Of a DNA stretch of 64,000 bases, positions 1-64,000 are shown piece after piece (within the stretch, counting starts at the first letter, position 1; the number at the start of each line of letters is the position of its first letter). Under the pieces are notes generated by a model. It worked only from the letters and a program-made list of their open reading frames with translations. It did no database searches and had not been told where the DNA came from. Location: positions 53,286 to 117,285 of the forward strand of contig CAZTQA010000002.1 in assembly GCA_964615205.1 (NCBI GenBank), in the 5' to 3' direction. Origin of the DNA: an uncultured Candidatus Saccharibacteria bacterium (GTDB lineage: Bacteria > Patescibacteriota > Minisyncoccia > Minisyncoccales > JAGMDC01). The position numbers and the translations under genes were made by a program.

Positions 1-2
1 GC

Positions 3-1712
3 TTACCCTTTTAGCATCTGATTTATTTTAGCTCGAGTAGAAGGTCCCACAAATCCAGTGGCTTGTTTTAAATCTAATGGTTCTAATATCTCTGAAGAAA
101 ACTTTTCTTGAAAGCGGATAACCGCTTTTTGAGTTAATGAAAGAAAATTGCCTGTAATTAATCCTTCCGGGTAAATTTCTTCCCCCTGATTTTTTAAAAA
201 TTCTTGCAGACAACGAACCTCCTCATTGTTCTGAATCCCAAAATAAAGATTATTATTTAGAGATTGGCAGTATACTTGGTTTCTTTGAGCTAAAATTGAA
301 TCTATCTTAGCTTGAATTTCAGCAATTTTGGCTTTTAATTCTGCAATACGGGCCAAAAGCTTTTCTTGCTCCTCTTCCTCTTTCTGTTGAGGCGTCTTTT
401 CAACTGTTGATACAGTAAAACTGTATCTGTGGCCGCTTTCCTCTCCATTAAATCCGATTTTCTTGGACTGAGCCAAGGGCATAATAGTTAAAGAAACATT
501 CTCATCATTAAAATCCTCTACATAAAGAATAGCCTGATCGTTTCCGTCAAATTCAATAAAACCAATACTTAATTCTCCGTTAATATCTTCTACGATATAA
601 GGGATGTGAAAATAGGCCTGGGAATTATTCTCAAATTCTATTTTTAAAACATCCTTGCCTCCGATTATTTTATGCCAATTGCCACTCCAGTCCTTTACGA
701 TATTACTGATGGAAAAAGTGGTTTCTCCATATTTAGGAATAAGAATGATTTTGGGAGAAATACGCAAATTACTTAAATTTTCATTTGAATAACAATATTT
801 TTCCCCAACAGAACAGTCATTAATTAAAAGAGCAATAACCCAATCGCTGAAAATTTGATTAAAATCTTCTTCAAATCCGTTTTCATCAAGGGCATATTCT
901 ATTGAAGAAATACCTACTTTGGATGAAGTCAAGGAATCCACTAAAATTTCTATCCCATACTGTTCTACTAAGTATTGGGTAAAAAGATTAACCACTGCGT
1001 AATCTGCTTTTTCATTAAACCATTCTGTCAAAGAATCACTGGGTGAATTCAAAAAATTTCTTACCCGGCTGGCTAAGTTGCTGTTATCGTACTTTTTATC
1101 ATAGCCCAAAAAGGTTGATGTATAATCAGCTCTGGCTTCATTGAGCCAAACTTCTTCAGAGACCCCGTGAACATTATCCTTTTGGTTGAAGGTTATCATG
1201 TGCATAAATTCATGAGCTAAATAACCTTTAAGGTTGGGACTATTAATGTGATTAAGATTAATATACAGTATTTCCCTTTCGTTAGAAGTAGGCATTAATA
1301 TCTTCTCGTATTCATCCCTAGTGTTAAAATATCCACCTACATCTTCAACCATTTGGTGGAATAAGATTGTAATATGCTCGTCATTATCTATTCCTGTTTT
1401 CCATTCTATTCCGAAAGTGGGAGTAAGAGTAGGATAGATATGCTCTTCAAATTCTTTAGATAATTCATCTAATTTTTTATTTATGTCTATTTTCTGGATA
1501 TCGCTCAAACTATTCCAATATTCATCCTCAAAATAAAAATAAAGCTGGGAGCTTTTCTCTCTTAAAGTAGCTGAAATCTCTTTTCTTCCTTCAGAATCAT
1601 AAGAAGAATCCACAAAAAAATCAGTCTTTTGACCGACATAATCAGCAGAAACAGAAAAAGGCAGGATAATAAAAAAAGCCCCTATTAATAATGTTTTTAT
1701 TCTGCTATTCAT
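3..1712 (-). CDS. Secreted zinc metallopeptidase (HExxH gluzincin-type) with C-terminal peptidoglycan-binding (PG_binding_1-like) domain
   Basis: N-terminal signal peptide; HEFMH motif with a downstream Glu; coiled-coil segment; C-terminal segment 'LQEFLKNQGEEIYPEGLITGNFLSLTQKAVIRFQEKF' typical of PG-binding domains; stop TAA at 3-5. Confidence 0.6.
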   Translation of the reverse strand: MNSRIKTLLIGAFFIILPFSVSADYVGQKTDFFVDSSYDSEGRKEISATLREKSSQLYFYFEDEYWNSLSDIQKIDINKKLDELSKEFEEHIYPTLTPTFGIEWKTGIDNDEHITILFHQMVEDVGGYFNTRDEYEKILMPTSNEREILYINLNHINSPNLKGYLAHEFMHMITFNQKDNVHGVSEEVWLNEARADYTSTFLGYDKKYDNSNLASRVRNFLNSPSDSLTEWFNEKADYAVVNLFTQYLVEQYGIEILVDSLTSSKVGISSIEYALDENGFEEDFNQIFSDWVIALLINDCSVGEKYCYSNENLSNLRISPKIILIPKYGETTFSISNIVKDWSGNWHKIIGGKDVLKIEFENNSQAYFHIPYIVEDINGELSIGFIEFDGNDQAILYVEDFNDENVSLTIMPLAQSKKIGFNGEESGHRYSFTVSTVEKTPQQKEEEEQEKLLARIAELKAKIAEIQAKIDSILAQRNQVYCQSLNNNLYFGIQNNEEVRCLQEFLKNQGEEIYPEGLITGNFLSLTQKAVIRFQEKFSSEILEPLDLKQATGFVGPSTRAKINQMLKG

Positions 1713-1714
1713 CT

Positions 1715-2578
1715 TTATTGATTTTTAATTTGTTCTTGAAGCTGCTGGATTAACTGTGTTATTAAAACAATAATCTGCTGTTGGATTTCTTTGATTTTTT
1801 GTTTTAATTCTTCAATTGTCATTTCTTCCTTTTCCTCTTCCTCTTCTTTTTCCTCACCCTCTTCTTCCTCACCTATTTCTGAAACAACTGAAACATTAAT
1901 CCCCTCTCCGGGTTCTTCAATATTATTCCACCAGTCTGTAGCTCTTGTCTTAATGTTATAATCTCCCTCTTCCGGACTCTCCCAAACATATTCCCAAGTA
2001 AAACCGGTTTCAATACTTTCTTTGGGTTCTGCAGTTAACCAATTTTCTCCATTATTAAAAATAATTTCCACTTTTTGAACCGAGGAACCGCCTGTATCTG
2101 TAACTTGACCTTGAATAATAAAATCCTGGCCAACTAAAATTTCTTGGTCCTTTTCTAAATTAGTTACAGAAGAAACCGGAGCTTCGTCGTCTACATTTTC
2201 TTCTAATTCTGTCACATAACAGCGAACAACATTGGAAATATCAGAACTGCCGTCATCGTTTACAGCTTTCATAGCAAAAAAAACAGTCCTATCGTCGGGC
2301 AGTCCAGAAACTATAGCTTGGGTGGTTTCAGCTTCCCAGTTTTGGGAAAATTCTGTTGCCTGGCTATAATTTGAGGAATTAATATTAGCCAATGAATATT
2401 TCACTTCCCAACTCGTGGGACTGCCGCTCGGAATACCCCAGCGAAGCCAGACACCGTTGCTGACTTTGTCCTCAACGCACTGTAGATTTGTAATAGCATT
2501 AGGAGCTGCAGCTGAAACAAAATTAAGAGAAATAAAAATTCCCGCAATTATTATTGACGTGAGTATTATCTTTTTCAT
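1715..2578 (-). CDS. Secreted fibronectin-III-like / Ig-like protein with poly-Glu linker and C-terminal coiled coil
   Basis: signal peptide; beta-rich N-domain; E-rich low-complexity region; heptad-like C-terminus; starts 3 nt after the stop of the upstream gene. Confidence 0.45.
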   Translation of the reverse strand: MKKIILTSIIIAGIFISLNFVSAAAPNAITNLQCVEDKVSNGVWLRWGIPSGSPTSWEVKYSLANINSSNYSQATEFSQNWEAETTQAIVSGLPDDRTVFFAMKAVNDDGSSDISNVVRCYVTELEENVDDEAPVSSVTNLEKDQEILVGQDFIIQGQVTDTGGSSVQKVEIIFNNGENWLTAEPKESIETGFTWEYVWESPEEGDYNIKTRATDWWNNIEEPGEGINVSVVSEIGEEEEGEEKEEEEEKEEMTIEELKQKIKEIQQQIIVLITQLIQQLQEQIKNQ

Positions 2579-2610
2579 TTATTAATTATACAATAATCAA
2601 AAAAACTCTG

Positions 2611-2639
2611 CAAATCAAAAACCGCCCCTTTCGGGACGG
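2611..2639 (-). terminator. Intrinsic terminator (hairpin ccgcccc..gggacgg followed by U-run in minus sense)
   Basis: GC hairpin at 2622-2639; minus-sense T-tract from 2611-2621. Confidence 0.55.
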
Positions 2640-2670
2640 ATATTTGATTCCTCACAAGGAAAGGAAAATG

Positions 2671-5580
2671 TTACAAGTTAATGGTGATTGCGTTAGCTTC
2701 TGATTGAATGCTCCAATTTGATCCGCCAAACCCAGCATAACCGCTTGTTACAGTAACATCTGTATAAGCGTTTATGTACCATTTCTGGCTCAAATCAACT
2801 GTTCCCCAATCAGAATCGGTAAAGTCAACCCTTAATTCAATGGTTTTAGGAACTCCAATTTCAACAGTTAGATTGGTTCCAATACCAGAGAAAGCAATAG
2901 TTCCATCTGACTGACTAAGAGTTCTGGTAGTAGTAAGCTCTGTTCCATCTCCATCGTAAAGCTTGAACAATGTTGCGTCTGTGGTTCCAGTAATAGCAGT
3001 TGGTATTCCACTGTCAGTAGTAAAGGTTATAGCTGTAATAACAGCGTTTGCCAGATTGGCATCCATATTAGCAACATCCCATCTACCTACTACTGTATTA
3101 CTTGAAGGACTAACAGTTCCAGAAGGAGAATCTGATGCCTTGGTTATCTCTACCACTTTAGTGTCTAACTGGAATGTACCTCCGCTGTACGGACTGCTGA
3201 TAGCAAAATCAATAGCGGCACTGGCATCTGCATCTGTTCCGCTTTCAATACCAGTTAAGGTTAAGTTTGCCGTAGCTGCTACAGTTAAGTGGAAATCAGC
3301 AACATCACTAGTGCTACTAGGGTTACCCACTAAAAGAATATTTCTGTAAACGTTCTTTTCAAAACGAATATCAGTATCCCATGTATCAGAATCAAAAGTA
3401 AATACACCACCTGACTCTGAAACTGAATCAGTTAAAGGAGTGGTTCCATCATCAGCAAAAATCCTTAAAGCGCTAAGCTTACCAGTAGATGATGGCGTAA
3501 TAACTAAATCCTTTAATTTCATATCCTCTCTGGTAGTTCTAATCTTCAAAGCGCCAAAAACAACATTTGCGCTTGGAGTTAACACACCTTGATTGTAATG
3601 AGTTAAGGTTTTATCAGTGCTCGCAGCGCTGGTAAATGTTCCAGCAGCGTAAATCTTGATATTGGTACTAGCTACATCAGTAGCTGAGGTAATGGCTTCT
3701 CCAGATGACAAACCGGTTGCAGAATAACCGCTGAAAGTAATGGTTATTACATCATCATTAGCATCCAGGTTATCAGTAATACCCCTAACAGCTAATTTCT
3801 TGGTTGTTCCAGCAGGAACAGTCCAAGATAAAGAATATTCTTCTCCAGGATCAGCAGTCTCGGCATTTACAGTCAGTGTACTGGTAGAAACTGCGCTATA
3901 TCCATCACTGGTTACTTCATAAAGACCAACAGAACTTAAGTAATTAGTACCAGCAATATCAGGAGTACCAGCAAACAGAACATTGATGGTATCAAATATT
4001 ACAGCCTCTCCGGTTGCCTTTACATCAAATACAGCTAATGTTTGTGGAGATGTTGACTGAATCATAAAGGCATTTTGCCCTTGAGGATGATCAGCAGACA
4101 TTGCAACTGATATAGAACCAGTTCCAATAGTAACAGTATTAGCAGTGGTTGTTCCAGTGCTTGAAACATTTACACCAGAAGTAGCTCCCTTACCAATAAT
4201 AGCTCCGTCAGCAGCCACAGCCATTTTAATGGTGTTTCCGCTTCCGTTAACAATATCAGCTATTAATTCAAAGCTTTGGGAATAACCTTTAGTTAAGCTT
4301 ACTGGTGAAGTCAGATTAAAGGTAACTTTGTCATTACTTCCTAAGGTTCCAGCAGCTGTTACTGCATCTCCGCCGATTTTTCTAACTTTGAGATTAGAAA
4401 TATCAGAAGCAGAAATGGTTCCTGTGTTAGTGAATGTCATCTGATTAATAGTGACATCTTCATTAGAACCAGCAGAAACAGTGAATTTTTCTAACACAAT
4501 CTCTTTCTCTCCAATCTTGGCAGTATCCTTTGGAAGTGAACTGTATTCAGCTACAGTCAAAGTTCCAAGAGAACCAGCCGGCACAACTGTAAACACATTA
4601 CCTTTGACTGGAAAGTCACCAGTAAAGGTGGCTCCGCTTATTGCTGAAGCAGAATCAATACCCATTTGGACAGTACTCATTGTTGTTCCAGCAGCTGCAA
4701 TATTAACAGCAACACTTATCGTCCTGCTTCCTCCTTGAGGAATGGACAATTGAGGAACAATAACAAAAGTTGCTTGTCCGCCCACCAAATTCTTTTCAGT
4801 GGCTACCTCAATATTGTTTTCGTCAAGAAGCTTGACTTTAGCAATAGTAGTGGTATTGGTTTCAGCAGTTCCGTAGTTCTTTACAGTAAGACCGCTGATA
4901 GTGGTAGCTTCATCCTCACTGCCGTAAATAACGAATTTGGTTACTGTGTTAATAGCAGAACCTTTCATTACATTGGCAGATAAAGGTGTTTCTTTGGAAA
5001 GCACCACGCTTAATGGCTCAACTCCCTCCTCTTCCTCTTCCTCTTCTTCTTCCTCCTCTTCTTCTTCCTCCTCTTCTTCTTCCTCCTCAGCATCAGCTAA
5101 TAATTCGTTTAACTTTTCAATAGTAGTGTCACCGACATAACCGGTTCCAGAAGTTAAATTCCAAGGAGCCAATACATCTTCTTCATATAGCTCTTGGAAA
5201 TCAATAACCGCTGCTTTGGTCAAAGGACCAAAATAGTCAGTTTCGCTTCCTGGAGAACCAGCCCCGGTTTCAGCTACTTGTGTTCTAGAATCGCTATTTA
5301 AAACGATCTGTAAACATTCAACGTCATCGCCGGACATTCCTTGACTTAAGTGTCGGTCAAAAGCGGTGATGGAACAGCCAGAAACAGATGGAACAGTAGC
5401 GCCTTCCAATTCAGCTAACTGATTTTGAAGTTGGGTTAATTGAGATAATAAAGCATCAATTTGAACCTGAAGTTCAGCAGCAGTTAATGCTTGAGCTGGA
5501 GCAACGGCTACACTCATCATCATAACCGCGCAAGCCAAAGTAGTAGTACCGGCAACAATTTTTCTAATTAATTTAGACAT
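2671..5580 (-). CDS. Large S-layer-like cell-surface protein: signal peptide, coiled coil, PG-binding domain, poly-Glu linker, long Thr/Ser/Gly-rich beta domain
   Basis: signal peptide; 'DVECLQIVLN...GPLTKAAVIDFQ' PG_binding_1-like segment; run of about 22 Glu; T/S/G/V-rich remainder; rho-independent terminator immediately 3' of the gene. Confidence 0.55.
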   Translation of the reverse strand: MSKLIRKIVAGTTTLACAVMMMSVAVAPAQALTAAELQVQIDALLSQLTQLQNQLAELEGATVPSVSGCSITAFDRHLSQGMSGDDVECLQIVLNSDSRTQVAETGAGSPGSETDYFGPLTKAAVIDFQELYEEDVLAPWNLTSGTGYVGDTTIEKLNELLADAEEEEEEEEEEEEEEEEEEEEEGVEPLSVVLSKETPLSANVMKGSAINTVTKFVIYGSEDEATTISGLTVKNYGTAETNTTTIAKVKLLDENNIEVATEKNLVGGQATFVIVPQLSIPQGGSRTISVAVNIAAAGTTMSTVQMGIDSASAISGATFTGDFPVKGNVFTVVPAGSLGTLTVAEYSSLPKDTAKIGEKEIVLEKFTVSAGSNEDVTINQMTFTNTGTISASDISNLKVRKIGGDAVTAAGTLGSNDKVTFNLTSPVSLTKGYSQSFELIADIVNGSGNTIKMAVAADGAIIGKGATSGVNVSSTGTTTANTVTIGTGSISVAMSADHPQGQNAFMIQSTSPQTLAVFDVKATGEAVIFDTINVLFAGTPDIAGTNYLSSVGLYEVTSDGYSAVSTSTLTVNAETADPGEEYSLSWTVPAGTTKKLAVRGITDNLDANDDVITITFSGYSATGLSSGEAITSATDVASTNIKIYAAGTFTSAASTDKTLTHYNQGVLTPSANVVFGALKIRTTREDMKLKDLVITPSSTGKLSALRIFADDGTTPLTDSVSESGGVFTFDSDTWDTDIRFEKNVYRNILLVGNPSSTSDVADFHLTVAATANLTLTGIESGTDADASAAIDFAISSPYSGGTFQLDTKVVEITKASDSPSGTVSPSSNTVVGRWDVANMDANLANAVITAITFTTDSGIPTAITGTTDATLFKLYDGDGTELTTTRTLSQSDGTIAFSGIGTNLTVEIGVPKTIELRVDFTDSDWGTVDLSQKWYINAYTDVTVTSGYAGFGGSNWSIQSEANAITINL

Positions 5581-5805
5581 TTTTTTAATTTTTTACTGAT
5601 ATTCTTGCTTTCTCTTTTAGAAAATAGCAATTCTATCAGTAATTTTTTAACCTTTTATTTTATTACCGTTGACGACCTTTTAAGCATCTTTTAGGTATAA
5701 AGAATTCTTTGAGCTTTTAGCAAACACTTAAAAGATGTTTCTAACGGCTTTTTTTCGACCTTTAGACAACTTTCTTAAAATAGTTGTTTCAAAATAATAT
5801 TATTG

Positions 5806-6552
5806 TTAATAACCTAAAATCAAGATTTTTTCAAGGGCTTCCTGATAATTGCCTTCCTCAAACAGTTCTTTGACTTGGTCAGCTAATTCTTGCTGCATCT
5901 GGCTCAATTCCCTGCCCTCTAAATCTTTGAGTTCCCTTTCCACTAAAACCTTGTAATAATTATTGACTGAATCTTCTAATTCTTGTGTGTCAATCTTAGT
6001 AGCTAAAATTTCCTCTGCTATTTCTTTCTTCTCCTGGATGTCTTCTACTTTATTTTTAACTTCCGCGAACATATCAGAATTATTTTCAGCAAGAGCAACT
6101 TTCTTTATGGCTTCAGCTGTTTCTTTAACGCTTTTTTCCACTTCTTCCACTGCGGGAGCCAAGTTTCTGCCTTTATTTCCTTCGGCTATTTGCACTAATT
6201 CATTAAGCTTGTCCTGAGTAATCTCCATTTGAACTCTGGGCTTTTCTTCCTCTGAAGCTAAGCTTATTTTAGCTTTCTCTCCCATTCTCTTCACTGAATA
6301 AAGCATATCTCCAGGCAAAGAATCCTGACTAAAGCTAAAAGTACCCAACAAAAGGCAAAAACAAAAAGCAGTTACTAAAGCTGGTTTTAAAAAGGGCCTT
6401 ATCTCAAAAACTGAAACTAATTGGGCTATAAAAGACTGTTTTTGTTCTTGATTTTCAGATAAAATCCTGTTTTTAGCCAAAACAACCCAGTCTTCTCTGG
6501 GTTCAATATCCTGAATTTGTCTTAATTTTTGAATAAGCTCTTTTTCGGTCAT
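5806..6552 (-). CDS. Putative anti-sigma factor (single-pass membrane protein, extracytoplasmic coiled-coil domain)
   Basis: short cytoplasmic N-terminus, one TM helix, long charged coiled-coil ectodomain; lies directly downstream of the ECF sigma gene in the same orientation. Confidence 0.5.
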   Translation of the reverse strand: MTEKELIQKLRQIQDIEPREDWVVLAKNRILSENQEQKQSFIAQLVSVFEIRPFLKPALVTAFCFCLLLGTFSFSQDSLPGDMLYSVKRMGEKAKISLASEEEKPRVQMEITQDKLNELVQIAEGNKGRNLAPAVEEVEKSVKETAEAIKKVALAENNSDMFAEVKNKVEDIQEKKEIAEEILATKIDTQELEDSVNNYYKVLVERELKDLEGRELSQMQQELADQVKELFEEGNYQEALEKILILGY

Positions 6553-6612
6553 TTAAAAAAGAAAAACCGCTTCTATAATATTAAGACGGATTTAATCCCC
6601 TTTTTGTTACAC

Positions 6613-7107
6613 CTAAGCCAGTTCTTTTTTAAGGGCTTTCAATCCCCTGTGCAGCATAATCCTAATATTTCCTTCTGTTTTGTCCATAACTTCAGCTATT
6701 TCTCTAATGGGCATATCTTCAATATAATGGCAGAAAACCACATCTTGATACTCTGGCTTTATCTTAGATAAAGCTAACTTTATTTGTTCAAAATCTGATT
6801 TAGAAAAAACCTGTTCTTCTAAATTCTCCCTGTCTTCCAATTCCGGGCAATCATCAACTGAAACTGTCTTAATTTTGTTTTTTTCCCTATAATGGTCAGC
6901 TACCATATTTCTAGCTATCTGAAAAATAAAGGCCTGGGGATTTTTTATGTCTTGTTTTGAATTTAAGCTATGCCAAAAACGGGTAAAAACCTCTGAACAA
7001 AGATCTTCAGCTGTTTCTGAAGAATCCACTTTTAAAAGCACAAATCTATAGACCTTGGCAATATAACTATCATATATTTGACTGAATTTTTGGCTTATAC
7101 TCTCCAT
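6613..7107 (-). CDS. ECF-family RNA polymerase sigma-70 factor
   Basis: region 2 ('FTRFWHS...IARNMVADHYR') and region 4 HTH ('IREIAEVMDKTEGNIRIMLHRGLKALK') motifs. Confidence 0.85.
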   Translation of the reverse strand: MESISQKFSQIYDSYIAKVYRFVLLKVDSSETAEDLCSEVFTRFWHSLNSKQDIKNPQAFIFQIARNMVADHYREKNKIKTVSVDDCPELEDRENLEEQVFSKSDFEQIKLALSKIKPEYQDVVFCHYIEDMPIREIAEVMDKTEGNIRIMLHRGLKALKKELA

Positions 7108-7117
7108 AATTTGGTTT

Positions 7118-7194
7118 TGTCATATGACACTATGTCTAAACGTCATATGACAAAGGAATTATGTCATATGACATACATATTCTGTCATATGACA
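7118..7194. promoter_or_regulatory. Array of four copies of the 10-bp palindrome GTCATATGAC (three copies extend to the 12-bp palindrome TGTCATATGACA) spaced 21-23 bp apart; putative operator in the ECF sigma promoter
   Basis: palindromes read directly at 7119-7128, 7142-7151, 7163-7172 and 7184-7193; located between the stop of the HTH regulator gene (7195) and the start of the ECF sigma gene (7107). Confidence 0.6.
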
Positions 7195-7722
7195 TTACCC
7201 TAATTCGTAAAATGTATTACTAAAATCCCCTCTTAGTTTGATTAAACCTTTATTTTTCAAAAAAACAACATCCCTTTGAATAGTTCTTTTGCTTACTTTG
7301 GAAAAGTAATTCTGAATTTCCTTTAGCTGAACTCTCTTTTTCTCTTCTATAATAGCTAATATTTCCTTCTGGCGTTGAGAGATTTCTTTTGGGTTAGCTT
7401 TTTTTTCTTCAAAATAACTTTTCAATTCACTATATATTTTATCATATTCTCTCTGAAGTACCAAGAAATTGGAGGGTTTGGTTAATGACTTAGCAACAGC
7501 TGAATCAAAACATTCCTTAAGATTTTCTATATTCTTAGCTGTTTCTTTTGCCAGATAGATATCTTCAGCATTTGACCTCCTGCTACTCTGAAAAACAATA
7601 AGGTTACCCAGAATATTATTCACCTGGCCCCTTATATCCCCTCTCAAGGGTTCTTCTTTAGGAAAAACATCTGTCACCTTGTAAACAGCAAAACTTAAAT
7701 TAATAATTTGTTCTCTATTCAT
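7195..7722 (-). CDS. Transcriptional regulator with C-terminal DeoR-like winged HTH
   Basis: C-terminal 'ILAIIEEKKRVQLKEIQNYFSKVSKRTIQRDVVFLKNKGLI' matches the DeoR-type wHTH pattern; N-terminal 120 aa of unknown function. Confidence 0.5.
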   Translation of the reverse strand: MNREQIINLSFAVYKVTDVFPKEEPLRGDIRGQVNNILGNLIVFQSSRRSNAEDIYLAKETAKNIENLKECFDSAVAKSLTKPSNFLVLQREYDKIYSELKSYFEEKKANPKEISQRQKEILAIIEEKKRVQLKEIQNYFSKVSKRTIQRDVVFLKNKGLIKLRGDFSNTFYELG

Positions 7723-7795
7723 GGTTAAGTAATAAAAAAGCCGCTTCTATTTATAATACTAATAAAAACAGCTCCGTCAACCTGTGGATAATTAA

Positions 7796-7819
7796 GTAAA
7801 CTCACGATCGTGAGATTAC
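7796..7819. repeat. 24-bp near-perfect palindrome GTAAACTCACGATCGTGAGATTAC (copy 1 of 3), preceded by TGTGGATAA (7783-7791)
   Basis: read directly; abuts the stop of the ComEA/LTD gene; about 75 bp upstream of the start of the 7195..7722 regulator. Confidence 0.7.
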
Positions 7820-10800
7820 CTATCGTATTGGTTTGACAAAGTAAATAGAGTAATGACCCGGGAGATAAACGATTTTGTCGAAACCCAAAGAAATGCTCTG
7901 TCGGAAGCGCTCAAATGACTGACTAAAGATTTCTTCACCGTTAGAGTTTAAACCCATAACACCGCCGCCAGAACCAAGATAAGTATAAATATTCCCTTGG
8001 GAGTCAACAACTAAACTGTCTAAAGGATTGCTTAGCAATCTTTTCTCCCAAACAACTTTTCCGGTTGAAACGCTGACAGCATAAAGAACTCCGTAAACAG
8101 AACCAACCGGGCCCCAAACCGGATGGCGAGTGGCATAAACAACTTCTTCATCTGGGCTCAAAGCCCTAGGAAAAAGACCGTCGTAAGCAAGAGTCCAGAG
8201 TATATCCCCTTCTGAATTCAAAGCATGAAGATATTTGGAACGAATAAAGATTTTATTGTCTTGAGAAATAATAGGATAACTTAAATGTTCGGCTAATCTG
8301 TGAAGTTCTTCAAATTCTGTCTGCCATTTTTCTGTTCCGTCAGAATTAAAAGCCCAAAGCTTATTTTTATGGCTTACATAAACAGTTCCATCCGGTCCCA
8401 CAGAAGGAGAACTAATTTCATCGTCTATTTCTCTGCCAAAAGATTTTTTCCATAATTCCTGGCCTTGATTATCTAAAGCAAAAAGCACATGGTCATAGAC
8501 GTCATCCTCTTTCAAAAAAGTGCTGAAATAAACCACGCCCTCATCATCAACCGCTGGAGAAGTAGTATTAAACATATAATCAATTTCTTTTTTCCACATA
8601 AATCTGCCCGAAGAATCAACTGCGATTAATCCAGTTCCAGACATAAAATAAACTGTACCATCTGGACTGATAGCCGGAGAACTCCTAAGCATGCCCACAT
8701 CTGCTTCGTAAAACCATTCCTTATTCCCTTGAGTATCAAAAGTGTAAATTCCTGTTTTAAGCTCCACCCTTGCCGGAACATAAACCCTGTCGTTCGTAGC
8801 TACTACCAAACCAAAATAATCTCTATCCTCTTTTCTGCCAGCGAATATTCCTGAATCAATATCTTCACTATCGGGCCCTTCAAACCGGCTATAGCCGGAC
8901 CGTTGAGCGTTACCCCCAAACATTTTCCAGGGACTTTGGAAAAAATCCTCTTTATAGAAACTATTTTCTTGTTTGGGAGTCCCAAAAATTGAGTTTCCAT
9001 TAGCATCCTTACCATTAAATATTATCTGATTGTTATCCTGCCACTCATTCAAGCCAATCCTTTCCATAGAAATATAATCCGGTCCAGCTTTACCAGCCAG
9101 CCAAAGACCGTCTTGCGAACAAGTAGTAGAATCAATTAAATTATCATTCTGGTCAAAAAGCCATAGAACTTCACAACTATTATTACCCAATCCATTGCCA
9201 AAAGAACCGGTCCAGTCAGCGGAAATATCAGAAACAGCATTATCGTCTGTGCGTTCTATCAAATAAAAACCGTCTTCAGGAATAGTGGTTGTTCCTAACC
9301 CCTCAATAAAAGAAATGTCCGGCCCATTGTCTGAAGACACTAATTTCCAGCCGGAAATATCTATTTCTTTATCAGTATTGTTATAAAGCTCAATCCATTC
9401 ATCAAAACCAGATGCTTTGGTCCCCATCCAGGCAACTTCGTTTATTAAAACATCTTGCTTGTCCGCCGTAGCTTCAGCGGAGGCGGATTCTTCCTCTTCC
9501 CGATCTTCTTCATTCTCCTGATTCCCTTGGCTCTCTTCATTCTCTTGCTCTCCTGGGTTTCCTCCCCCATTTTCCTCTTCTTGGTTTTTGCTCGTCTCTA
9601 CTGGATTAGTAATATTAATTTTACTTTTAAATTCCGACAAATAATTACTTTTTCCGTTTTCTCTAACTCTAGCTATAATATCTGCCTGGCCTTGAAAATC
9701 TTGATTTTCAATTTTTAATCTAAATTTATTTTCAAACGAAGTGCCAAAGAAAACTTCTTCAATATAGTAAATGGAAGACTGCCAATTATTATCCTCGTCA
9801 CAATCAGAGTAGCAAATAGAAGGGAAAGGACTGCCGGTATCAATGGAAATCTTCACATCATAAACGACAAGATGAAGATTGGAAACAGAAAAAATAACTT
9901 CAATTTCCTTGTTTACCGGGTTTTCTTCTGGATAATCAAGTATAATCTCAGGAGAAGGAGTAGAGGAAGAACTAGAACTAGAACTAGAACTAGAACTAGA
10001 ACTAGAATCATCTTTAGGACCAACGTCATTTTCGACATAAGCGCAATCCTGGTCTATTATTTTTTGCAAGGTTATTTCACCGATTCCGCTCACCCTTATC
10101 AGTTCATAAAGAGAAGAAAAAGGTCTTCCATCTATTATCCTTTGAGCAATTACTGGTCCAACGCCTATTATTTTCTGCAAATCCTCTTTAGATGCAGTAT
10201 TAATATTTACAAGACAGATATCTGTTTCTTCTTCGTCTAATTTTTTTTCAACCTCCTCTTCTTCAATTTCTTCTTCAATTTCTTCTTCAATTTCTTTCTC
10301 TTTAATTTCCTCCTGATCCACTTGATCTTCTTGATTTTCTGGTTCTTGATCCTCTTGGTTCTCTTGATCCCCTATCTCCTCATTCTCTTGCTCTTCTTGA
10401 TTTTTTCGCCCTTCTATGTCAGAAGAAAATGGTTCTGAAACTTGAGCTCCAAAATCAGAAAATATATCAGCTATATTTTTAAAATCATCAACCGTACCCG
10501 ATATTTCATTTTCTATGCTTTTTCTAATCTTTCCAAAAAAAGAAGCCGGCTCCTCAAAGGGATAAGCCGGCACCGGCTCTGAAAAAATTACTTCCACTTT
10601 TGAAGAATCATCCCAGACAAACCCTCCGGTGTAAAGTTCATTCACCCCGCCCGTTATCTTTACAATAAATGGTGAAAGCTTAGTATTTCCTCTCTCAAGC
10701 CATTCTTCTATATCCCAAGGAGATCTTCCTAGCCACATAATACTGGAAGTTCCTTTTAACGGCTCTACTTCTTCAGGACAATAAAATTCTTCAACTATAT

Positions 10801-11326
10801 TTGATTTGTCATTGCCTAAATAACGATAATTAATAAGGTAATGAAATTTTGGCTCTTGAACATTCTTTTTATAAGAAATATATTTAAATTTTAATGGCCC
10901 GTTAGCTATTTTTAATTCATTTTGTGAAAGCCAATCTTTAACTATCTGAACAGCTTTCTCAACTGTCTCTTTTTCTATTTTATCTATAATAGAAGAAATG
11001 TCGTGTTTTAAGATTAAAGAGGCCCCAACTTTAATGATTTTTTCAAGGTATTCTTTAGGAATTTCTACAAAACAATAAGACAGTTCTTTTTTCTGGATTC
11101 CGCTTCTGACCAAAAATAAAGCCGCCTGTTTTTCTGGAGAGGAAAAATCCGGAGAGGTAGTCATATTTATCCATTCATCTACTAATTTATGCTGGCTAGA
11201 ATTCAAAATATTGATAGCCTTTGTTTTTTCTAATTCGTATTCTTCTGAATAACATAAATTTGGCACAACTAAAAAACCTATTACGCAAAATAACATAAAA
11301 AAGCTTAAAAATTTTCTTTTCGTCAT
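7820..11326 (-). CDS. Giant secreted multidomain protein: ComEA-type helix-hairpin-helix DNA-binding module, lamin-tail domain (LTD), C-terminal PQQ-like beta-propeller, acidic and poly-Ser linkers
   Basis: signal peptide; 'NINTASKEDLQKIIGVGPVIAQRIIDGRPFSSLYELIRVSGIGEITLQKI' matches the ComEA HhH pattern; 'VLINEVAWMGTKASGFDEWIELYNNTDKEIDISGWKL' matches the LTD pattern; repeated 'DGTVYF/GTVYV...W' propeller blades; poly-Ser from (AGAACT)n. Confidence 0.65.
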   Translation of the reverse strand: MTKRKFLSFFMLFCVIGFLVVPNLCYSEEYELEKTKAINILNSSQHKLVDEWINMTTSPDFSSPEKQAALFLVRSGIQKKELSYCFVEIPKEYLEKIIKVGASLILKHDISSIIDKIEKETVEKAVQIVKDWLSQNELKIANGPLKFKYISYKKNVQEPKFHYLINYRYLGNDKSNIVEEFYCPEEVEPLKGTSSIMWLGRSPWDIEEWLERGNTKLSPFIVKITGGVNELYTGGFVWDDSSKVEVIFSEPVPAYPFEEPASFFGKIRKSIENEISGTVDDFKNIADIFSDFGAQVSEPFSSDIEGRKNQEEQENEEIGDQENQEDQEPENQEDQVDQEEIKEKEIEEEIEEEIEEEEVEKKLDEEETDICLVNINTASKEDLQKIIGVGPVIAQRIIDGRPFSSLYELIRVSGIGEITLQKIIDQDCAYVENDVGPKDDSSSSSSSSSSSSSSSTPSPEIILDYPEENPVNKEIEVIFSVSNLHLVVYDVKISIDTGSPFPSICYSDCDEDNNWQSSIYYIEEVFFGTSFENKFRLKIENQDFQGQADIIARVRENGKSNYLSEFKSKINITNPVETSKNQEEENGGGNPGEQENEESQGNQENEEDREEEESASAEATADKQDVLINEVAWMGTKASGFDEWIELYNNTDKEIDISGWKLVSSDNGPDISFIEGLGTTTIPEDGFYLIERTDDNAVSDISADWTGSFGNGLGNNSCEVLWLFDQNDNLIDSTTCSQDGLWLAGKAGPDYISMERIGLNEWQDNNQIIFNGKDANGNSIFGTPKQENSFYKEDFFQSPWKMFGGNAQRSGYSRFEGPDSEDIDSGIFAGRKEDRDYFGLVVATNDRVYVPARVELKTGIYTFDTQGNKEWFYEADVGMLRSSPAISPDGTVYFMSGTGLIAVDSSGRFMWKKEIDYMFNTTSPAVDDEGVVYFSTFLKEDDVYDHVLFALDNQGQELWKKSFGREIDDEISSPSVGPDGTVYVSHKNKLWAFNSDGTEKWQTEFEELHRLAEHLSYPIISQDNKIFIRSKYLHALNSEGDILWTLAYDGLFPRALSPDEEVVYATRHPVWGPVGSVYGVLYAVSVSTGKVVWEKRLLSNPLDSLVVDSQGNIYTYLGSGGGVMGLNSNGEEIFSQSFERFRQSISLGFDKIVYLPGHYSIYFVKPIR
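9968..10003. repeat. Hexanucleotide microsatellite (AGAACT)6 encoding the poly-Ser tract inside the 7820..11326 CDS
   Basis: six perfect tandem units read directly. Confidence 0.8.
10259..10294. repeat. 12-bp tandem repeat (TTCTTCAATTTC)x3 encoding (EEIE)n inside the 7820..11326 CDS
   Basis: three perfect units read directly. Confidence 0.8.
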
Positions 11327-11330
11327 TAAA

Positions 11331-11933
11331 TTACTCTATGGTCAAATTATCTATAAATTTATTTAATGATTGCGAGCATTTTTCCAAATTTTCAGAACTA
11401 GTACTTATTCCTATGCCTCGCAATAAATCATCTAAAATATATATTTCAATTGAAGGACCTAATTCTAAACAATCAAAAGTATTCTTTAGAATATTCTTTC
11501 CTTTAATTTCTATTTCCTCAAAATTATCATACTGAATAGCTAAAAAACTATGATTTTCTTTTATTTCTTCTTTTAAGTCCTCTGTATTAATTTTTCTATA
11601 ATCTACTACTGTCTCAATCATACAACCTTGCTGGAGAGGCGGCCTTATCTTATCTGGATTCAATCCTTGAGCATCTGGACTGTAAAAAACCACTGAACCT
11701 TCCATTACATTTATCTTCCTAACGCTCCACCCTTCCGGAGCCTTCATCGTCAAGCCAGCTTTTTTGTTTTCTACAATTGTCCCCTCTTCTGTTTCTATAA
11801 TCACATAATCATCAGGACTGCCGACTTTTTCTCTCTTTTCTTGCTTGAAATAAAAAAACACGGCTCCTGCCGCTAAAATTAATATAATAATTAAAATAAA
11901 AAAATTCCTCTTATTTTCTATTTTCAAAAACAT
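11331..11933 (-). CDS. Hypothetical membrane-anchored protein
   Basis: N-terminal TM helix; no recognisable motif. Confidence 0.35.
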   Translation of the reverse strand: MFLKIENKRNFFILIIILILAAGAVFFYFKQEKREKVGSPDDYVIIETEEGTIVENKKAGLTMKAPEGWSVRKINVMEGSVVFYSPDAQGLNPDKIRPPLQQGCMIETVVDYRKINTEDLKEEIKENHSFLAIQYDNFEEIEIKGKNILKNTFDCLELGPSIEIYILDDLLRGIGISTSSENLEKCSQSLNKFIDNLTIE

Positions 11934-11989
11934 TATTTAATTTTACAACCACCCTCTAACTTTTCAACCCTTCCCCTGTGGATAACTAA

Positions 11990-12013
11990 GTAATCTCACG
12001 ATCGTGAGATTAC
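11990..12013. repeat. 24-bp perfect palindrome GTAATCTCACGATCGTGAGATTAC (copy 2), preceded by TGTGGATAA (11977-11985)
   Basis: read directly; 3 nt from the stop of the PaaX-like gene; about 57 bp upstream of the start of the 11331..11933 gene. Confidence 0.7.
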
Positions 12014-12016
12014 TTT

Positions 12017-12565
12017 TTATAGTAATTTAAAAATCTTTTCCAAATGTAATTCATTATCTATAAAATCCAATGTACCGTAGCGAACATATTTTCTTAAGTC
12101 AAAAAACTCAATAATAAAATCTAATTCATCTTCGCATTTATAGGGAAAAACAAAGACGCTTTTTTGCAGTTCGTAAAAACCTAATTTTTTAAGCTTATCC
12201 CTCAAAGCGTCTCTCCCTCTTCTTAATTTCTCTGGAATATCAAATATAACTATTCTCCATTTACCGTCCCAATTATCTCTTCTAATTTTCATCTTTTCAA
12301 AATGAAAATTCAAAGCTTTCAATTTACCTTTCTTTGTCAAAACCAAAGTACTACTCTTATCGGAATTCTCTTTAAAATCAACTAATTTTGATCCATAGAG
12401 TTTTCTTATTTCTTCGTTGAGTTTTCTTTGATTGATTAGTTTCCATTCTCTAGCTGTTTCCTTTAATATCTTAATCTGCCCTCTGGACGTATAGGTAAAA
12501 TCTAAAGCCAAACCACTTAATAAAAGAATTATGATCTTTTGTTTATTGGAAGATAACTCAGACAT
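12017..12565 (-). CDS. Minimal PaaX-family-like transcriptional regulator (N-terminal wHTH plus C-terminal Cas2-like ferredoxin-fold domain)
   Basis: N-terminal 'IIILLLSGLA...LTKKGKL' winged-helix pattern; C-terminal 'RIVIFDIPEKLRRGRDALRDKLKKLGFYELQKSVFVFP' matches the PaaX_C/Cas2-like fold signature; flanked on both sides by the 24-bp palindrome. Confidence 0.5.
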   Translation of the reverse strand: MSELSSNKQKIIILLLSGLALDFTYTSRGQIKILKETAREWKLINQRKLNEEIRKLYGSKLVDFKENSDKSSTLVLTKKGKLKALNFHFEKMKIRRDNWDGKWRIVIFDIPEKLRRGRDALRDKLKKLGFYELQKSVFVFPYKCEDELDFIIEFFDLRKYVRYGTLDFIDNELHLEKIFKLL

Positions 12566-12594
12566 TACTTAATAATAGCAAAAACATCACTAAA

Positions 12595-12618
12595 GTAAAC
12601 TCACGATCGTGAGATTAC
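12595..12618. repeat. 24-bp palindrome GTAAACTCACGATCGTGAGATTAC (copy 3)
   Basis: read directly; 30 bp upstream of the PaaX-like start codon (12565). Confidence 0.7.
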
Positions 12619-12769
12619 TTATGGATTAACTATAGGTTATTTCTAATTAAATTTTGTTTAGATTTGTTTAGTAAAAAAAATGGACTCCGGAAAGGAGCAC
12701 TTTATTCGCTTGTGTAGAAATCCAGTTGATTGGTGATTACTATTAACAAAATAAGAACCGCAAATATGA

Positions 12770-13522
12770 TTAGAAAGCGAGAAAGGTTTGGATTTTGGAA
12801 ACAGGAATGGTTATTATTCTGTTTTGAGAATCTTCTTCAGAATCTAAAGTATTTAGTCCTATTAAACCGCCTTCAATGTCAAACAAAGGACTGCCTAAAA
12901 ATTTTTTAGTTTCAAAAATGTTGGTTTCTATTAAACCTTGGCTTATTTCACTCACAATACCTTGATTAACAAAAAGAATGGGTAAAATATCAAACTCTGC
13001 GCCTAAAACAAAAATTCTTCTGCCTAATTTTAGCTTTCCTAAATCTGCATAGCCAGGATTATTCAAGTTTTCCGCTTCAAGCTTGATCTCGGCTAAGTTA
13101 TTTTCCAAGTCCCGCTTGATTATTTTTCCCTGCGTTTTTTTAAAGCTCCCATTAGTTCCTTCTTTAATATAGAAAGCATATTCTGCTCCTTCAGGAACAA
13201 TTTCAGCTAAAGTAACTGCTAAACCGTCGGAAGTAACAATAATTCCGCTACCTTCTAAAATTTTCCCATTTTTTTTAGTTGTTTTTATAGCTAAAATGGT
13301 CTTGTCTATTTTTTCCATTGCCAGTTCCAAAGCTGTATTTTCCTGAATATATATTTCCTTGGTTTCATTAACGTAAACCGGAGATTGATTCAAGCGATAT
13401 TCTAAAAAAAGAGGCCTTTCAATAAAATAAGGCCAGAGAATCTGGTCAGCGAAAATTCCTCCTATAGTTCCTACAATAAAAATAATGACTATCTGAAAAA
13501 TAAATTTAGACATAGTTAACAA
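12770..13522 (-). CDS. HtrA-like trypsin-fold pseudo-protease (catalytic His and Asp missing, no PDZ), membrane anchored
   Basis: N-terminal TM helix; segments align to the HtrA encoded upstream ('GSGIIVTSDGLAVT' vs 'GSGFIISQEGMILT'; 'PLFDIEGGLIGLNT' vs 'PLLNLRGEVIGINT'); the protein contains no His at all; 7-bp overlap with the clpB stop. Confidence 0.5.
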   Translation of the reverse strand: MLTMSKFIFQIVIIFIVGTIGGIFADQILWPYFIERPLFLEYRLNQSPVYVNETKEIYIQENTALELAMEKIDKTILAIKTTKKNGKILEGSGIIVTSDGLAVTLAEIVPEGAEYAFYIKEGTNGSFKKTQGKIIKRDLENNLAEIKLEAENLNNPGYADLGKLKLGRRIFVLGAEFDILPILFVNQGIVSEISQGLIETNIFETKKFLGSPLFDIEGGLIGLNTLDSEEDSQNRIITIPVSKIQTFLAF

Positions 13523-16209
13523 ACTTCTGCTTTCTTTAATTTAGAGGCGCCGTTAAGAATAATTTTTCCATCCTTAACGTCTACACTTACCCTTTCCCCT
13601 TTTTTAATAATACCAACAACTATCTTTAAAGCTAAGGGGTCTAATAAAAGTTTCTGAATAATCCTTTTCAAGGGTCTGGCGCCCAAATTAGGATCAAATC
13701 CTTTTTCAGCCAAAAGCTCCTTGGCTTTAACATTTACATTCAAAACAATATTTTTACTCTTTAATCTTTTAGCCACTTTTTCCAACTCCAATTCAACAAT
13801 ATTTTTAATCTCTTTTTTGCCCAGATAATTAAAGATAATGATTTCGTCAATGCGATTTAAAAATTCCGGCCTGAAAGTTTCTCTCAAAACAGACATCACC
13901 TTTTCTTTCAGAGAATGTTTCATTTCTTCTCTTCCTTTCATAAAGCCGATTTCATCCGCTGAACCCATTTCAGCAATCTCTTCAGAGCCAATATTAGAAG
14001 TCATAATTAAAATGGTGTTTTTAAAAGAAACCTTCCTGCCTTTAGCGTCAGTTAATCTTCCGTCTTCTAAGATCTGAAGCAGAATATTAAAAACTTCGGG
14101 ATTGGCTTTCTCTACCTCATCCAGTAAAACCACGCTGTAAGGCCTTCTGCGGATTTTTTCAGTTAGCTGGCCTGATTCTTCATATCCGACGTATCCGGGA
14201 GGAGCACCGATAATTTTGGAGACCGTGTGCTTTTCCATATATTCAGACATATCCAAACGAATCATAGCGTTTTCGTCATTGAAAAGAAATTCAGCCAAAG
14301 CCCGGGCTGTCTCGGTTTTGCCCACGCCTGTGGGGCCCAAAAACATAAAGGATCCGAGGGGCCTGTTTTCTTCAGCAATTCCAGCTCTGGAGCGCCGGAT
14401 GGCATTAGCAATAGCTTTAATTGCTGTTTCCTGTCCGATCACCCGCCTGGAAAGAATTCCCTCTAGTTTTTCCAGCTTTCTGGCTTCTTCTTCCATCAAC
14501 CGAGTCACAGGTATACCTGTCCAGGAAGCCACTACTCGCGCCACATCCTCTTCTCCAACATCCTCTTTAAGCAATCCTTTCTTTTTTTGGAAACGGGAAA
14601 GTTCTTTTTCCTTTTTGCCTATTTCTTTGAGCAGCTCTGGTATTTTTCCGTATTTTATTTCTGCCACTCTCTGAAGATTGCCTTCCCTTTGATTTACTTC
14701 GGCTTGAAAATTTAAATCATCAATCTCTTTTTTGAGATTTCTGATACCTTGGATAAGATCCTTTTCTGTTTTCCAGCGCATCTCAATTTCTTTTATTTTT
14801 TCTTTCAAGTCAGCCAACTTGCGGTTGATAACTGTCAAACGTTTCTTGGTATTGGCTCCTTTTTCTTTGTTAAGAGCCTGTTTTTCAATTTCTAATTTCT
14901 GAATTTCTTTCCTGTATTCATCAAATTCACTCGGCTCTGATTCTATTTCCAGACGCAAAGCGCTGGTAGCTTCATCAATCAAATCCACCGCCTTATCGGG
15001 CAAAAACCTGTCTGTGATATAGCGGCTGGAAAGCTCGGCTGCTGCCACCAAGGCAGAATCTTTTATCTTCACTCCGTGATGAAGCTCATATTTTTCTTTT
15101 ATCCCACGAAGAATAGCAATAGTATCTTCCACCGAAGGTTCAGAAACATAAACCGGCTGGAATCTTCTTTCCAGAGCAGCATCCTTTTCAATATATTTTT
15201 GATACTCTTTCAAAGTAGTAGCTCCTATGGCTCTTAATTCTCCTCTTGCTAAAGCTGGCTTAAGCAAGTTGGAAGCATCAATAGCTCCCTCAGCTGCTCC
15301 AGCCCCTACTAAAGTATGAAGTTCGTCAATAAATAAAAGATAATGCCCGGATGCCCGATTAATTTCTTTAATCAAGGCCTTCATTCTGTCTTCAAATTCC
15401 CCCCTATACTTGGTCCCGGCAATTAAACTTCCTAAATCCAAAGAAATTATTTCTTTATCCTGCAGACTTTCAGGAACATCTTTTTGAATAATCCTTTGAG
15501 CCAGACCTTCCACAATAGCGGTCTTACCTACTCCGGCCTCGCCGATTAAAACAGGATTGTTCTTGGTTCTGCGAGAAAGAACCTGCATCAGACGTCTGAT
15601 TTCATTTTCCCTTCCCACTACCGGATCCAGTTTTCCCTGTTTGGCTAAAAGATTAAGGTTATGGGCATACTTATCTAAAACCTGGTATTTGGTTTCCGGC
15701 TCCGGATCAGTAATTCTCTGACCTCCTCTGATTTGCTTTAAAATTTTTAAAACCTCACTATAGTTTAATTTTCCAAATTCCAACGCAGCTGCTCCTCCGC
15801 CAGGAGAAAGAAACTTAACATTTTCCAAAACCTCTTTGGCTTTGGTAGGCACTTCCAGCAGGGATAAAAACAAATGCTCTACAGAAATAAACTCATCATT
15901 CATTTTCATTGCTTCCTGTCTGGCTCTTTCTAAAACCTTTGCCATATCTTGGGTTAAATAAAACTGGCCGAATGCCTGAGCATTAGAAATACTTGAGATT
16001 TCAGAAAGAAATTTCTTGGTTTTCTTTTTTAAATCCTCTATATCTGCTCCCAGTTTCTGAAGCAATGTTAAAACTAAGCTTTCCTCCTGCGAAGTCAAAG
16101 CATAAAGTAAGTGAAGAGCATCAATTTGTTGCTGTCCCATTTCCCGGGCTAAATCTTGAGCCAAGAGAATTGCCTCTTGAGCTTTGTGGGTAAAATTAGC
16201 ACCAGTCAT
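13516..16209 (-). CDS. clpB: ClpB chaperone / AAA+ disaggregase (two AAA modules with a middle coiled coil)
   Basis: Walker A motifs '[15 protein letters not shown]' and '[13 protein letters not shown]'; Clp N-domain; long coiled-coil insertion between the AAA domains. Confidence 0.9.
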
Positions 16210-16273
16210 ATTCTATATTTATTTTTACTATAAAATGGCTTAAAAATCAAGTTTATAAAATAAAAGGGAAAAA

Positions 16274-17617
16274 TTACTCTTCGCGTTCAGCTAAAACTAT
16301 CCAGACATCTTTTTCTTCTTCATCGCTTAACACCCTTAACTTCACTTTATCTTCTGGATTATATTTAACTATAATATTAGCCAAAGAATTCTCTGTGGTA
16401 ATTCTCTCATTATTAAGCTCTAAGATTATATCCCCTTCTTTTAATCCAGCTTCTTCTGCCGGAGAACCCGGAGAAATAGCTTGTTCGTCATAGTTTTCAC
16501 CAGAAACAATCAAAGCACCGTAATCAACCTCCAATTTATATTCTTTTTTGACAACCTCGTTTATGAGAACATAACGCACTCCGATGAAAGGATAAACTAT
16601 TCTGCCTATGTCTTTTATCTGCTCTACGTCTCTTTCGGCTTTGTTTATAGGAATGGCAAAACCAATATTTTGGGCACCAACCACTGTAGCTGTGTTTATG
16701 CCAATAACTTCACCTCTTAAATTCAAAAGCGGGCCTCCGGAATTCCCTGCATTAATAGCTGCATCCGTCTGAATAACATCTTCAATGGTTTCTACAATAC
16801 CTCCGCCCGAAGCAGTGATGGTTCTTCCCAAGCCGGAGATTACTCCTACTGAAACCGTATTTTTAAATTCTCCCAAAGCATTACCAATAGCAATTACTGT
16901 CTGGCCAATCTGCAAATTGGAAGAATCACCCAGCTCCACTGTTATAAAAGGTTGGGCATTTACATTGCCGTTGCTATCAGTAATCATTTCCTGATCTATT
17001 TTCAAAATAGCCAAATCCTGAACAGGATCCTGGGCTAAAACCTTGGCTGGAAATTCTCTTCCGTCATTGGTAAAGATAGTATAATCAGCATCTTCTTCTA
17101 AAATGACGTGCTTGTTGGTCAAAATCATACCTTCCTGAGAAATAATAAATCCACTCCCTCCTCCCACTTCTTTTTTCTCTGTTCCTTTCTGCCTGTATTG
17201 GGGCACTTTAAAATCAAAAAACCAGTCATCGTCAAAAGGACTAATATAATATTCCTCTAAAACAGGAACATCTTTGGTAACAATAATACTGACTACAGCT
17301 GGAGAATATTTTTCTACTACTTCAATTATCTTCTCTTCCTGGCTGGTTTGAGGAACGTACTCTTTCTTTACTATTTTAACCGGTTCTTGTATAATCGTTC
17401 TTATTTCCGGCAGTTCAATATTGAATTCAGAAAGAAAATCTTTTAAATCATTGTAATAGTATACAGTCAGAAAAGATCCCAGTAAAAAAATCAAAACAAA
17501 GAAAAGCAAAACAAATATAATACTGAAATTGGAAATTATTTTTTTCCGTTTTTGTTTATCTTTAAGAAAATTGTATTTTGGTAAATCGTACATATTTTTA
17601 TTATAAAAAACCATCAT
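16274..17617 (-). CDS. htrA: HtrA/DegP-family serine protease with PDZ domain, membrane anchored
   Basis: 'TNKHV', 'DLAILKID' and 'GNSGGPLLN' catalytic-triad motifs; C-terminal PDZ; N-terminal TM helix. Confidence 0.85.
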   Translation of the reverse strand: MMVFYNKNMYDLPKYNFLKDKQKRKKIISNFSIIFVLLFFVLIFLLGSFLTVYYYNDLKDFLSEFNIELPEIRTIIQEPVKIVKKEYVPQTSQEEKIIEVVEKYSPAVVSIIVTKDVPVLEEYYISPFDDDWFFDFKVPQYRQKGTEKKEVGGGSGFIISQEGMILTNKHVILEEDADYTIFTNDGREFPAKVLAQDPVQDLAILKIDQEMITDSNGNVNAQPFITVELGDSSNLQIGQTVIAIGNALGEFKNTVSVGVISGLGRTITASGGGIVETIEDVIQTDAAINAGNSGGPLLNLRGEVIGINTATVVGAQNIGFAIPINKAERDVEQIKDIGRIVYPFIGVRYVLINEVVKKEYKLEVDYGALIVSGENYDEQAISPGSPAEEAGLKEGDIILELNNERITTENSLANIIVKYNPEDKVKLRVLSDEEEKDVWIVLAEREE

Positions 17618-19160
17618 TTTTTTTCAAGCGGAATTTTTCCGTAACCCAGAAGCCCATATACTTACCCAGCATTAATCTGGTCTGGGCTTCGATGGATGGA
17701 ATAGCTCCAAAGATTATTAAGCTCACGGGCAAAAAAACCCACTGGGCCACAATAAAAAGATTTTCTTTTCTGCCAAACTCAAGCTTAGAGGCTTTCAACA
17801 GTAAGCTGTTTATAATCATAAAAACCAGTACTCCCACAAGAGCAATCTTCATTAAGTTTCCGGTTATGGTCGGCAAGCTGTAGGAAAGAACTGTCTGCCT
17901 GAATTCTTCTCCTCCTAAAACAATAGGCAGCCATCCCAAGAAAAGAATAATCAAAGCATTAGTTCCCCAAGCCCAAAAACCTTCAATAAGAAGAAAAACA
18001 TAATGGAATTTTTTCCAAAAAGGGATTTTCTTATTTTTGAAAAAACCAAAAAGGATATAAGGTATGCCCTCTCCTCCCCAAGCCCATCTCCTCTGCTGCT
18101 TGTATTGATTAATGATTGTTTGTTTCAAACTATCAGCCACGCAGTTATCCTGGGAAATGGGATAATGGAGAGGAATTGTTTTGTAATTGCCTTCAAAAAA
18201 CAGCAAAGATTTCCAGAAAATACCAGCGTCTTCAGAAACCACATTTGTTTGCCAGAAATCCATTTCTACTAAGGATTTGAAACTCATAGAATGAGAAGAA
18301 TAAGTGACTAATTTTTCTGGCCTCTGCTGCTGAATCATCTGCCAGAAAACATTACAGGAAGAAACTAATCTGGAAAAAAAAGGCGCTTCTTTAAGATTAT
18401 TCAAGTATAAAGGAATGGGCTGAAAACTGGAATGAAAAGGATCTGGATCAATTAAGAAGTGATAAGTCAAACAGGAAAAATAGTGAGGATAGGCCTGGGT
18501 ATCAATGTCAAAACTAGAAACAATAACTTTTTCATAAGGAATTCCTTCCTTATCTATAATTTCTTCTTTGGCTTTTCTTCCTGCCCAGGATTCATTTGAC
18601 CCTTTGCCGGCAATTTCCCCCACAATGTCATTAGGATGGCGAGTGATTAAAAATCTATGAAATTTAGGGCCAAATTCTTTTTCAATTTCCTGGGCGGTTC
18701 TTTCTGCTTCTTGCCCAGCCCTTTGTTCTATTCCTAAAACAACAATCATTTTTTCCTTGGGATAATAGCAATCAGCTAAGGCTTGAAAAGTTTCCCTGGC
18801 AACACTCAATTCTTCCTTGTACATAGGAAATACAATGAGATGATAAACGTCTTTCCAATCATTCTCTTTTAATTGGTTCAGTTTTTCAATCCAATCAATT
18901 TTCAAGTTTCTATTCATCTCCCGATAAGCTGAAACTAAACAAAGAGAAAAATAAATGGTGCGTAGAAGCCAGTAGATACAAAAAGCAATAATAAAGAAAC
19001 CCACATAAAACGGAAAGAGCCAGGAAAAAACAAAGATGCCGATCAAAGTAAACCAAACCAAAAAACCAGGAATAATTTCAAAAACCCGGTAAATAAATCT
19101 TTCTTTGGGATTTTTTAAATCAGTGGCTTTGCCAACCTTTATATAATAAGGAACATCCAT
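17601..19160 (-). CDS. Membrane-embedded processive family-2 glycosyltransferase (cellulose/chitin/PgaC-synthase-like)
   Basis: N- and C-terminal TM bundles; 'AGKGSNESWA' (KxGxxN-like), 'DID' and 'QQRRWAWG' (QxxRW) motifs. Confidence 0.6.
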   Translation of the reverse strand: MDVPYYIKVGKATDLKNPKERFIYRVFEIIPGFLVWFTLIGIFVFSWLFPFYVGFFIIAFCIYWLLRTIYFSLCLVSAYREMNRNLKIDWIEKLNQLKENDWKDVYHLIVFPMYKEELSVARETFQALADCYYPKEKMIVVLGIEQRAGQEAERTAQEIEKEFGPKFHRFLITRHPNDIVGEIAGKGSNESWAGRKAKEEIIDKEGIPYEKVIVSSFDIDTQAYPHYFSCLTYHFLIDPDPFHSSFQPIPLYLNNLKEAPFFSRLVSSCNVFWQMIQQQRPEKLVTYSSHSMSFKSLVEMDFWQTNVVSEDAGIFWKSLLFFEGNYKTIPLHYPISQDNCVADSLKQTIINQYKQQRRWAWGGEGIPYILFGFFKNKKIPFWKKFHYVFLLIEGFWAWGTNALIILFLGWLPIVLGGEEFRQTVLSYSLPTITGNLMKIALVGVLVFMIINSLLLKASKLEFGRKENLFIVAQWVFLPVSLIIFGAIPSIEAQTRLMLGKYMGFWVTEKFRLKKNDGFL

Positions 19161-19168
19161 AAAAATAA

Positions 19169-20149
19169 CTAATTATTTATCAATTCCTTTGTTTCTTCCC
19201 AAATACTATCGTCATTCTGCTTGGTTTTCATCCAATACCACCACTCCCCTCCCCAGAAGTAAAACTCTTTTAATCCGGTCTCTTTAGCTAAACTGATTAT
19301 ATCTCTGAATCTATCCAAATTCATAGTTTTCTTTTGTTCTTCTAAGGAAGAATCATAAAGCAAGGTAGGCCCCCAGGGTTCTGCCTGGAGTTCAGTGCAA
19401 ATTATTTCTTTTTCAAAAACAAAATCTATAATTTTAGATTTGCGCCAGTAAAAAACACCCGGCAAATGATATTTTACATATCTTTTAAGTTCTTTAAACC
19501 AGGCTTCCTGGTATAAAGAAATGCCTACTACATCTCCCAGCTTTGCTCCTTTAAACCAAAAAGAAAAGCTTCCGCTTTCTGTTATAACTATTTTCTTGTC
19601 TGGATCAAGTTTTTTGACTAAATCTATTTCTTTTTCCACCAAATCCCGGCTTGTTTCAGGGCAATCTCCAAAAGGAAAAAAGGGTTCGTTTTCAATTTGC
19701 CAAGCCCAGACTATTTCTTCGTCCTTATGCTGTTCTACTATTTCTTCTAAATATTTTAATAGTTCTTCCTCCCAGTTATCGCGAGCCCATTCTGGAATAT
19801 GGCATTCAGGCCAGCGTGGAGTTTTCATTCCTACGGTCAAAATAACATCCGCATTTCTTTTTTTTGCTTCTTCTATCTGCCAATCCAAATCTTCAAAAAA
19901 GTATTGGTCTTTCTGCGGCTCAACCATATCCCAGTAAGCAATCAATCTCACATTTTTAATATTTAAATCATCTAACAAAGCCAGATAGGTTTCCTTCCAG
20001 TCTAAATTTAAAGCTTGGGTGTGTTTCTGGGAAAAATTCATTCCCCAAACAATTTCATCTTGAACTGGCGCTTTTCCCATAAAGAAAAACGAAAAAACAA
20101 TCATTAAAAAAACTAATAGAGCAATTAAAAATTTAATTTTTTTCTTCAT
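19169..20149 (-). CDS. Secreted clan GH-A glycoside hydrolase (GH5-like)
   Basis: signal peptide; 'WQIENEP' catalytic NEP motif; TIM-barrel-like composition; directly downstream of the GT2 synthase. Confidence 0.5.
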   Translation of the reverse strand: MKKKIKFLIALLVFLMIVFSFFFMGKAPVQDEIVWGMNFSQKHTQALNLDWKETYLALLDDLNIKNVRLIAYWDMVEPQKDQYFFEDLDWQIEEAKKRNADVILTVGMKTPRWPECHIPEWARDNWEEELLKYLEEIVEQHKDEEIVWAWQIENEPFFPFGDCPETSRDLVEKEIDLVKKLDPDKKIVITESGSFSFWFKGAKLGDVVGISLYQEAWFKELKRYVKYHLPGVFYWRKSKIIDFVFEKEIICTELQAEPWGPTLLYDSSLEEQKKTMNLDRFRDIISLAKETGLKEFYFWGGEWWYWMKTKQNDDSIWEETKELINN

Positions 20150-21117
20150 AATAAAAATAATATACCTAATCCAGACCCAATAAACAAAAGGGCAATAATT
20201 TTCTGAAAAGCAATGACTGGAGAAATTTCTTCTTTTAATATTTTGGGATACTTAAAAGCGATTATAAGCGCTAATAAAATAAGGAAAAAATACTGTAAGC
20301 CCTGCAAGGCATTAATCAAAGCCACAGAAGCCAAGGGAGCCAAAGCAACAGCCCAGTTTTGAAGAATATTAGCTAAAGCGCCCAAACCCCTATTAACAAT
20401 GAGAATAAAAGCGGTTCTCATTTTTGTTTCTAATCCGGAAAAAAAACCAATCATCGTCCTTTTAGGTTTGTAAATTTTTCGCCTTAATTCTGAACTTATT
20501 AAAAGAAAAACCAAAGCTGCTAAAACACTGCCTAATTTTATCCAGATAAAGCCGTTCCAAAAAGGATTCCAAGCGGGCTGATTTAAGTAAACGTATTTTG
20601 CTAAAACAATTTCTAAAGCAAATAAAAAAGCGGTTATCAAAGAATATCTCAAAACACTAAGAGAGACATGAGTTTCTTTTCTTAAGGTAACAAGAACGCT
20701 TCCCATAACCAGTAAACCGAAAGCTAAGGTCTTAGAGAAAGACAAAAATATTTCACCGCCAGAGAAAAGATAGATTAAGAATAAAACAAAAAAAGGACTC
20801 AACCCCCCTATCACCGGCACCACTCTTGAAGCATCAAAAAGATGCAAAGAGAAATAAAGCCAATAAAGAGCTAGAACAAAAACCATTCCTGTAAATAAGC
20901 TTAAAAGTAAAACTCTTGTTTCAGGAACAAAAAATCCCACAAAAGGAATTAAAGCCACAACAAAGATACTCGTCAAGCCGACATAAAAAGCATAGACTCT
21001 GGGATGAGGCATTGGCCCGCTTAAAAGATATTTATCAATCAGAGAGCAGACGGCCAAAAGAAAATATGCTGAAATAATAATTGGAAGCCAAAGCATAAAT
21101 CTTATTAAATGAGGCAA
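20146..21117 (-). CDS. Polytopic membrane protein (about 9-10 TM helices), polysaccharide-cluster associated
   Basis: hydrophobicity pattern; 4-bp overlap with the downstream GH5 gene. Confidence 0.4.
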   Translation of the reverse strand: MPHLIRFMLWLPIIISAYFLLAVCSLIDKYLLSGPMPHPRVYAFYVGLTSIFVVALIPFVGFFVPETRVLLLSLFTGMVFVLALYWLYFSLHLFDASRVVPVIGGLSPFFVLFLIYLFSGGEIFLSFSKTLAFGLLVMGSVLVTLRKETHVSLSVLRYSLITAFLFALEIVLAKYVYLNQPAWNPFWNGFIWIKLGSVLAALVFLLISSELRRKIYKPKRTMIGFFSGLETKMRTAFILIVNRGLGALANILQNWAVALAPLASVALINALQGLQYFFLILLALIIAFKYPKILKEEISPVIAFQKIIALLFIGSGLGILFLL

Positions 21118-21125
21118 TAAGGTTT

Positions 21126-21241
21126 CAAAGTAACTCTCGGAGTTCTGCCGGCATGGTCTCTCTTGATTAAAATCAAGAGAGCGGCAGAACGAGAGCGTAG
21201 GCTGGCAAATCTCGCTGGAGATTTGGACAGCCGGTACTTTG
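21126..21241. ncRNA. GC-rich structured RNA candidate (Y-shaped: closing stem plus two long hairpins); strand unresolved
   Basis: GC-rich island in an AT-rich genome; P1 pairs CAAAGUA with UACUUUG; hairpin A pairs CUCUCG-UUCUGCCG-CUCUCUUGAUU with AAUCAAGAGAG-CGGCAGAA-CGAGAG; hairpin B pairs GGCUG-CAAAUCUC with GAGAUUUG-CAGCC; all Watson-Crick pairs. Confidence 0.4.
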
Positions 21242-21262
21242 AAATTTTGATTGCCGAATAAA

Positions 21263-22468
21263 CTAAATTTTTAAATAATTATTCTTGCAGATTTCTGCAT
21301 AATAATAAGCGCTGGACCGGGGCTTTCTTTCTAAAGTATTATAATTAATTTCCAATAATCCGAATCTCTGCTCAAATTTCTCAGGCCCTCCATGCCATTC
21401 TAAATTATCCATCAATGACCAGTACAAATAGCCTTTAACGTCTATTCCCTCTTGAATGGCTCTATGGATCCAAACCAAATGGTCTCTAATAAATTCTTTT
21501 CTATATTTATCCTGGCTATCAGCTAAACCATTTTCTGTGATATAAATGGGTTTTTTAAATTTTGCCAGATATTTTAAAGCCCAATAGATACCCTCTGGAT
21601 AAATCTCCCAGCCCATATCAGTTATTTTTTTGTTTAGATTCTTTACAAAAGGCACCCTTACCCCAGCAACTGTAGAGAATAAAGAGGGATACCAAACCAT
21701 TCTATTATGGAAATAATAATCCAAACCAATAAAATCAATCTCATCTTTTATTTTGCTTAAAAACCAATCATTCCAGAGAAAATGAAAAACTTTGGCTAAG
21801 AAAATTTCTACTGGGCAGTATTTTCTGGCTGGTTCAAAATAATTAGTCAACTTAGTAATACTAACCTTACCTGTAGGGCATTTTTTATGAATTAAGTAAT
21901 AGCTTTTTTGATATGCTTTTGATAAATTATTGAAAACCCTGAATAATTTAAAAATATTTCTTTTTTTAAAGGGCGGAAACTTACCTATTGAATAACCACT
22001 AATATATACCATTGGTTCATTTAAAATTATCCAGAAATCAATCAAATCACCTAATTCTTGAACAATAATTTTAATATAATTTTCAAAATAATCAACTGAT
22101 TTTTTATTTGCCCATCCGCCTCTTTCCATAAACCATTTTGGATTGGTCCAATGCCAAAGAGTAACAATCGTTTTAATATTTCTTTTTTTTAAAGCCAAAA
22201 GAACTTTTTTATAATGTTCAATTTCTTTTTGATTAATCCTACCCGGTTCTGGCTCTATTCTTGACCATTCAATGGAAAACCGGAATGCGTTTTGATTCAA
22301 TTTTTCCAGCCAGTCAAAATCTTGATCGTAGCGGTTGTAATGGTCGCAGGCCCTGCCAGCCGGATATTTGTCTGACCAGTCGCAATTTTCAATGCCGCCT
22401 TCTACCTGATAAGCAGAGGTGGAACTTCCCCATAAAAAATCTTTTGGAAAATCCAATTTTTTTTCCAT
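21263..22468 (-). CDS. bglA: GH1-family beta-glucosidase
   Basis: 'LWHWTNP', 'ILNEPMVY' (acid/base Glu) and 'IYITENG' (nucleophile Glu) motifs. Confidence 0.9.
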   Translation of the reverse strand: MEKKLDFPKDFLWGSSTSAYQVEGGIENCDWSDKYPAGRACDHYNRYDQDFDWLEKLNQNAFRFSIEWSRIEPEPGRINQKEIEHYKKVLLALKKRNIKTIVTLWHWTNPKWFMERGGWANKKSVDYFENYIKIIVQELGDLIDFWIILNEPMVYISGYSIGKFPPFKKRNIFKLFRVFNNLSKAYQKSYYLIHKKCPTGKVSITKLTNYFEPARKYCPVEIFLAKVFHFLWNDWFLSKIKDEIDFIGLDYYFHNRMVWYPSLFSTVAGVRVPFVKNLNKKITDMGWEIYPEGIYWALKYLAKFKKPIYITENGLADSQDKYRKEFIRDHLVWIHRAIQEGIDVKGYLYWSLMDNLEWHGGPEKFEQRFGLLEINYNTLERKPRSSAYYYAEICKNNYLKI

Positions 22469-22487
22469 TTCCTAATTATAACATAAA

Positions 22488-23825
22488 TTAATATTTTAGG
22501 AATTTGAGTTTTTGATTTTGTCTCTGATTAAGATGCCGAACCAAATATACCAGAACTAAATAATAGACTATTACCCAAAGCCAATGCATATTATTTATAG
22601 CCACAAAAGCCACAGGCAATTGAGAAAAAAAATCAATTGTTTTCACAATATAGGTTAAGAAAAACCAGTTTGGTAAAGAAAAAATCCAACCTAAAAACTG
22701 CCAAAATATGCCTACTAAACCCGAAACAAGACCAAAAATCATAATAAAGGGCAACAAGGGCACAATTAAGACATTGGCAATTGGCGAAACTAAAGAGACA
22801 TAACCGAAATTATAGATTAAGATGGGTAAAGTAAAAACATAAGCTGAAAAAGTCATAGCCAATATGTTTCTAACAAATTCCAAAGGAATTTTTTTAAGCC
22901 TGTGCTGAAAAAAAGGCATTAAATGAATTATGCCTAAGGTGGCTAAAAAAGAAAGCTGAAATCCAACGTCATAACGCAAAAGCAAAGGATTGTAGAAAAG
23001 CATTAAAGCCGCAGCTAAAACCAGGGCCCTGTCTGATTTGTTCATTCTGCCGGTCTTTTCAGCCAACAGAAACAAACCACCCATAATTCCTGCCCTCACA
23101 GCTGAAGCGGGAGCGCCGATCATAATAATATAAAGAAATAAAACAACAATGGCAAAATAAAAGGCCTGACTTTTCCACAAGCCCAATGCCATACCTAACC
23201 ACATCAAAATACCTGCCAGCAAAACAATATGCAGCCCGGAAACACAGGTAATATGCCGGGTGCCGGTAATATTAAGTTTTTCTTTATACTCTTCTGAAAT
23301 CTGCTTTTTATCCCCTAAAATAATGGCTCCTAAGATAGCTGATTGGGGAGGCGAAATATTTTCGTAAAGGGATTTTCTTAATTTGCTTTTAAACCCCAAA
23401 ATCAAAGAATAAAAATTGAGGGAGGCTGAGCCCCCCTCAATTTTTTTAACTTGGGGGAAATAAATTATGGAATAGATGCCGTCTTTAGATAAATATCCTT
23501 GATAATTAAAATCTTCAAAAATTTCAGGCGTTTCCAATTCTCCTTTAATTTCTAATCTATCTCCATAATTGTATTCAGGAAATCTATATGTAAAAACTAA
23601 AATTTTTCCTTCTCCTGCTTCTAAAATTAGCTGTGTATGTTTCTCCCTTACATCCGGTTCTTGGGAAATTCTGCCTGTTAATATTATTGTCTCTCCTGTA
23701 TCGTTATATTTTCTTAAAGAATTATCCGGAATATCTGTTTTAATTGGAAAATTAAAAAAGGAATTCAAAAAAATTCCTAAAATAAAAAGCAAGCAAAGAA
23801 AGAAAACAATTTGAGATAGAGTCAC
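22488..23825 (-). CDS. comEC: ComEC/Rec2 DNA-internalisation channel (competence domain only, no metallo-beta-lactamase domain)
   Basis: multi-TM; 'TRHITCVSGLHIVLLAGIL' matches the ComEC signature; N-terminal OB/DUF4131-like region; GTG start overlapping the nrdG stop (GTGA). Confidence 0.75.
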   Translation of the reverse strand: MTLSQIVFFLCLLFILGIFLNSFFNFPIKTDIPDNSLRKYNDTGETIILTGRISQEPDVREKHTQLILEAGEGKILVFTYRFPEYNYGDRLEIKGELETPEIFEDFNYQGYLSKDGIYSIIYFPQVKKIEGGSASLNFYSLILGFKSKLRKSLYENISPPQSAILGAIILGDKKQISEEYKEKLNITGTRHITCVSGLHIVLLAGILMWLGMALGLWKSQAFYFAIVVLFLYIIMIGAPASAVRAGIMGGLFLLAEKTGRMNKSDRALVLAAALMLFYNPLLLRYDVGFQLSFLATLGIIHLMPFFQHRLKKIPLEFVRNILAMTFSAYVFTLPILIYNFGYVSLVSPIANVLIVPLLPFIMIFGLVSGLVGIFWQFLGWIFSLPNWFFLTYIVKTIDFFSQLPVAFVAINNMHWLWVIVYYLVLVYLVRHLNQRQNQKLKFLKY

Positions 23826-24517
23826 CTTAACTTACATAATTTAAATTTGGGTTTTATCTCCTCTACCACCTCTTTTATCTCATTTTCTTTCAAAACAGGA
23901 AGTTTTAGTATTTCAGGATTTAGAATGGGTTTTTGAGAATTAAATTCCTGCAAAAAATATTTTACATTTTCCACAGCAATCCAATCTGCCAGATCTTGTA
24001 TATCTTCTTTAGTTAGTCCGGGAGCAACAGTTGTCCTGAATTCAAAATCAACCTTACCCTTTTTTAAGATATCAATGCTCTTGTCTATTTTTTTTAAATC
24101 AATTTTTTTTCCGGCATAAAAAGAATATTTTTCTTTGGGAGCTTTTACATCCATAGCCACATAATCAATTAATTTAAGCTGGATTAATTTTTGAAGCATC
24201 TCCGGATTAAAACCGTTGGTGTCTAACTTAATTAAAAAACCCATAACCTTTATTTTTTTTACAAAACCAGGAAGTTCTTTGTAAATAGTGGGTTCCCCTC
24301 CGCAGATTACCGTCCCCTCAAGCATTTTCTGCCTTTCTTTTAGAAAGTCAAAAAAATCTTTTTCTGAAATCTTGGGCTGTTTTTTTATTTCTTCGGGCAA
24401 AACCAGTTCCCGGGAATAGCAAAAAGGACAGCGAAAATTGCATCCAGTTAAAAAAACCGTGGCTGATAGTTTGCCAGGGTAATCTATTAAGCTTAATTTT
24501 TGGATTCCTCCGATCAT
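23822..24517 (-). CDS. nrdG: Anaerobic ribonucleotide reductase activating protein (radical SAM)
   Basis: 'GCNFRCPFC' CxxxCxxC cluster motif; translationally coupled to nrdD. Confidence 0.75.
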   Translation of the reverse strand: MIGGIQKLSLIDYPGKLSATVFLTGCNFRCPFCYSRELVLPEEIKKQPKISEKDFFDFLKERQKMLEGTVICGGEPTIYKELPGFVKKIKVMGFLIKLDTNGFNPEMLQKLIQLKLIDYVAMDVKAPKEKYSFYAGKKIDLKKIDKSIDILKKGKVDFEFRTTVAPGLTKEDIQDLADWIAVENVKYFLQEFNSQKPILNPEILKLPVLKENEIKEVVEEIKPKFKLCKLR

Positions 24518-26622
24518 AGTGCCTTAACTTTGAATTCTTTTCTTTCTCTAAATTCCTGCTGTTTGCCGCGATTCCATTGCTGAACCGGCCTCAAATAACC
24601 CACTACTCGAGAATAAACTTCGCAAGGCTGTTTAACCAAGCATTTGGGACATTCAAAATGTTCACCGCTTAAATATCCGTGAACCGGACAAATAGAAAAA
24701 GTAGGACTAATAGTGATATATGGAAGATGAAACTTTTCAAAAACTTTTCTCACCAATGCCTTAACTGTTTCCACATTAGAAATCCTTTCTCCTAAGAATA
24801 AATGTTCTACTGTGCCTCCGGTATACTTACATTGAAGTTCGTCTTGGAGTTTTAAGGCCTCAAAAGCATCATTAGTATAATTAACCGGCAACTGACTGGA
24901 ATTGGTATAATAAGGATTTTCTTTTACTCCGGCCGTAATAATATCCGGGTATTTCTCTTTGTCTTTAAGGGCAAAACGGTAAGCTGTGCTTTCAGCCGGA
25001 GTGGCTTCCAAGTTATAAATGTTGTTGGTTTCTTCCTGATACTTAATCAACTTTTGACGCATAAAATCCATTATTTCCAGAGCAAACTTTTTTCCTCTGA
25101 TAGAAGCAATATTCTCTCCCAAGAAATTCAAAAGAGCTTCATTCATGCCCACTAATCCTATAGTAGAAAAATGATTAGCAAAATAATTTCCTCTGGCTTT
25201 TTTTACGCCTGACAAGTAAAACCTGGAATAAGGATAAAGTCCCTTTCCAATTAAATCCTCTATGGCTTTTCTTTTAATCTCCAAGCTATCCCTGGCTAAA
25301 TCCATCATTTTTTCTAATCTTTCAAAAAATTCCTTTTTAGTCTTAGAAACATATCCCAGGCGCGGAAGATTAATGGTAACAACACCTATACTTCCTGTAA
25401 GCGACCCACTTCCAAAGAGACCACCACCACCACGGTTGTAAAGGTCTTTTAAATCCAAACGAAGCCGGCAACACATCGAGCGCACGTCATCAGGTTTCAT
25501 TTCTGAATTAATATAATTGGCAAAATAATTAATTCCGTATTTAGCCGAGGCTTCAAAAATTAAATCGTAATTGGGGTCCTGCCATGGAAAATCTTTAGTG
25601 ATATTAATGGTCGGAATGGGAAAATGAAATGGACGGGAAGAACGATCCCCTTCCAACATAGTTTCATAAAGAGCTTTATTAAAAAGTTTCATTTCTTCCT
25701 CAAACTCACCGTAATTTTCTTTTTGGGGTTTTCCTCCAATAATAACCGGCTGATTAGCAAAAACAGAAGAAGGTTTCAAATCCAAAGTAATATTAGAAAA
25801 AGGACACTGGAACCCTACTCGAGTGGGTACAGCCATATTAAATAAAAATTCCTGCAACGCCTGCTTGACTTGACTAAAGTTTAAATTGTCATAACGGATA
25901 AAGGGAGCTAGTAAAGTATCAAAATTGGAAAAAGCCACTGCGCCAGCGCATTCTCCCTGAAGAGTATATAAAAAATTAACCGTCTGGCCTAAAGCAGCCC
26001 TGAAATGCTTGGCTGGTTTGGTTTCTACTTTTCCTGGTACGCCTCGAAAACCTTTTAACAAAAGATCATACAAGTCCCAGCCCATACAATAACAGGAAAG
26101 AGTGTCTAAATTATGAAGATGCAAATCAGCTGATTCATTGGCTTCCCTTATTTCCTGAGAATAAATTTTGTTAAGCCAGTATCTTTTAATAATATATGTG
26201 ACGCCATAGTGGTTTAATCCCTGCAAAGAAAAAGCCATATTAGCGTTTTCCTGCACTTCCCAGTCCAGTTTTTCCAAATACTGGTCAATTCTGTCCACAG
26301 CTTCTTCGCTTACAGCAATGGCCTCCCTGATTCTTCTTCTCTGCTCGCGGTAAAGAATATACGCTTTGGCAGTTTCCACTAAATCTTCCATAATTAAAAC
26401 CTCTTCCACAATATTTTGAACCTGTTCCACATTGGGAATCTCATCTTTCTTAAATCTGCGGTTTAAAATTTTAGCTACCCGATCTGAAACTTTTTTAGAT
26501 TTCTTTCCGTCGCCCTGGCCAGTGGAAGTAATGGCTTTATAAACAGCCTTGGTTATCTTTTCTTGGTCAAAATCCACTATTGTTTCGTCTCTCTTTTCAA
26601 TTTTAGTAATATGGTTTTTCAT
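24514..26622 (-). CDS. nrdD: Anaerobic ribonucleoside-triphosphate reductase (class III RNR)
   Basis: N-terminal ATP-cone; C-terminal Zn ribbon 'CPVHGYLSGEHFECPKC'; glycyl-radical motif 'RVVGYL'. Confidence 0.9.
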   Translation of the reverse strand: MKNHITKIEKRDETIVDFDQEKITKAVYKAITSTGQGDGKKSKKVSDRVAKILNRRFKKDEIPNVEQVQNIVEEVLIMEDLVETAKAYILYREQRRRIREAIAVSEEAVDRIDQYLEKLDWEVQENANMAFSLQGLNHYGVTYIIKRYWLNKIYSQEIREANESADLHLHNLDTLSCYCMGWDLYDLLLKGFRGVPGKVETKPAKHFRAALGQTVNFLYTLQGECAGAVAFSNFDTLLAPFIRYDNLNFSQVKQALQEFLFNMAVPTRVGFQCPFSNITLDLKPSSVFANQPVIIGGKPQKENYGEFEEEMKLFNKALYETMLEGDRSSRPFHFPIPTINITKDFPWQDPNYDLIFEASAKYGINYFANYINSEMKPDDVRSMCCRLRLDLKDLYNRGGGGLFGSGSLTGSIGVVTINLPRLGYVSKTKKEFFERLEKMMDLARDSLEIKRKAIEDLIGKGLYPYSRFYLSGVKKARGNYFANHFSTIGLVGMNEALLNFLGENIASIRGKKFALEIMDFMRQKLIKYQEETNNIYNLEATPAESTAYRFALKDKEKYPDIITAGVKENPYYTNSSQLPVNYTNDAFEALKLQDELQCKYTGGTVEHLFLGERISNVETVKALVRKVFEKFHLPYITISPTFSICPVHGYLSGEHFECPKCLVKQPCEVYSRVVGYLRPVQQWNRGKQQEFRERKEFKVKAL

Positions 26623-26648
26623 AAAGATATTACTCCATTCTACTCCAC

Positions 26649-26676
26649 ATAAAAAAGAGCGTCAAATCAGCTCTTT
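26649..26676 (-). terminator. Intrinsic terminator for the 26711..27394 gene (hairpin aagagc/gctctt plus U-run in minus sense)
   Basis: hairpin at 26655-26675 flanked by an A-run on the plus strand. Confidence 0.5.
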
Positions 26677-26710
26677 CCCTATTAAAAAAATTAGTTATCC
26701 ACAGAGAAAA

Positions 26711-27394
26711 CTAATTTTTCTTTATTTCTTTTTGATATTCAAGATAGGAATAGACAATAAGATAGCCGGTAATCAATAAAACGGAACCTAAAAGAAGATA
26801 AACAAAATAATCTTCAAATAAAATTGCTAAAAGAAAAACAACAGCCAGAAGTTTAAACAATTTACTTCCGATTTTATGCGTTTTCTCCCAAACTTTATCG
26901 CTGCTTAATGTCCAGGGAGTTCTAATGCCAATAAACCAATTTCTTTTGGCATTCTCAATCAAGATTCCGCAGTAGTAGAATAACACTGATACGGCTGGCA
27001 GCATCAATAAATTCATATTGAAAGTCCAATCCAAGTTCCAGAAAATGGTTAAAAGATAAATATAGAAAAGAAAACCGATTATTAAAACAATAAATATGTC
27101 AAAGTATTTTCTAAATTTGGCAATGTTCTCTTTTAAGGGATCAATTTTAGGAATAACCAAAAAAAATAAAAACAAGCCCAAAATCATTAAGGGCATCGTA
27201 AACAAAGCCCAGAACTTAGCCATATAGCCGTCAACTTGGCCATGCTCGTTCCAGTGCGAAGCCATTTTCTCCGGCATCTGCGGATAAAAATAAAAGCCAA
27301 CCGCAAAAGAAAGCCCGATAATCAATAAAACAATAATATTAGTTTTCTTCATATATTTTATTATACCACACTTTCCCCTAAAATAAAAAATCAA
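26711..27394 (-). CDS. Polytopic membrane protein, hypothetical
   Basis: about 6 TM helices. Confidence 0.35.
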   Translation of the reverse strand: MIFYFRGKCGIIKYMKKTNIIVLLIIGLSFAVGFYFYPQMPEKMASHWNEHGQVDGYMAKFWALFTMPLMILGLFLFFLVIPKIDPLKENIAKFRKYFDIFIVLIIGFLFYIYLLTIFWNLDWTFNMNLLMLPAVSVLFYYCGILIENAKRNWFIGIRTPWTLSSDKVWEKTHKIGSKLFKLLAVVFLLAILFEDYFVYLLLGSVLLITGYLIVYSYLEYQKEIKKN

Positions 27395-27487
27395 ACGGAA
27401 ACGATTTTTATTATAATCTCGCGGTCGTGGGAGCGTTCGTCATAATGGCCTTTAGTAGAAATACTTATTAGAGGCATATTTAATAAT

Positions 27488-29164
27488 TTATTTTAGTCTT
27501 TCTTTGATATCCTTAATTTCTTTTTCAATTTTTTCCCTACTAATCCGTAAGGCCTCACTAATATGTTGATAAGCCTTTTTTTCCTGTTCGTTAAAACCTG
27601 GCTGATTGTCAACCATTTCAATCCTTTTAACTACCTCCTTTTCCAAAGAATCAAAGTTCTTTTTAAGCGATTGTTCTGCCTCCCAGGCCTCTCTCGTCAG
27701 TATCTTTTTATTCTTCTGATTCTTGCCATAAAAATATAGCATTAGGGCCATTCCAATAATCAAAATTATGAAGAAAACTAAAGACAGGTTCTTAAAACTA
27801 ATCATTAACTGTCCGAGAATAATTCCATTAAAGAAAACTTCTATTTTCTTTTCTTCTGAATAATTACTAATGGCTCCTCTTTGGTCTTGGGCCATAACAT
27901 ATAAAGAATAAATGCCTGGCTTTAACAGTTCCTTAGTGGAAAAGGACCACTCCCCCTGCTCATCACTTGGAATTATCCATTGCTTTACTTCCTGATTATC
28001 TTTTTTAAGCAAAATGACGATTTCAACATTGAACAAAGAGCTACCCTGAAGATAAAAAGTTTCTTCTCCAGCCATATACTCTTCCGGCCAGACAATAATT
28101 TGAGGAGTTTCTAATGGCTCTATGTTTATAAGCGATTCAGTTTGAGCAATATTGCCAGCCTGATCTATTGCCCTAACAACAATCCGATGGCTGCCCGGCT
28201 CCAATAAAGACAAAGAAACAGAACCAATCTGGGCTAGCATTAAGTCAAAGAAATCGGCCTGGTCTATCTTCACCTTGTAAGCGTTTATGCCTGAAGTTTC
28301 ATCAAAAGTTTCAAAATAGAGATTGGGTTGTGGATTAGTCTGGTCGCCGCTGTTATCAATAGTTATTTCAAAAGAAGAAGGCGGTAAAGTATCAACCTGA
28401 ATCTTGTAATGGCTTGTCTCTAACCAGCCATCATCATTGGCTAATCTTAAATGAAAATACCAAACACCATCATCTAATCCATAATATTTTGTTGACTGAA
28501 TAACGCCCTCTGAAGATTCATCAGGAATTGTTTCTGGATCCTTATCTAAAACAAAGCTTACTTTCTTAATATCCTGGTTTAAGGTCCATTCAAATAAAGG
28601 TGAATTATTGTTATACCAACTGTCCTGCTTAGGATGAGTAGAAGAAAAAATACCAGTTGAGGAAGTTTTTACATCCTCAAAGATAAGATATTTTGCTTTT
28701 TTTAAATAACTTAAAACGTTCGTTCCTTTGCCGTCATCAGCTAAAATTTGGGCATCGCCAAAATTAAGCTCTATATCGCCTTTCTCTTTTGCTTTAAATT
28801 CAATAGTAATTATTTTTCCTTGGCCTTGAAAGCCAGGCGTAGGCAAACCGCCGGCAAAATTTATACTGCCTTTAGTATCAGAAAAGCTTGGTTCTTCTGG
28901 CCAAAGAGAAAAAATAGAATTATCTTTAGAAAGAGAAAGAACCTCTAATTTATCTGTTGGAAAATAGATTACTGCTTGGCTAGCATTAATAGGAATAAAG
29001 TTACTATCAACCATTACTTCTATAGAGAATTTTTCTCCCATCTTAAAACTCTTGCTGGTTGGTGAAAGAAATAAAGAAGCATTGCTGCCTTCAGCTACTG
29101 CAGGCAGTCCGCTAAGTACCACGAATAAGACACTAAATACCGCTAATAATAGATTATTTCTCAT
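27488..29164 (-). CDS. Secreted surface protein, paralogue 1 of 4: cohesin-like N-domain, Ig-like middle domains, C-terminal TM anchor and cytoplasmic coiled-coil tail
   Basis: signal peptide; N-domain shared across the four paralogues ('...ILADDGKGTNVLS'); motifs 'DGVWYFHLR', 'VDTLPP' and 'AIDQAGN'; C-terminal TM helix followed by a Lys/Glu-rich tail. Confidence 0.5.
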   Translation of the reverse strand: MRNNLLLAVFSVLFVVLSGLPAVAEGSNASLFLSPTSKSFKMGEKFSIEVMVDSNFIPINASQAVIYFPTDKLEVLSLSKDNSIFSLWPEEPSFSDTKGSINFAGGLPTPGFQGQGKIITIEFKAKEKGDIELNFGDAQILADDGKGTNVLSYLKKAKYLIFEDVKTSSTGIFSSTHPKQDSWYNNNSPLFEWTLNQDIKKVSFVLDKDPETIPDESSEGVIQSTKYYGLDDGVWYFHLRLANDDGWLETSHYKIQVDTLPPSSFEITIDNSGDQTNPQPNLYFETFDETSGINAYKVKIDQADFFDLMLAQIGSVSLSLLEPGSHRIVVRAIDQAGNIAQTESLINIEPLETPQIIVWPEEYMAGEETFYLQGSSLFNVEIVILLKKDNQEVKQWIIPSDEQGEWSFSTKELLKPGIYSLYVMAQDQRGAISNYSEEKKIEVFFNGIILGQLMISFKNLSLVFFIILIIGMALMLYFYGKNQKNKKILTREAWEAEQSLKKNFDSLEKEVVKRIEMVDNQPGFNEQEKKAYQHISEALRISREKIEKEIKDIKERLK

Positions 29165-30455
29165 ATAATTTATCTTTGATTTCCTTGCTATGATTATTTG
29201 TTTTCTTTTTTATTTCTTCTAAGTTTTTTCTTAATTTTTGTAAGGCCCTATTTTTTCGCCACCATAATAAAATTATTCCTATAACTAAAAGGATAATCGT
29301 CAAAAGTAATAAGATTACTTCATGCCAATTAAGATAAAGATTTAAAATGTTAAGGCCATTTTTGGAAATATAGAAAAATTTTCCAATAGGTATGACTTCA
29401 ATTTTCTGGATGCTGTCTCGGTAATTGCCAGCCGCATCAAATGCCCTAACTATTATCTCATACTCACCAAATTCCAAAGAAGGCATTTTATAAGGAGCAT
29501 TAACTTCTACAAAAAAGATCTCTTTTTGATCTATTAAATCAATATATCTTAACTCATAATGGTTTATTCCAGAAACAGCATCAGTAGTAATAAATCTAAC
29601 AATCGGCTCTTTAGAAACAGAAGCCGGCGAATGTAAAACTGGATCAAAAGACAGTTCAAAATCAGCTGGAGGAGTAGTGTCAACTTGAACAACATAGCGA
29701 CTAATACCGCCCCAAACCTTTCCTTTTTTGGCTTTTATAGAAAAATACCAAATGCCGTCAGCTAAATCACTAAAAGAAACTGAAGTATAATCGCCTTCTG
29801 CTAAATTATCTGGCTCATTATAATAATTAGTACTGATATCATAACTAAAAGCATTGACCAAATCCTCTTTTTCCCAATTAAAAGTAGGATTATTATTTTT
29901 ATACCATTTATTCTGGTCAGGATGAGTTGAAGAAAATACTTTCGGCCCTTCTGGCGGTGGAATAATAAGAGCATAAACTCCTCTGCCCAGAGAACTTAGA
30001 ATATTGGTCCCCTTACCATTATCTAAGAGAATCTGGGAAGAATCTAAAAAAGAAATTTTTGTTTCCCCAGGAGCAATAGCTCTAAAAGTAATAGTAGAAA
30101 CCAAGCCAGAAGAGGTATTAATTCCTGGCGAGGGAATACCGCCCTGAAAAGAAGCAAACCCCTCAATATTAGAATAATTGGGCTGGCTAATCCAAACCGA
30201 AATAAACGATTTGCCAGTTGTTGGACTGGCAATTTGCAGTTTTTTCGGATCAAATTTAAAATCAACTTTTACAGCATTGATATTGTTGTTGCCAGTATTA
30301 ATAAAAACAGAAACATCAAAAGTACTGCCAATATTAAAAGTGCCTTGGCTGGGTGAAAAATATAAAGAAGCACCGGCTCCCTTTACTGCAAAAGGCAATC
30401 CACTGAATATCAGTAATGAAAGAATGAATATCAATAATAAATTAATTTGTTTCAT
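29154..30455 (-). CDS. Secreted surface protein, paralogue 2 of 4 (cohesin-like N-domain, C-terminal TM anchor)
   Basis: same architecture; 'QILLDNGKGTNILS', 'DGIWYFSIK', 'VDTTPP' and 'AFDAAGN'; overlaps its neighbours. Confidence 0.5.
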   Translation of the reverse strand: MKQINLLLIFILSLLIFSGLPFAVKGAGASLYFSPSQGTFNIGSTFDVSVFINTGNNNINAVKVDFKFDPKKLQIASPTTGKSFISVWISQPNYSNIEGFASFQGGIPSPGINTSSGLVSTITFRAIAPGETKISFLDSSQILLDNGKGTNILSSLGRGVYALIIPPPEGPKVFSSTHPDQNKWYKNNNPTFNWEKEDLVNAFSYDISTNYYNEPDNLAEGDYTSVSFSDLADGIWYFSIKAKKGKVWGGISRYVVQVDTTPPADFELSFDPVLHSPASVSKEPIVRFITTDAVSGINHYELRYIDLIDQKEIFFVEVNAPYKMPSLEFGEYEIIVRAFDAAGNYRDSIQKIEVIPIGKFFYISKNGLNILNLYLNWHEVILLLLTIILLVIGIILLWWRKNRALQKLRKNLEEIKKKTNNHSKEIKDKLYEK

Positions 30456-31639
30456 TTCTTAAGAATTCTCCACATTATTATTATTGGAGTTAGAAACATT
30501 ATTGAAACTACTAAAACGATCAGCCACCAGGAAAAAAGCTTTCCTTTTATCTCCAATCCTTTGTTCTCAATATGGGAAACCAATGGTGTCATCAGTCTAA
30601 AACGGGCTTCAGCTTCTCTGTTATTGCCGGCTTTATCAACTGCTTTTATTATAACATTGTATTTTCCAGCTTTGATAAAAGGTACTTTGTAGGGACTAAT
30701 TTGCTCTGAAAAAAAGGAAGGAAATGTTTCTGGATTACTTAAATCGCTGATACCTACTTCATAATGGTCAACGCCAGAAGCATCATCTTTTGCTTCAAAA
30801 TAGACCATAGTTTGGTAACCAACCAAACGTGAGTAGGTTTCTACTTTAGGACTGAATTCATGGGGTGGCGTTGTATCTATCCTCACAGCCACAGTAGAAG
30901 TTTGACCCCAGACATCGTCTTTTTTCTGGCGGATGTGAAAATACCAAATACCATCTTTGGTACTGGGAAAGGAAATCATGGTTGTTTCTCCCTCGCTCGT
31001 GCCATCTGGCCGGTTGTTAGGATTCTGGTCAAAAATCCATGAAAAATCAGTTGCTCCTTTTTCTTTTTCCCAACTGAAACTTGGACTGGAATCGGTATAC
31101 CAGACGTTAGGATTGGCATGGGTCGGAGAAAAAACTTGAGGACCTTCTGATGCCGGAATTAAAATTTGATACTCGCCATTAATTTTATTAGTCAAAATAT
31201 CAGTTCCTTTGCCATCATTCAAAAGAACCTTGGATCCGTCTTTGAATTTTATCTTCGCTGTTCCTGAAGCAACAGCCCGAAAAGTAATTGCAGAAACCAA
31301 GCCAGCTGAAGTAGTAATGCCTTCCCTCACACCTCCCTGAAAATTGACAATGCCTATTTCGTTGGAATAATTAGGCGGTATAGTCCACTGGGAAACAAAA
31401 GAATCGCCAGTGGTTGGAGAAGTAATTTGCAAAATCTCTGCTGGAAATTCCAGTTCAGCCCAAATCACATTAATATCATTGCCTTCGGTATTTAAAAAAA
31501 TAGAAACCGTAAAAGCACTTCCTACCAAAAAACTACCCGAAGAAGGAGAAAGATAAAGAGAAGAACTTGCACCTTGTGCAATAGTTATTAAGCCAAGACT
31601 AAAGATTATAATAAAAAATATTAAAAATGATTTATTCAT
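30452..31639 (-). CDS. Secreted surface protein, paralogue 3 of 4 (cohesin-like N-domain, C-terminal TM anchor)
   Basis: 'KVLLNDGKGTDILT', 'DGIWYFHIR', 'IDTTPP' and 'AVDKAGN'. Confidence 0.5.
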   Translation of the reverse strand: MNKSFLIFFIIIFSLGLITIAQGASSSLYLSPSSGSFLVGSAFTVSIFLNTEGNDINVIWAELEFPAEILQITSPTTGDSFVSQWTIPPNYSNEIGIVNFQGGVREGITTSAGLVSAITFRAVASGTAKIKFKDGSKVLLNDGKGTDILTNKINGEYQILIPASEGPQVFSPTHANPNVWYTDSSPSFSWEKEKGATDFSWIFDQNPNNRPDGTSEGETTMISFPSTKDGIWYFHIRQKKDDVWGQTSTVAVRIDTTPPHEFSPKVETYSRLVGYQTMVYFEAKDDASGVDHYEVGISDLSNPETFPSFFSEQISPYKVPFIKAGKYNVIIKAVDKAGNNREAEARFRLMTPLVSHIENKGLEIKGKLFSWWLIVLVVSIMFLTPIIIMWRILKK

Positions 31640-32771
31640 TTTTAGAAATTAGAAATTTTTTAAAAATCCAAAAAACCACTAACAAAATGATAATGATTAA
31701 TATAAACAAATAGATAACTTCTGTCTTTTTCTCTGGAATATATTCTGCTATTCTTTCATTGCCTGCCTGGTCAACTGCTTTGACAACAATCTTCGTTTTT
31801 AAATCCTGGTCTTCTAATAAATAGGGACTGGTAATTTTTTTAAAATCCTTATTGCCTTCTTTAATTTCATAATAATCTATTCCTGAAGTTTTATCGGTGG
31901 TGCTAAAACTTAAAAAATACTTTCCTTCAAATATGGCTGGTTCCTGACCAATCTCCAAATTAAATTCTTGAGGCAAAGTATTGTCTATCATTGCCCGATG
32001 AGAAACAGCTTCTGACCAATCTTTGTCCGAAAACTTCTGTTTTAATGTAAAATAATAGATGCCGTCTTCAAGATCCGCGTATTTCATATCACCCACCCAA
32101 AATGATTCATCTCCTTCTGGTTTGTCGGGAATTTCATCTGGCTGGGCTAAAGGATCACGGCTCAAAAGATAGCTGTATTCAGCTTCTTCATTTAAATCCC
32201 AGTGGAGACGAAGAACATTAAACTTTGACCACTCATATTGACTAGGATGAGTATTAGAATATATTTCAACTAAATCTTCTGGTTTTTCAATAATCTCATA
32301 ATCACTCTCAAGAAAATGTAAAGAAGAAACTGTACCTTTACCATCATTTAATAAAACTTGAGAACTATCTTCAAAATCAATTTTAGTTTGAGAAACCTGC
32401 TTAGATTTAAAAACAATTCTGCCAACTAACCCCTGACCATTAAATCCATTAGGCACGCCGGCAATAAAGGATATTTGATTTTTGGAAATACTCGGCTCTT
32501 TAGCCCAGAGGGTTAAGAAAGAACCGCCTTTATTAAATTCAATAAACTCTAACAATTCATCAGGGTAATTTAAATCTATGCCTACGGTATTGATTTCTTC
32601 ATTTTCGGTATCCAGCATCAACTCAAGAATAAAAGAATCATTCTCGTAAACAGTCTGCCCCTGTGGCAGGAAATAAAGAGTAGAAGCTAAAGCTATATCA
32701 GCAATAATAAACAAGAGACAAGTGACAAGGGATAAGTAACAAGTTTTTGATTTTAAACTGTGACTTTTCAT
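31632..32771 (-). CDS. Secreted surface protein, paralogue 4 of 4 (cohesin-like N-domain, C-terminal TM anchor)
   Basis: 'QVLLNDGKGTVSSL', 'DGIYYFTLK', 'IDNTLP' and 'AVDQAGN'. Confidence 0.5.
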   Translation of the reverse strand: MKSHSLKSKTCYLSLVTCLLFIIADIALASTLYFLPQGQTVYENDSFILELMLDTENEEINTVGIDLNYPDELLEFIEFNKGGSFLTLWAKEPSISKNQISFIAGVPNGFNGQGLVGRIVFKSKQVSQTKIDFEDSSQVLLNDGKGTVSSLHFLESDYEIIEKPEDLVEIYSNTHPSQYEWSKFNVLRLHWDLNEEAEYSYLLSRDPLAQPDEIPDKPEGDESFWVGDMKYADLEDGIYYFTLKQKFSDKDWSEAVSHRAMIDNTLPQEFNLEIGQEPAIFEGKYFLSFSTTDKTSGIDYYEIKEGNKDFKKITSPYLLEDQDLKTKIVVKAVDQAGNERIAEYIPEKKTEVIYLFILIIIILLVVFWIFKKFLISKNE

Positions 32772-32808
32772 TTTTGATTTTTGATTATTTTAGTGTAGGT
32801 TGACTACG

Positions 32809-33753
32809 TCAACCTGTCCAAAAGTACATCATAATGCTAAAGTCTGTCAAATTAACTATACCATCTTTATTTTGGTCAGCACAGGTATTGGATTTTCCCC
32901 ACCAATAAAGCAAAATGCTGAAATCAACCATATTGACTTTGTTGTCATGATTAAGATCAACTCCTGAACAAGGATGGGCTTCCATATAAAAACTTAATTC
33001 ATTGGAAAATTCACTCACCAAACCTTGAGGAGAAACAACTTTGGCTTTAACTGAATAATTACCTTCTTTGCTTAAAACACTTGAATCAAAAGAATAAAGC
33101 CATTTTCCTTTCTCGTCGGCTTGAACGGTTTTAGAAATATTGGCTAAGGAATTAATAAAAACAGTCATTTCAGATTCGGACGCGCTATAACCAAAGATAT
33201 CCAAATCTCCCCCCTGGTAAATATTATTTGCGTTTAGTTCAATAGTGGGCGGGAAAAATATGTTTGAGAAAGTAGTTGTAGTATCTCTATTGAGAGAAAT
33301 AGTAAAATTTAAAGTGGGTGATTTTCTATTTTCTTCATCTTCTGCATATAAACCAAACTGCCAAACGCCTACCGGAATTCCAGTTAATTTCAAAGAAAAA
33401 TTTCCTGAAGAGTCAGCTAATCCAGTTTTAGCCACCACATTGTTTCTCATAACAGCAATAAAAGCATTGGGGTAAGCTGCTCCTTTGAACACAACATTGG
33501 CATAATAGGTTATTGTTCCGCTAACGCTCCCGCCTCCAGAAGGCGGAGGCGTTGGTGCGCCGCCCTCAACAGTAGCTGAAACACTCATCCCGCTTTCAAC
33601 TGGCTGGGCTTGAATTTTTTGACTAAAAACAAAAATAGTAAAGAAAACTAAAAATAATAAAAAAACGGTTCTTATGGATAAAAAAAACCGCCAAAAGGAA
33701 AAACTTTTTTTATAATTCAAAAAATTGTTTGTTTTTTTGTTTAAAGGAAACAT
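32809..33753 (-). CDS. Secreted dockerin-containing protein (carboxypeptidase-regulatory-like beta-sandwich domains plus a C-terminal type-I dockerin)
   Basis: signal anchor; two canonical Ca-binding dockerin repeats 'DLNHDNKVNMVDFSILL' and 'DQNKDGIVNLTDFSIMM'. Confidence 0.7.
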   Translation of the reverse strand: MFPLNKKTNNFLNYKKSFSFWRFFLSIRTVFLLFLVFFTIFVFSQKIQAQPVESGMSVSATVEGGAPTPPPSGGGSVSGTITYYANVVFKGAAYPNAFIAVMRNNVVAKTGLADSSGNFSLKLTGIPVGVWQFGLYAEDEENRKSPTLNFTISLNRDTTTTFSNIFFPPTIELNANNIYQGGDLDIFGYSASESEMTVFINSLANISKTVQADEKGKWLYSFDSSVLSKEGNYSVKAKVVSPQGLVSEFSNELSFYMEAHPCSGVDLNHDNKVNMVDFSILLYWWGKSNTCADQNKDGIVNLTDFSIMMYFWTG

Positions 33754-33761
33754 TCATTATT

Positions 33762-34724
33762 TTAAACAGATGTCTTTTCTCCCTTCACCAATACCTTCAC
33801 AGCCAGTTTCCATCTCTTTCTGGTTTTAAAGAAAAAGATAAAAATAAGCGCTAAGCCAACAACAATTCCCAAGATTATCTTCCAGGGCAAAACCCAGAAA
33901 GTGATAACGCGAGAATCTATATTCTGGTTGGACACCCCGTAGACCCCGAAGATAGTGGCTGTATATTTCCCAAACAGCCATTTAGTGTCCCATTCTGCCT
34001 TAATCTTTCTGACAGCTCCCGGCATAACATTTTCCTGCGGAAATTCCAGTTCTTTAACATTATTGTTAAACCAGTTAGCAATCACTATATATCCTTTTGG
34101 CTTGACATGAACAGTTCCCTTGTTTTCAAATCTTATTTCAAAGGCCACGGGCCCGTACTCTTGGAAGGAAGATGTTGAAAAATCTTTCACGCTAAGTTTC
34201 TCTTTTAAATCCCCTGCCACCATTAATAGAACAAGACTTCCTGTTTTTGTTGAAATGACAGCTCCGGTTCCATCTTCCTGCATAGAACCGGTTATTCCTA
34301 CTAAAACAGAACCGTATTTTCCGCCTGGCTCTGCATTTTGAGGTACTTCTATTATGAAATTAACTGTTTGGTCTCCTTTCCCTTCTAAGGTAAACTCTTC
34401 TGGTGTTATGGTTATCCATTTGCGGAGAGAATAGGTTGTGTCTTCTTCCTGTTCAGAGGTGGTGACTACCCGCCCCTCTTCTCCTATGGCCACAAAGTTT
34501 TCTGCCTCCATTTTTATAGAAATAGCCGCGTCTGAAAAATTAGACACTTTTAGTGTATTGGCAATTATATCTCCTGGATTGGCTGTAAGTTCAAAAGTCA
34601 AAGGAGAAACTGTAACGCCCGGCCCCTGGGCATTAACCTGAAAAGCTAAAACCAATCCTATAAGACCTACACTTATTAAAATTAATGATTTTTCCCAATT
34701 CATTTTAATGGGTTTTCTTAGCAA
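33762..34724 (-). CDS. Cell-surface beta-sandwich protein with C-terminal TM anchor (DUF916/CscA-like topology), paralogue B
   Basis: signal peptide; C-terminal 'WVLPWKIILGIVVGLALIFIFFFKTRKR'; paralogous to the 35994..37070 protein. Confidence 0.45.
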   Translation of the reverse strand: MLRKPIKMNWEKSLILISVGLIGLVLAFQVNAQGPGVTVSPLTFELTANPGDIIANTLKVSNFSDAAISIKMEAENFVAIGEEGRVVTTSEQEEDTTYSLRKWITITPEEFTLEGKGDQTVNFIIEVPQNAEPGGKYGSVLVGITGSMQEDGTGAVISTKTGSLVLLMVAGDLKEKLSVKDFSTSSFQEYGPVAFEIRFENKGTVHVKPKGYIVIANWFNNNVKELEFPQENVMPGAVRKIKAEWDTKWLFGKYTATIFGVYGVSNQNIDSRVITFWVLPWKIILGIVVGLALIFIFFFKTRKRWKLAVKVLVKGEKTSV

Positions 34725-34804
34725 AAAACTGACCTAAAGTCAACCCTTAATCCTCCACTAAAGTAAAGAATCAAGGGTTAAGCTTTAAAATTTAAAAGAA
34801 TGAC

Positions 34805-35953
34805 TTAATAGGTCGGCGTAGCAATAAAAACAAGGGTATCAGTATAAGTTCCAGCTGGAGTAGTTGCGGCAATGGCTGCATACAAAGCCACCTCAACAAT
34901 ACCGCTGCTGACAACCCCGGATGCAGAAGCAATTTCCTGGTTGCTGGTGCTTATTATCCCAGTAGCAGTCTCATCTGCGAACGTATTTTCAGTTAAAGTA
35001 GTTCCACTGGAAGTATATAAAGCATATCCCTCTGTTCCATCCGCAATATCATTTGCATTGTCAGCTTCAATTAACTCCGTTGTACTAGAACAGTATAATC
35101 CTGCATTTGTTGTACCGTCACCCGTGCTCCTAGCCGTAACTGAAACTCCACCACCACCATTTGATGAAACAGTAAGCTGGAAAGGAGAAGAATTAGAACT
35201 AGTATCACCAGCTGCATTTTTAGTAGCCCAGGTATCATCTGTAGCTCCACCTGTCCAGGTTCCAAAACCAACAGCGTAATCGTCACATGAGAAAGTCAGA
35301 TATTCCTCAACGGTTCCAGTAACTCCTACCCCGGCAAGCATGGCAACCCGAGCTGCTCCAGATTCATCTGATGTTGTTACAGTAACAGAACAAACATTAC
35401 TGTCGTCTCCTGTACCGCAAGTGGCTGTTGCCGGGTTTGTGATATGGGCTGTTCCTCCTGCTACCGAACCAATCTCTATAGTAATCGGTTCCTCATCAGC
35501 AATAGTTGTTCCAGTACAAAGAGTAAAAGTAATCGTGCTTGTTCCTATTCCAGTAACACCCAGTTCATCATCAACACAAGCGCCTTCGTCAAGAGTATAA
35601 TCATCTGAATCATCAGCAATGTCTATATCTGCAAAAACCACGCTAGCAACATTAAAATCGGCTTCAAAGGCAACTTGTATGGTATCACTGTCTGTTAAAG
35701 CACCAGCTTTAATAGTGAAAGCAATCGTGTGATCTGAAGCAGTGCCAAACCGCGAATCTGATAATGTGTCTTTGACGCTGGCTAAAGTGGCTTCTGCGTT
35801 TTCAGTAATTAATAAAAACGAGAACACCAAAGTACCCATGCAAACAAGCGCAATAATTTTTTTACTTAATTTTTTTACCTTTTCTGGCATTTTTTTAGAA
35901 AAATTTAATCTTGCCTGCCGACCTTTTAATTTTAAACAGGCACATAAACACAA
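34805..35953 (-). CDS. Thr/Gly/Asp-rich secreted surface protein with conserved C-terminal motif '..TYTDTLVFIATPTY'
   Basis: signal peptide (the likely real start is Met22, near 35890); T/G/S/D-rich beta composition; C-terminus shared with the 1240-aa giant. Confidence 0.45.
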   Translation of the reverse strand: MCLCACLKLKGRQARLNFSKKMPEKVKKLSKKIIALVCMGTLVFSFLLITENAEATLASVKDTLSDSRFGTASDHTIAFTIKAGALTDSDTIQVAFEADFNVASVVFADIDIADDSDDYTLDEGACVDDELGVTGIGTSTITFTLCTGTTIADEEPITIEIGSVAGGTAHITNPATATCGTGDDSNVCSVTVTTSDESGAARVAMLAGVGVTGTVEEYLTFSCDDYAVGFGTWTGGATDDTWATKNAAGDTSSNSSPFQLTVSSNGGGGVSVTARSTGDGTTNAGLYCSSTTELIEADNANDIADGTEGYALYTSSGTTLTENTFADETATGIISTSNQEIASASGVVSSGIVEVALYAAIAATTPAGTYTDTLVFIATPTY

Positions 35954-35993
35954 TCATTAGATTATATCATAAAAGAAAAGATAAAAGAAAGTG

Positions 35994-37070
35994 TCAATCT
36001 GTGGAAAACTTTTTTCTTGTTAAAATGACTTTCGCGGCTGCTCTAATTCTTTTCCTCATTAAGATCAAAATGACAAGGACAAAAAGAATTATTAGGAAAA
36101 TTTTCCATGGGAAAATCCAAAAGCTGATATACTTGTCTATCTGGTTATTTCCAAAATTCATTATTAAATGGGCTTGAAATTTGCCCCAAAGTAAATTTCT
36201 AGAAATAAAATTAGAAATAGTTTCTGGCAGATATTTAGCAATTTTTTCTGAAAGCGAAGCTTTGAATTCAACCGGAAATCTGCGGATTTTGCCAGGCATA
36301 ATAGTGGTTTCAGCCACAATTGTTTCCCCTACTGTTCTGCCAGTCCAGGAAGTAATAACTAATTTGCCTTCTGGCTTGATATGGAAAAGGTCATTATTTT
36401 GAATACGCAAAGTAAAAGGCAGTTCGCTGGCACTGACAATAAAAAAAGGTTTTTCTTCCTTGGCTAAAGCTTTGGCAAACAGGCCGCTGGCGCTGGCTAA
36501 AGCATTTTCTAATTTCTGAAGATGGAAGTTTTCAGGAATATTAAACTCAACCACAGTTAAGGGTTCTGATGATCTTTGTTTGTCTTTCATATCAACGGAA
36601 AGCAGAAATAAAACACCAATTTCAGGAACAGCTTTAACTGTTTTATTTTCAAAGTAATAAGAAGGCAGTTTGGGTCCAAATAAGATAGTAACATAATATC
36701 CTCCAGCATTTACTTCTTGAGGGATATTGATTTCAAACTTAACTTTTTCTGACTGGTGGGGCTCTAAAATAAAATAAGGGTTTTCAATTTCAAACCAATC
36801 CCGCGGATTAACAGCTGTTTCCTCTGGAAAATCTATAGCTCCTTCCTCGCCCACTGCTTCAAAGTTAATTGTTTTGGCTTCAAAGGGTATGCTTAGATCG
36901 CTTTTATTTAACAAATAAATCCTGTCCTGATAATTCTGGCCTTTTTCCAACTCCAACTCAAAAATCGGCGGAGAGACAAAGATGTTTATTCCCTCATTAG
37001 CATGACATATTCCGTTAATGGATATTAACACCAAACTAACTAAAATTATTTTTAATATTGTGCTGTGCAT
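35994..37070 (-). CDS. Cell-surface beta-sandwich protein with C-terminal TM anchor (DUF916/CscA-like topology), paralogue A
   Basis: signal peptide; C-terminal 'FWIFPWKIFLIILFVLVILILMRKR'; 19-bp overlap with the upstream giant gene. Confidence 0.45.
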   Translation of the reverse strand: MHSTILKIILVSLVLISINGICHANEGINIFVSPPIFELELEKGQNYQDRIYLLNKSDLSIPFEAKTINFEAVGEEGAIDFPEETAVNPRDWFEIENPYFILEPHQSEKVKFEINIPQEVNAGGYYVTILFGPKLPSYYFENKTVKAVPEIGVLFLLSVDMKDKQRSSEPLTVVEFNIPENFHLQKLENALASASGLFAKALAKEEKPFFIVSASELPFTLRIQNNDLFHIKPEGKLVITSWTGRTVGETIVAETTIMPGKIRRFPVEFKASLSEKIAKYLPETISNFISRNLLWGKFQAHLIMNFGNNQIDKYISFWIFPWKIFLIILFVLVILILMRKRIRAAAKVILTRKKFSTD

Positions 37071-40000
37071 ATGAATATAAGCGTGGTTGAATAATCACCG
37101 GCTAATTGGGTGGTTGGAACCGAGGATTTAACAGTCATGCGGTAAGTGCCACCAGTATCTGCTTGGGAAACCGGCTGGCTGTAATCGCTAATAACATTGC
37201 CGGGGCTAGTAGAAGGAAACTTAGCATAGTTGCTGCCTGAATTGTAGCGGTCGGAACCTTCAACTAAAGGATCATTAGAAGTATAGCCAAATCCGCAATA
37301 GCTGCTGTTGTCTTTGCAATAGCCGCTCCATTCTAACGGAGAACTGTAAGTGCCAGAGAAATCATCTATATATATAGTAGAGGGAAAATCAACATGACGG
37401 AAAACATTAGGCGTATAAGCGCTTGAAGCCCAACTGGTTACCATGTAGCCATGGCTGGCACTGGTAGTCACCTTTAAATCAAGCCAGTCAGTACTGGTAA
37501 AGTTAGGCGATTCTAAAGTGCCGATTTCAAGTGTTGGCGGATCATCTGTATCGCTGTCAACAATCTCAAAATCCAGGCCTGGCCGCAGACCGCAATAGAA
37601 AGTGCCATAAGTTGGCGGATCATCTATGGATGGTTCAGTATTATTAGCATCAATATCTTCCCTGCGCCAGTCATAACTACCGCTGTCGCCAATAATATTA
37701 TCATGACCTCCTCCAGAATAATAATTGGAAATAACATACTTGTTATCGCCTGCCCACTCGTAATAATCATATTCTCCATAACTGGTCTGCCATTTCACAT
37801 ATAAATTATAGTAATAGAAGGTATAACCAGAAGAAGTTCTGGAATATTCCCTAATCCTAATAGCGCCATTATTGTTTGGCTGGGGAATCTTGCCATTGCT
37901 GTCAGTGCCAGTTTCCTGATAAGTTGAGGCACTGCCCCAGGAACCACTGCTATATTTCCAAACAGTTGGTTGGGGCGTGCCAGAGTTTTCAGAAATGACC
38001 ACATCAGTATCACCTGTATCAATATTAGCCAAAGTCCCAGCATCAACCAAATGCGCACCAACATACCAATCACTATTCAATGTCGCCCCAGCAGCCGGCG
38101 CAGCTGGCTCACTACTGCTATCTAAAACCGTATTCAAGGCAGTGACTGTGCCGGAATTGACTTTCATGTAATCTACCTTGGCTTCCTGGATAATTAATTC
38201 TGAACCAGTGTCATTGTTGAAATTCCAGGAACCAGAAGCTGGCGCGTAAGTGACAGTGGTCTTGTCGTTTAAAGCGCTCTCCCCGCCTTTAATTTCCAAA
38301 TTCTCTCCAGAACCAACTGTCACTGTAGCATTTTCTTGGATAGTCACTTGGCATTGCCGAGTAACTCCAGCACCATCAAAATCCTTGGCATATGACCAGT
38401 AATCAGTTGCACTGTCTGGCACAGCATAAGCGCCCCAAATAGATAAGTAGCCGTCATTAGCTGCGTGGTCCATTGAATACAAACTACCAGAAATATTATA
38501 GGTGGAAGCTGAAGAATCCCACATCCTGATATATTGGCCAGCGCTAACATTGATTGTTCCGTAAACATCACCGCCAATGTTTTTGATGTCATTAATGCAG
38601 TAGCTGCCTGAACCATCTAAGACTAAAATAGAACTGGTCCAGGTAGTTGATAAGCCACCAACATTGTTCTTGAATTGGCCTTGCACAGTAATTGTCCTGT
38701 CAGTAGCGTCAAAGCTGTTCAAGCTGGTCAAAGTAAAGTTATTGGTAGCCTTCAATTCATTGGTAGAGATCGTCCAACCTCCGCCAGAATTGTTAAAAAC
38801 AATATTGTAAAAAGTTTTGCCAGCAGCAGTGCCGTCAGTAACAATGGTTTCGCCGGTATTTGCTGAATCAAAGGTAACTGTGCCTTCTTGACTAGTGAAT
38901 GTGCCTGAATTAGACCAGGAACCTCCAACATTAATAGCATAATAACTGCCTGAAACATCTAATGTAGAATTAGCATTAGCAATAGTCAAATCATTTTCCA
39001 CATCAATAGCTCCGCTTAAGGTAACTGTATTGGCGCTGCTCTTGGCTACTTGCAAGTCATAGAAGTCATGATTTTCATCAGTGCCTCCTGGAGACAAAGC
39101 GCTGGCAGTTGTTTCATCAAAGACAACAGTAGTAGGATAAGTTTCTGATTCCTGGGCAGTAAAAGTAGCTCCTCCTGCTACTGTCCAGTCAGTGCCCAAA
39201 TTAATAATTGTGCCATTGCCAGGTTCATTAGCACCGCCAGATTCAGTGCAATCCAAAGTGCCATTAACTGTCACAAAAGTACCAATATTCAAATCCCAGC
39301 CATGAGTTTCAAATTTATCACCACTGGCTACTGTTAAACTGTCAGCTGTCATATCGCTCTTTAATTTGGTCACAGCTGGTGAATTTCCTATTTGTACTGT
39401 CCCCATATTCTCTTTAGTGCCATTTGAATCAGTAAAATAACGAGGATAAGTATCATCACCGCCGTCAAAGATTAGAGTGCCTGAACCTTTGGTGTAATCG
39501 CCACCGCTTTCAATGGTTAAATCTCCATAAACAGTTAAGCTATTGGTACTGCCAACGAAACTAGCAGCGTTCTTAATCAAGAAAGTGCTGGTGGCTGATA
39601 AAGTAGAATTGCCAAATGCCAGAACAGGATTATTAGTATCTGCTTTCAAAGTAACTGCATTAGTTCCATCACCAATTGTCACATTGTTATTAGCTACAAT
39701 GTTACCTAGAATTGTATAATTCGGCGTGCCGCTGGTTGGACTGAATTCCAAATTATAATAAGTGGTGCTGGTAATATTAGTAGCTGATGTACCAGTATAT
39801 TTAATTGTAGAATTGTTGTAAGTGAAAGTGCCATTCTTCACAAATGGCGTTGTTGACCCAGTCAAAGTAATGGTTTTATTAGACCCGTCAAAGATATGGT
39901 TATTAGTACTGCCAGCAATAGTTAAAACATTATTAACTGTAAAATCACTAGCAGCAGTAGTTGTGCCAGTTTCAGTGTTGTCGCCTAAAGAAAGATTGTA

Positions 40001-40774
40001 AAAAGTGATTCCTCCGCTACCGCCGCCGAGGTTGCCAGTGTCGAGAATAGTTGTTGTGCCAGCAGAACAGCCGGAACAAGTAATTGTGCCCGTTGAAGCA
40101 GTGGTTAAAGCACCGCCAGTGATATTCAGATTCTGGCTATTCAAAGCTAATTCTTGTGCATCAGCTACAGCTAAGGTATATGTTTTAACTCCAGTGGAAA
40201 GTTGAATCTTTGGCGTATCAGAACCTCCAGTAATGGAGACAATGCCAAGGTTTTGTTTAGTTCCATTATCATCTGCCCAGGTTTTGGTGCCGCTGACTGT
40301 CCAGGTCAAGGTAGCTGAATCACTCTTAGTCCAGACACTGGGTGAATTTAAATCTAAATTGCCTTTTAAGGTAATGGCTGGACTATAAGTATTCCAGTCA
40401 ATGGTTGGCGTATTGGTTTCATTACCAATAGTTAAGTTGCCATTAATGGTAATTGTTTGTGAACCAGTTGTAGCTAAATGATAAGTAGTATTAGCTGAAG
40501 GTTTTAATTCTAAATTATTAAAAGTGGTTTGCTGGATATCGCTTTCAGATGAGCCAGTGAATTTAACTGTATTACTATTAGCATTAAAGGTTCCTGAATT
40601 AATATACAAAGGTCTGGATGTACCTGTGCCAGAACCAGAAAGAGTCAGGGTTTCATTATCACCAGTATAAGTGCCAACTATTTCTAATTGGCCAGTGCTG
40701 ACATCAGCATCAGTGCCTGGTGCATAAGTATCTCCGGTATTAATGTATGTCTTGACTGTAGAAGCAGTGGACAA
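37052..40774 (-). CDS. Giant Thr/Ser/Gly/Asn-rich beta-solenoid-like surface protein (1240 aa) with no own signal peptide; probably the C-terminal continuation of the 40876..44028 gene; C-terminal motif '..DYSTTLIFICTAQY'
   Basis: TTG is the first in-frame start; the upstream reading frame stays open back to 40909 with the same composition; no N-terminal hydrophobic segment. Confidence 0.5.
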   Translation of the reverse strand: MSTASTVKTYINTGDTYAPGTDADVSTGQLEIVGTYTGDNETLTLSGSGTGTSRPLYINSGTFNANSNTVKFTGSSESDIQQTTFNNLELKPSANTTYHLATTGSQTITINGNLTIGNETNTPTIDWNTYSPAITLKGNLDLNSPSVWTKSDSATLTWTVSGTKTWADDNGTKQNLGIVSITGGSDTPKIQLSTGVKTYTLAVADAQELALNSQNLNITGGALTTASTGTITCSGCSAGTTTILDTGNLGGGSGGITFYNLSLGDNTETGTTTAASDFTVNNVLTIAGSTNNHIFDGSNKTITLTGSTTPFVKNGTFTYNNSTIKYTGTSATNITSTTYYNLEFSPTSGTPNYTILGNIVANNNVTIGDGTNAVTLKADTNNPVLAFGNSTLSATSTFLIKNAASFVGSTNSLTVYGDLTIESGGDYTKGSGTLIFDGGDDTYPRYFTDSNGTKENMGTVQIGNSPAVTKLKSDMTADSLTVASGDKFETHGWDLNIGTFVTVNGTLDCTESGGANEPGNGTIINLGTDWTVAGGATFTAQESETYPTTVVFDETTASALSPGGTDENHDFYDLQVAKSSANTVTLSGAIDVENDLTIANANSTLDVSGSYYAINVGGSWSNSGTFTSQEGTVTFDSANTGETIVTDGTAAGKTFYNIVFNNSGGGWTISTNELKATNNFTLTSLNSFDATDRTITVQGQFKNNVGGLSTTWTSSILVLDGSGSYCINDIKNIGGDVYGTINVSAGQYIRMWDSSASTYNISGSLYSMDHAANDGYLSIWGAYAVPDSATDYWSYAKDFDGAGVTRQCQVTIQENATVTVGSGENLEIKGGESALNDKTTVTYAPASGSWNFNNDTGSELIIQEAKVDYMKVNSGTVTALNTVLDSSSEPAAPAAGATLNSDWYVGAHLVDAGTLANIDTGDTDVVISENSGTPQPTVWKYSSGSWGSASTYQETGTDSNGKIPQPNNNGAIRIREYSRTSSGYTFYYYNLYVKWQTSYGEYDYYEWAGDNKYVISNYYSGGGHDNIIGDSGSYDWRREDIDANNTEPSIDDPPTYGTFYCGLRPGLDFEIVDSDTDDPPTLEIGTLESPNFTSTDWLDLKVTTSASHGYMVTSWASSAYTPNVFRHVDFPSTIYIDDFSGTYSSPLEWSGYCKDNSSYCGFGYTSNDPLVEGSDRYNSGSNYAKFPSTSPGNVISDYSQPVSQADTGGTYRMTVKSSVPTTQLAGDYSTTLIFICTAQY

Positions 40775-40875
40775 ATCTCCTGATGCAACTGTATAAAGTA
40801 CATCGGTATCTTCTCCTGAATCCCAAAGAGCTAATTTGGCATTTGTTACTGAAGTAGAAGTCTGGCTTTCTATCC

Positions 40876-43800
40876 TTAAAGTATCTTTGTATACATTAAT
40901 ACTAAAATACTAACATTTTCCCCATTAGACAAGGTCACTGAAACACCATCTTCTGTTTCTCCTTCCATATAAACTGAAATCAATTTGTTAGCAGCTGGCT
41001 CGGGAATATCAGCTACAGAAAAATAGCCAGTATCAGCATTGCAGGTGGTCGTGTAAGTTGTATCGTCTTCCACGCTGATTTTGACATTGGGAGTAGATCC
41101 ATCGCATTCATCCCACTTAGTAGGCGTGACGTCTTCATACATATAGCCGGAAATAGTGATGTTAGCTGGGCTATACTCGCCATCCAGTTCTATGGCTGTA
41201 ATGCGTATCATAAGATAATCAGGACCTTTGGATTTGCTGTAGCCCCAAGTAAAAAGAAGAACTGCTCCATCCCAAACTGTTTTATTATTGTTGCCCTGAA
41301 GAGTAAAAGGTTGAGTCGCCTTGGCGTAAGAGCTAGTACTAATATTAGTCCATTGGCAAATAGTGACTTGATTGGTCAAAGCAGCTCCTTCTTCTGATTC
41401 AAAGATTTGAGCGTAAAGAGTAACCTGATCATCGTCTCTAGCGCCAGCTGCTTTTACCACTACATCAATATTGAGCGAATCCATAGAAACAAAATCAGAA
41501 GGCATATTATCAAGGGTAAAGTATTGACTAGCATTAGTGGCATCATCATCATTTACCACATAGCTTGTGTCATTATCGTGGCTTTCAGCGTCATCATTGA
41601 CTGAATCCCAACAATCTTGATTAGCGGCAGCGCACTCATTGGATAAGCCTGTATTGAATGTATTCGTGTAACCATCTGAACTATCTGAATCAGGCCTTAT
41701 ATCAGACACAGGCATATCTGAAACAATCTGCCACTGCCTTGCTTCGGCAAAAATAAAACTTGTCTCTTGTTGCTTGTCACTAAATACAATACCGTCATTT
41801 GATCCAGTAGTAGTTTCTATAGATGTTATCGAAGTTGGACTTTGATAGCTGGTTTTGTTGGATCTAAATTCCAAAAGACCAAGAAAATATACATAAGGGC
41901 TAATATCTGGCGCATCAAATTGATAACTTAATTCATAAATCTGACCTGCTTGCCAATCAACATCCCAAGTAGTTGAACCAGTGATTTCAAAACAAGCTGG
42001 CACTTGTTCTATTATCTGGCCATTAAAATCCTGATTAGCTTTTACTTTTATGGTCATCTGATAATCAGCTGGCGGGTAAATTCTGGTTGGACCGATTCTT
42101 TCCACCTCAAAAGGAACTTTTTGCCAAACCTCAAAAGAATCTGTAATTTCATAACCATTATCAAGGTTGGTGAGTTTAATGTCGTAAATACCCAACTCCC
42201 CTGTTTGGTAATAAGAAAAGTAATCAGGTATATCAACAACATTATTGGGTCCGCAAAGACCTGATCTCTGCATTTCTGGATGACTAACACTTTTGTCAGG
42301 AGCAGTAATCTCCAATAACAAATTACTATCGCATATAGTATCGCCATTATCTGCTAAAGCAGCCATCTGCAGATAGGCCTGTTCTCCAGACACATATATT
42401 GATTTGTTGACATTAATAGCCAAAACTCCCCAGATAAAATCCTGTGTAAATTCTTTAACATCTCCGTCTTCTTCAATTTTTAAAATAATCTTGTAAAGGC
42501 CGGGCTTAAGATTCAGAGGTTTTTTAATTTTTACAGAAAAATCACCATTGTCTTTTTTAGAAACTTCTGTTTCAATTTCAGAATTTAGTTCATTGTAGAA
42601 ATTCTTGATTTCTATTGTCAGATTGACATCCTCCCAAAAATCATAGGCGCCGATTAGTTCTTCAATAGAATCAACAAAAGAAAACAAAATGTTTTTTTCT
42701 TTTTTATTATAGCGGAAATCAAATTCCGGCTCTTCTCTAGCTTGAAAATTCCTTTTAGAAGAAAGTTTGTTGATTTTAGGTTCCTCTTCTTTTTTCTCGT
42801 CATAAATTAGTTCTAGCCAAACAGCATCAAGATAAACCATTAGTCTTTCTGATGAATTGTTATTAGTTAAATAGCTGACTCTTATCTTTAAATTGTTAAT
42901 CTCCTGCCAATCAAAATCAGCTGGTAGACTAAAAGAGAAAAAGCCGAAATTTAAAGCATTGGAATATTCCTGGTTTTGATTAAAGGTAACCAGATTATTC
43001 CAGGACTGGTTATCTAAAGACCACTCCAATAATACCTGGTCATTTTCTAATTCTCTACCCTGGCTGGCAAAAGAAAAATTAACATTCATTTTTTGGATTT
43101 CTTTTGCTTCATCAAAAGCATCTTCCTTAGGTAGAGAAAAACTGGAAACAATCAAGCTTGCCTGTTCCGTAAAGATAACTACTTCTTCTTGTCCTTTGTC
43201 GCTTGTCTCTTGCTGGCTTGTTTCTTGCTGCCCCGGCATTTCTCCATCAACTGTTGGAAGAATGACTTCTACTCCCTCTTGAGGAGAAGAAATCGTTTCT
43301 TCTGAATCAACCATTTCTTTTACGCCTTCTAAGAATATAGTTGTAGTATTTACTGAAGATATACCCTTTTCACTAAAAATAGAACTATTTAACGTATCGG
43401 GTAGATTTAAAGTATCGGATAGTTTAATAAAAGCTGAATTCTGGCTATTAAAACTATTTAAATCGCTATTATTGCTTAAATCCAAAATTAAAACATTGTG
43501 TGGGTTCTGCCATTCTGTTCCTCCATTTGATTGAAGCGACCAAACAGTAGGAAAAACCTCTATTTTTTGCTCTTTTTTAGGAAAAGCGTAGATAACTAAA
43601 GCTGAAATACCGATAATCAAAAACACTAAAACGCTTGGCAAGGCATAATGAAGACCCTCTGAAAAGTTGTGCTTAAAAGCGGGAAGGAAACGAGATAGTT
43701 TTTTACTCCAAAAAAACTTCTTAATCTTTAAATTTTTACCTATTTTCTTTTCTTTTTTCTTCTTAATCTTGTAATTAAGAACTGTTTCAGGATTAATCAC

Positions 43801-44028
43801 CCAGGTTTTGCCTAAAGAAATTGATTTACCTTTTATTTTCTTGGTCCTTATCAAATATCCAATGTAATCAGAACTATAACCGGATAATTTAGCCGCTTCT
43901 TTAAGAGAAATATATTCGTCCTTCTTTCTTTTTATATCTTTTTTTCTTTTCATTTTATCGCGAGGGTCGAGATTTCTACAATTTTTCAACCATTCTCTTA
44001 TTTTAACAAATAAAAAAGAGCTGGACAA
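40876..44028 (-). CDS. Membrane protein with cytoplasmic excisionase/MerR-type HTH, one TM helix and a 900-aa extracellular domain; likely the N-terminal part of a roughly 2300-aa surface protein interrupted by a frameshift
   Basis: 'ISLKEAAKLSGYSSDYIGYLIRTKKIKGKSISLGKTWVI' matches the HTH_17 pattern; TM 'VLVFLIIGISALVIYAF'; the C-terminus runs in the +1 frame into the 1240-aa giant at a TAGTATT-TAGTATT duplication (about 40880-40905). Confidence 0.5.
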   Translation of the reverse strand: MSSSFLFVKIREWLKNCRNLDPRDKMKRKKDIKRKKDEYISLKEAAKLSGYSSDYIGYLIRTKKIKGKSISLGKTWVINPETVLNYKIKKKKEKKIGKNLKIKKFFWSKKLSRFLPAFKHNFSEGLHYALPSVLVFLIIGISALVIYAFPKKEQKIEVFPTVWSLQSNGGTEWQNPHNVLILDLSNNSDLNSFNSQNSAFIKLSDTLNLPDTLNSSIFSEKGISSVNTTTIFLEGVKEMVDSEETISSPQEGVEVILPTVDGEMPGQQETSQQETSDKGQEEVVIFTEQASLIVSSFSLPKEDAFDEAKEIQKMNVNFSFASQGRELENDQVLLEWSLDNQSWNNLVTFNQNQEYSNALNFGFFSFSLPADFDWQEINNLKIRVSYLTNNNSSERLMVYLDAVWLELIYDEKKEEEPKINKLSSKRNFQAREEPEFDFRYNKKEKNILFSFVDSIEELIGAYDFWEDVNLTIEIKNFYNELNSEIETEVSKKDNGDFSVKIKKPLNLKPGLYKIILKIEEDGDVKEFTQDFIWGVLAINVNKSIYVSGEQAYLQMAALADNGDTICDSNLLLEITAPDKSVSHPEMQRSGLCGPNNVVDIPDYFSYYQTGELGIYDIKLTNLDNGYEITDSFEVWQKVPFEVERIGPTRIYPPADYQMTIKVKANQDFNGQIIEQVPACFEITGSTTWDVDWQAGQIYELSYQFDAPDISPYVYFLGLLEFRSNKTSYQSPTSITSIETTTGSNDGIVFSDKQQETSFIFAEARQWQIVSDMPVSDIRPDSDSSDGYTNTFNTGLSNECAAANQDCWDSVNDDAESHDNDTSYVVNDDDATNASQYFTLDNMPSDFVSMDSLNIDVVVKAAGARDDDQVTLYAQIFESEEGAALTNQVTICQWTNISTSSYAKATQPFTLQGNNNKTVWDGAVLLFTWGYSKSKGPDYLMIRITAIELDGEYSPANITISGYMYEDVTPTKWDECDGSTPNVKISVEDDTTYTTTCNADTGYFSVADIPEPAANKLISVYMEGETEDGVSVTLSNGENVSILVLMYTKIL

Positions 44029-44064
44029 CAGCTCTGCTGTGGATAATTTTATCTAAAAAAATAC

Positions 44065-45267
44065 TCATTCAAGATAGTGGTTGTAATCATCAACTATGGT
44101 TAACTTAATACCCAATTCTTTTAATTTCTGTTGGGCATTAGATCCGATTTTTTTTACTATAATCTCGTCCGGATCAATGGATTTAACAAACCTCATTCCA
44201 AATCCGCGTCCTTTCTCAAAGTAAGGATTTTCAACCGTCTGTTTTTCTAAAATTTCATTATCTTCTTTATCAATAATTAAATATTCAGAAGAGCCAAAAT
44301 CATCACAAGGTTTTCCATCTTTAAAAGGAATGACAATTCTGTAACCTTTTTTCTCTAAACCTAAAGAAACAAATTTTTTATGAAAAGATTTTCCCCCACC
44401 CCATTTAGATCTAATAAATCCTTGCTTAACTTTATGGGATTCAATTTGAATCAATAAATATTCCAGATTTTTAATGTTTTTGATTAACTCCTCCTGCATC
44501 TTTTTTGAAATGACTTCTGCTTCTTCTACCCTTAAGCGAGCTTCTAATTTAATAGTTGCTTCAGCTAAAGTGGCTGAACCAATTTTCTGACTTTTCAAAG
44601 AAACCAGTTCGATGTTTTTCTCCTGGCAGTAATTTCTGATAGCTTGTTCTGTTTTTTCATCTCTTACTCCCAAAAGATTATCCACCACTTCCCTGCCCAA
44701 ACCAAAACTTTCTTTAAGAATATATAAGCCGATAGCTACGGCCATAATTCCATCGGCATAAATAAAATAAGGGGTTAAAATTAGGCCGGCTAAAACCCCT
44801 AAAGAAGAAAAAACATCTGCCCGTGAGTGCTGGGCATCAGCAATTAAAGCTAAGCTTTCTTCCTGGCGGCCGTACTTAAACTTTAATCTTGCCATGGATT
44901 CAACTAAGATTATGGAAATTATAACCACCACAAAACCAATCAGACTTAACTGAACTGTTTCTTTGTCCAAAATACTTTTAAGGCCGTTAAAAACAATCAA
45001 AATGGCAGAAAAAACCAGAAGAAAAACAACCATTAAACCGCTGACAGTTTCAGCTGCATAATAACCATAAGGATGTTTTTCATCAACCGGCTTCTTGGAT
45101 ACTTTGATGCCGATATAAACGCCTAAAGAAGAAATGAAATCAGTTATGGAATGAATGCCGTCAGCTAAAAGAGCAGAGCTGTTAATCAGCAAGCCAATCA
45201 GGGCTTTGGCTAAACCAATGACTGCATTAACTAAAACTGATAAAATTGAAACTGATTCTTTATTCAT
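44065..45267 (-). CDS. Cation-diffusion-facilitator (CDF) transporter fused to a C-terminal NifX/NifB-like (dinitrogenase FeMo-cofactor-binding family) domain
   Basis: 6 TM helices with 'HSITDFISSLGV' and 'HSRADVFSSLGV' CDF motifs; C-terminal 'IVIPFKDGKP...GMRFVKSIDPDEIIVKKIGSNAQQKLKELGIKL'. Confidence 0.6.
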   Translation of the reverse strand: MNKESVSILSVLVNAVIGLAKALIGLLINSSALLADGIHSITDFISSLGVYIGIKVSKKPVDEKHPYGYYAAETVSGLMVVFLLVFSAILIVFNGLKSILDKETVQLSLIGFVVVIISIILVESMARLKFKYGRQEESLALIADAQHSRADVFSSLGVLAGLILTPYFIYADGIMAVAIGLYILKESFGLGREVVDNLLGVRDEKTEQAIRNYCQEKNIELVSLKSQKIGSATLAEATIKLEARLRVEEAEVISKKMQEELIKNIKNLEYLLIQIESHKVKQGFIRSKWGGGKSFHKKFVSLGLEKKGYRIVIPFKDGKPCDDFGSSEYLIIDKEDNEILEKQTVENPYFEKGRGFGMRFVKSIDPDEIIVKKIGSNAQQKLKELGIKLTIVDDYNHYLE

Positions 45268-45270
45268 AAG

Positions 45271-45831
45271 CTACTTTTTGATTAAATTTAAAAGATTATC
45301 AAAAATTTCAGCGCCAGAGGTTTTTTTAATAGACATTTCGGGATGAAACTGGAAAGCATAAATCATTTTTTTCCTGTGTTTAATTATTTCAAATCCGTCT
45401 TTTGACTCTGCCAAGCCAATAAAATCTTTGGGCAGTTTTTTAAGAGCCCAACAATGGGATTCATAAACTTTGAAATCTGAAGAATTTAATATTTCGTCTT
45501 TTTTTATAACCTTAATTTTAACTATGCCTGTTCTCTTTTTTGATAGTTTTACTGACCTTCCCCCAAAAGCATAAGCAATTAATTTAAGACCGAAACAAAT
45601 CCCCAGAACAGGTTTCTTGGTTTTTCTGACTAATTCAACTTCTTTAGAAAGCTGTTTTCTGAATTTATTTTTTGAATCTGATTTCCTGCCGGAAAGAATA
45701 ATCAAATCAAACTTATCTGCTTCAGATAGGCCAATCTGTAAAGGGTTAATAATGGTAACGCTTTTAGGGACAAGCATTCTTTTTAAATTCCTGAAATGCT
45801 TTGTACCGTTGTTGATGACGAGGATATTCAC
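45271..45831 (-). CDS. Stand-alone class-I glutamine amidotransferase
   Basis: 'PVLGICFGLKLIA' (nucleophile Cys) and 'FQFHPE' (His/Glu) triad motifs. Confidence 0.6.
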   Translation of the reverse strand: MNILVINNGTKHFRNLKRMLVPKSVTIINPLQIGLSEADKFDLIILSGRKSDSKNKFRKQLSKEVELVRKTKKPVLGICFGLKLIAYAFGGRSVKLSKKRTGIVKIKVIKKDEILNSSDFKVYESHCWALKKLPKDFIGLAESKDGFEIIKHRKKMIYAFQFHPEMSIKKTSGAEIFDNLLNLIKK

Positions 45832-45832
45832 A

Positions 45833-46618
45833 TTAATTAATCTCGTAAGTGATACTCACCGCAACGGTTATTTTGTTTTCCCCGGTTTCTATCTGGGGCG
45901 AAGGAGCTTCATCAACCATTCCTATTCCAGCTGCCTTCTCCAAACCATAATAATAAGGAGAAGAACTGCTTTCATTGAAATTAACAATTCTTACCAAATC
46001 AACATCCAATTCTTCAGCCAATCCTTTAGCTTTGTTCTTGGCTTTTTCAATGGCCTGGCTTCGGGCTTGTCTCTTTAATTCTTCCTCATCATCTATGGTA
46101 AACTGTAAATCACCCACTTGATTAGAACCAGCTTGGGTAGCTTCTTGGATAATATCCCCTATCTTGCCCATATTCCTGATTTTAACTTCCAGATTCTGAC
46201 GAACTTCGTAACCGACCAGGACCCTTTCCCCTTCATAATAATCCCCGTTTCTCCATTCATAACGGGGATAAAGATTAAAGCTGGTGGTTTTTAAATCTTT
46301 GTCTTCCACGCCTTCATTTTTAACTGATGCAATAACCGCATTCATTTCTTGCGTATTCTGGTTTATGGCTTCAGCCACTGTTTCAGCTTCATTGACAACG
46401 CTAAAATCAACTACTGCCAAATCCGGCTTAGCGTAAACTTCTCCGCTGTCAGAAACTGTAATTGTATTCTTGCTTTCAATTTCCTGGCCGATATACTTGC
46501 TTTGCTTAATCTGATTCTGAATAATAACTACAGTTAAGAAAAACAAAGCTACGAGAAGAATGACCACAACCCAAACAAGCAAAGGAAATAATTTTTCGTT
46601 TTTTGATTTTAAATTCAT
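45833..46618 (-). CDS. SIMPL/BP26-family (DUF541) membrane-anchored protein
   Basis: N-terminal TM helix; sequence pattern consistent with the periplasmic-immunogenic-protein family. Confidence 0.4.
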   Translation of the reverse strand: MNLKSKNEKLFPLLVWVVVILLVALFFLTVVIIQNQIKQSKYIGQEIESKNTITVSDSGEVYAKPDLAVVDFSVVNEAETVAEAINQNTQEMNAVIASVKNEGVEDKDLKTTSFNLYPRYEWRNGDYYEGERVLVGYEVRQNLEVKIRNMGKIGDIIQEATQAGSNQVGDLQFTIDDEEELKRQARSQAIEKAKNKAKGLAEELDVDLVRIVNFNESSSSPYYYGLEKAAGIGMVDEAPSPQIETGENKITVAVSITYEIN

Positions 46619-46658
46619 ATTTTTGTTTTAAAATTCTAATACGACCTTTCTTTTTTCA

Positions 46659-47633
46659 TTAAACTCTTTTCATATACTTTTTATTCAAAGAATAACCCAA
46701 ATATCCTATGAACATTATGCTGAATCCGGCAATAATCAGGGAAATAGGCCATCCTAAATTATCACTGAAAAAATCTACTGTTATTCTGTCTATTTCTGCA
46801 AAAGTAAAGATTATAGAAAAAATTAGAAGAATCCTGTTTTTCCGAACAATGCTTATTAAGAACGAAATAAATAAAAGAACAGGAAAAGCAAAAAGCCAAA
46901 GACTGCTATCAAAACTTAAGGCAAAAGTTGAACTAAGTAAAAAAACAGCTCCCAAAAGATGAAAAATGTTAACCAGGTTCTTTCGATAACTTTTAAAACG
47001 TTCGGCTAAGGCAAAATAACCCAATCCCAATATAACTAAAGAATATAGGATTACATCCAAGCTTAGCTCCCCTGCTAATAAAGTTACAGAGCTTAAGAAA
47101 AGACCTGATATAGATACAACAGAAAAAAGAAGAAAAATATTATTTCTAAGAAGCAAAAAAGAAATATCGTAAATTATGAAAAGGATAAAAAAATATAAAG
47201 AAATGTATCTGTATTCTAATAAAGGAAAGCTAACTAAGTCAAAAAAAGTTATTAATCCTAAGGGCAGGAGAAAATTAGAAAGAATAAAGGACACATTGCT
47301 GAATACCCTTAGCTTGGAAGAAGCATAATACAAATAATAACCAATAGTATAAAAAGTAAGAGTTAAAGCTAAAGTAAAAATCACCCTGATGGGCTCATTC
47401 TGGCCCATCCAAAATTGAGAAATAAATATAGTGAAACCTAAAATAATAATTAATGCCCCTAAGAAATAAAATATTTTTTGGAAGCTAAAATCAGACTCTT
47501 TGCTGGCTTTCTTATCTTTTTCGGGAAATAAAACTAAAACCTGTTCTCTGGTAATTATCCCTTGATCTGCCAGTTCTTTGATTCGTTTTAATATCTTGTT
47601 GTCGCCTGATTGTGATGTTTCTATATTATCCAT
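46659..47633 (-). CDS. Polytopic membrane protein, hypothetical
   Basis: soluble N-terminus followed by about 8 TM helices. Confidence 0.35.
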   Translation of the reverse strand: MDNIETSQSGDNKILKRIKELADQGIITREQVLVLFPEKDKKASKESDFSFQKIFYFLGALIIILGFTIFISQFWMGQNEPIRVIFTLALTLTFYTIGYYLYYASSKLRVFSNVSFILSNFLLPLGLITFFDLVSFPLLEYRYISLYFFILFIIYDISFLLLRNNIFLLFSVVSISGLFLSSVTLLAGELSLDVILYSLVILGLGYFALAERFKSYRKNLVNIFHLLGAVFLLSSTFALSFDSSLWLFAFPVLLFISFLISIVRKNRILLIFSIIFTFAEIDRITVDFFSDNLGWPISLIIAGFSIMFIGYLGYSLNKKYMKRV

Positions 47634-47698
47634 TTTGTTTTCTTTATTTTTAATATATTTATATATTTTACAAAAAAACGAGTAATAATGTCAAACAA

Positions 47699-48766
47699 TT
47701 AAGCGCTGCTTTTAATGGTAATGACATCGCCGTCCTGAACAATATATTCTTTTCCCTCAGTACGAATAAGGCCTTTTTCCCTGGCTTGGCTGAAACCGCC
47801 TGCATCAACCAGCTCCTGCCATTTGATGACTTCTGCTTTAATAAAATATTTTTCAAAATCACTATGGATAATTCCTCCTGCCCGGGGCGCTTTCTCTCCT
47901 CCCTTTAATGTCCAAGCCCGTGTCTCATCACTGCCGGTGGTAAAGAAAGTTATTAAATCCAGAAGCTTATAGCATTCTTTTATCAAACTGTTTAATTTCA
48001 ATTCTACGGGTATGCCAAAAGTTTTTCTTTCTTCCAAGGAAAGATCGACTCCGTCAAATTCTGTTAAAACATCCATAATGAGAGACTGCCAGTTGTTTTT
48101 CTTAAAAATATCTTTTACTTCTTGAGAAACATCTTTTTCAGAACCGTTGAGTAAAAACAACCTTGGTTTTAGAGTTAACAACTGATAATTATTCAAAATT
48201 CTATTTTCTTCTTCACTCCATTCCTGCTCACTTAGAATCTTTTCCTGCTTTAAAAATTCCTGGGCTTTTTTTAATACCTCCTGTTCTATCTTGGCTTCTT
48301 TTTTTCCAGCTTTTATGTCCCTATCTAAATCCGGGATTCTCTTTTCCACTGTTTCAAGGTCTTTTAAAGCCATTTCTATATCCAGAACTTCTTTGTCTTT
48401 AAGAATATCTATTTCTGACTGGGTATTAATAATATCCTTGTTCTGAAAACAACGAAGAATATAGACGATAGCATCTGTTTCACGAATACTGGCTAAAAAC
48501 TTATTTCCCAGCCCCTCCCCTTTGTTAGCACCCTTTATTAATCCGGCAATATCCACAAATTCAATGGTGGTATAAATCTTTTTAGCTGATTGCGTCAATT
48601 GGGCTAATTTATCCACTCTTTCATCAGGCACTGCCACTACTCCTACATTAGGATCAATGGTGCAAAAAGGATAGTTGGAACGTTTGACTTGTTTTTTAGT
48701 TATGGCTTGGAATAATGTTGATTTTCCCACATTAGGTAAACCAACAATACCTATGGATAAAGACAT
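47699..48766 (-). CDS. ychF: Ribosome-binding Obg-like ATPase YchF
   Basis: 'GIVGLPNVGKSTLFQA' P-loop; coiled-coil insertion; C-terminal TGS domain. Confidence 0.85.
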   Translation of the reverse strand: MSLSIGIVGLPNVGKSTLFQAITKKQVKRSNYPFCTIDPNVGVVAVPDERVDKLAQLTQSAKKIYTTIEFVDIAGLIKGANKGEGLGNKFLASIRETDAIVYILRCFQNKDIINTQSEIDILKDKEVLDIEMALKDLETVEKRIPDLDRDIKAGKKEAKIEQEVLKKAQEFLKQEKILSEQEWSEEENRILNNYQLLTLKPRLFLLNGSEKDVSQEVKDIFKKNNWQSLIMDVLTEFDGVDLSLEERKTFGIPVELKLNSLIKECYKLLDLITFFTTGSDETRAWTLKGGEKAPRAGGIIHSDFEKYFIKAEVIKWQELVDAGGFSQAREKGLIRTEGKEYIVQDGDVITIKSSA

Positions 48767-48802
48767 AGGTTAATTTAAATTAAAGGGTAACAAATTTTAC
48801 TA

Positions 48803-49357
48803 TTATTGAAAAACTTCTCTTAGGGCAGTTTCTTCAGCTAAAATTCCTACTAACTTGGCTAATCTTTCAGCTCTTTTCTTCATTTCTTCTTCTGTAACTG
48901 AATTAACTTCTTCTACTGAAGCAGCCACAAAGTCTCCTGAGTCAGAAATGCCTAATTCGCTTGCTAATTTTGCAAATTTAGCTTTTATTTCTGTTTCACT
49001 TTCTCCTCTATCATATCTTCCTCCGCAACCAGTAATAGAGCCAACGATTTCTCCCCTTACTTTAATAGGAACCCAGAGTGAAGCATAACCAGCATGGCAA
49101 TCCATAAAAGCGGGCTCTTTCTGGGTTTTGACTAGACCAAGAGCCATTTTATAACATTCCTCGCATTTTTCTTTTCCTTTTGGCGTACCCATAATCAACT
49201 GACAAACTCGCTGGGCTCCGCTCATCTTGGTGACTAAATTTCCTTCCCTATCTGTGGTAACGATTTGAGCGCCGACGCTCTCGGCAAAATCGTCTTGAAG
49301 TTTTTGAAGGTTTCTTAAAAACCATTTAGCTTCCTCGGAAATATTCTTTTCAACCAT
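48803..49357 (-). CDS. Stand-alone PocR-like sensory domain protein
   Basis: Cys-rich 'CQLIMGTPKGKEKCEECY...FMDCHAGYASLWVPIKVRGEIVGSITGCGG' resembles the PocR ligand-sensing domain. Confidence 0.4.
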   Translation of the reverse strand: MVEKNISEEAKWFLRNLQKLQDDFAESVGAQIVTTDREGNLVTKMSGAQRVCQLIMGTPKGKEKCEECYKMALGLVKTQKEPAFMDCHAGYASLWVPIKVRGEIVGSITGCGGRYDRGESETEIKAKFAKLASELGISDSGDFVAASVEEVNSVTEEEMKKRAERLAKLVGILAEETALREVFQ

Positions 49358-49479
49358 AATAAATTAAGTTTATTTTTTTATTAATCTAAAGCGACCTTTA
49401 CTATATTGTAAACTTTTTTAAAAATATGGCAAACTTTCTACTCTTGATTTAATTTAAAAAATAGGATATAATATAGTTT

Positions 49480-50364
49480 ATGCGATTAGTAATCACTTTT
49501 GCAGCCATCATAATTGTTTTAATAATTATTGGTGTCCAATTAGGACAAGATTCCCAAAAAAACTGGGCTGGTTTTGGATTAGCTAATTTTTTTGAAGGTG
49601 CAAAAAAAAACCTGCCCCAAGAAACCATAAAGGAAGAAGAAAAAGAAACCGAACCTGAAGAAATTGAAGAACTCACTGAATCTCCCTACATTGGAAAAAT
49701 AAAAATCTCTGGAGTAAGCATTAATTCTTCTAATGAAATAGGAAAAATAACTTTAAGCACTCGCTTAGAAAAAAAAGAAACCATAAACATAACTGGCTGG
49801 AAATTAGAGGGAGAAGGAGGAACTTATATTGTTCCTCTAGGCACAAAAGAATACAGCTTTACTCCTTCTCAAGAAAAAGAAACAAAAGATATTGTTATTG
49901 AAAAAGGAGATGGAATATATCTTTCCACCACCGAAACTCCTTTAGGAAAAACTAATGCTTTTCAAATAAATAAATGTTTTGGTTATCTTAAGAATTATTA
50001 TGATTTTGAAATATCTGTTTCAAAGATATGTCCTAAGCCAGGAAAAGAAGATATCCTTTACCTTAGCGGATGCTGCTCAAAATTTATTCTTGGACTTAAT
50101 AGATGCGAACTACCAGATTATTCTGAAGAAGAGGAAATTATTAATGATGCAGAATGCAAGGACTATCTTTTTAATAATCTTAATTACAGCGGCTGTTCTA
50201 AAAATTACTCCCAAGATGATGACTTTTTAAAAAATGAATGGCATATCTATATGAATAAGGACATTCTCGTCTTTGATGATTGGGACACACTTTACTTAAA
50301 AGATGACAAAGGATTTGTGGTGGATAGTTATTTTTACGGCTGCCCTACTTGTCTTAAAGATTAA
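49480..50364 (+). CDS. Membrane-anchored extracellular protein with lamin-tail-like domain and Cys-rich C-terminal region (the only plus-strand gene)
   Basis: N-terminal TM helix; 'INITGWKLEGEGGTYIVPLG' LTD-like motif; 10 Cys in the C-terminal half. Confidence 0.4.
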   Translation: MRLVITFAAIIIVLIIIGVQLGQDSQKNWAGFGLANFFEGAKKNLPQETIKEEEKETEPEEIEELTESPYIGKIKISGVSINSSNEIGKITLSTRLEKKETINITGWKLEGEGGTYIVPLGTKEYSFTPSQEKETKDIVIEKGDGIYLSTTETPLGKTNAFQINKCFGYLKNYYDFEISVSKICPKPGKEDILYLSGCCSKFILGLNRCELPDYSEEEEIINDAECKDYLFNNLNYSGCSKNYSQDDDFLKNEWHIYMNKDILVFDDWDTLYLKDDKGFVVDSYFYGCPTCLKD

Positions 50365-52130
50365 TTCTTTAAACTTTCAAGCACTGTTTCAAAATCTTTT
50401 TCTGCAAGAGCAAAATAAAATTGATCGTCTAAGTCGTTAATGACGCCAACATAGGCATTAACTCCGTGGCAAATAGAATCTGTTCTTACGTACTTATCCT
50501 TATAATTCCAAAATAATCCTCCCTGGGATATTTGAGAATTAGGTAAAGAAAAAGAATTCTCCTGCGTATAAGTATTCTGATTTAACCAGAATATTATTTT
50601 TATTATCCCTTCCTTATAGTTATTACAATCATTTTGTTTTTCTTCCTGGCAAAAATAATACATCTCCATCATTACTTCTGCCAGCCATCCATTACCGCTG
50701 CTGGAATAAGCACCGTTAAAAGAACCAAAAGAAAGAGGGTCGTCTTTGTTCTGACTTTGTCTTTTTAAAAGTTCCTGGCTGCATCTTAAAATTATATCCC
50801 TGTGTTCTTTTTTCCCCTCTATCTTATAGAAATCCCAGAGAGACATTACTACCCAGGCACTGGAAATAGGATTTTTGATTCTGTAATCGTCTCCTAGATA
50901 ACATCCTTCTTCTGCTACCTTGTTAACAAATTTCTGAGCGATTTTTTGAGCGCTTTGAAAATATTTTTCCTCCTCGGTTTCTCTATAAAGGCGAGAAAAG
51001 GCTGAAAGAACCTGTCCGTTATACAGCAAAGATTCCTGTTTGGATTCATACCAATTTCCCTGCACTAATTTTCTTCGATAGGATTGCATGCTTCCGTCTT
51101 CCTTCTGCATAGTAATCAACCAATTCCCGGCCAATCTAGCTGCTTCTAAATATTGACGCTTTTCTTCTCTTTGATACAAATCTAATAAAGTGAAAATGCT
51201 TAGGGCAGCTGTTCCGACTACAAACTTTTCCTCTTTTTCTTCTTTATTCAGATCATAAGAGTAGTGAAAAGCTCCATAATTGAGGTCAGTTTCGTCTCTG
51301 TTCTGCATAAACAAAAGAAAATCAGTCCCTTCTGAAACAGCTTCTAAAATCTTAGGATCTTTATCATAGTCATAAATCTTAAGAAGAGTGTAAACAATAG
51401 AAGCTGAATAGACAGCATGAACTATGTTGCCGAAATCATCATTTAAGGCATCATACTTTTTATAAAATCCGCCCGTTTCTTCATTTTGAGCCCTGAAAAG
51501 AAATTCTTTAGCTTCCTGAATATTCTCTTCTATTATTTCCTTGTTTAAATCACGGTAGATAACCAGTCCTTTCTGGACTTCCTTTCCTTGATTTTTATAT
51601 TCTACAAAAGAAAACTCCTTACTAGAATTATAATTAAAAGTAATTAAAAATACTGTTTTTTCAATATTTTCCTTTAATCTGGAAAAGGGATTCTTTAATG
51701 TTTCTTGAACCGTTTTTTCTAAAGCAGGAGCTAAGAACCCATTTTCGCTCTGGCTTCTTCCTTCTTCTTCTAATTTCCCCTCTAAATAAGCAGATATTTT
51801 AATATCCCAGTTGCCTTCAATTTCTAATTCCTGAGGATAAGGATTGTCTTTATTCTCAAGAAAATTCACAGCTGCTTGTCTTACGAATTTTACAACTGAA
51901 TTCCTAAATTCAGTTAAATTAGTAATCTCTTTTTCTTTCTCTGTTTTTTGTGAATTATTTGAAGATTGTGGATTCTCATTTTTTTCCGAAGAAACTTCTA
52001 ATGGGTTTGAATCATTGAATTCTGTTTCCTTTTTAGAAAATTCAAAAATACCTATCTCAACCAGAAAAGCCATGACTATTATTAATAAAATATAAAGCCA
52101 GTTGGTATGATTATTTTTCAGGAATTTCAT
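50361..52130 (-). CDS. Membrane-anchored alpha/alpha-toroid repeat protein (prenyltransferase/squalene-cyclase-like or glycoside-hydrolase-like)
   Basis: N-terminal TM helix; repeated aromatic/QW-like segments ('MQKEDGSMQSYR', 'AWVVMSLWDFYK'). Confidence 0.3.
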   Translation of the reverse strand: MKFLKNNHTNWLYILLIIVMAFLVEIGIFEFSKKETEFNDSNPLEVSSEKNENPQSSNNSQKTEKEKEITNLTEFRNSVVKFVRQAAVNFLENKDNPYPQELEIEGNWDIKISAYLEGKLEEEGRSQSENGFLAPALEKTVQETLKNPFSRLKENIEKTVFLITFNYNSSKEFSFVEYKNQGKEVQKGLVIYRDLNKEIIEENIQEAKEFLFRAQNEETGGFYKKYDALNDDFGNIVHAVYSASIVYTLLKIYDYDKDPKILEAVSEGTDFLLFMQNRDETDLNYGAFHYSYDLNKEEKEEKFVVGTAALSIFTLLDLYQREEKRQYLEAARLAGNWLITMQKEDGSMQSYRRKLVQGNWYESKQESLLYNGQVLSAFSRLYRETEEEKYFQSAQKIAQKFVNKVAEEGCYLGDDYRIKNPISSAWVVMSLWDFYKIEGKKEHRDIILRCSQELLKRQSQNKDDPLSFGSFNGAYSSSGNGWLAEVMMEMYYFCQEEKQNDCNNYKEGIIKIIFWLNQNTYTQENSFSLPNSQISQGGLFWNYKDKYVRTDSICHGVNAYVGVINDLDDQFYFALAEKDFETVLESLKN

Positions 52131-52512
52131 AGGGAAAAAAGATTACTATCAAAAGCCATAAAACCATAGAAATCAAAATTACAGGTAAGATTCCTGAATA
52201 ACCCACAGCTGAAGCCCTGATTAAATCATTCAAAGCACTGGATAAAACCACAATTAAAACCAGCCATTTGTCCTTAACTGGATTAGAAATAGCTAATAAA
52301 GCCGCTAAACCCATAATGAGGAAATAAACTCCTAATCCTTTAGAGGCCATAACCATCCAGGGATGACCAGCCTCAAAATAAGGCTGGTTTATTAGTTCAT
52401 GTCCCTGCTGAGGAAAAAATATATGGTCCAAGCCAAGACTAAACAAAAAAACTGCCATCAGCAAAAGAACTGTTCTAATAATTTTTAATTTAATATCAAT
52501 TCTTACCAACAT
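52111..52512 (-). CDS. Small 4-TM membrane protein
   Basis: hydrophobicity; overlaps the start of the upstream gene. Confidence 0.35.
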   Translation of the reverse strand: MLVRIDIKLKIIRTVLLLMAVFLFSLGLDHIFFPQQGHELINQPYFEAGHPWMVMASKGLGVYFLIMGLAALLAISNPVKDKWLVLIVVLSSALNDLIRASAVGYSGILPVILISMVLWLLIVIFFPYEIPEK

Positions 52513-52530
52513 AATTTATCTATTATATCA

Positions 52531-52580
52531 AAAAACCGCCCTTACTAAAAGGCGGAATGAGTGAGGCCGAACCTCACTCA
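52531..52580 (-). terminator. Dual-hairpin intrinsic terminator (copy 1 of a repeated element)
   Basis: hairpins gagtgagg-ccgaa-cctcactc (52559-52579) and ccgcc..ggcgg (52536-52555), then a U-run in minus sense; identical architecture at 58251-58300. Confidence 0.6.
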
Positions 52581-53000
52581 AAATGACATCGTATCTGTTC
52601 TTAGCTGGATTGACTGGGCAGTAATGCTTCCATCTTGGTTTGTTTTTCCATTGATTGTAACCGAGCTTCCAATTTCAAGATCATCTGATACTCCGTTTAC
52701 AAATTTACTTATTTCTGTACTGTCTGAATAAAAAATGATTTTTGATCCGCCGTCAGGCAGTTTTATGGTAATACTTTGTTCATCTTTTGAAATAATCTCT
52801 CCGCTGGCAAAACCTGCACTTGTCCGATTGCTTACCCTACCAGCTCCTGCGCCTATATCAGCCATTCCCATTTCTTGAAACTTTTGTTGTCTTTCTTCTG
52901 AAGTTAAATCGCCGGTTTGGGCATATTTCATTCCTCCTAAAAAGCCACCTGTGCCCACTAATGCAGTTATGGCTATAATGATTATAAAATTTTTGTTCAT
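52578..53000 (-). CDS. Small secreted beta-rich protein (DUF5666-like)
   Basis: signal peptide; Gly/Ser-rich segment; C-terminal beta domain. Confidence 0.35.
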   Translation of the reverse strand: MNKNFIIIIAITALVGTGGFLGGMKYAQTGDLTSEERQQKFQEMGMADIGAGAGRVSNRTSAGFASGEIISKDEQSITIKLPDGGSKIIFYSDSTEISKFVNGVSDDLEIGSSVTINGKTNQDGSITAQSIQLRTDTMSF

Positions 53001-53023
53001 ATTTTTATTTTAAATTTAATTTA

Positions 53024-54247
53024 TTACTCGTACCTCAATGCTTCTATGGGACTAAGTGAAGCGGCACGCCTGGCTGGATAATAGCCAAAACCTATGCCAA
53101 TAGCAGCAGATACGCCAAAAGCCAAAACAACAGAAAACAATGAAATACTTGTTGCCATTCCTCCAAATTTGCTAATAAGTAAAGAGATAAACCAGCCCAG
53201 AAGAATACCTGCAATTCCACCGATAAAGGTAAGCATAGTTGCTTCTGAAAGAAACTGCAAACTGATATCTTTTTTCTTAGCCCCTATGGCCTTACGCAAG
53301 CCAATTTCCCGTGTTCGTTCTGTTACGGTTGTCAGCATCATATTCATAATCCCGATACCACCCACTATTAGAGAAATACCTGCAATAGCAGCCAAAAGCA
53401 CAGTAAAAGTACTGGTTACAGAAGAAGCTGTTTCTATAATGTCAGCCTGATTCATAACAGAGAAATCAGCTGTTTGAGAATCGGAAATATTGTGTCGAAT
53501 GAGTAAGAGATTGGTAACCTGCTCCTGAACATTGGCTGTATATTTTGAATCCTGGGCTTGCACATTGATAGTGCTAACATAATCATCACCAGCTAAAAAT
53601 TGTTGGGCCGTAGAAAGAGGAATAAAAATACTATCATCCTGACTATTCATGCCTGTCCCACCCTTTGCTTCCGCAATACCAATGATTGTAAAATCAATCC
53701 TGTTTATTCTAATCTTCTCTCCAACAGGATTAACATTCTCTCCGAATAAATCATCGCGGGTTGTTGGTCCTAAAACAGCCACTTTTGATAAATTGGATAC
53801 ATGCTGGTCAGAAATAAAAGAACCTAATTCTATTTCAAGATTTCTCACCTGGCTATAGGAGGCCACTGTGCCAATAACTGAAGTATTAGTGTTTGCGCCT
53901 TTAGCTGTAATCTGATATCTGCCTGAAACCTCTGAAGCTACTGCTTCTATAAAAGAAACCTGTTCCTGAATGGCTTCAGCATCTTCTTGAGTAAGCGTTT
54001 GAGCTGAACCTCGGCTGGAACGCACCTGCGATCCTGGTCCCATCTCAAATCCTGGCATAACCATTATTAAATTTGAACCAATGCCTTCGATGCTGGATTG
54101 TATTTCTCCCTGGGCGCCCTGTCCAATGGAAATCATGGCCACTACTGAACCAATGCCAATAACTATGCCCAAAATCGTCAGCCCTGACCTGACTTTGTTC
54201 ATTGATATGGCGGAAAATGTTTCTTGTAATAAGTCAGAGAACATCAT
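53024..54247 (-). CDS. ABC transporter permease, MacB/FtsX family
   Basis: N-terminal TM helix, large extracytoplasmic domain, three C-terminal TM helices of FtsX type. Confidence 0.8.
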   Translation of the reverse strand: MMFSDLLQETFSAISMNKVRSGLTILGIVIGIGSVVAMISIGQGAQGEIQSSIEGIGSNLIMVMPGFEMGPGSQVRSSRGSAQTLTQEDAEAIQEQVSFIEAVASEVSGRYQITAKGANTNTSVIGTVASYSQVRNLEIELGSFISDQHVSNLSKVAVLGPTTRDDLFGENVNPVGEKIRINRIDFTIIGIAEAKGGTGMNSQDDSIFIPLSTAQQFLAGDDYVSTINVQAQDSKYTANVQEQVTNLLLIRHNISDSQTADFSVMNQADIIETASSVTSTFTVLLAAIAGISLIVGGIGIMNMMLTTVTERTREIGLRKAIGAKKKDISLQFLSEATMLTFIGGIAGILLGWFISLLISKFGGMATSISLFSVVLAFGVSAAIGIGFGYYPARRAASLSPIEALRYE

Positions 54248-54959
54248 GGTTTATAAAACGTTGCTTTTTATTTTGATCGTCTTCCACAATATTACCATCA
54301 ATAATATGAATAATCCTGTTGGCGTGTTCAGCTACATAACGCTCGTGAGTAATGAGAACAATGGTTCTTTTCTGTTCAAAATTAAGCTTTTGAAATGTCT
54401 CCAAAACAATCTGGCCTGTTTTTGTATCAAGATTGCCAGTGGGTTCATCAGCTAAAATAAGTGAAGGGTTATTTACCAGAGCTCGGGCAATAGCCACTCT
54501 TTGCATCTGTCCTCCGGAGAGTTGATTGGAAAGGTGTCCAAAACGAGATTCTTCCAAACCAGCATCAAGAAGAGCTGTTTTAGCTTTTTTTTCCCGTTCC
54601 TCTCGAGGAACACCCGCATAAATAAGGGGCAGGATAACATTGCGAAGGACTGTAGTCCGAGGCAGTAAATTAAAAGACTGAAAAATAAAACCAACCTTGT
54701 CTTTTCTAATATCTGCCAATTCTTCATCAGAAAGCTGGGATACATCTTGTCCATTCAAAAAAAACTTACCCTTGGTAGGAGTGTCCAAGCATCCTAAAAT
54801 ATGCATTAAAGTTGATTTGCCTGACCCAGAGGGACCCGTAATAGCCACAAATTCTCCATCTTTGATAGAAAAAGAAACACCCTTAAGCACTTGAGTTTCT
54901 ATTTCGCTATCCGTGGAACCGCTTTTATAAGTTTTAGTAATGTTTTGAACTTCAATCAT
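54234..54959 (-). CDS. ABC transporter ATP-binding protein (MacB/LolD-type)
   Basis: Walker A 'GPSGSGKST'; signature '[15 protein letters not shown]'; Walker B '[11 protein letters not shown]'. Confidence 0.9.
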
Positions 54960-54960
54960 T

Positions 54961-56871
54961 TTAACGCATCATTCTTATCATGTCTTGCATTTCTCCGCTG
55001 CCTCCAAAATTACTGCTTGATTGACTTGGAGTAGAACCTGAATTTATGGTTTGAATAACCACAATATCGCCTTCTTCAAGACCATCAATAATTTCTGTCA
55101 TAGTATCATTAGACAAACCAATTTGAATCTGCTGTATTTTCAAACTTGAATCCGGTACGGCTGCGCCAGAAACATTTGCTGCAGCTAAATCAGATCCAAC
55201 ACTCGAGCCGTCTATTAATTGAACATAATTTATATCCCCCTGCTGTTTTATGGCTGAACTGGAAATCACAAGAGCATTTTGTTTAGAATCGGTAATAATA
55301 CTGACAGAGAGACTCATTCCTGATTTTAAACGTTCATCTTTTTGAGCATCAAGAGAAATCTTAACGTCATAGGTTACCACACCTTGATTTACAGAACCCA
55401 GAGAATCAACCTCAATTATCTTACCCGTAAGGGTTAAGCCATCTATAGCATCAAGAGTTAAAGTGGCAAGCTGGCCCAGTTCCACTTTGGCAATATCTAG
55501 TTCGTTAAGAGTAATTTCAGCTATTTTTTGTTCACTAATAATGGTTGCCATAGCAAACCCCAATGAAACTGAATCTCCTTTTTCTACCTCTATTTCAGCT
55601 ACAATCCCATCAATGGGAGAAAAAATTCGGCAATCAATTAGATTCTGTTTGGCTGTGAGTAATGCTTCTTCTTTTTGCCGAATAGCAATTCTTTTAGCCC
55701 GGACTTCCAATTCATCAGCCCCTTCAGTTATTTCTGCCAGGTTCTCTTTTTTTTCTTTAAGAGTTATTTCAGCTTCTTGCAAATCAAGGGGCTGGGTTTT
55801 CTTTACGTCCCTTAAATTCTCTTCAGCTTCTAATTTAGCGTCTCTACTATCTTCGAGCGACCTTTGAATAGATGAAAGATTTGAGAGAAGAGTATTTGTT
55901 TTGGAGTTATAATTTTTTAAATCTGACTGGTAATTAGTTATTTTATCACAAACAGGCCAATCGTTTTTGGTAAAGTAATCAATAATAAAATTGATAAAAG
56001 TGATTTCGGCTTTGATTACTTCCGTAAGTGATTTTGTTGTTTCTATGGTCTCATTAAGTAAAGCATCTATTGTTTCTTTCTCTGAATAACGATTAGCGTT
56101 TTTATAGTTCTCGAAATTTTCATCATAGTTTGCTTGGACTAATTCGTAACCTTCTTCAGCTTCTTTGATGATTTTACTATCAACGTAGAAATAATTTTTA
56201 TAAGCACAGCTGTTAGTCTGGCATCCACTCATTCCCCAACCACTTTTTGCAATCTCGTCACTGTATAGAATATCTTCTATTTCTATAATAAGTGTGGGTA
56301 ATTCTAAAAAAGCGTTTGTGACAGCATTAAGACTATCTTCATAGGCTTCTTCAATGTCTTTCTCTGTATTCTCCACGGATTCCAGAGCCTTCTGGTACTC
56401 TTTTTCTTGATTTAATTTTAATCTCTCTAGAGAATTCTCCGCTTCCAAAACTGCATTTTGAGCCTTTAAAAGAGTAAGCTCGTCAGTGGAATTTATTAAT
56501 TCCTCTAATTTAAGTTTTTCCATTTCAAGAGAAATTTCGGATTCCTCCACTGCCTGCTCGTAATCTGCTGAATCTAATTCTGCTATCAAATCCCCTGCTT
56601 CTATTTTTTCTCCCTTTAGAACATAAACTCTAACAACATCTCCTTTGACTTTAAATTCAATATTAACTTCATCAGAAACTGATACCTGCCCGCTTCCCTC
56701 AACCGAAGCAATAAGGGTGCCCCTTTCTACTGCCGCAGTCACATAACGAATTATCTCTCCGTCATTGGTTAATTTCTGATAGCCAAAATAACCTCCTATA
56801 ATAACTAAGAGTATAAGCAGAACTAATATAAATCTATGTTTAAGTATTTTCGAGGGTAATTTAATTGACAT
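54961..56871 (-). CDS. HlyD/MacA-family periplasmic adaptor (membrane fusion protein) with very long coiled coil
   Basis: N-terminal TM helix; biotinyl-lipoyl-like motifs; extended coiled-coil hairpin; beta-barrel C-terminus. Confidence 0.75.
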   Translation of the reverse strand: MSIKLPSKILKHRFILVLLILLVIIGGYFGYQKLTNDGEIIRYVTAAVERGTLIASVEGSGQVSVSDEVNIEFKVKGDVVRVYVLKGEKIEAGDLIAELDSADYEQAVEESEISLEMEKLKLEELINSTDELTLLKAQNAVLEAENSLERLKLNQEKEYQKALESVENTEKDIEEAYEDSLNAVTNAFLELPTLIIEIEDILYSDEIAKSGWGMSGCQTNSCAYKNYFYVDSKIIKEAEEGYELVQANYDENFENYKNANRYSEKETIDALLNETIETTKSLTEVIKAEITFINFIIDYFTKNDWPVCDKITNYQSDLKNYNSKTNTLLSNLSSIQRSLEDSRDAKLEAEENLRDVKKTQPLDLQEAEITLKEKKENLAEITEGADELEVRAKRIAIRQKEEALLTAKQNLIDCRIFSPIDGIVAEIEVEKGDSVSLGFAMATIISEQKIAEITLNELDIAKVELGQLATLTLDAIDGLTLTGKIIEVDSLGSVNQGVVTYDVKISLDAQKDERLKSGMSLSVSIITDSKQNALVISSSAIKQQGDINYVQLIDGSSVGSDLAAANVSGAAVPDSSLKIQQIQIGLSNDTMTEIIDGLEEGDIVVIQTINSGSTPSQSSSNFGGSGEMQDMIRMMR

Positions 56872-56881
56872 ATTATAAAAT

Positions 56882-57667
56882 TTATTTTCCTGGAACTATA
56901 GGTATACGATGCGGCACAATCATATTTCTTGGTTGGGGTCTATAATTTTTAGAAGGAATATTAAGATTGTCATCAATCTTACGAACATCAGAGGCCCGTA
57001 CAGTGCCGTTGTCTCTTTCTCCTAAGATTATTACTGTATCTGATTCTTTGATTCCTGTTCCAAAAGGAAAACGAGTTTCGGAGCTTACGATAACTTCTAA
57101 TATTTCCCCATCAGACATCTCAACGCGGAAACCATCATCTGTTATTTCAGAAACAACACCGCGATGCACATCCTGAAATTTAGGCGCACTAAATCCACGG
57201 TAAAATTCTCCGGCTATTGGCGGCAAACGACCTTCTTGGGCTTGCCGAAAAAGAAAAGGATGAAATTGGGTCTTATTGATCAAAAAACTGCTTACAACCA
57301 CAATCAAAACAATGGCTATAGTTGAATAAAGAATGGGTCGGCGGTAAGCAAAAGAAAAACGTTCCACAAGTGTTTCCAAAATTACAATCAGAAACAGAGC
57401 TGTTAACACTAATAGCCAAGGTATTGAAGTAAATAAGATTCTGACACCATGGAAACCAAAACCCGGTAAAAACCATAGCCCACTAGCGCGCAAGGTAAAA
57501 GTAACAAAACTAATCAAATACAAAATAAACAAAGCTAAAACAACTATGCCAAGAACAATTAAAAGCGTTCTTAAAATAAAGTGTATTTTCGGCTTCATTT
57601 TAACTTTATCTGTTTTTAATTTAGAAAGCACTTTTTCAGCTAATTGTTTGGGTAAATTGTTGTTCAT
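56882..57667 (-). CDS. Membrane protein cotranscribed with the ECF sigma factor; putative anti-sigma factor
   Basis: 4 TM helices plus a C-terminal soluble domain; 32-bp overlap with the sigma gene. Confidence 0.4.
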   Translation of the reverse strand: MNNNLPKQLAEKVLSKLKTDKVKMKPKIHFILRTLLIVLGIVVLALFILYLISFVTFTLRASGLWFLPGFGFHGVRILFTSIPWLLVLTALFLIVILETLVERFSFAYRRPILYSTIAIVLIVVVSSFLINKTQFHPFLFRQAQEGRLPPIAGEFYRGFSAPKFQDVHRGVVSEITDDGFRVEMSDGEILEVIVSSETRFPFGTGIKESDTVIILGERDNGTVRASDVRKIDDNLNIPSKNYRPQPRNMIVPHRIPIVPGK

Positions 57668-58214
57668 AGATTAATTTCATAATTTGTTTGCCTCTTTTTA
57701 ACCTCACTCCTACCGTAGCAATGGGAATACGAAGTACGTCAGAGATTTCCTTATAATTCAATTCCTCAAAATAATAAAGCACCAGCGGTTCACGATATTT
57801 TGGATCCAACTCACTAAGACATTTATCAAGCATCTCTTGTAATTCCCGATCATTCGCTTCCTTTTCCGCAGTTTCATTTGATGCAGGATGGGGAAAAAGA
57901 GTATCTAAATTAAAAAAAGGTAAATGTTCTCTCTTTTTTTTCTTAATGGCATTAATGAATTCATTATGGGCAATGCGGTAAAGCCAAGAGGAAAATTTTC
58001 TTGATGCATCAAAGCTTTGTATATTGACATAGGCCTTAATAAATACTTCCTGCACAATATCTTCTATCTCTTCATGGCTAAAAAGGAATTTTTTAGCATA
58101 GCGCATTATCTTATCTTCGTAACGTCTAATCAAAATCCCGAACAGATCAGTCTTCCCTGCCTGAACTAAACGAGCAATTTCCTCGTCTGATTTCTCTGAC
58201 TCTTTTTGTTCCAT
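57636..58214 (-). CDS. ECF-family RNA polymerase sigma-70 factor (second copy in the window)
   Basis: region 2 'IVQEVFIKAYVNIQSFD...SWLYRIAHN'; region 4 'NYKEISDVLRIPIATVGVRLKRGKQ'. Confidence 0.85.
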   Translation of the reverse strand: MEQKESEKSDEEIARLVQAGKTDLFGILIRRYEDKIMRYAKKFLFSHEEIEDIVQEVFIKAYVNIQSFDASRKFSSWLYRIAHNEFINAIKKKKREHLPFFNLDTLFPHPASNETAEKEANDRELQEMLDKCLSELDPKYREPLVLYYFEELNYKEISDVLRIPIATVGVRLKRGKQIMKLIYEQQFTQTIS

Positions 58215-58250
58215 AGAATTACTACAACAAAATTGCAGCTTTTATTTCAT

Positions 58251-58300
58251 AAAAACCGCCTTCGCTAGAAGGCGGAATGAGTGAGGCCGAACCTCACTCA
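58251..58300 (-). terminator. Dual-hairpin intrinsic terminator (copy 2)
   Basis: hairpins gagtgagg-ccgaa-cctcactc (58279-58299) and ccgcc..ggcgg (58256-58275) plus a U-run. Confidence 0.6.
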
Positions 58301-59106
58301 AAACGGCAGGTATCTTTATTCCAATTGAGCACTCTATAATCGCTTTCCGGACAAGGGTCATCCATAGATTGCATTATGTCCGGCACTTTCTTAATTATCA
58401 TTTTCTCATCTAATAAACTTATTTTTAATCCGTAATCCGATTCAGCTACTCCATTGTTTTCTGCCAAGGAAGTATTATTTATGGTTTGAACTTCTTCAAA
58501 ACTATTATTTTTTATTTTAAATAGAGCTGCATTGCCAAAACAGCATGTTCTATTAGGGCAGCCGTGCGAAACAAAGGCAATATATTTTATTCCTTGGCAA
58601 TCATAAAATCCGAACCCACCTTGATCTCCTCCAAATTGTACTTGATCTGTATAAAAATCATAGTCTTCACTGTCGTAAGAAGAAGTAGATGTTAAAAGAC
58701 TTCCATTTTTATCAAACAAACCAAGATAGGTATGATATAATCCATCAACATGTGGTACGCCATCAAGTCGAACAATTAAGAGCAATGTTTTCTCTTTATT
58801 ATTTGCGAAATAACCCTCAATAGAATCTTCTAAATAAAGATTGAAATGTTCAGAATGCGTTTCTGTGTGATTGGCTATGCCGTCAGTGAAGGTTAAATTA
58901 GGAAAAAGCTTATGAAGCAATACATCTTTATCTAACTTAGAAAAATCATTTCTTGGATGTTTTATAGCTTCCGGAGATTCAATGTTTGGCGTTCCGGTAA
59001 AGTAACATTCATAGGTTAATTTAAATACAACAGCCGTAATTATTAATACGGCTATAAGAATTATTATCAAGGGTATTGATATTCCCCTATTTAAATCTTT
59101 AAACAT
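58294..59106 (-). CDS. Secreted/membrane-anchored hypothetical protein, Cys-containing
   Basis: N-terminal TM helix or signal anchor. Confidence 0.35.
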   Translation of the reverse strand: MFKDLNRGISIPLIIILIAVLIITAVVFKLTYECYFTGTPNIESPEAIKHPRNDFSKLDKDVLLHKLFPNLTFTDGIANHTETHSEHFNLYLEDSIEGYFANNKEKTLLLIVRLDGVPHVDGLYHTYLGLFDKNGSLLTSTSSYDSEDYDFYTDQVQFGGDQGGFGFYDCQGIKYIAFVSHGCPNRTCCFGNAALFKIKNNSFEEVQTINNTSLAENNGVAESDYGLKISLLDEKMIIKKVPDIMQSMDDPCPESDYRVLNWNKDTCRFE

Positions 59107-59244
59107 AAATTTATCATTCTATTTTTTTTCGAAAATTTTACTGCTTTTTTTATCCATTATTTTTTCTTAATCGCCTTTAAAAAAGACGACTGAAATTAAA
59201 AGTTTAATTCTCGTATTTTAATACGTAGTTTATCTGCCCTAAGT

Positions 59245-59877
59245 TTAAAACAATTTTTTCAGCCAGTTAGAAAATCTGCCCAACAACCATTTATGTTGTT
59301 TTTCCCCTTGGGCTAACTGCTGTAATCTTTCCTGCTCCTGCTCCATATTCTGTATTTGCTCCTGAAGCATAGCTTCTATTTCTCCTTCGCAATCGCATTG
59401 TTCTCTTAATTGGTTCAGCTGTTCTATTCTTTCTCTGTTGCGGTTAACTTCCTGTTCTATCAATTCAGCCGCTTCCTCGTCTCCTCCCGCAAAGAACCTG
59501 ACAATGCGGTTTCTTTTTTCAATCCTCTCTTCTGCCTTAATGGTTGACTGAACCGAATTATTAAACTCCTGGGCAATCTGCGATACTTCAGAACCAATCC
59601 CTCCTATTATGTCTTTCATTTCCAGCAAAGAATGAACCGCTGTTCTTACCTGATTCTGGTTTTTATAAACTTTCTGACTAATTTCTTCCATTGACTGTAT
59701 TTCTTGCTCCATTTCCTGCTGTTTTTGCTCTATTTTCTGCTTTACTTCCTTTATTTTTTCAGCTGCGACCTGGCTCATATTCTGGCTTTGCGCTTGTTGC
59801 TGTATCTGCTGATTTTGAGCCAAAACAGCTGAGGCAAAGAAGATTAAAAATAATGAAAGAATAATTATTTTTTTCAT
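59245..59877 (-). CDS. Secreted Gln/Glu-rich coiled-coil protein
   Basis: signal peptide; QQ/EQ-rich heptads. Confidence 0.4.
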   Translation of the reverse strand: MKKIIILSLFLIFFASAVLAQNQQIQQQAQSQNMSQVAAEKIKEVKQKIEQKQQEMEQEIQSMEEISQKVYKNQNQVRTAVHSLLEMKDIIGGIGSEVSQIAQEFNNSVQSTIKAEERIEKRNRIVRFFAGGDEEAAELIEQEVNRNRERIEQLNQLREQCDCEGEIEAMLQEQIQNMEQEQERLQQLAQGEKQHKWLLGRFSNWLKKLF

Positions 59878-59998
59878 ATTTTTAGAATAAATAAATTATT
59901 GATTAAGACCTTTTGTTCTCATTCTTTTGTTCTAACAATATTATACCAAAAATTCGCCATTTTACCAAATCTCCGCTGCTCGATTCTACATAATAAAA

Positions 59999-60214
59999 TC
60001 AACTGGATAGAAAAAACAGTTTATCAATAGATACTTTTAATTCTTTAGCTAATTTTAAGGCAAGTTTTAAAGATGGATTGTACTTTCCCTGCTCAAGAAA
60101 AACAATGGTTTCTCTGCGCACCTCAACCCGCTTAGCTAATTCTTCTTGAGTTAAGTTTCTTTTAATTCTAAACTCTTTTACTCTTACTCTAATCACGCTC
60201 ATTTCTTCTTTCAT
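59999..60214 (-). CDS. XRE/Cro-family HTH transcriptional regulator (YozG-like)
   Basis: '[39 protein letters not shown]' matches the HTH_XRE pattern. Confidence 0.75.
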
Positions 60215-60647
60215 ATATTTTAAATAAGACGGAGTAAAGAAGCATCAAAAAACAGACTGAATACAACAAAGTGCTACCAATGGCGAATAAGACTTCGTTT
60301 TCTTTCTCGGCGATATAGAGAATTAAACCAGCAATAACTGAAAAAGAAACATAAATCGTCATTGCCCACATAGAAGCTTTGCCCGCAATCTTATAATCCC
60401 GTTCATCTGTTATTACTTCTTTTACTCTGTTTCTTAAAGCGTACAAAGAAATCCAGGCAGTTATGAGAAAAATTACAGGCAAATACCAGTTGCCGTAATT
60501 AACAGATACGCTCACTACAATAGCCACAACAGTTACTGCTACAAGTTTATAAACTAAAAACAGTTTTTTGGTCATTATATTAATGTTAGAAAAACATAAC
60601 ATTCTTGTCAAGGGGTAAAACTGTCCTTTTTCTATTGGCTCATCCAT
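60189..60647 (-). CDS. Small membrane protein paired with the XRE regulator (DUF2975-like arrangement)
   Basis: 3-4 TM helices; overlaps the regulator gene. Confidence 0.4.
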
Positions 60648-60659
60648 GACTTTAATTAT

Positions 60660-61595
60660 TTATTCTAAATTAAAATCAATGCACTCTTCTTCGTTAAAGC
60701 ATTTGCCTTCTCCGCAATCACAAACTTTTACTTCATGGCTATTTTCCAACGAACAACCGCAAGCGCCAATAAGACAGGTGTTTGGGAAATCACCTGTTGA
60801 CTTGCAACACATGGCTGTCGCAACAGTTCCTCCTGAAGATATACAGGCCTGATCTGTTGTTATCTCTTTTATGGTGAACACTACATCGCTAATATCATAT
60901 ACGCTGCTATTTTGACTATCTTCTACAGTAACTAAATACTTATCTGAAGCTGGCAGGTCTTCCACGCCTAAAACTTCTGCATACACATCTTGCACGGTCC
61001 ATTCATATTTGCCCGTGTTTGGAAAATCAGACGTAATGGCAGCACTAAAGCTCTGACCTTCCCCATCACTTAAAATTCCCAACCTTATATTAACAGATTC
61101 CACTTCCTCTGCTGCCCTCCACAATATCTGAACTTTTTTACCCTTTGACCAAACTTCTCCGCCGTTTGGCGAAACAACTATTATACCTTCTTCAGGAACC
61201 ACAACACATCCTGTATAATATTTTTCAATATTATTTTCTAATACAAAAGCAGTATCCCCTTTGCTCCAGAAGATAAAAGATTCATCGCTGTTGGCATAAC
61301 GTCCTCCGTCTGCGGAAATTGTTTGGGGCAGATCAAAGCTTCTGCCATCATTTAAAACAAGCTTCACGCTTCCTGAAGGAATCGGCTGTTCGCCCGGCTC
61401 TACTGATTCCTCTTCTTTTTTATAGAAAGCGGCCTCTATTGTTCTATCGTCATCACAAAGATAAGTAACTTGAGCTATAAGAGATGGCGAAGGAGAAGGA
61501 GAAAGATCTTCCTCTCCATTTTGACTGGCATACCATATTCCCACACCAGCAAGAATAATAAGTATTACTATAATAAATATAAGATTTTTTTTCAT
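60660..61595 (-). CDS. Membrane-anchored extracellular protein with Cys-rich C-terminus
   Basis: N-terminal TM helix; 12 Cys within the last 60 aa. Confidence 0.35.
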   Translation of the reverse strand: MKKNLIFIIVILIILAGVGIWYASQNGEEDLSPSPSPSLIAQVTYLCDDDRTIEAAFYKKEEESVEPGEQPIPSGSVKLVLNDGRSFDLPQTISADGGRYANSDESFIFWSKGDTAFVLENNIEKYYTGCVVVPEEGIIVVSPNGGEVWSKGKKVQILWRAAEEVESVNIRLGILSDGEGQSFSAAITSDFPNTGKYEWTVQDVYAEVLGVEDLPASDKYLVTVEDSQNSSVYDISDVVFTIKEITTDQACISSGGTVATAMCCKSTGDFPNTCLIGACGCSLENSHEVKVCDCGEGKCFNEEECIDFNLE

Positions 61596-61635
61596 ATTTT
61601 TAATTTAAATTAATGACCTTTTCTTTAGTATATCA

Positions 61636-61666
61636 AAAAACCGCCTGGCTGCGCAAGGCGGTTTTG
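61636..61666 (-). terminator. Intrinsic terminator (ccgcctg..caggcgg hairpin plus U-run) for the ASCH gene
   Basis: read directly. Confidence 0.6.
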
Positions 61667-61714
61667 GACCTGTCCTCTGCTGGGCTCCCCTTGCTGGACG
61701 CATTTAGAACCCTG
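61667..61714. repeat. Conserved 3'UTR element, copy A (TGTCCTCTGCTGGGCTCCCC...ACGCATTTAGAACCCTG)
   Basis: about 85% identical to copy B at 62829-62870 and related to copy C at 62155-62192; each copy sits between a stop codon and a terminator hairpin. Confidence 0.6.
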
Positions 61715-61759
61715 GATTGGAAAAAGGTAAGGGAAGAAATGGAATTATTAAAACCTATT

Positions 61760-62101
61760 TCAATCTAAAATAAAAGCTAAAATTCCATATTTGGATAATC
61801 TTTCTTTATATTTCGGAAAAGTATACCAAAGTTTTTTAGCTTCCATCTCTGAAGATGCAAAAGGCATTATTTCCTTAAAATTGAATTTATCTAATAGTTT
61901 ATCTACGGTTTTAAAATGATATACTTTTTCAACCCTCTTTTTGAGCTTTTTGCCTGAACAAGAAAATACTAAAACATCCCCTTCTTTTATTTTTAAGTAT
62001 GTTGAACTACCAGCTCTTGTCTCTATCTTTTTTAAACCTTTCTCAATAGCTTCAAAAAAAGGTTTATCTTTTTTTCTTATTAATAATCTATATTCTTTCA
62101 T
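61760..62101 (-). CDS. ASCH-domain protein
   Basis: 'GLKKIETR' GxKxxExR motif and beta-barrel pattern. Confidence 0.6.
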   Translation of the reverse strand: MKEYRLLIRKKDKPFFEAIEKGLKKIETRAGSSTYLKIKEGDVLVFSCSGKKLKKRVEKVYHFKTVDKLLDKFNFKEIMPFASSEMEAKKLWYTFPKYKERLSKYGILAFILD

Positions 62102-62124
62102 AAATCTATATTTCTATAGTATCA

Positions 62125-62150
62125 AAAAATCGCCAGTTTGGCGACTTTTT
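62125..62150 (-). terminator. Intrinsic terminator (tcgcc-agttt-ggcga hairpin flanked by A- and T-runs)
   Basis: read directly. Confidence 0.55.
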
Positions 62151-62154
62151 TTCT

Positions 62155-62192
62155 TTGTTGTGCTCCGTCTACGAGACGATGTTAGAATCTGT
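62155..62192. repeat. Conserved 3'UTR element, copy C (GTGCTCCGTCTACGAGACGATGTTAGAATCTG)
   Basis: shares the GCTC...GACG.ATTTAGAA(T/C)C core with copies A and B. Confidence 0.45.
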
Positions 62193-62225
62193 TTAGTTGA
62201 AGCTAATTGATGATAATTTATTGAT

Positions 62226-62388
62226 TTGGAGTTTTTTTAGGTTTCCCTGATACTGATGATGTAGCTACTAAACCTATCCCAACAATAAGTATGGTAATTC
62301 TGGCTGGCAAAGGAAAAACATCTAAAATCATTAAAATAGCACTTACCAGCGCTAATAAAATCCCTAATATAAATAAAGTCTTATTCAT
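62226..62388 (-). CDS. Possible 54-aa small membrane peptide (not in the ORF track)
   Basis: hand translation gives MNKTLFILGILLALVSAILMILDVFPLPARITILIVGIGLVATSSVSGKPKKTPNQ; two hydrophobic helices; followed by 3'UTR element copy C and a terminator. Confidence 0.3.
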
Positions 62389-62798
62389 GGCAAATATATT
62401 TTGTTATCAAATTATTTAGACCTTTGTTTTATTCTACTAAAAAACCGGCCTCTTGACGAGATCGGCTCTAAAAAACAAGCCAACATAAATTGAGTAAGAA
62501 GGATTATTTATCTTAGTATTATTTATTGTTAATATTTTCTTTTTTTTCAACTGTCAAAAAAGTAAGCCACAAAATAAATGGCCTCCGAAGCTTATCTAAA
62601 GACCAATCGTTATCCTTAAAAAGCGAAGCTTTCTCTATTTTAAAACGTGAAAGCAAAGACTTTGTGGCCTGCAGGTTTAAAGGAGATAATTTATTATGTT
62701 CTGATAAAAATTGTTGTTTTTTAGTCATTTATTTTTATTTTACATTAATTCTTTGAAAAAATCAAGCTCTTTTCAAAAATCTGAAAATGCCTAAACCA

Positions 62799-62823
62799 AA
62801 AGAACGAGGTCTGTCCTCGTTCC
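62799..62823 (-). terminator. Intrinsic terminator (gaacgagg-tctgt-cctcgttc hairpin plus U-run)
   Basis: read directly. Confidence 0.55.
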
Positions 62824-62828
62824 GTTTG

Positions 62829-62870
62829 TCTTCTGCTGGGCTCGCCCTAGCGAACGATTTTAGAACCTTG
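62829..62870. repeat. Conserved 3'UTR element, copy B (TGTCTTCTGCTGGGCTCGCCCTAGCGAACGATTTTAGAACCTTG)
   Basis: see copy A. Confidence 0.6.
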
Positions 62871-62962
62871 AGATGAGAAGATGTGTTTAAATATCCCGAA
62901 ACAACCCTACTCCAGTTAAAGGAATTGGTGGGACAATACTAGAGCCTATTTTAATCTAAAAC

Positions 62963-63913
62963 CTATTTGTTATATTTTTCTTTACCAATTTGGATCTCTG
63001 GCTCTATTTCTGCAACTCCCATTACAACATCCTTGCTAGCATAAAATTTCAATTCATTATAATCGTCTACATAAGAATTATAGATTAGCGCAAAACCTTG
63101 CTTTATTGTATTAAAAAAAACTCCGTTGTTCTCTATCCAGTTAACATTTAAACAATTAGCTGTGAAACCCTGGCTTGAACTAAAAACAGGACGAGAAGAA
63201 AGAGTAATTTGAGGTTGTTCAGACCAAAAAGAATTATCTTTTTGTTTTAAGTTTACATCTATAGTTTGATCAAGCTCTGTTTTAAAGCTTAATAGATAAA
63301 TTTCATTGTTCCAATTTGGACAGATTAAAGGAAACTTCTCCTCTTTAACGGATTGATACTCCATCCAATTATCTTCTATTTTTTCTTGATATACTATATT
63401 GCCTAACGGATAATTTACCCAGGAAACATGAAGATCATCAGCCTTATCTAAGTTAAAGTGCGGAAAAACATTATTTCCCGAATCTATCCCAATTATCTCT
63501 GATGGCAATTCCGTAGGTATCCAGTTCCAATCCTCTTTACGATACTTAATAAGTCTATTTTCCCCAGTGGAATCGTTTCCTGCCCATAAAATATGAACAA
63601 TATCTTTAGAGTCAATATTGATTAGAGGATCATTTTGTTGAAAATCAGCAACTGCAATATATTGCGTCTCTTCCCATCCGATAGTATTTCTTTTTTGGTA
63701 TTTTAAAATAGAATTTCCGGTATCATAGTCTGGCTCGCTCCAAATAACATGAACTTCGTCTTTGGAATCAATCATAATATGAGGACCAGGAAAAGCGTTA
63801 GCATCTATTTTCTCTCTTAATCTTTCTACTCCGTCTGAATTAACCACTACATATTGAAAATAATGGGAATCTACAAGGCACTTAGGATCATTTTCATCTC
63901 TTACTATAGTCAT
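62963..63913 (-). CDS. Hypothetical beta-propeller/BNR-like repeat protein
   Basis: repeated 'IDSKDxVHxxW...G...I.Y.K' units; an upstream in-frame ORF ends one TGA codon before the start. Confidence 0.35.
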   Translation of the reverse strand: MTIVRDENDPKCLVDSHYFQYVVVNSDGVERLREKIDANAFPGPHIMIDSKDEVHVIWSEPDYDTGNSILKYQKRNTIGWEETQYIAVADFQQNDPLINIDSKDIVHILWAGNDSTGENRLIKYRKEDWNWIPTELPSEIIGIDSGNNVFPHFNLDKADDLHVSWVNYPLGNIVYQEKIEDNWMEYQSVKEEKFPLICPNWNNEIYLLSFKTELDQTIDVNLKQKDNSFWSEQPQITLSSRPVFSSSQGFTANCLNVNWIENNGVFFNTIKQGFALIYNSYVDDYNELKFYASKDVVMGVAEIEPEIQIGKEKYNK

Positions 63914-64000
63914 AGCCTGTCATAACATATGAATATTATCCTTTGAATCAATCCCAATAGAAGAGAAATGACCTCCACCATTTGGGCTTTGGTCAGCATA

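Follow-up and report, generated by a model that had tools for sequence, protein, structure and literature searches.

A cohesin–dockerin module within a Pam-like pilus-type operon of Patescibacteria and its possible role as a membrane anchor in trans

The anchoring scaffoldins of cellulosomes (SdbA, OlpB, OlpA, and OlpC of C. thermocellum and ScaC of A. cellulolyticus) are attached to the Gram-positive wall by SLH or sortase anchoring and carry an enzyme-loaded scaffoldin as cargo. Non-cellulosomal cohesin–dockerin pairs, which were reportedly surveyed by Peer et al. in 2009, link soluble enzymes or are of unknown function (the GH84/GH33 toxin complexes of C. perfringens and the Archaeoglobus fulgidus cohesin); we know of none that belongs to a pilus operon or forms an array of TM-anchored paralogues with one cohesin each. 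In chaperone-usher systems, the terminators or anchors PapH and FimI remain within the outer-membrane usher, and to our knowledge CPR cells have neither an outer membrane nor an usher. The WxL/Csc loci of Firmicutes encode DUF916/WxLIP, DUF3324, WxL, and LPXTG proteins, and cohesins and dockerins are, as far as we know, not part of them.

The Pam pilus of Ca. Mycosynbacter amalyticus comprises the pilins PamA/B/E, the tip protein PamT, the TM-anchored chaperones PamC/D, and the terminator/anchor PamR (Troman et al., bioRxiv 10.64898/2026.03.03.709456). In this preprint, whose model is partly AlphaFold-based, PamR has a C-terminal TM helix and a proposed terminator role, its reported structural analogue is RbmA, and the Pam pilins are placed mainly in Saccharimonadia and Microgenomatia, while cohesin, dockerin, and Parcubacteria/Paceibacteria are never mentioned. 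No description of a cohesin/dockerin arrangement in a pilus-type operon was found in the searchable literature.

In the window (the whole 64 kb stretch of DNA analysed), an initial annotation had pointed to four tandem paralogous genes for cohesin-like proteins beside a gene for a dockerin-bearing protein. All five ORFs were present on the minus strand, namely W1 (31632-32771, 379 aa), W2 (30452-31639, 395 aa), W3 (29154-30455, 433 aa), W4 (27488-29164, 558 aa), and the dockerin adaptor (32809-33753, 314 aa). Successive array members share 8, 4, and 11 nt, and 37 nt separate W1 from the dockerin gene upstream of it; the observation of cohesin and dockerin genes side by side is confirmed. The suggested CPR origin also held, the named homologues belonging to Parcubacteria, Nealsonbacteria, and Paceibacterota. 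Together, the array and the dockerin gene make up the distal half of an operon of ten genes (approximately 44028 to 27488), whose proximal half, absent from the initial annotation, contains genes for Pam-type pilins and TM-anchored chaperone-like proteins, likewise on the minus strand.

The proximal half begins with two giant proteins. The N-terminal part of a giant surface protein (40876..44028, 1050 aa) shows a single TM-like segment around residue 125 and no Pfam match; in other genomes (five loci), its counterpart is fused to a C-terminal domain of the pilin type. The next protein (37052..40774, 1240 aa) has neither its own signal peptide nor an N-terminal hydrophobic segment, and its frame is open upstream as far back as the stop codon that ends the 1050-aa ORF. 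It carries a Pam-pilin-type C-terminal (acceptor) domain, which was matched by the pilC HMM of the locus family at residues 1095-1240 (E 2e-45), and is a candidate tip adhesin. Chaperone-like protein 1 (35994..37070, 358 aa) consists of DUF916/WxLIP-type beta-sandwich domains (Pfam WxLIP_PGBD at a sub-threshold 18.6 bits) followed by a C-terminal TM helix at approximately residue 314. Chaperone-like protein 2 (33762..34724, 320 aa) has a DUF916/WxLIP domain (PF06030, 28.1 bits versus a cut-off of 27.3) and a C-terminal TM helix at approximately residue 273. PF06030 (DUF916/WxLIP) was matched by 34 of the 53 family members across loci, and no Pam model matched the chaperone-like proteins. They resemble PamC and PamD in having two beta-sandwich domains and a C-terminal TM helix, and the proteins of WxL/Csc loci as C-terminally TM-anchored DUF916/WxLIP_PGBD homologues; unlike in those loci, neither a WxL domain nor an LPxTG motif was found in the operon proteins. 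The pilin encoded between them (34805..35953, 382 aa) comprises an N-domain, a linker strand (VGVTGTVEEYL, residues 209-219), and a Pam-type C-terminal domain (residues 256-382). Alone it matched NCBIfam NF058581 (CPR_Pam_pilin_C) at E 0.056, and 20/36 members of the small pilin family of these loci matched this model, with a best value of 7e-14. Sequence comparison shows this family to be homologous to the Pam pilins, with all Pam-model matches lying far below the NCBIfam cut-offs.

The paralogy of W1–W4 was borne out by full-length identities of 29-34%, by pairwise BLAST of the N-domains (E 6e-17 to 2e-51; 53% identity between those of W2 and W3), and by an HMM built from W3 orthologues only, which retrieved W2, W4, and W1 at E 8e-50, 1e-26, and 3e-20 (Z set to 1e6). 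The GKGT and D.AGN motifs quoted in the initial annotation are invariant in the alignment (residues 145-148 and 334-338 of the first sequence, respectively). The N-domains proved to be genuine cohesin modules by both HMM and fold; the gathering cut-off of Pfam Cohesin was passed, with no match for W1 or W2 alone and 21.9 bits, below the cut-off, for W4. The cohesin of W3 spans approximately residues 27-165 (29961-30377) and is followed by two FN3/Ig-like domains, a TM segment, and a cytoplasmic helix (residues 377-432 of the AF2 model, TM included). In W1 and W2, the cohesin-like domain precedes an FN3-like domain, an Ig-like domain, and a TM helix; W4 has the same order with an extra Ig domain (Pfam Big_13, 49 bits) before the TM helix. 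Every paralogue starts with a hydrophobic signal-like segment and, as initially described, carries one C-terminal TM-like segment ahead of a K/R/E-rich tail, which in W4 is a charged, predicted cytoplasmic stretch of approximately 85 aa. These predicted segments, and a C-terminal TM in 206 of 219 cohesin paralogues across loci, support membrane tethering of the cohesin proteins.

The dockerin adaptor is composed of a signal-like segment, a beta-strand, a flexible P/G spacer (GAPTPPPSGGGS), two Ig/FnIII-like domains, and a C-terminal dockerin module (32812..32973, residues 261-314). As had been read from the sequence, this module contains a double motif, DLNHDNKVNMVD at 32923-32958 and DQNKDGIVNLTD at 32842-32877, that is, two 12-residue Ca2+-loop motifs with a helix after each (DFSILLYWW and DFSIMMYFW; residues 275-283 and 302-313 in the AF2 model), and the first repeat is flanked by C262 and C291. 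The module is a genuine dockerin. Dockerin_1 (PF00404) scored 23.4 bits against a cut-off of 22.9, and the module was at the extreme C-terminus in all of the 120 best homologues. No C-terminal TM helix was found in this protein, and its two-domain Ig body matches RbmA; its match to the NCBIfam PamR model was weak (E 1e-4). The putative donor strand MSVSATVEG (33562..33588, residues 56-64), modelled by AF2 as a strand at residues 57-62, matches the pilin linker-strand motif V.VSATV.E. The strict strand pattern, a short motif passed by only 42% of dockerin-family members, was found in 48/115 dockerin-family proteins and 14/20 small pilins, compared with 2-3% of controls.

The gene order of the operon (giant tip protein, TM-anchored DUF916-type chaperone-like proteins, Pam-type pilins, dockerin protein, and two to six cohesin proteins) was kept across at least 78 Patescibacteria species from many CPR classes. 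As Pfam Cohesin and Dockerin_1 both exceeded their gathering cut-offs and the cohesin/dockerin arrangement recurs in hundreds of CPR genomes, it is far beyond chance. The dockerin gene immediately preceded the first cohesin gene in 62 of 65 genome loci selected via the cohesin and in 56 of 61 metagenome loci selected independently via the dockerin; of four metagenome exceptions inspected, two had an extra intervening gene and two reached the contig end. Because dockerin and cohesin genes are nearly always neighbours, docking of the dockerin to the cohesins is the natural reading. The cohesin paralogues kept a fixed orthologous order across loci, with the W1 orthogroup usually first and the W4 orthogroup usually last, which speaks for distinct roles. 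A W3-type protein was present in essentially every related locus and in every complete one, and W3 is the best candidate for the dockerin receptor.

We propose, with slightly better than even confidence, that this is a surface-fibre operon in which the dockerin protein acts as a PamR-like pilus terminator and is anchored to the membrane in trans by cohesin–dockerin binding. The proximal genes would form a Pam-type pilus, with subunits joined by donor-strand exchange, the giant tip protein and the pilin both offering a Pam-type acceptor C-domain and the two DUF916-type chaperone-like proteins being membrane-anchored. The dockerin protein would be exported as the last subunit and fill the acceptor groove of the terminal pilin with its N-terminal beta-strand; lacking an acceptor domain itself, it would end the chain. 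The bitopic W1–W4 would supply the anchor, each presenting its cohesin domain atop a stalk of two FN3/Ig-like domains with the C-terminal TM helix beneath. Binding of the dockerin, with the universally conserved W3 type as its most probable partner, would fix the fibre base to the membrane, and the remaining paralogues would probably form a heteromeric basal platform. One dockerin type facing four cohesin types here, and two to six elsewhere, counts against the proposal. The proposal presupposes cleavage of the N-terminal hydrophobic segment; if uncleaved, the dockerin protein would already be membrane-anchored and a tether would be unnecessary.

The locus resembles the Pam system in being a CPR operon whose products are all exported, in its pilins with an acceptor C-terminal domain and linker strand, and in its last pilus-position protein, which like PamR combines a pair of RbmA-like Ig domains with an additional strand at the N-terminus. 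It differs in its weak sequence similarity to the Pam models and in a dockerin that replaces the TM helix of PamR, with the two to six TM-anchored cohesin proteins following; the operon encodes no further PamR-like protein with a TM anchor. Purely by analogy with PapH and FimI, the last subunit in the proposed model would donate a strand and accept none, so that the fibre ends and is fixed to the cell, but here fixation would be through a separate dockerin-to-cohesin protein module.

The dockerin protein could instead be a secreted spacer or adhesin held by the TM-anchored cohesins as a general surface tether, pilus-independent and merely co-transcribed with the fibre genes, a reading we regard as unlikely. 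A dockerin gene with a two-cohesin module was found beside giant proteins in Jorgensen-, Lipton-, and related bacteria, where no pilin or chaperone genes were detectable, and the dockerin–cohesin module therefore extends beyond the pilus. The dockerin protein itself is highly variable in its N-terminal and middle modules, with Cys-rich DUF4215 repeats in some lineages, and a dockerin-domain envelope protein was reported to be essential in the saccharibacterium Southlakia (PMC10633639). However, loci that have pilin and chaperone genes show a fixed order of chaperone, dockerin, and cohesins, the dockerin gene being immediately preceded by a gene of the chaperone-like protein 2 family in 45/57 and 39/44 loci. 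Dockerin proteins bear pilin-type N-terminal strands or, in other lineages, pilin N-domains or PamT-like N-termini, and minimal versions elsewhere (160-190 aa), made up of strand, linker, and dockerin only, leave no room for an adhesin function.

It is quite improbable, in our view, that the cohesin-like paralogues are not dockerin binders but an assembly platform or wall-spanning stalk substituting for an usher, with the Ca2+-binding dockerin aimed at the cell wall, S-layer, or host surface. Four anciently diverged, fixed-order paralogues fit a heteromeric machine better than redundant receptors, a mirror-tree test gave no cohesin-specific co-evolution with the dockerin, and the dockerin helices are unusually aromatic (DFSIMMYYW). 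Against this stand the adjacency of the two gene types, seen from either side, and the nearest structural relatives of the N-domain, which are cohesins solved in complex with dockerins. Moreover, the dockerin family profile matched 14 dockerins in the PDB and nothing else (best 8e-7), and these are all cohesin-binding.

The cellulosome-style scaffold of the initial annotation, displaying glycoside hydrolases on the cell surface, is contradicted and highly improbable: both modules are present and GH1, GH42-like TIM-barrel, and GT2-like genes lie downstream on the same strand, but the sole dockerin in a six-frame motif scan of the 64 kb is on a non-enzymatic Ig-domain protein, each polypeptide has a single cohesin with no tandem scaffoldin, a Pfam search found no CBM, and in the 78 species the genes conserved alongside encode pilus proteins and not CAZymes. 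In approximately 160 related loci, the dockerin HMM likewise matched only the dockerin adaptor family. Compared with the cellulosomal anchoring scaffoldins, the array differs in its C-terminal TM anchor, its one cohesin per protein, and its one dockerin with a non-enzymatic, pilus-type cargo. Of the three enzyme genes named alongside it, only GH1 (21263-22468, 308 bits) was upheld, and its product has no signal peptide. The supposed GT2 (17601-19160) was sub-threshold at 25.6 bits (cut-off 27), and the supposed GH5 (19169-20149) gave no GH5 match at E<=0.001 and matched Glyco_hydro_42 over 70 residues (56-125; 26.9 bits, cut-off 21). None of the GH/GT proteins carries a dockerin, and the GH42-like and GT2-like genes are 7-10 kb from the array, past unrelated genes. 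Between the array and the GH genes are SdpI-like, NrdD/NrdG-like, and ComEC genes, the NrdD/NrdG-like calls having been read by eye.

All five ORFs described in the initial annotation were found at their exact coordinates on the minus strand. The dockerin gene (32809–33753, 314 aa) ends 37 nt upstream of the first of four genes encoding membrane-anchored, cohesin-type proteins: W1 (31632–32771, 379 aa), W2 (30452–31639, 395 aa), W3 (29154–30455, 433 aa), and W4 (27488–29164, 558 aa). Consecutive W1–W4 genes overlap by 8, 4, and 11 nt. Their paralogy was borne out by 29–34% full-length identity and by BLAST E-values of 6e-17 to 2e-51 between N-domains, and the GKGT and D.AGN motifs noted previously were invariant columns in the W1–W4 alignment. 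Each protein has a signal-like N-terminal segment and a single C-terminal transmembrane (TM)-like segment followed by a charged tail; a C-terminal TM segment was found in 206 of 219 cohesin proteins from related loci.

The proposed cohesin identity of the N-domains was supported by the Pfam Cohesin model (PF00963), which scored 30.9 bits on W3 (cut-off 24.1) and 21.9 bits, just under the cut-off, on W4; W1 and W2 had no match on their own in the Pfam scan. An HMM built from W3 orthologues alone recovered the N-domains of the other paralogues at E-values of 3e-20 to 8e-50, and most of the 120 best homologues of W3 carry a precomputed PF00963 match. Cohesins were the only PDB sequences reached at E ≤ 0.01 by W3 or the W3 family profile, and the fold, a nine-stranded jelly-roll β-sandwich, superposes on solved cohesins. 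Hundreds of W3 relatives at 55–74% identity, all from Patescibacteria (CPR) where named, already bear the NCBI label 'cohesin domain-containing protein'. The four types are not recent duplicates, and the orthogroup order W1-(W2)-W3-W4 is constant across genomes. Essentially all loci encode a W3-type protein, the sole exception being a locus truncated at a contig end. In one related locus, an 807-aa ORF (L011:943–3366) is a fusion of two full units of cohesin and middle Ig-like domains.

The 314-aa protein passed the Pfam Dockerin_1 (PF00404) cut-off of 22.9 bits marginally, with a score of 23.4. A profile of the CPR dockerin module, built from 30 relatives, reached 14 PDB dockerins and nothing else (best E-value 8e-7). 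A dockerin was defined here by a duplicated segment of ~22 residues, with a 12-residue Ca2+ loop bearing D/N at positions 1, 3, 5, 9, and 12 and then a helix. This duplicated loop–helix pattern is present in the protein and kept in 120 of 120 homologues. The two loops, DLNHDNKVNMVD and DQNKDGIVNLTD, are the sole such motifs in the six frames of the 64 kb, and both are followed by a helix (residues 275–283 and 302–313) in a full-length AF2 model (pLDDT 89). The HMM checks therefore confirmed the N-domains as cohesins and the 314-aa protein as a dockerin protein, and neither of the outcomes that would have spoken against these assignments (a non-cohesin fold or no HMM support for a dockerin) was obtained. 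Within the dockerin module (32812–32973), the first repeat is flanked by C262 and C291 in the pattern C..ADLN...C.DQN. These two cysteines are conserved in the clade of the window, could form a disulfide clasp, and are missing from a more distant dockerin subtype, 'DLSILLYYY...VDFPD'.

The collection scan showed a cohesin-protein relative to be encoded in at least 472 genomes at species level. Loci were taken from species-representative genomes (78 in total), and their ORFs were labelled with HMMs made from the window proteins. The recurrent order was a giant protein with a pilin-type C-domain, a chaperone-like protein, a small pilin, another chaperone-like protein, the dockerin protein, and two to six cohesin proteins, and it was observed in Nealson-, Paceibacter-, Uhr-, Kerfeld-, Moranii-, and Portnoybacteria, Spechtbacterales, and Minisyncoccia. 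The window matches this order exactly from 44028 down to 27488, with all intergenic gaps ≤101 nt. The promoter and terminator scan gave one useful site, a terminator-like hairpin at 44035–44017, which may be the upstream boundary of the operon. Among the 65 genome loci with enough upstream sequence, 62 have the dockerin gene immediately before the first cohesin gene. An independent set of 80 metagenome contigs, chosen by the dockerin motif alone, had a cohesin gene directly after the dockerin gene in 56 of 61 cases. Of the five exceptions, the four inspected comprised two with an extra gene before the cohesins and two whose contigs end first, and the fifth was the gapped DG_74_2 contig. This adjacency is the genomic evidence that suggests putative binding between dockerin and cohesin.

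Several loci showed additional genes. An unannotated protein of ~810 aa is encoded between the dockerin gene and the expected cohesin position in L152 (6691–9114), L151 (2662–5094), and L162 (5661–8096); downstream cohesin genes were seen in L152 only, as the other two contigs end first. A Nealsonbacteria contig (L022) carries two complete chaperone–dockerin–cohesin sets, at 162–7246 and 13199–16257. Small genes of the 23S-rRNA-IVP/bAvd-like four-helix-bundle and PD-(D/E)XK_3/GxxExxY types lie within or beside the operon in some genomes (candidate loci L025, L033, L034, L053, and L065), and a 130-aa ORF between the dockerin and cohesin genes (L076:1131–1523) is putatively of the four-helix-bundle type. 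An Avd-like protein could reflect a diversity-generating retroelement acting on the surface proteins of the operon.

The proximal half of the operon begins with two giant ORFs. The 1240-aa ORF (37052–40774) has a TTG start and no signal peptide, and its frame is open upstream into the end of the 1050-aa ORF (40876–44028), which is read in another frame (junction 40774–40900). The two parts, labelled by the locus-family HMMs p1050 and pilC, form one ORF in L025, L032, L033, L053, and L065. The open upstream frame and these single-ORF versions suggest that a single exported tip protein of ~2300 aa is encoded here, either by a split gene or across a frameshift, which could be programmed or an error of sequencing or assembly. 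Near its N-terminus (43700–44028), the 1050-aa protein has a basic segment, ISLKEAAKLSGYSSDYIGYLIRTKKIKGK, before a single TM-like segment near residue 125; by eye, this segment is helix-turn-helix-like, and it had no Pfam match.

The pilin and chaperone-like genes were compared with the Pam pilus of CPR, which was described in a 2026 preprint and is represented in NCBIfam by NF058578–NF058581 (10.64898/2026.03.03.709456). In Pam pilins, a linker strand lies between the N-domain and a truncated Ig-like C-domain, and the subunits polymerise by donor-strand exchange; the chaperones are PapD-like with a C-terminal TM helix, and PamT is the tip cap. The fibre is terminated and anchored by PamR, which has an additional N-terminal strand and a C-terminal TM helix besides its pair of RbmA-like FnIII domains (10.64898/2026.03.03.709456). 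The account of how Pam is fixed to a cell without an outer membrane or usher depends on this one predicted TM helix.

The similarity of the window genes to the Pam models is weak: the 382-aa pilin scored 13.5 bits against CPR_Pam_pilin_C (E-value 0.056, cut-off 55). Across the locus family, 20 of 36 pilins matched this model at E ≤ 0.01 (best 7e-14) and three matched PamT, which points to family-level homology with Pam pilins but not to equivalog membership. The 382-aa pilin had no match when searched by sequence against the PDB, so the Pam pilin structures are undetectable by sequence. The locus pilins share the motif V.VSATV.E.L, which lies just past the signal peptide in pilins of 200 aa and between the N- and C-domains in those of 360–420 aa, the position of the linker (donor) strand in Pam. 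Donor-strand exchange in the window operon is suggested by this one shared strand motif.

Both chaperone-like proteins of the window have a C-terminal TM segment, and their architecture, β-sandwich domains followed by this segment, would be compatible with TM-anchored PapD/FimC-like chaperones such as PamC and PamD; no Pam chaperone model was matched in the NCBIfam scan of the family. The 320-aa copy scored 28.1 bits against DUF916 (cut-off 27.3), and 34 of 53 family members matched DUF916/WxLIP. The GxxExxY/PD-(D/E)XK and 23S-IVP/Avd matches in the chaperone scan came from small upstream genes fused in frame by ORF calling. DUF916 (WxLIP) is common to the operon and to the WxL/Csc locus of Firmicutes, but WxL-domain matches and LPxTG motifs are absent from all operon proteins, which sets the operon apart from that locus.

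A cellulosome-style scaffold, the interpretation originally offered, was abandoned, with one cohesin per protein and no CBM match in the would-be scaffoldins and a single dockerin motif in 64 kb, on a non-enzyme. Of the neighbouring enzyme genes listed with it, GH1 (21263–22468) is real and has no signal peptide, whereas GH5 and GT2 did not hold up, the former being a short GH42-type match only and the latter a sub-threshold match in a multi-pass membrane protein. No dockerin was found in the GH1, GH42-like, or GT2-like proteins, and the GH/GT genes lie beyond SdpI-like, ComEC, and two NrdD/NrdG-looking genes. Read by eye, this last pair (23822–26622), located between the operon and the GH genes, resembles a ribonucleotide reductase of the anaerobic type (702 aa, with the glycyl-radical motif RVVGY at its C-terminus) and its radical-SAM activase (231 aa, CNFRCPFC).

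The architecture of the dockerin protein looks like that of a pilus terminator without its own anchor. After its signal-like segment, MSVSATVEG (residues 56–64) forms a strand in the AF2 model and is followed by a P/G spacer, GAPTPPPSGGGS, two Ig/FnIII domains, and the dockerin. Foldseek matches to the Ig/FnIII domains include Vibrio cholerae RbmA (E-value 2e-6), the reported analogue of PamR, and the protein therefore resembles PamR in its N-terminal strand and RbmA-like Ig pair. In contrast to PamR, it ends in a dockerin instead of a C-terminal TM helix; neither a C-terminal TM segment nor an acceptor C-domain was found in it. The NCBIfam PamR match was weak (E-value 1e-4, 21 bits, cut-off 300) and covers the N-terminal third of the protein (model positions 9–108).

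Throughout the dockerin family, the C-terminal dockerin is constant (120/120) and the N-terminal part is modular. The latter may be a strand with a P/G or Glu-rich spacer, a strand with Cys-rich DUF4215 repeats, a complete pilin N-domain with the S.SDT.SDSR...H..F motif, or a PamT-like part (NF058579, E-values down to 4e-9 in the family scan). In the shortest members (160–190 aa), the dockerin is preceded only by a strand or hairpin and a proline-rich linker. A strict donor-strand regular expression matched 30 of 120 family members, and a looser strand pattern matched 48 of 115 dockerin-family proteins and 14 of 20 small pilins, against 2–3% in the controls (6 of 219 cohesin proteins, 2 of 67 chaperone-like proteins, and 10 of 458 other exported ORFs). 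These counts support a putative donor-strand role, with a motif that is not universal in the family. A database search with the dockerin module alone, asking whether enzymes carry this type, returned only fragments of ≤95 aa that gave no architecture.

We tentatively propose, with somewhat less than even confidence, that a cohesin–dockerin pair replaces the PamR TM helix or an usher across much of Patescibacteria, with a minimal strand–spacer–dockerin adaptor capping a donor-strand-exchange pilus and plugging into a heteromeric basal platform of two to six membrane-anchored cohesin paralogues. The fibre would assemble on the outer face of the membrane by donor-strand exchange. After putative signal-peptide cleavage, which the model places behind IQA at about residue 49, the dockerin protein would give its N-terminal strand to the last pilin and, being unable to accept a strand itself, would end the chain. 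The dockerin would then dock on a cohesin that a TM-anchored paralogue holds at a distance of about three domains from the membrane. The arrangement would amount to a PamR divided into two polypeptides and joined by a cohesin–dockerin plug. The window encodes one dockerin and four cohesin proteins. The universal presence of its type makes W3 the leading receptor candidate, and the remaining, individually conserved paralogues probably form a heteromeric platform. In a mirror-tree comparison of dockerin distances with those of each cohesin N-domain, using neighbouring domains as controls, all domains correlated (r 0.48–0.79); the W3 cohesin was highest among the cohesins, yet not above the W3 middle domain.

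In Jorgensen-, Lipton-, and related bacteria, a short dockerin adaptor and two cohesin proteins follow giant proteins and small TM proteins, and no pilin or chaperone genes were detectable beside these modules. The cohesin–dockerin tether is therefore broader than the Pam-like module, and it may anchor other fibres, or the giant proteins directly.

Automated pipelines label such proteins 'cohesin domain-containing' or 'dockerin type I domain-containing', so the novelty lies not in the domains but in the system, namely the cohesin–dockerin pairing, the paralogue array, and the link to a pilus. CPR bacteria are thought to be host-attached, with their surface fibres as leading candidates for contact with the host. 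The locus suggests a different, testable solution for fixation on the Parcubacteria/Paceibacteria side, a modular cohesin–dockerin plug from fibre to membrane. If true, this would be the first use of a cohesin–dockerin pair to anchor or assemble a pilus, and it would extend cohesin–dockerin biology from enzyme complexes to organelle anchoring. Attachment of a host-contact fibre in these single-membrane bacteria would then be non-covalent and dependent on Ca2+, and it might be releasable. The model is specific, the locus widespread, and the prediction directly testable, and the natural minimal adaptor of ~160 aa (strand, linker, and dockerin) has obvious uses in protein engineering. Full-text literature searches found no paper on cohesin–dockerin systems in CPR. 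Cohesin, dockerin, and Parcubacteria all go unmentioned in the Pam preprint (10.64898/2026.03.03.709456), and the only related remark found concerned Southlakia, in which an envelope protein with a dockerin domain is reported to be essential and was considered glycan-related by the authors (PMC10633639).

Over the whole window, 47 of 50 ORFs of ≥150 aa are encoded by the minus strand; two of the three plus-strand ORFs are nested in longer minus-strand ORFs, and the other stands alone (49480–50364). In 31 of 32 windows the GC skew was zero or below, so the cumulative skew falls almost monotonically, and the stretch seems to belong to one replichore, with extreme co-orientation of its genes. tRNA and Rfam scans of the 64 kb gave no match. 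The 1168-aa protein encoded at 7820–11326 has ComEA-like helix-hairpin-helix motifs together with a Lamin Tail Domain and a PQQ-type β-propeller; its gene is near a ComEC gene (22488–23825), and the protein may be an unusual DNA-uptake receptor.

Follow-up and report, generated by a model that had tools for sequence, protein, structure and literature searches.

Patescibacteria (CPR) live attached to host cells, and to our knowledge the mechanism of this attachment is largely unknown. Four consecutive genes in a 64,000-nucleotide stretch of DNA from an uncultured Candidatus Saccharibacteria bacterium (hereafter the window) raise the question of what kind of surface structure such an organism might build. 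An earlier note, made from the sequence alone, described these genes as two successive pairs of a T-rich surface protein and a C-terminally anchored beta-sandwich protein, and likened them to the WxL/Csc clusters of Gram-positive bacteria. Here we propose that the region is probably the core of a Pam-type operon of Patescibacteria, encoding a chaperone-usher-like, yet usher-less, donor-strand pilus. The gene set would most likely give this ultrasmall bacterium a slender adhesive filament on its surface, built as a divergent version of the Pam pilus, with anchored helpers that are kin to the WxL-interacting proteins (WxLIPs) of Gram-positive gut bacteria.

Organization of the Gene Cluster

The tandem arrangement of two subunit and anchored-protein pairs is borne out by the ORF list, in which all four ORFs lie on the minus strand in the order originally described. 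In our reading, the operon encodes a giant tip adhesin and a major pilin, each accompanied by a dedicated chaperone, as well as a terminator and four cohesin-Ig-TM proteins. The features are named after these roles:

about 27488-44028, minus strand: whole operon
27488..32771, minus strand: four cohesin-Ig-TM paralogues (379, 395, 433 and 558 aa) with C-terminal TM helices
32809..33753, minus strand: terminator/anchor candidate, 314 aa, with signal peptide, Big_6, Big_13 and type I dockerin
33562-33591, minus strand: donor-like strand GMSVSATVEG of the terminator candidate, followed by a PPPSGGG linker
33762..34703, minus strand: chaperone B, 313 aa from M8 (320-aa ORF, 34724..33762), with DUF916/WxLIP_PGBD, paired with the pilin
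34805..35890, minus strand: major pilin, 361 aa from M22 (382-aa ORF, 35953..34805), with signal peptide, N-terminal beta-sandwich, linker and C-terminal domain
34808..34849, minus strand: C-terminal strand of the pilin, TYTDTLVFIATPTY
35291..35332, minus strand: inter-domain linker of the pilin, GVGVTGTVEEYLTF, proposed donor strand
35994..37070, minus strand: chaperone A (358-aa ORF, 37070..35994), with signal peptide and basic tail, paired with the giant
37052..40909, minus strand: C-terminal half of the giant T/S/G/N-rich adhesin (1240-aa ORF, 40774..37052)
37055..37510, minus strand: pilin-type acceptor domain at the C-terminus of the giant (profile E 4e-10, HMM positions 47-179)
37055-37096, minus strand: C-terminal strand of the giant, DYSTTLIFICTAQY
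40879..40909, minus strand: frameshift zone joining the giant halves, with a T4 run at 40904-40907
40876..44028, minus strand: N-terminal half of the giant adhesin, with HTH, one TM helix and a large ectodomain

The starts of two proteins were set by database homologues, which begin at M22 of the 382-aa ORF and at M8 of the 320-aa ORF. A scan for promoters and terminators gave background level, save for a hairpin at the 5' end of the giant gene, and no RNA families were found in the window with Rfam.

Related loci were scanned with the alignment of the chaperones. A gene with the C-terminal domain common to the T-rich proteins stands directly ahead of 86 of the 119 chaperone genes, and the order giant-chaperone-pilin-chaperone is found in at least 15 genomes. 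The chaperones have homologues in MAGs of Paceibacterota, Parcubacteria, Uhrbacteria, Moraniibacteriota, Berkelbacteria and Saccharimonadia, the nearest relatives being Paceibacterota/Parcubacteria MAGs.

The Giant Adhesin Gene

The first T-rich protein was initially taken as a gene of 1240 aa. This ORF lacks a start and a signal peptide, its frame stays open as far as 40909, with an overlap with the last part of the upstream 1050-aa ORF, and a single orthologous protein of 2418 aa (L006) aligns across both halves, the N-terminal half covering residues 7-1154 of the orthologue. We therefore regard the 1240-aa ORF not as a whole gene but as the C-terminal half of one giant gene of approximately 2,290 aa, located at about 43953/44028..37052, in which a 1-nt frameshift, either an assembly error or a true mutation, falls between 40879 and 40909. 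One T added to the T4 run at 40904-40907 gives a single ORF; exact-product look-ups with the N-terminal half returned no record.

The N-terminal half contains an excisionase-like HTH (HTH_17, E 0.028) and a TM helix at residues 133-151. Its nominal TTG start is covered by a terminator-like hairpin (44035-44017), and the true start is probably the ATG at 43953. At the other end of the protein, no donor-like linker strand is found ahead of the acceptor domain, and profile matches start at a median HMM position of 28 in giants versus 2 in pilins. Two features of the gene speak against our reading: the N-terminal HTH and TM helix are hard to reconcile with a tip role unless they are cleaved off, and the gene is frameshifted in this assembly.

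The Shared C-Terminal Domain

The T-rich proteins were first described as ending in near-identical strands. Their C-termini are indeed alike, co-aligning exactly over 58 aa (BLASTP E 0.004), but the similarity extends further: a profile of the C-terminal domain of the 382-aa family covers the last ~150 aa of the giant (E 4e-10), and the element common to the pair is therefore a domain and not the strand alone.

The pilin family comprises 3461 representatives at 50% clustering, and its conservation peaks at the C-terminal strand, where it is highest, and at the inter-domain linker. In the AF2 model, the pilin has two all-beta domains (pLDDT 83) with a lower-confidence linker between them; residues 184-197 are mostly coil, and mean pLDDT is 68 for residues 181-190 and 77 for residues 191-200. 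Foldseek searches with the whole-chain model retrieved solely generic two-Ig-domain adhesins. Short members of the family consist of the linker strand, with which they begin, and the C-terminal domain, and the same strand is also present at the N-terminus of the 314-aa terminator candidate. Within the C-terminal strand, Y at position -13 is found in 137 of 145 representatives, and so is the terminal F or Y. Classical pilins have a conserved C-terminal strand as well, in which a Gly stands about 14 positions from the end and the last residue, or its neighbor, is aromatic. We propose that the C-terminal strand of the pilin is a groove-edge strand, pairing with the chaperone or with the donor strand of a neighbor. 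The previous suggestion that it serves as a partner-binding element is consistent with donor-strand biology.

The objection that such a motif could be a generic beta-strand was not upheld. No other ORF of the window carries it, and in 80 related loci it is found in 102 of 2366 ORFs, 95 of which are matches of the domain profile, while the other seven also adjoin chaperone genes.

The Membrane-Anchored Chaperones

A full-length alignment of the two anchored proteins gives 28% identity (E 6e-32) and shows them to be paralogues. Their near-identical TM-region ends (..FWIFPWKI.. and ..FWVLPWKI..), as pointed out earlier, lie in a TM helix followed by a basic tail within this full-length alignment. 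In chaperone A, two Ig-like domains bearing hinge insertions precede a C-terminal TM helix at 36057-36122; compared to chaperone B, it carries a ~38-aa hinge insertion and a second insertion of ~20 aa. Chaperone B also has a second Ig-like domain, a TM helix at 33828-33899 and a basic tail, and its AF2 model consists of two Ig-like domains and a TM helix (pLDDT 79.7). Among solved structures, the top Foldseek matches of the chaperone model are the Enterococcus faecium WxLIP structures 9i1y and 9i25 (E 4e-12), followed by the chaperones CfaA, FimC, Caf1M and CsuC (E about 1e-10).

Of the three profiles that had been suggested for this locus, DUF916 (PF06030, WxLIP_PGBD) gave a positive result. 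It scores 28.1 bits on the 320-aa protein (cut-off 27.3) and 18.6 bits, below the cut-off, on the 358-aa protein, and matches all 38 aligned anchored-protein homologues (E up to 1). The searches with the other two were negative: DUF3324 (PF11797) matched none of these 38 homologues (E up to 1), and WxL (PF13731) was absent from 26 T-rich family members and both window proteins. There was no usher match in the nine cluster proteins, and no PapD or Fimbrial match of Pfam in these nine, the 38 anchored homologues or 26 pilin-family members. NCBIfam gave no chaperone-family match to the chaperones of the window or of Saccharimonadia, and PDB sequence searches with both proteins and both family profiles yielded nothing informative.

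In other genomes, chaperones following a giant are nearer to A than to B in all 16 cases, and those following a pilin are nearer to B in 70 of 71 cases; judged by sequence, the pairing of chaperones and subunits is orthologous.

Relationship to Pam Pili

The Pam pilus was described in Candidatus Mycosynbacter amalyticus (Troman et al., 2026, bioRxiv 10.64898/2026.03.03.709456). PamA/B filaments, seen by cryo-EM, assemble by donor-strand exchange, PamC/D are TM-anchored chaperones, and PamR has an N-terminal strand, two Fn3/Ig domains and a TM helix at its C-terminus, but no dockerin (bioRxiv 10.64898/2026.03.03.709456). In PamA/B, as here, conservation is highest at the C-terminal strand and at the linker, and cohesins, dockerins and Paceibacteria are not mentioned in that paper (bioRxiv 10.64898/2026.03.03.709456). 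This type of pilus was not considered in the earlier note.

The Pam models of NCBIfam are NF058578, NF058579 and NF058581 (CPR_Pam_pilin_C, cut-off 55 bits). On NF058581, the window pilin scores 13.9 bits (E 0.04), which is below the cut-off, in an alignment covering model positions 18-148 and ending at the C-terminus, and the C-terminal domain of the giant has no match; membership in the Pam group thus rests on transitive homology and synteny. The model is matched by 16 of 26 pilin-family members, at best over its whole length with 39.5 bits (P0022, E 5.7e-10). The profile of the family C-terminal domain also finds Saccharimonadia pilins scoring 149-168 bits on the same model, and these are located directly upstream of homologues of the window chaperone (tblastn E 1e-42 to 1e-55). 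The 314-aa protein matches NF058578 (PamR) weakly (21 bits, E 1e-4, cut-off 300). Taken as sequence evidence, these results tie the T-rich family to the Pam pilins of CPR, and so to a chaperone-usher-like donor-strand pilus.

Proposed Assembly

With the observed homologies, domain layouts, conserved gene order and pairing, and conservation peaks, the following assembly can be envisaged. All components would be exported by Sec. The C-terminal Ig-like domain of each subunit would be short of one strand, with its extreme C-terminal strand (consensus A-G-x-Y-x-x-T-[LIV]-x-[FY]-[IV]-x-T-x-x-[FY]-COOH) lining the open groove. Membrane-anchored PapD/WxLIP-like chaperones, one for each subunit class (A serving the giant adhesin and B the major pilin), would hold the subunits by inserting a hairpin strand into this groove. 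Since it has an acceptor domain and no donor strand, the giant would start the fiber as its tip adhesin. Pilins would join at the membrane via donor-strand exchange, the inter-domain linker (GVxV[ST]ATVDE) entering the previous subunit, and the 314-aa protein would cap the fiber and dock it onto the four cohesin-Ig-TM proteins. We infer polymerization into a filament from the layout of the subunit classes; strand insertion, order of assembly and cohesin-dockerin anchoring are likewise put forward as a model.

Filament or Surface Clamp

The same genes could also encode a non-filamentous complex of the WxL/Csc type, in which the DUF916 proteins each clamp one partner by strand complementation and no polymer is formed. 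A surface clamp of this kind is the current model for the WxL clusters of Firmicutes. Published WxL clusters combine a TM-anchored DUF916 protein with a large protein that has the C-terminal domain and with a small one (PMC10599100, PMC9772566), and the present cluster follows the same logic, one large and one small partner being encoded beside TM-anchored proteins that would interact with them. In addition to DUF916 scoring above its Pfam cut-off and WxLIP being the top structural match, strand insertion from the DUF916 hairpin has been predicted for WxLIP-WxL by AF2 (PMC10599100). The C-terminal strands are also similar: the partners in an Enterococcus faecalis WxL cluster (plasmid LR962156.1) end in EYSTTITWNLVEGP and TYTTTIVWNLSEGP, those of the window in DYSTTLIFICTAQY and TYTDTLVFIATPTY, where the WxL motif positions hold F (FQL and VFI).

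The comparison with WxL/Csc clusters thus held for the anchored protein and for the logic of the cluster, but not for the partners, which have no WxL profile match; DUF3324 is not matched either. When the family was compared with WxL by hhalign, the last ~45 columns alone were aligned (P 0.003, probability 10%; 2.5% with short pilins). Alignments of the CPR C-terminal domain with WxL, with the C-terminus of large WxL proteins and with a DUF916 neighbor in Clavibacter covered the terminal strand only (P 0.003-0.4), and therefore homology of the partner domains is not claimed. Moreover, the pilin family is connected with Pam pilins, for which cryo-EM has shown filaments, and the pilins hold both donor-like and acceptor elements next to acceptor-only and donor-only proteins, an arrangement that polymerization predicts. 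We consequently consider a complex without a polymer unlikely and favor the pilus.

Very improbable is the explanation that the C-terminal motif is a sorting or secretion signal, comparable to the beta-signal or a sorting tag, and that the anchored neighbors are unrelated adhesins or scaffolds. The position of the motif, always at the extreme C-terminus and with F/Y as the last residue in 137/145 representatives, and its presence in proteins of very different size would fit a signal. However, the similarity spans a folded domain of ~150 aa and not a mere tag, the motif is found almost exclusively beside a chaperone-like gene in a lineage-specific pairing, and the nine cluster proteins scanned contain no processing enzyme or sortase-type signal. 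A sortase-dependent pilus was rejected, as the subunits end in the motif itself and have no LPXTG-type tail.

Terminator Candidate and Cohesin Proteins

The 314-aa protein has no acceptor domain, and its Dockerin_1 match (23.4 bits) is above the cut-off of 22.9. In protein P0027, a pilin N-terminal domain is fused to the Ig-Ig-dockerin module of this protein (E 9e-38). Terminator-like proteins open with an [IV]S[IV][ST][AV]T[IV]E strand that leads into a Pro/Gly linker, and an automatic check found an alternating-hydrophobic stretch just ahead of this linker in 29 of 45 of them. They follow chaperone B, together with cohesin genes, in 39 of the 40 closer loci, and cohesin-type ORFs are likewise present in 39/40. 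The 433-aa protein matches Cohesin with 30.9 bits (cut-off 24.1), and Big_13 scores 49 bits among the four paralogues. We propose that the four cohesin-Ig-TM proteins may be membrane docking sites for the dockerin subunit. Most Saccharimonadia versions are without the cohesin/dockerin module and retain the pilin-chaperone core.

It could be argued that the whole locus is a cellulosome-like cohesin-dockerin scaffold, with the T-rich proteins as cargo and the beta-sandwich proteins as generic Ig-fold spacers. Cohesin and Dockerin_1 are both above their Pfam cut-offs, and four cohesin paralogues follow each other, but only one dockerin protein exists in the cluster and neither T-rich protein has a dockerin. 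The cluster proteins that were scanned yielded no catalytic domain, and the pilin-chaperone core persists where the module is missing, which leaves this scaffold with hardly any likelihood.

Implications

Read as a pilus, the operon type recurs widely, with 3,461 pilin representatives (50% clustering) and chaperone homologues in the CPR groups named above. To the Pam pilus it adds a giant, variable adhesin as a candidate for host recognition, a pair of chaperone lineages that are each specific to a single subunit class, and a cohesin-dockerin module that could anchor the fiber. It also connects CPR pili, in a concrete and testable way, with the WxL/DUF916 surface clusters of enterococci, listeriae and lactobacilli, which are poorly understood.

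A more speculative idea, which we hold only tentatively, is that Pam pili, Firmicutes WxL/Csc clusters and the DUF916 clusters of Actinobacteria and Deinococcus plasmids are forms of a single ancient donor-strand system of single-membrane bacteria that has no usher and centers on a membrane-anchored DUF916-type chaperone, and that within CPR the non-Saccharimonadia branch is a distinct subtype. If so, the distal W-x-L strand would be the counterpart of the C-terminal groove strand of pilins, and WxL partners would be assembled, perhaps even polymerized, by strand complementation instead of being merely stuck to peptidoglycan. The CPR subtype would be marked by a giant tip adhesin served by a chaperone lineage of its own, and by a cohesin-dockerin base in place of a TM helix.

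Comparison with Known Systems

Similarly to cellulosome scaffoldins, the cluster has a type I dockerin on one secreted protein and cohesins on membrane-anchored neighbors, whereas the job proposed for them here would be tethering of the pilus base and not enzyme assembly. With chaperone-usher pili (Pap, Fim, Caf, CFA/I, Csu) it shares the chaperone fold (Foldseek E about 1e-10) and the set of an adhesin with a C-terminal pilin domain, a major subunit and a terminator. In contrast to these pili, there is neither an usher nor an outer membrane, the chaperones are TM-anchored instead of soluble in the periplasm, and the donor strand is an internal linker in two-domain pilins.

WxL/Csc systems of Lactobacillales and Bacillales, in which WxLIP has the architecture DUF916-DUF3324-TM, are alike in the DUF916 match, WxLIP as the best structural match, an anchored protein with a C-terminal TM helix, and a large partner with N-terminal adhesive regions next to a small one, both with a common terminal domain. 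The C-terminal strands also follow the same pattern, x-Y-[ST]-T-T-[IL]-x-[WF]-x-[LIC]. The differences are that PF13731 and PF11797 have no match here and F, Y or L replaces W, that the second domain of the anchored protein is Ig-like in the model and lacks DUF3324, and that the partner is extended by an additional N-terminal domain and a donor-like linker. Furthermore, each cluster here contains two anchored paralogues and no LPXTG protein, and the hosts are CPR and not Firmicutes.

Shared with Pam pili are the restriction to CPR, the lack of an usher, and pilins of two domains, in which a conserved linker joins an N-terminal beta-sandwich to a truncated Ig-like C-terminal domain. Also shared are a pair of PapD/FimC-like chaperone paralogues that both have a TM helix at the C-terminus and of which one has hinge insertions, and a terminator candidate with an N-terminal strand. 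The window differs in that its pilin is far below the NF058581 cut-off (13.9 vs. 55 bits), its nearest relatives are Paceibacterota/Parcubacteria MAGs, outside the discussion of the Pam paper, and no ATP synthase genes are present among the neighboring ORFs scanned. Finally, the acceptor-only subunit is the small PamT in Pam and an adhesin of ~2,290 aa with its own chaperone lineage here, and the terminator, which in Pam ends in a TM helix, has as its putative counterpart here a dockerin protein that is followed by four cohesin-Ig-TM genes.

Gene order and gene models

The earlier note placed four ORFs in this region, a giant T/S/G/N-rich protein, two anchored proteins and a T-rich 382-aa protein between them, and all are present in that order on the minus strand. 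We consider it quite likely that the region is a Pam-type donor-strand pilus operon and use the corresponding names below.

Features of the region (window positions)
44017-44035, minus: terminator-like hairpin and T-run, overlapping the nominal TTG start codon of the giant
43500-44028, minus: excisionase/MerR-like helix-turn-helix (HTH) and single TM helix of the giant, conserved in related locus L006 (973-1500)
40879-40909, minus: frameshift zone splitting the giant into ORFs of 1050 and 1240 aa
40774-37052, minus: 1240-aa ORF, C-terminal half of the giant
37070-35994, minus: anchored 358-aa protein (chaperone A)
35953-34805, minus: 382-aa ORF (pilin)
34724-33762, minus: anchored 320-aa protein (chaperone B)
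33753-32809, minus: 314-aa protein, terminator candidate
32771-27488, minus: four cohesin-Ig-TM paralogues
34872-35279, 35340-35600, 37795-38073 and 38344-38616, antisense or out of frame: small ORFs of 86-135 aa wholly within the pilin and giant genes

No signal peptide is present on the 1240-aa ORF, and its frame is open up to 40909, overlapping the 3' end of the upstream 1050-aa ORF. In L006 the orthologue is a single protein of 2418 aa, whose alignment covers the 1050-aa ORF first and runs on continuously into the beginning of the 1285-aa open segment. The two ORFs are therefore regarded as one giant gene (approximately 2,290 aa) split by a 1-nt frameshift. A single T added to the T4 run at 40904-40907 would rejoin the reading frame; the frameshift may be due to misassembly, to decay into a pseudogene or to phase variation. 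Translation of the giant probably starts at the ATG at 43953; the cation-efflux gene upstream probably has its own transcript, ending at the hairpin. Database homologues set the starts of the pilin at M22 (361 aa) and of chaperone B at M8 (313 aa). No significant similarity to the pilin-domain profiles was detected for the small internal ORFs, which are probably not genes.

In a 1168-aa protein encoded elsewhere in the window (7820-11326, minus strand), ComEA-like helix-hairpin-helix motifs occur together with a lamin-tail domain and a PQQ-type beta-propeller; the protein may bind or take up DNA at the cell surface.

Pilin and giant

As noted earlier, the T-rich proteins are alike at their very C-termini (BLASTP E 0.004). 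A profile of the C-terminal half of the 382-aa family matches the last approximately 150 aa of the giant (E 4e-10), and the two proteins thus share a domain and not just a strand. The C-terminal motif occurs in no further ORF of the window. The pilin gives a weak, full-length and C-terminally registered match to CPR_Pam_pilin_C (NCBIfam NF058581, cut-off 55 bits), a model matched by 16 of its 26 word-index homologues, at best with 39.5 bits (E 5.7e-10) over the whole model.

An exhaustive profile search yielded 3,461 representatives of the pilin family. Tyrosine at position -13 is found in 137 of the 145 top representatives, as is a terminal F/Y. The best conserved parts of the family are the C-terminal strand and the linker DDVTVTATVDETLTF, and this is also the pattern reported for PamA/B (bioRxiv 10.64898/2026.03.03.709456). 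In the AF2 model of the pilin (pLDDT 83) a lower-confidence coil connects two beta domains. Short pilins of approximately 210 aa, made up solely of a signal peptide, a TVSATV strand and the C-terminal domain and ending in ..TLTLT..P/F, were seen in other genomes (L017, L019-L021, L023, L028-L030, L032, L034-L036, L040-L042); their layout is close to that of classical chaperone-usher pilins and of small WxL proteins.

Giants usually have no linker strand, the domain-profile match beginning at median position 28 versus 2 in pilins. The N-terminus of the giant carries the excisionase-like HTH and one TM helix, in place of which the orthologue in L008 has just an ordinary signal peptide. It is puzzling that a surface adhesin should carry a DNA-binding-like module of cytoplasmic type, and unless cleaved, HTH and TM helix fit a tip position poorly.

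Membrane-anchored chaperones

The anchored proteins were confirmed as full-length paralogues (28% identity, E 6e-32) sharing an F-W-x-x-P-W-K-I entry into the TM helix followed by a basic tail. In the AF2 model (pLDDT 79.7), a pair of Ig-like domains is accompanied by the TM helix and a long hairpin of low confidence. The top Foldseek matches of the model in the PDB are the Enterococcus faecium WxLIP structures 9i1y and 9i25 (E 4e-12), followed by the fimbrial chaperones CfaA, FimC, Caf1M and CsuC (approximately 1e-10).

The subunit-chaperone pairing is ancient: chaperones encoded after a giant are closer to the window's paralogue A than B (16/16), and those after a pilin closer to B than A (70/71). 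Some chaperone-A orthologues are approximately 507-526 aa long (L006 8293-9819, L008 7108-8631, L010 1403-2956, L040 7196-8776). Those of L006 and L008 have a PD-(D/E)XK nuclease domain N-terminally in the same open frame (PDDEXK_3, 101 bits in L008), which may be explained by gene fusion, by insertion of a gene or by a wrongly called start codon.

Terminator candidate and cohesins

The gene after that of chaperone B encodes a 314-aa protein that, once past its signal peptide, begins with the strand GMSVSATVEG and continues through a PPPSGGG linker and a pair of Ig domains to a dockerin. In other genomes this position is occupied by the same form or by a pilin N-terminal domain joined to the same strand-linker-Ig-Ig-dockerin module, as in the protein P0027 (match at E 9e-38). 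In 39 of the 40 closer loci, chaperone B is followed by a dockerin-protein gene together with between two and five cohesin-type ones; among 30 mostly Saccharimonadia loci, a dockerin gene stands there in only six and cohesin genes in only four.

Distribution

A scan with the chaperone alignment, taking one genome per species, gave 175 relatives, and the counts here cover the 80 loci fetched. Their labels are almost entirely Patescibacteria lineages, the closest being Paceibacterota/Parcubacteria MAGs (61-66% identity), with many Saccharimonadia at 32-40%. A gene with the C-terminal domain directly precedes 86 of the 119 chaperone genes, and the giant-chaperone-pilin-chaperone order recurs in at least 15 genomes. 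The search of related loci for the C-terminal motif, proposed earlier, found its strict form in 102 of 2366 ORFs; 95 of these match the domain profile and the remaining seven also adjoin chaperones. Saccharimonadia pilins upstream of chaperone homologues score 149-168 bits on CPR_Pam_pilin_C, and their chaperones give consistent sub-threshold DUF916 matches. Six Saccharimonadia Pam loci (L049, L057, L058, L067, L076, L083) also have opposite-strand ORFs of approximately 190 aa at about 8200-8800, which match the C-terminal-domain profile weakly and end in ..Y.A[VA]PQTD.

Proposed Pam-type pilus assembly

In Pam pili, two-domain pilins are joined by donor-strand exchange via the inter-domain linker, and the system includes the TM-anchored PapD-like chaperones PamC/D, the tip subunit PamT and the terminator PamR (bioRxiv 10.64898/2026.03.03.709456). 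For the present region, homologies, layouts, synteny and conservation are shown by the comparisons above. In the assembly order that we infer here, the acceptor-only giant would be the tip adhesin and the two-domain pilin the unit polymerising by strand insertion, each served by a membrane-anchored chaperone of its own. The fibre would end with the 314-aa subunit, which is donor-only and bears a dockerin, and this subunit would probably tether it to the cohesin-TM proteins. The C-terminal motif would be a groove-edge strand pairing with a chaperone or neighbour strand. The system is real and conserved, a variant of a recently described kind of pilus, in which the giant-adhesin and cohesin-dockerin modules are previously unreported; the preprint on Pam pili (bioRxiv 10.64898/2026.03.03.709456) makes no mention of cohesin, dockerin, DUF916, WxL or Paceibacteria. 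Also of interest are the strictness with which chaperones and subunits pair and the link, through DUF916, to Gram-positive WxL clusters.

Relation to WxL clusters

The earlier note likened the region to the WxL/Csc clusters. The likeness holds for the anchored protein and for the logic of the cluster, but not for the partner domains. WxLIP_PGBD (DUF916) from Pfam scores 28.1 bits on the 320-aa protein (cut-off 27.3) and 18.6 bits on the 358-aa protein and matches all 38 aligned homologues, none of which matches PapD or DUF3324, the latter also suggested earlier. In WxLIP, the DUF916 hairpin strand is predicted to complete the beta-sandwich of the WxL partner (PMC10599100). The WxL cluster of the Enterococcus faecalis plasmid LR962156.1 carries genes for a large WxL protein with the C-terminus EYSTTITWNLVEGP, then a small one ending in TYTTTIVWNLSEGPGTK and then a WxLIP. 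Because the WxL profile gives no match to the T-rich partner domains, and in profile-profile comparison the C-terminal domain aligns with WxL over the last approximately 45 columns only (probability 10%), the system is placed with the Pam pili.

Relatives of the anchored protein were also seen on plasmids of Actinobacteria and Deinococcus (tblastn matches H1, H2, H6, H7 and H9), annotated as DUF916 in Clavibacter and Cellulosimicrobium and as hypothetical proteins in Deinococcus. On the Clavibacter phaseoli plasmid NZ_CP040796.1 (L088, 6101-7915), the gene of the DUF916 protein lies among GH43 glycosidase genes and comes after one for a secreted protein of 209 aa with the C-terminus GDYSSTITLSLFE. 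This setting is reminiscent of the carbohydrate-linked surface complexes of the Csc idea. It is possible that the Pam and WxL systems are deeply related.

What the first reader, a model, noticed from the sequence alone, without database searches (positions are those of the whole stretch)
40870..40915. A roughly 2300-aa surface protein split by a frameshift at a TAGTATT-TAGTATT duplication; its N-terminus is a cytoplasmic HTH plus a TM helix
The 1240-aa T-rich protein has no signal peptide and no ATG. The first in-frame start is a TTG at 40774. Upstream of it the frame stays open for another 45 codons (YFSINVYKDTLRIESQTSTSVTNAKLALWDSGEDTDVLYTVASGDL) with the same composition, back to a TAG stop at 40910-40912. 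The upstream 1050-aa gene stops at 40876 in the +1 frame, inside a tandem duplication (gttagtattttagtattaatg). One indel or ribosomal slip there would fuse the two ORFs. The fused protein would have a cytoplasmic excisionase-type HTH, one TM helix and about 2200 extracellular residues, which looks like a membrane-tethered one-component regulator or adhesin. The site could be a genuine phase-variable switch, a pseudogenising mutation or an assembly error.
Basis: seen in the sequence. Interest (0 to 1): 0.66.

Follow-up and report, generated by a model that had tools for sequence, protein, structure and literature searches.

The report
Giant pilus-linked surface gene, frameshifted
One very large cell-surface gene of an uncultured ultra-small (Patescibacteria) bacterium has been cut in two by an 8-base tandem duplication; the break itself is an ordinary recent mutation, but the gene it breaks is an undescribed giant relative of the newly reported "Pam" pilus proteins.

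Summary
On the minus strand, an exact 8-bp tandem duplication (TTAGTATT x2, window 40898-40913) lies between a 1025-aa ORF and a 1240-aa ORF. Deleting one copy gives a single 2297-aa ORF. Positional orthologues in four other Patescibacteria are single ORFs of 2170-3936 aa. A 55%-identical relative reads ...ISINVYK... exactly across the restored junction (...VSINVYK...). The same duplication occurs in three assemblies, all 100% identical to the window, so it is a real allele of one population and not an assembler artefact. No slippery site and no repeat tract support programmed frameshifting or classical phase variation.

The intact protein has these parts:
- An N-terminal HTH_17-like motif.
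- A K/R-rich linker.
- One TM helix.
- About 2170 extracellular residues.
- A C-terminal domain with a chaperone-usher-type pilin fold (AF2 pLDDT 90.6; top PDB hits PapG, FimG and PapA pilin domains). It is distantly related to NCBIfam CPR_Pam_pilin_C.

It is the first gene of a conserved operon that also encodes a pilin-like protein, two membrane-anchored DUF916 chaperone-like proteins, a PamR-like/dockerin protein and cohesin proteins.

Most likely this is a recent loss-of-function frameshift in a giant pilus-linked adhesin. The frameshift is ordinary. The gene family is a new variant of a known kind.

The parts
40898..40913 (-). Exact 8-bp tandem duplication TTAGTATT x2, which is the frameshifting lesion. 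It shifts the downstream part to the -1 frame.
   Evidence: Deleting one copy restores a 2297-aa ORF. The duplication is present in L007 and L008.
40876..43953 (-). 5' part of the split gene (ORF A, 1025 aa from the ATG). It encodes the HTH, the TM helix, a conserved juxtamembrane region, an MG2-like region, and the first part of the module cut by the frameshift. It ends with an aberrant tail, LVLMYTKIL*.
   Evidence: (public gene call, 1025 aa).
43771..43914 (-). HTH_17-like (excisionase/MerR-type) helix-turn-helix, residues 14-61. Predicted to be cytoplasmic.
   Evidence: Pfam PF12728 scores 19.7 bits, E 0.001, covering model positions 1-46 of 51, below the gathering cutoff. The motif is conserved in one or two copies in 10 homologues. 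Homologues P0001, P0003 and P0006 have precomputed PF12728 hits.
43579..43647 (-). The single transmembrane helix (residues ~103-125, SVLVFLIIGISALVIYAF). It acts as a signal anchor. The first 100 residues hold 31 K/R, which places the N-terminus inside the cell.
   Evidence: Kyte-Doolittle scan: the only hydrophobic window in 2297 aa.
37052..40909 (-). 3' part of the split gene: 1285 open codons in the -1 frame. Public gene calls give 1240 aa from the TTG at 40774. It has no signal peptide. It encodes a T/N/G-rich repetitive (beta-helix-like) region and the C-terminal pilin domain.
   Evidence: The 45 codons upstream of the TTG are homologous to internal parts of intact orthologues.
37055..37609 (-). 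C-terminal ~185-aa domain (...AGDYSTTLIFICTAQY*) with a chaperone-usher/Pam-type pilin (truncated Ig-like) fold.
   Evidence: The AF2 model has pLDDT 90.6 and pTM 0.86. Foldseek top hits are the PapGII pilin domain, FimG, CfaE, PapA, FimA, PapH and CsuA/B, with probability 0.93-1.00. The family has 497 representatives, with the domain always at the extreme C-terminus. Of 34 members, 24 hit NF058581 CPR_Pam_pilin_C below its cutoff.
44017..44035 (-). Terminator-like hairpin plus T-run after the upstream cation-efflux gene. It overlaps the spurious TTG 'start' at 44028 and marks the giant gene as the start of a new transcription unit.
35994..37070 (-). Downstream gene g358: signal peptide, DUF916/WxLIP_PGBD-like domain (weak) and a C-terminal TM helix. 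A candidate PamC/D-like membrane-anchored chaperone.
   Evidence: PF06030, 18.6 bits, below cutoff. Orthologues follow the intact giant genes in L009, L010 and L011 at 37-54% identity.
34805..35890 (-). Downstream gene g382 (about 361 aa from M22): a pilin-like protein. Its C-terminus, AGTYTDTLVFIATPTY*, resembles the C-terminus of the giant protein.
   Evidence: BLASTP E 6e-4; NF058581, 13.5 bits, E 0.056, model positions 18-148 of 148; CTD HMM E 7e-5; orthologues in L009, L010 and L011.
33762..34703 (-). Downstream gene g320 (313 aa): a DUF916 (WxLIP_PGBD) protein with a signal peptide and a C-terminal TM helix. It is a paralogue of g358 and the second chaperone-like protein.
   Evidence: PF06030, 28.1 bits, above the 27.3 cutoff. 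(more than 518 homologues, named DUF916 in Patescibacteria)..
27488..33753 (-). The rest of the conserved operon: g314 (weak PamR-like N-terminus plus dockerin), g379, g395, g433 (cohesin) and g558 (cohesin plus Big_13). The last four are paralogues, all with signal peptides. g379, g395 and g433 end in a C-terminal TM helix.
   Evidence: The same gene order occurs in L010 and L011.

Best explanation
Window 37052-43953 (minus strand) is one ancestral gene. It encodes a ~2300-aa surface protein of a Paceibacterota-type (Patescibacteria) bacterium.

The lesion (shown): in this population the gene carries a recent 8-bp tandem duplication. This shifts the frame and stops translation after 1025 residues.

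The intact protein (architecture shown; topology inferred from the positive-inside rule):
- One cytoplasmic HTH_17-like motif.
- A K/R-rich linker.
- A single TM anchor.
- About 2170 extracellular residues, made of MG2-like and Ig-like modules and long T/N/G-rich beta-helix-like repeats.
- A C-terminal chaperone-usher/Pam-type pilin domain (fold shown by prediction).

Operon context (synteny shown): it is the first gene of a conserved operon. The operon also encodes a small pilin-like protein with the same C-terminal domain, two DUF916 chaperone-like proteins anchored by C-terminal TM helices, a PamR-like/dockerin protein and cohesin-bearing surface proteins, most with a C-terminal TM helix.

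Likely function (inferred): the giant protein is the adhesive, donor-strand-accepting component of a Pam-like pilus or surface fibre. It would be analogous to the two-domain tip adhesins FimH and PapG, which have a binding part plus a C-terminal pilin domain.

Consequence of the frameshift (inferred): the cell would make a membrane-anchored 1025-aa stump with a 9-residue aberrant tail. The 1240-1285-aa distal part, including the pilin domain, has no start codon with good context and no export signal, so it cannot reach the surface. This is a loss of function of the adhesin. The event is recent, because 1285 downstream codons are still open.
For: Lesion and restoration.

Single-ORF orthologues with HSPs through the junction:
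- P0001 (3609 aa), P0002 (3936 aa) and P0003 (2480 aa).
- the L013 ORF (2170 aa).
- L012 at 55% identity reads ISINVYK across the junction.

The junction lies inside a conserved module, [IL][ND][LVI]Y.[DN].[LV], that occurs twice in P0001.

Positional orthology: the same downstream genes follow the intact giant genes in L009, L010 and L011, at 31-58% identity.

Real allele: the duplication is present in JGI 3300005645 contig L007, in ENA ERZ27248922 contig L008, and in the 191-kb NCBI/ENA contig that carries the window's own gene calls.

Architecture:
- HTH.
- TM and charge bias.
- ORF B has no signal peptide.

C-terminal pilin fold and family:
- AF2 pLDDT 90.6.
- Foldseek hits to PapG, FimG, CfaE and PapA pilin domains.
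- SafD-SafA is the best PDB sequence-profile hit, E 0.03.
- 497 family members, with the domain always C-terminal.
- 24 of 34 members hit NF058581 CPR_Pam_pilin_C and 4 hit PamT.
- P0026, 69% identical to the window's C-terminal domain, hits NF058581 at E 5.7e-6.

The Pam system is described in bioRxiv 10.64898/2026.03.03.709456.
Against: - All contigs carrying the allele are 100% identical to the window. The samples may be related, or even share reads, so independence is only partial. No read-level data were available.
- The window's own C-terminal domain gives no NCBIfam hit at E < 0.1. All relatives score below the 55-bit cutoff.
- Foldseek E-values are only 3e-3 to 1e-2, with TM-scores of 0.4-0.5.
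- The chaperone-like fold of g358 and g320 was not tested. No NCBIfam Pam chaperone hit was found.
- An uncleaved N-terminal TM anchor fits poorly with a tip-adhesin role. Relatives L013 and L030 use ordinary signal peptides instead.
- Loss of function is inferred, not shown. Low-level -1 slippage or re-initiation cannot be excluded.
Confidence: 0.8

Rival explanations
1. Reversible ON/OFF (phase-variable) switch. The two 8-bp copies gain or lose a unit by slipped-strand mispairing, and this toggles expression of the full-length giant adhesin in the population.
For: Removing exactly one unit restores the frame precisely. Both halves are otherwise intact, as expected if the OFF state is transient. 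Surface adhesins are typical targets of phase variation (established knowledge). Contigs of this strain break repeatedly inside the gene in other samples, which hints at some within-gene heterogeneity, although not at this site.
Against: There are only two copies of a non-simple 8-mer, whereas contingency loci carry longer tracts. All three assemblies that span the site carry two copies, and no single-copy allele was found. No orthologue has a repeat at this position; L012 has an unrelated codon sequence there. An 8-bp tandem duplication is expected by chance about 2.7 times per window.
Confidence: 0.1
2. Assembly or sequencing artefact. The true genome has one copy of TTAGTATT and an intact 2297-aa gene.
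For: The source is metagenomic. All supporting contigs are 100% identical and might derive from overlapping read sets. The gene is hard to assemble elsewhere: contigs break at 39987, 43419, 43482, 43800, 43917 and 43959.
Against: The same 16-bp sequence appears in a JGI assembly, in an ENA MEGAHIT assembly of another sample accession, and in the 191-kb NCBI/ENA contig. An 8-bp insertion is not a typical short-read error. A 16-bp repeat is far shorter than assembly k-mers, so it creates no graph ambiguity (inference).
Confidence: 0.06
3. Programmed -1 ribosomal frameshift or transcriptional slippage. This would normally yield both a short (1025 aa) and a long (about 2300 aa) product from the present sequence.
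For: The frames overlap by 36 nt and the downstream frame is -1 relative to the upstream one. An A-AAG lies within the overlap.
Against: There is no X XXY YYZ heptamer in the overlap. Slipping at A-AAG would give ...ILVLMYTKDTLRI..., not the conserved ...SINVYKDTLRI... seen in homologues. Orthologues are unsplit single ORFs.
Confidence: 0.02
4. Two genuinely separate genes: an HTH-TM surface protein and an independent 1240-aa protein.
For: Public gene callers annotate two genes of 1025 aa and 1240 aa. An AGGAG lies 2 nt before the TTG at 40774.
Against: The 45 codons upstream of the TTG are homologous to internal sequence of the orthologues. The junction cuts a conserved module. ORF B lacks any signal peptide, yet it ends in an extracellular pilin domain. 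Every CTD-bearing giant gene whose 5' end is covered (P0001-P0003, L013, L030) is one ORF, with either an N-terminal HTH-TM module or a signal peptide. The 2-nt spacing between the Shine-Dalgarno-like AGGAG and the start codon is too short.
Confidence: 0.02

Closest known systems
Pam pilus system of CPR bacteria (PamA/B/E/T pilins, PamC/D chaperones, PamR anchor; Troman et al., bioRxiv 10.64898/2026.03.03.709456; NCBIfam NF058581, NF058579, NF058578)
   Same: - The phylum-level host is the same.
- The C-terminal domain has the truncated-Ig, chaperone-usher-like pilin fold. Its family gives consistent sub-threshold hits to CPR_Pam_pilin_C.
- A small pilin-like gene lies in the same operon.
- Two paralogous proteins have a signal peptide, an Ig-like domain and a C-terminal TM helix, matching the described membrane-anchored PamC/D architecture.
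- There is a weak PamR-like hit.
- No usher or dedicated trans-envelope machinery is present.
   Different: - The protein is 2297 aa, against a few hundred residues for the described pilins. More than 2000 residues of adhesin-like sequence replace the nine-strand NTD.
- The N-terminus is an HTH plus a TM anchor, not a Sec signal peptide.
- All NCBIfam scores fall below the curated cutoffs.
- The host is Paceibacterota-type, whereas Pam pilins were reported mainly in Saccharimonadia and Microgenomatia.
- The operon adds cohesin and dockerin proteins and lacks the described ATP-synthase/CorB neighbourhood.
Two-domain tip adhesins of chaperone-usher pili (FimH, PapG, CfaE)
   Same: The layout is a binding region followed by a C-terminal pilin domain. 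The top structural hit is the pilin domain of PapGII (2wmp_B), and CfaE and FimH are also among the hits.
   Different: The host is a monoderm CPR organism with no usher. The binding region is about ten times larger. The N-terminal membrane anchor has a cytoplasmic HTH. Sequence identity is 9-13%.
WxL / DUF916-DUF3324 cell-surface clusters of Firmicutes (WxL-interacting proteins)
   Same: g320 passes the Pfam WxLIP_PGBD (DUF916) threshold. These proteins have a C-terminal TM helix and are clustered with surface proteins that share a conserved C-terminal domain. Homologue P0012 carries PF11797 (WxLIP_HBD).
   Different: No WxL domain (PF13731) was detected in the giant or pilin-like proteins. 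The C-terminal domain here has a pilin fold.
ToxR/CadC-type membrane-bound one-component regulators, and RsgI-type trans-membrane sensors of cellulosome genes
   Same: The topology matches: an N-terminal cytoplasmic DNA-binding-type domain, a single TM helix and a large extracytoplasmic part. Cohesin and dockerin genes lie downstream.
   Different: The HTH is of the excisionase/MerR-like HTH_17 type, not an OmpR-type winged helix or an anti-sigma domain. The ectodomain is about 2170 aa and ends in a pilin domain. No evidence of DNA binding or regulation was obtained.
Frameshift pseudogenes and slipped-strand duplications in giant bacterial adhesin genes
   Same: A short tandem duplication, not a multiple of three, creates a premature stop in a very long surface-protein gene. 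Both halves are still open.
   Different: Nothing unusual was found. It lacks the long simple-sequence tract of true contingency loci.

Membership tests
Pam pilus pilin (CPR_Pam_pilin_C, NF058581) | Sequence match to the NCBIfam domain model at or above the curated cutoff of 55 bits | tested here: not met
   The window's ORF B gives no hit at E < 0.1. g382 scores 13.5 bits. P0026, 69% identical to the window's C-terminal domain, scores 26.5 bits at E 5.7e-6. Of 34 family members, 24 hit the model, the best at E 2.2e-10, and all score below 55 bits.
Pam pilus pilin (CPR_Pam_pilin_C, NF058581) | C-terminal truncated Ig-like (chaperone-usher-type) pilin fold | tested here: met
   The AF2 model has pLDDT 90.6. 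The Foldseek PDB top hits are the pilin domains of PapGII, FimG, CfaE, PapA, FimA, PapH and CsuA/B, with probability 0.93-1.00, E 3e-3 to 1e-2 and TM-scores of 0.4-0.54. The Pam structures themselves (25PZ, 25QA) are not in the library.
Pam pilus pilin (CPR_Pam_pilin_C, NF058581) | PamA/B architecture: Sec signal peptide, nine-strand beta-sandwich NTD, linker donor strand and CTD, a few hundred residues in all | tested here: not met
   The restored protein is 2297 aa, with an HTH, a TM helix and a ~2000-aa region before the CTD. Whether a donor (linker) strand precedes the CTD was not tested.
Pam pilus operon | Two PapD/FimC-like chaperones with a C-terminal TM helix (PamC, PamD) encoded alongside the pilins | tested here: inconclusive
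   g358 and g320 are paralogues, each with a signal peptide, a DUF916/WxLIP_PGBD domain and a C-terminal TM helix. PF06030 scores 28.1 bits (above the 27.3 cutoff) in g320 and 18.6 bits in g358. No NCBIfam Pam chaperone hit was found.
Pam pilus operon | RbmA-like terminator/anchor PamR (NF058578, cutoff 300 bits) | tested here: not met
   g314 scores 21.2 bits at E 1.1e-4, covering only model positions 9-108 of 297. It ends in a dockerin, not a TM helix.
Pam pilus operon | Polymerisation by donor-strand exchange | not testable with these tools
   This needs complex prediction (CTD with the g382 linker strand, or with the chaperones) or cryo-EM.
Chaperone-usher pilus tip adhesin (FimH/PapG type) | Outer-membrane usher and periplasmic chaperone in the operon | tested here: not met
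   No usher-like gene occurs in the operon (Pfam and NCBIfam scans). CPR bacteria are monoderm (established knowledge).
Phase-variable contingency locus (slipped-strand mispairing) | A tract of several repeat units, whose number varies between reads or strains | tested here: not met
   There are only 2.0 copies. Three assemblies all carry two copies. No single-copy allele was found in the public collections. Read-level heterogeneity could not be examined.
Programmed -1 ribosomal frameshift | Slippery heptamer X XXY YYZ in the overlap, and conservation of the split in orthologues | tested here: not met
   No heptamer occurs in 40876-40912. Orthologues are single ORFs.
HTH_17 (PF12728) DNA-binding domain | Pfam match at or above the gathering score of 27 bits | tested here: not met
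   The score is 19.7 bits at E 0.001, covering model positions 1-46 of 51. Homologues P0001, P0003 and P0006 have precomputed PF12728 hits, marked 'faint'. The motif is strongly conserved across 10 homologues. It is HTH_17-like, but it does not pass the threshold.
ToxR-like membrane-bound one-component regulator | Cytoplasmic DNA-binding domain, single TM helix and extracytoplasmic sensor, with demonstrated DNA binding or regulation | not testable with these tools
   The topology fits. The function is untested.

The most novel reading that the evidence does not exclude
The conserved cytoplasmic HTH_17 motif(s), tethered through one TM helix to a >2000-aa ectodomain that ends in a pilin domain, could form a contact-sensing, membrane-bound transcription regulator. 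In this reading a pilus adhesin reports host attachment directly to DNA, in a ToxR/RsgI-like way. The 8-bp duplication would be a reversible OFF state of that sensor in the population.
Probability: 0.06. Interest if true: 0.8.

Novelty: new variant of a known kind. Interest (0 to 1): 0.4.

Why it matters
The frameshift matters mostly for annotation. The two public 'genes' (1025 aa and 1240 aa) are halves of one gene and should be treated as a disrupted locus. The strain probably lacks this adhesin.

The gene family is more interesting, for three reasons:
- It links the Pam-type donor-strand pilin domain, reported in a 2026 preprint, to giant (2000-4000 aa) proteins, and to lineages outside those where Pam pilins were mainly reported (the operon here is Paceibacterota-type).
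- It shows that this domain is a widespread C-terminal module, with 497 cluster representatives.
- It reveals a conserved operon that combines pilin-like, chaperone-like, cohesin and dockerin proteins.

These are candidate host-attachment machines of episymbiotic ultra-small bacteria. A natural knockout allele could help correlate adhesin loss with host range or lifestyle. The conserved cytoplasmic HTH on a surface protein is unexplained and can be tested.

Tried and rejected
Searches that found nothing:
- A gapped DNA pattern covering both the one-copy and the two-copy allele gave 0 hits in genome contigs and in metagenome contigs. Those collections evidently do not hold this strain.
- A PDB sequence search with g382 returned only noise.
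- A word-indexed homologue search with the C-terminal domain alone returned a single hit.
- NCBIfam scans of g358, g320 and ten g320 homologues found no Pam chaperone model.
- Two literature searches for HTH-TM giant proteins in CPR bacteria found nothing specific.

Tools that failed or were unusable:
- The first AF2 model, built on a 5-sequence alignment, had pLDDT 46.5 and was discarded.

Ideas rejected:
- Reassigned stop codons. TGA, TAA and TAG all terminate long ORFs in this window.
- The TTG at 44028 as the start codon. It lies inside a terminator-like hairpin.
- The 8-bp duplication being significant in itself. Its frequency matches chance.
Full report
**1. The observation**

The genes in question lie on the minus strand. 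ORF A runs from 44028 (TTG) or 43953 (ATG) to a TAA at 40876. ORF B is called from a TTG at 40774 to 37052.

Translating the three frames across 40700-41062 shows that frame B is open from a TAG at 40910-40912. Frame B is -1 relative to frame A.

The 'TAGTATT-TAGTATT' feature is an exact 8-bp tandem duplication, TTAGTATT x2, at 40898-40913. TRF reports period 8, 2.0 copies, 100% identity. Removing one unit produces a single ORF of 2322 codons, or 2297 aa from the ATG. The junction then reads ...VTLSNGENVSI|NVYKDTLRIES....

Stop-codon usage is standard.

An 8-bp tandem duplication is not rare by chance. The window holds two, against 2.7 +/- 2.0 expected, and the other one is intergenic. The sequence feature alone therefore proves nothing. 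Its position is what matters.

**2. One gene or two?**

A search with the restored protein found 14 Patescibacteria homologues. Local BLASTP gave the following results:
- P0001 (3609 aa), P0002 (3936 aa) and P0003 (2480 aa) each match both halves of the restored protein.
- HSPs in P0001, P0002, P0003, P0006, P0011 and P0013 run straight through residue 1016, the junction.
- The junction sits in a conserved module that occurs twice in P0001. Examples are ...ITGLNLYQDRLIVRH..., ...DIDLYQNRLIVRE... and ...GINLYERHLSIGS....

A closer relative from a JGI metagenome (L012, 55% identity over 307 residues) is open through the site. It encodes ...NNISINVYKNNLRI... where the restored window reads ...GENVSINVYKDTLRI.... 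That match across the deleted unit shows that the single-copy sequence is ancestral.

The split gene is also the positional orthologue of intact genes. In L009, L010 and L011 the single giant ORF is followed by orthologues of the window's downstream genes:

| Window gene | Identity to orthologues |
|---|---|
| g358 | 37-54% |
| g382 | 27-37% |
| g320 | 51-56% |
| g314 | 48% |
| g379 | 51-54% |
| g433 | 54-58% |
| g558 | 37-44% |

The closest species representative in GTDB is L013, Candidatus Paceibacterota isolate RS_2_5, whose g320 orthologue is 61% identical. It has an intact 2170-aa ORF in the same position.

**3. Is the frameshift real?**

Exact look-ups show that both half-proteins are in public collections from a 191-kb NCBI/ENA contig.

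Two other contigs span the site, and both carry the two-copy sequence and the same 1025/1240-aa gene calls:
- JGI 3300005645 Ga0077109_1004666 (L007).
- ENA ERZ27248922 k141_299207 (L008).

All of these contigs are 100% identical to the window. They represent one clonal population and possibly related samples. This rules out an assembler-specific artefact but does not establish independent lineages.

A 16-bp repeat is much shorter than assembly k-mers, and an 8-bp insertion is not a typical short-read error (inference). No single-copy allele was found, although those collections apparently lack this strain.

Other contigs of the strain break inside the gene at 39987, 43419/43482, 43800, 43917 and 43959. 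One of these breaks lies next to an 18-bp x2.3 in-frame repeat. None is at the junction.

**4. Programmed frameshift or phase variation?**

The 36-nt overlap contains no X XXY YYZ heptamer. A slip at A-AAG would produce a junction (...ILVLMYTKDTL...) that does not match the conserved SINVYK.

Two copies of an 8-mer can revert by slippage, but this is not the architecture of a contingency locus. Orthologues also have no repeat at this position.

I rate a reversible switch at about 0.1 and an artefact at about 0.06.

**5. What the gene encodes**

N-terminus:
- Residues 14-61 match HTH_17 at 19.7 bits, E 0.001, covering model positions 1-46 of 51. This is below the 27-bit gathering score.
- The motif ISLKEAAK.SGYS.DYIGYLIRKGKIKGKK is present once or twice in all ten homologues inspected. 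It is followed by a K-rich linker, one hydrophobic helix and a conserved juxtamembrane motif.
- The restored protein has exactly one TM-like window (residues ~103-125). The first 100 residues hold 31 K/R against 8 D/E, so the N-terminus should be cytoplasmic and about 2170 residues should lie outside.
- The TTG at 44028 lies in a terminator-like hairpin after the upstream cation-efflux gene, so the ATG at 43953 is the start.

Middle region: there is only a weak MG2-like hit. The rest is T/N/G-rich repetitive sequence.

C-terminal ~185 residues:
- This region is highly conserved, at 59-69% identity to P0001 and P0026.
- A profile search of 1.84 billion representatives found 497 proteins at E <= 1e-3. 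The domain is always at the extreme C-terminus, in proteins from about 115 to 4161 aa, the shortest of them probably fragments.
- Of 34 shorter members, 24 match NCBIfam NF058581 'CPR_Pam_pilin_C' (best E 2.2e-10) and 4 match PamT. All score below the curated cutoffs.
- A first AF2 model built on 5 sequences was poor. A model built on 44 sequences reached pLDDT 90.6 and pTM 0.86.
- Foldseek against the PDB returned almost exclusively chaperone-usher pilin domains: the PapGII pilin domain first, then FimG, CfaE, PapA, FimA, PapH and CsuA/B. Probabilities were 0.93-1.00, although E-values were only 3e-3 to 1e-2.
- The best PDB sequence-profile hit is a SafD-SafA construct, E 0.03.

**6. Context**

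The Pam pilus preprint (bioRxiv 10.64898/2026.03.03.709456) describes three kinds of CPR-specific component:
- Pilins with a truncated-Ig CTD that polymerise by donor-strand exchange.
- PapD/FimC-like chaperones anchored by a C-terminal TM helix (PamC, PamD).
- An acceptor-only tip pilin (PamT) and an RbmA-like anchor (PamR).

The genes downstream of the window's giant gene compare as follows:
- g358 and g320 are paralogues. Each has a signal peptide, a DUF916/WxLIP_PGBD domain and a C-terminal TM helix. g320 passes the Pfam threshold.
- g382 is a pilin-like protein. Its C-terminus resembles that of the giant protein.
- g314 has a weak PamR-like N-terminus and a dockerin.
- Four paralogues carry cohesin-like and OmpL47-type barrel domains; three of them (g379, g395, g433) end in a C-terminal TM helix.

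In 80 Patescibacteria loci found through g320, small CTD-bearing ORFs lie beside the DUF916 gene in many lineages.

The locus is therefore a divergent Pam-like surface-fibre operon. The giant protein carries its acceptor-type pilin domain.

In relatives L013 and L030, the corresponding giant proteins begin with ordinary signal peptides instead of the HTH-TM module. The HTH-TM-~730-aa part is thus a swappable N-terminal module.

**7. Mechanism and consequence**

Shown:
- One ancestral gene.
- An 8-bp duplication.
- A premature stop after 1025 aa, with the aberrant tail LVLMYTKIL.
- The distal 1285 codons left without a start codon or signal peptide.

Inferred:
- The intact protein is a giant adhesive subunit joined to a Pam-like fibre through its C-terminal pilin domain, as in FimH and PapG.
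- The frameshift removes that linkage and most of the ectodomain, which amounts to loss of function.
- The event is recent, because the distal frame is still fully open.

Unexplained: why a surface protein keeps a strongly conserved cytoplasmic HTH. A ToxR/RsgI-like signalling role is possible, but there is no evidence for it.

**8. Verdict**

The observation and the main interpretation are confirmed. The frameshift itself is ordinary: a mutated allele in a metagenomic population. The gene family and its operon are a new variant of the recently described Pam pilus theme.

Interest is 0.4.

Noticed in passing
window 43387-43427 (minus-strand ORF A) and contig ends at 43419 / 43482: An in-frame 18-bp x2.3 tandem repeat (protein ...LSDTLNLPDTLNS...) lies where two contigs of the same JGI assembly break, overlapping by 64 bp (L003 ends at 43419, L007 starts at 43482). 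Contigs from other samples also end inside the 5' part of the giant gene (43800, 43917, 43959) and at 39987. This may reflect copy-number or strain variation within the gene.
   Followed up: partly
window 9968-10007 and 10257-10296 (inside the 1168-aa ORF 7820-11326, minus strand): There is a perfect hexanucleotide array (AGAACT) x6.7 and a perfect 12-bp x3.3 repeat in a large secreted-protein gene. Both are in frame. They are candidate length-variable sites.
   Followed up: no
window 27488-33753: The operon continues with g314, a protein with a dockerin and a weak PamR-like N-terminus. Four paralogues follow (g379, g395, g433, g558), each with a cohesin-like N-terminus and an OmpL47-type barrel. 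g379, g395 and g433 end in a C-terminal TM helix. A cohesin-dockerin pair may replace the TM anchor described for PamR. The same set of genes occurs in L010 and L011.
   Followed up: partly
L013 531-7040 (Ca. Paceibacterota RS_2_5) and L030 3451-8976: Giant proteins with the same C-terminal pilin domain start with ordinary signal peptides instead of the HTH-TM module. L013 begins homology at about residue 735 of the window's protein (…RQWQI.SD.PV…). The HTH-TM-~730-aa part therefore behaves as an exchangeable N-terminal module.
   Followed up: partly
loci L015-L092 (80 Patescibacteria genomes): Small ORFs of 190-480 aa carrying the same C-terminal domain lie next to DUF916 chaperone-like genes. 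The lineages include Saccharibacteria, Microgenomates, Dojkabacteria, Nomurabacteria and Paceibacterota. Some records are labelled Gammaproteobacteria or Nanoarchaeia, which is probably mislabelling of the MAGs. The pilin/chaperone pair appears much more widespread than the published Pam distribution.
   Followed up: partly
window 35854-35878 (5' end of g382) and 47653-47668 (intergenic): A perfect 13-bp x1.9 repeat lies in the K-rich N-terminal coding region of the pilin-like gene, and is in frame as it stands. A second exact 8-bp tandem duplication lies in an intergenic spacer. Both are probably chance events in A/T-rich sequence.
   Followed up: no
window 44065-45267: The upstream cation-diffusion-facilitator gene carries an extra C-terminal Nitro_FeMo-Co-like (DUF-type) domain. 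The Pfam score is 22 bits, below the cutoff.
   Followed up: no
L010 9031-9633 and L011 8530-8745: In two orthologous loci, a small stand-alone HTH_17/MerR-type gene lies just upstream of the intact giant gene. One of the two is fused to HSP20. The window has no such gene at that position.
   Followed up: no
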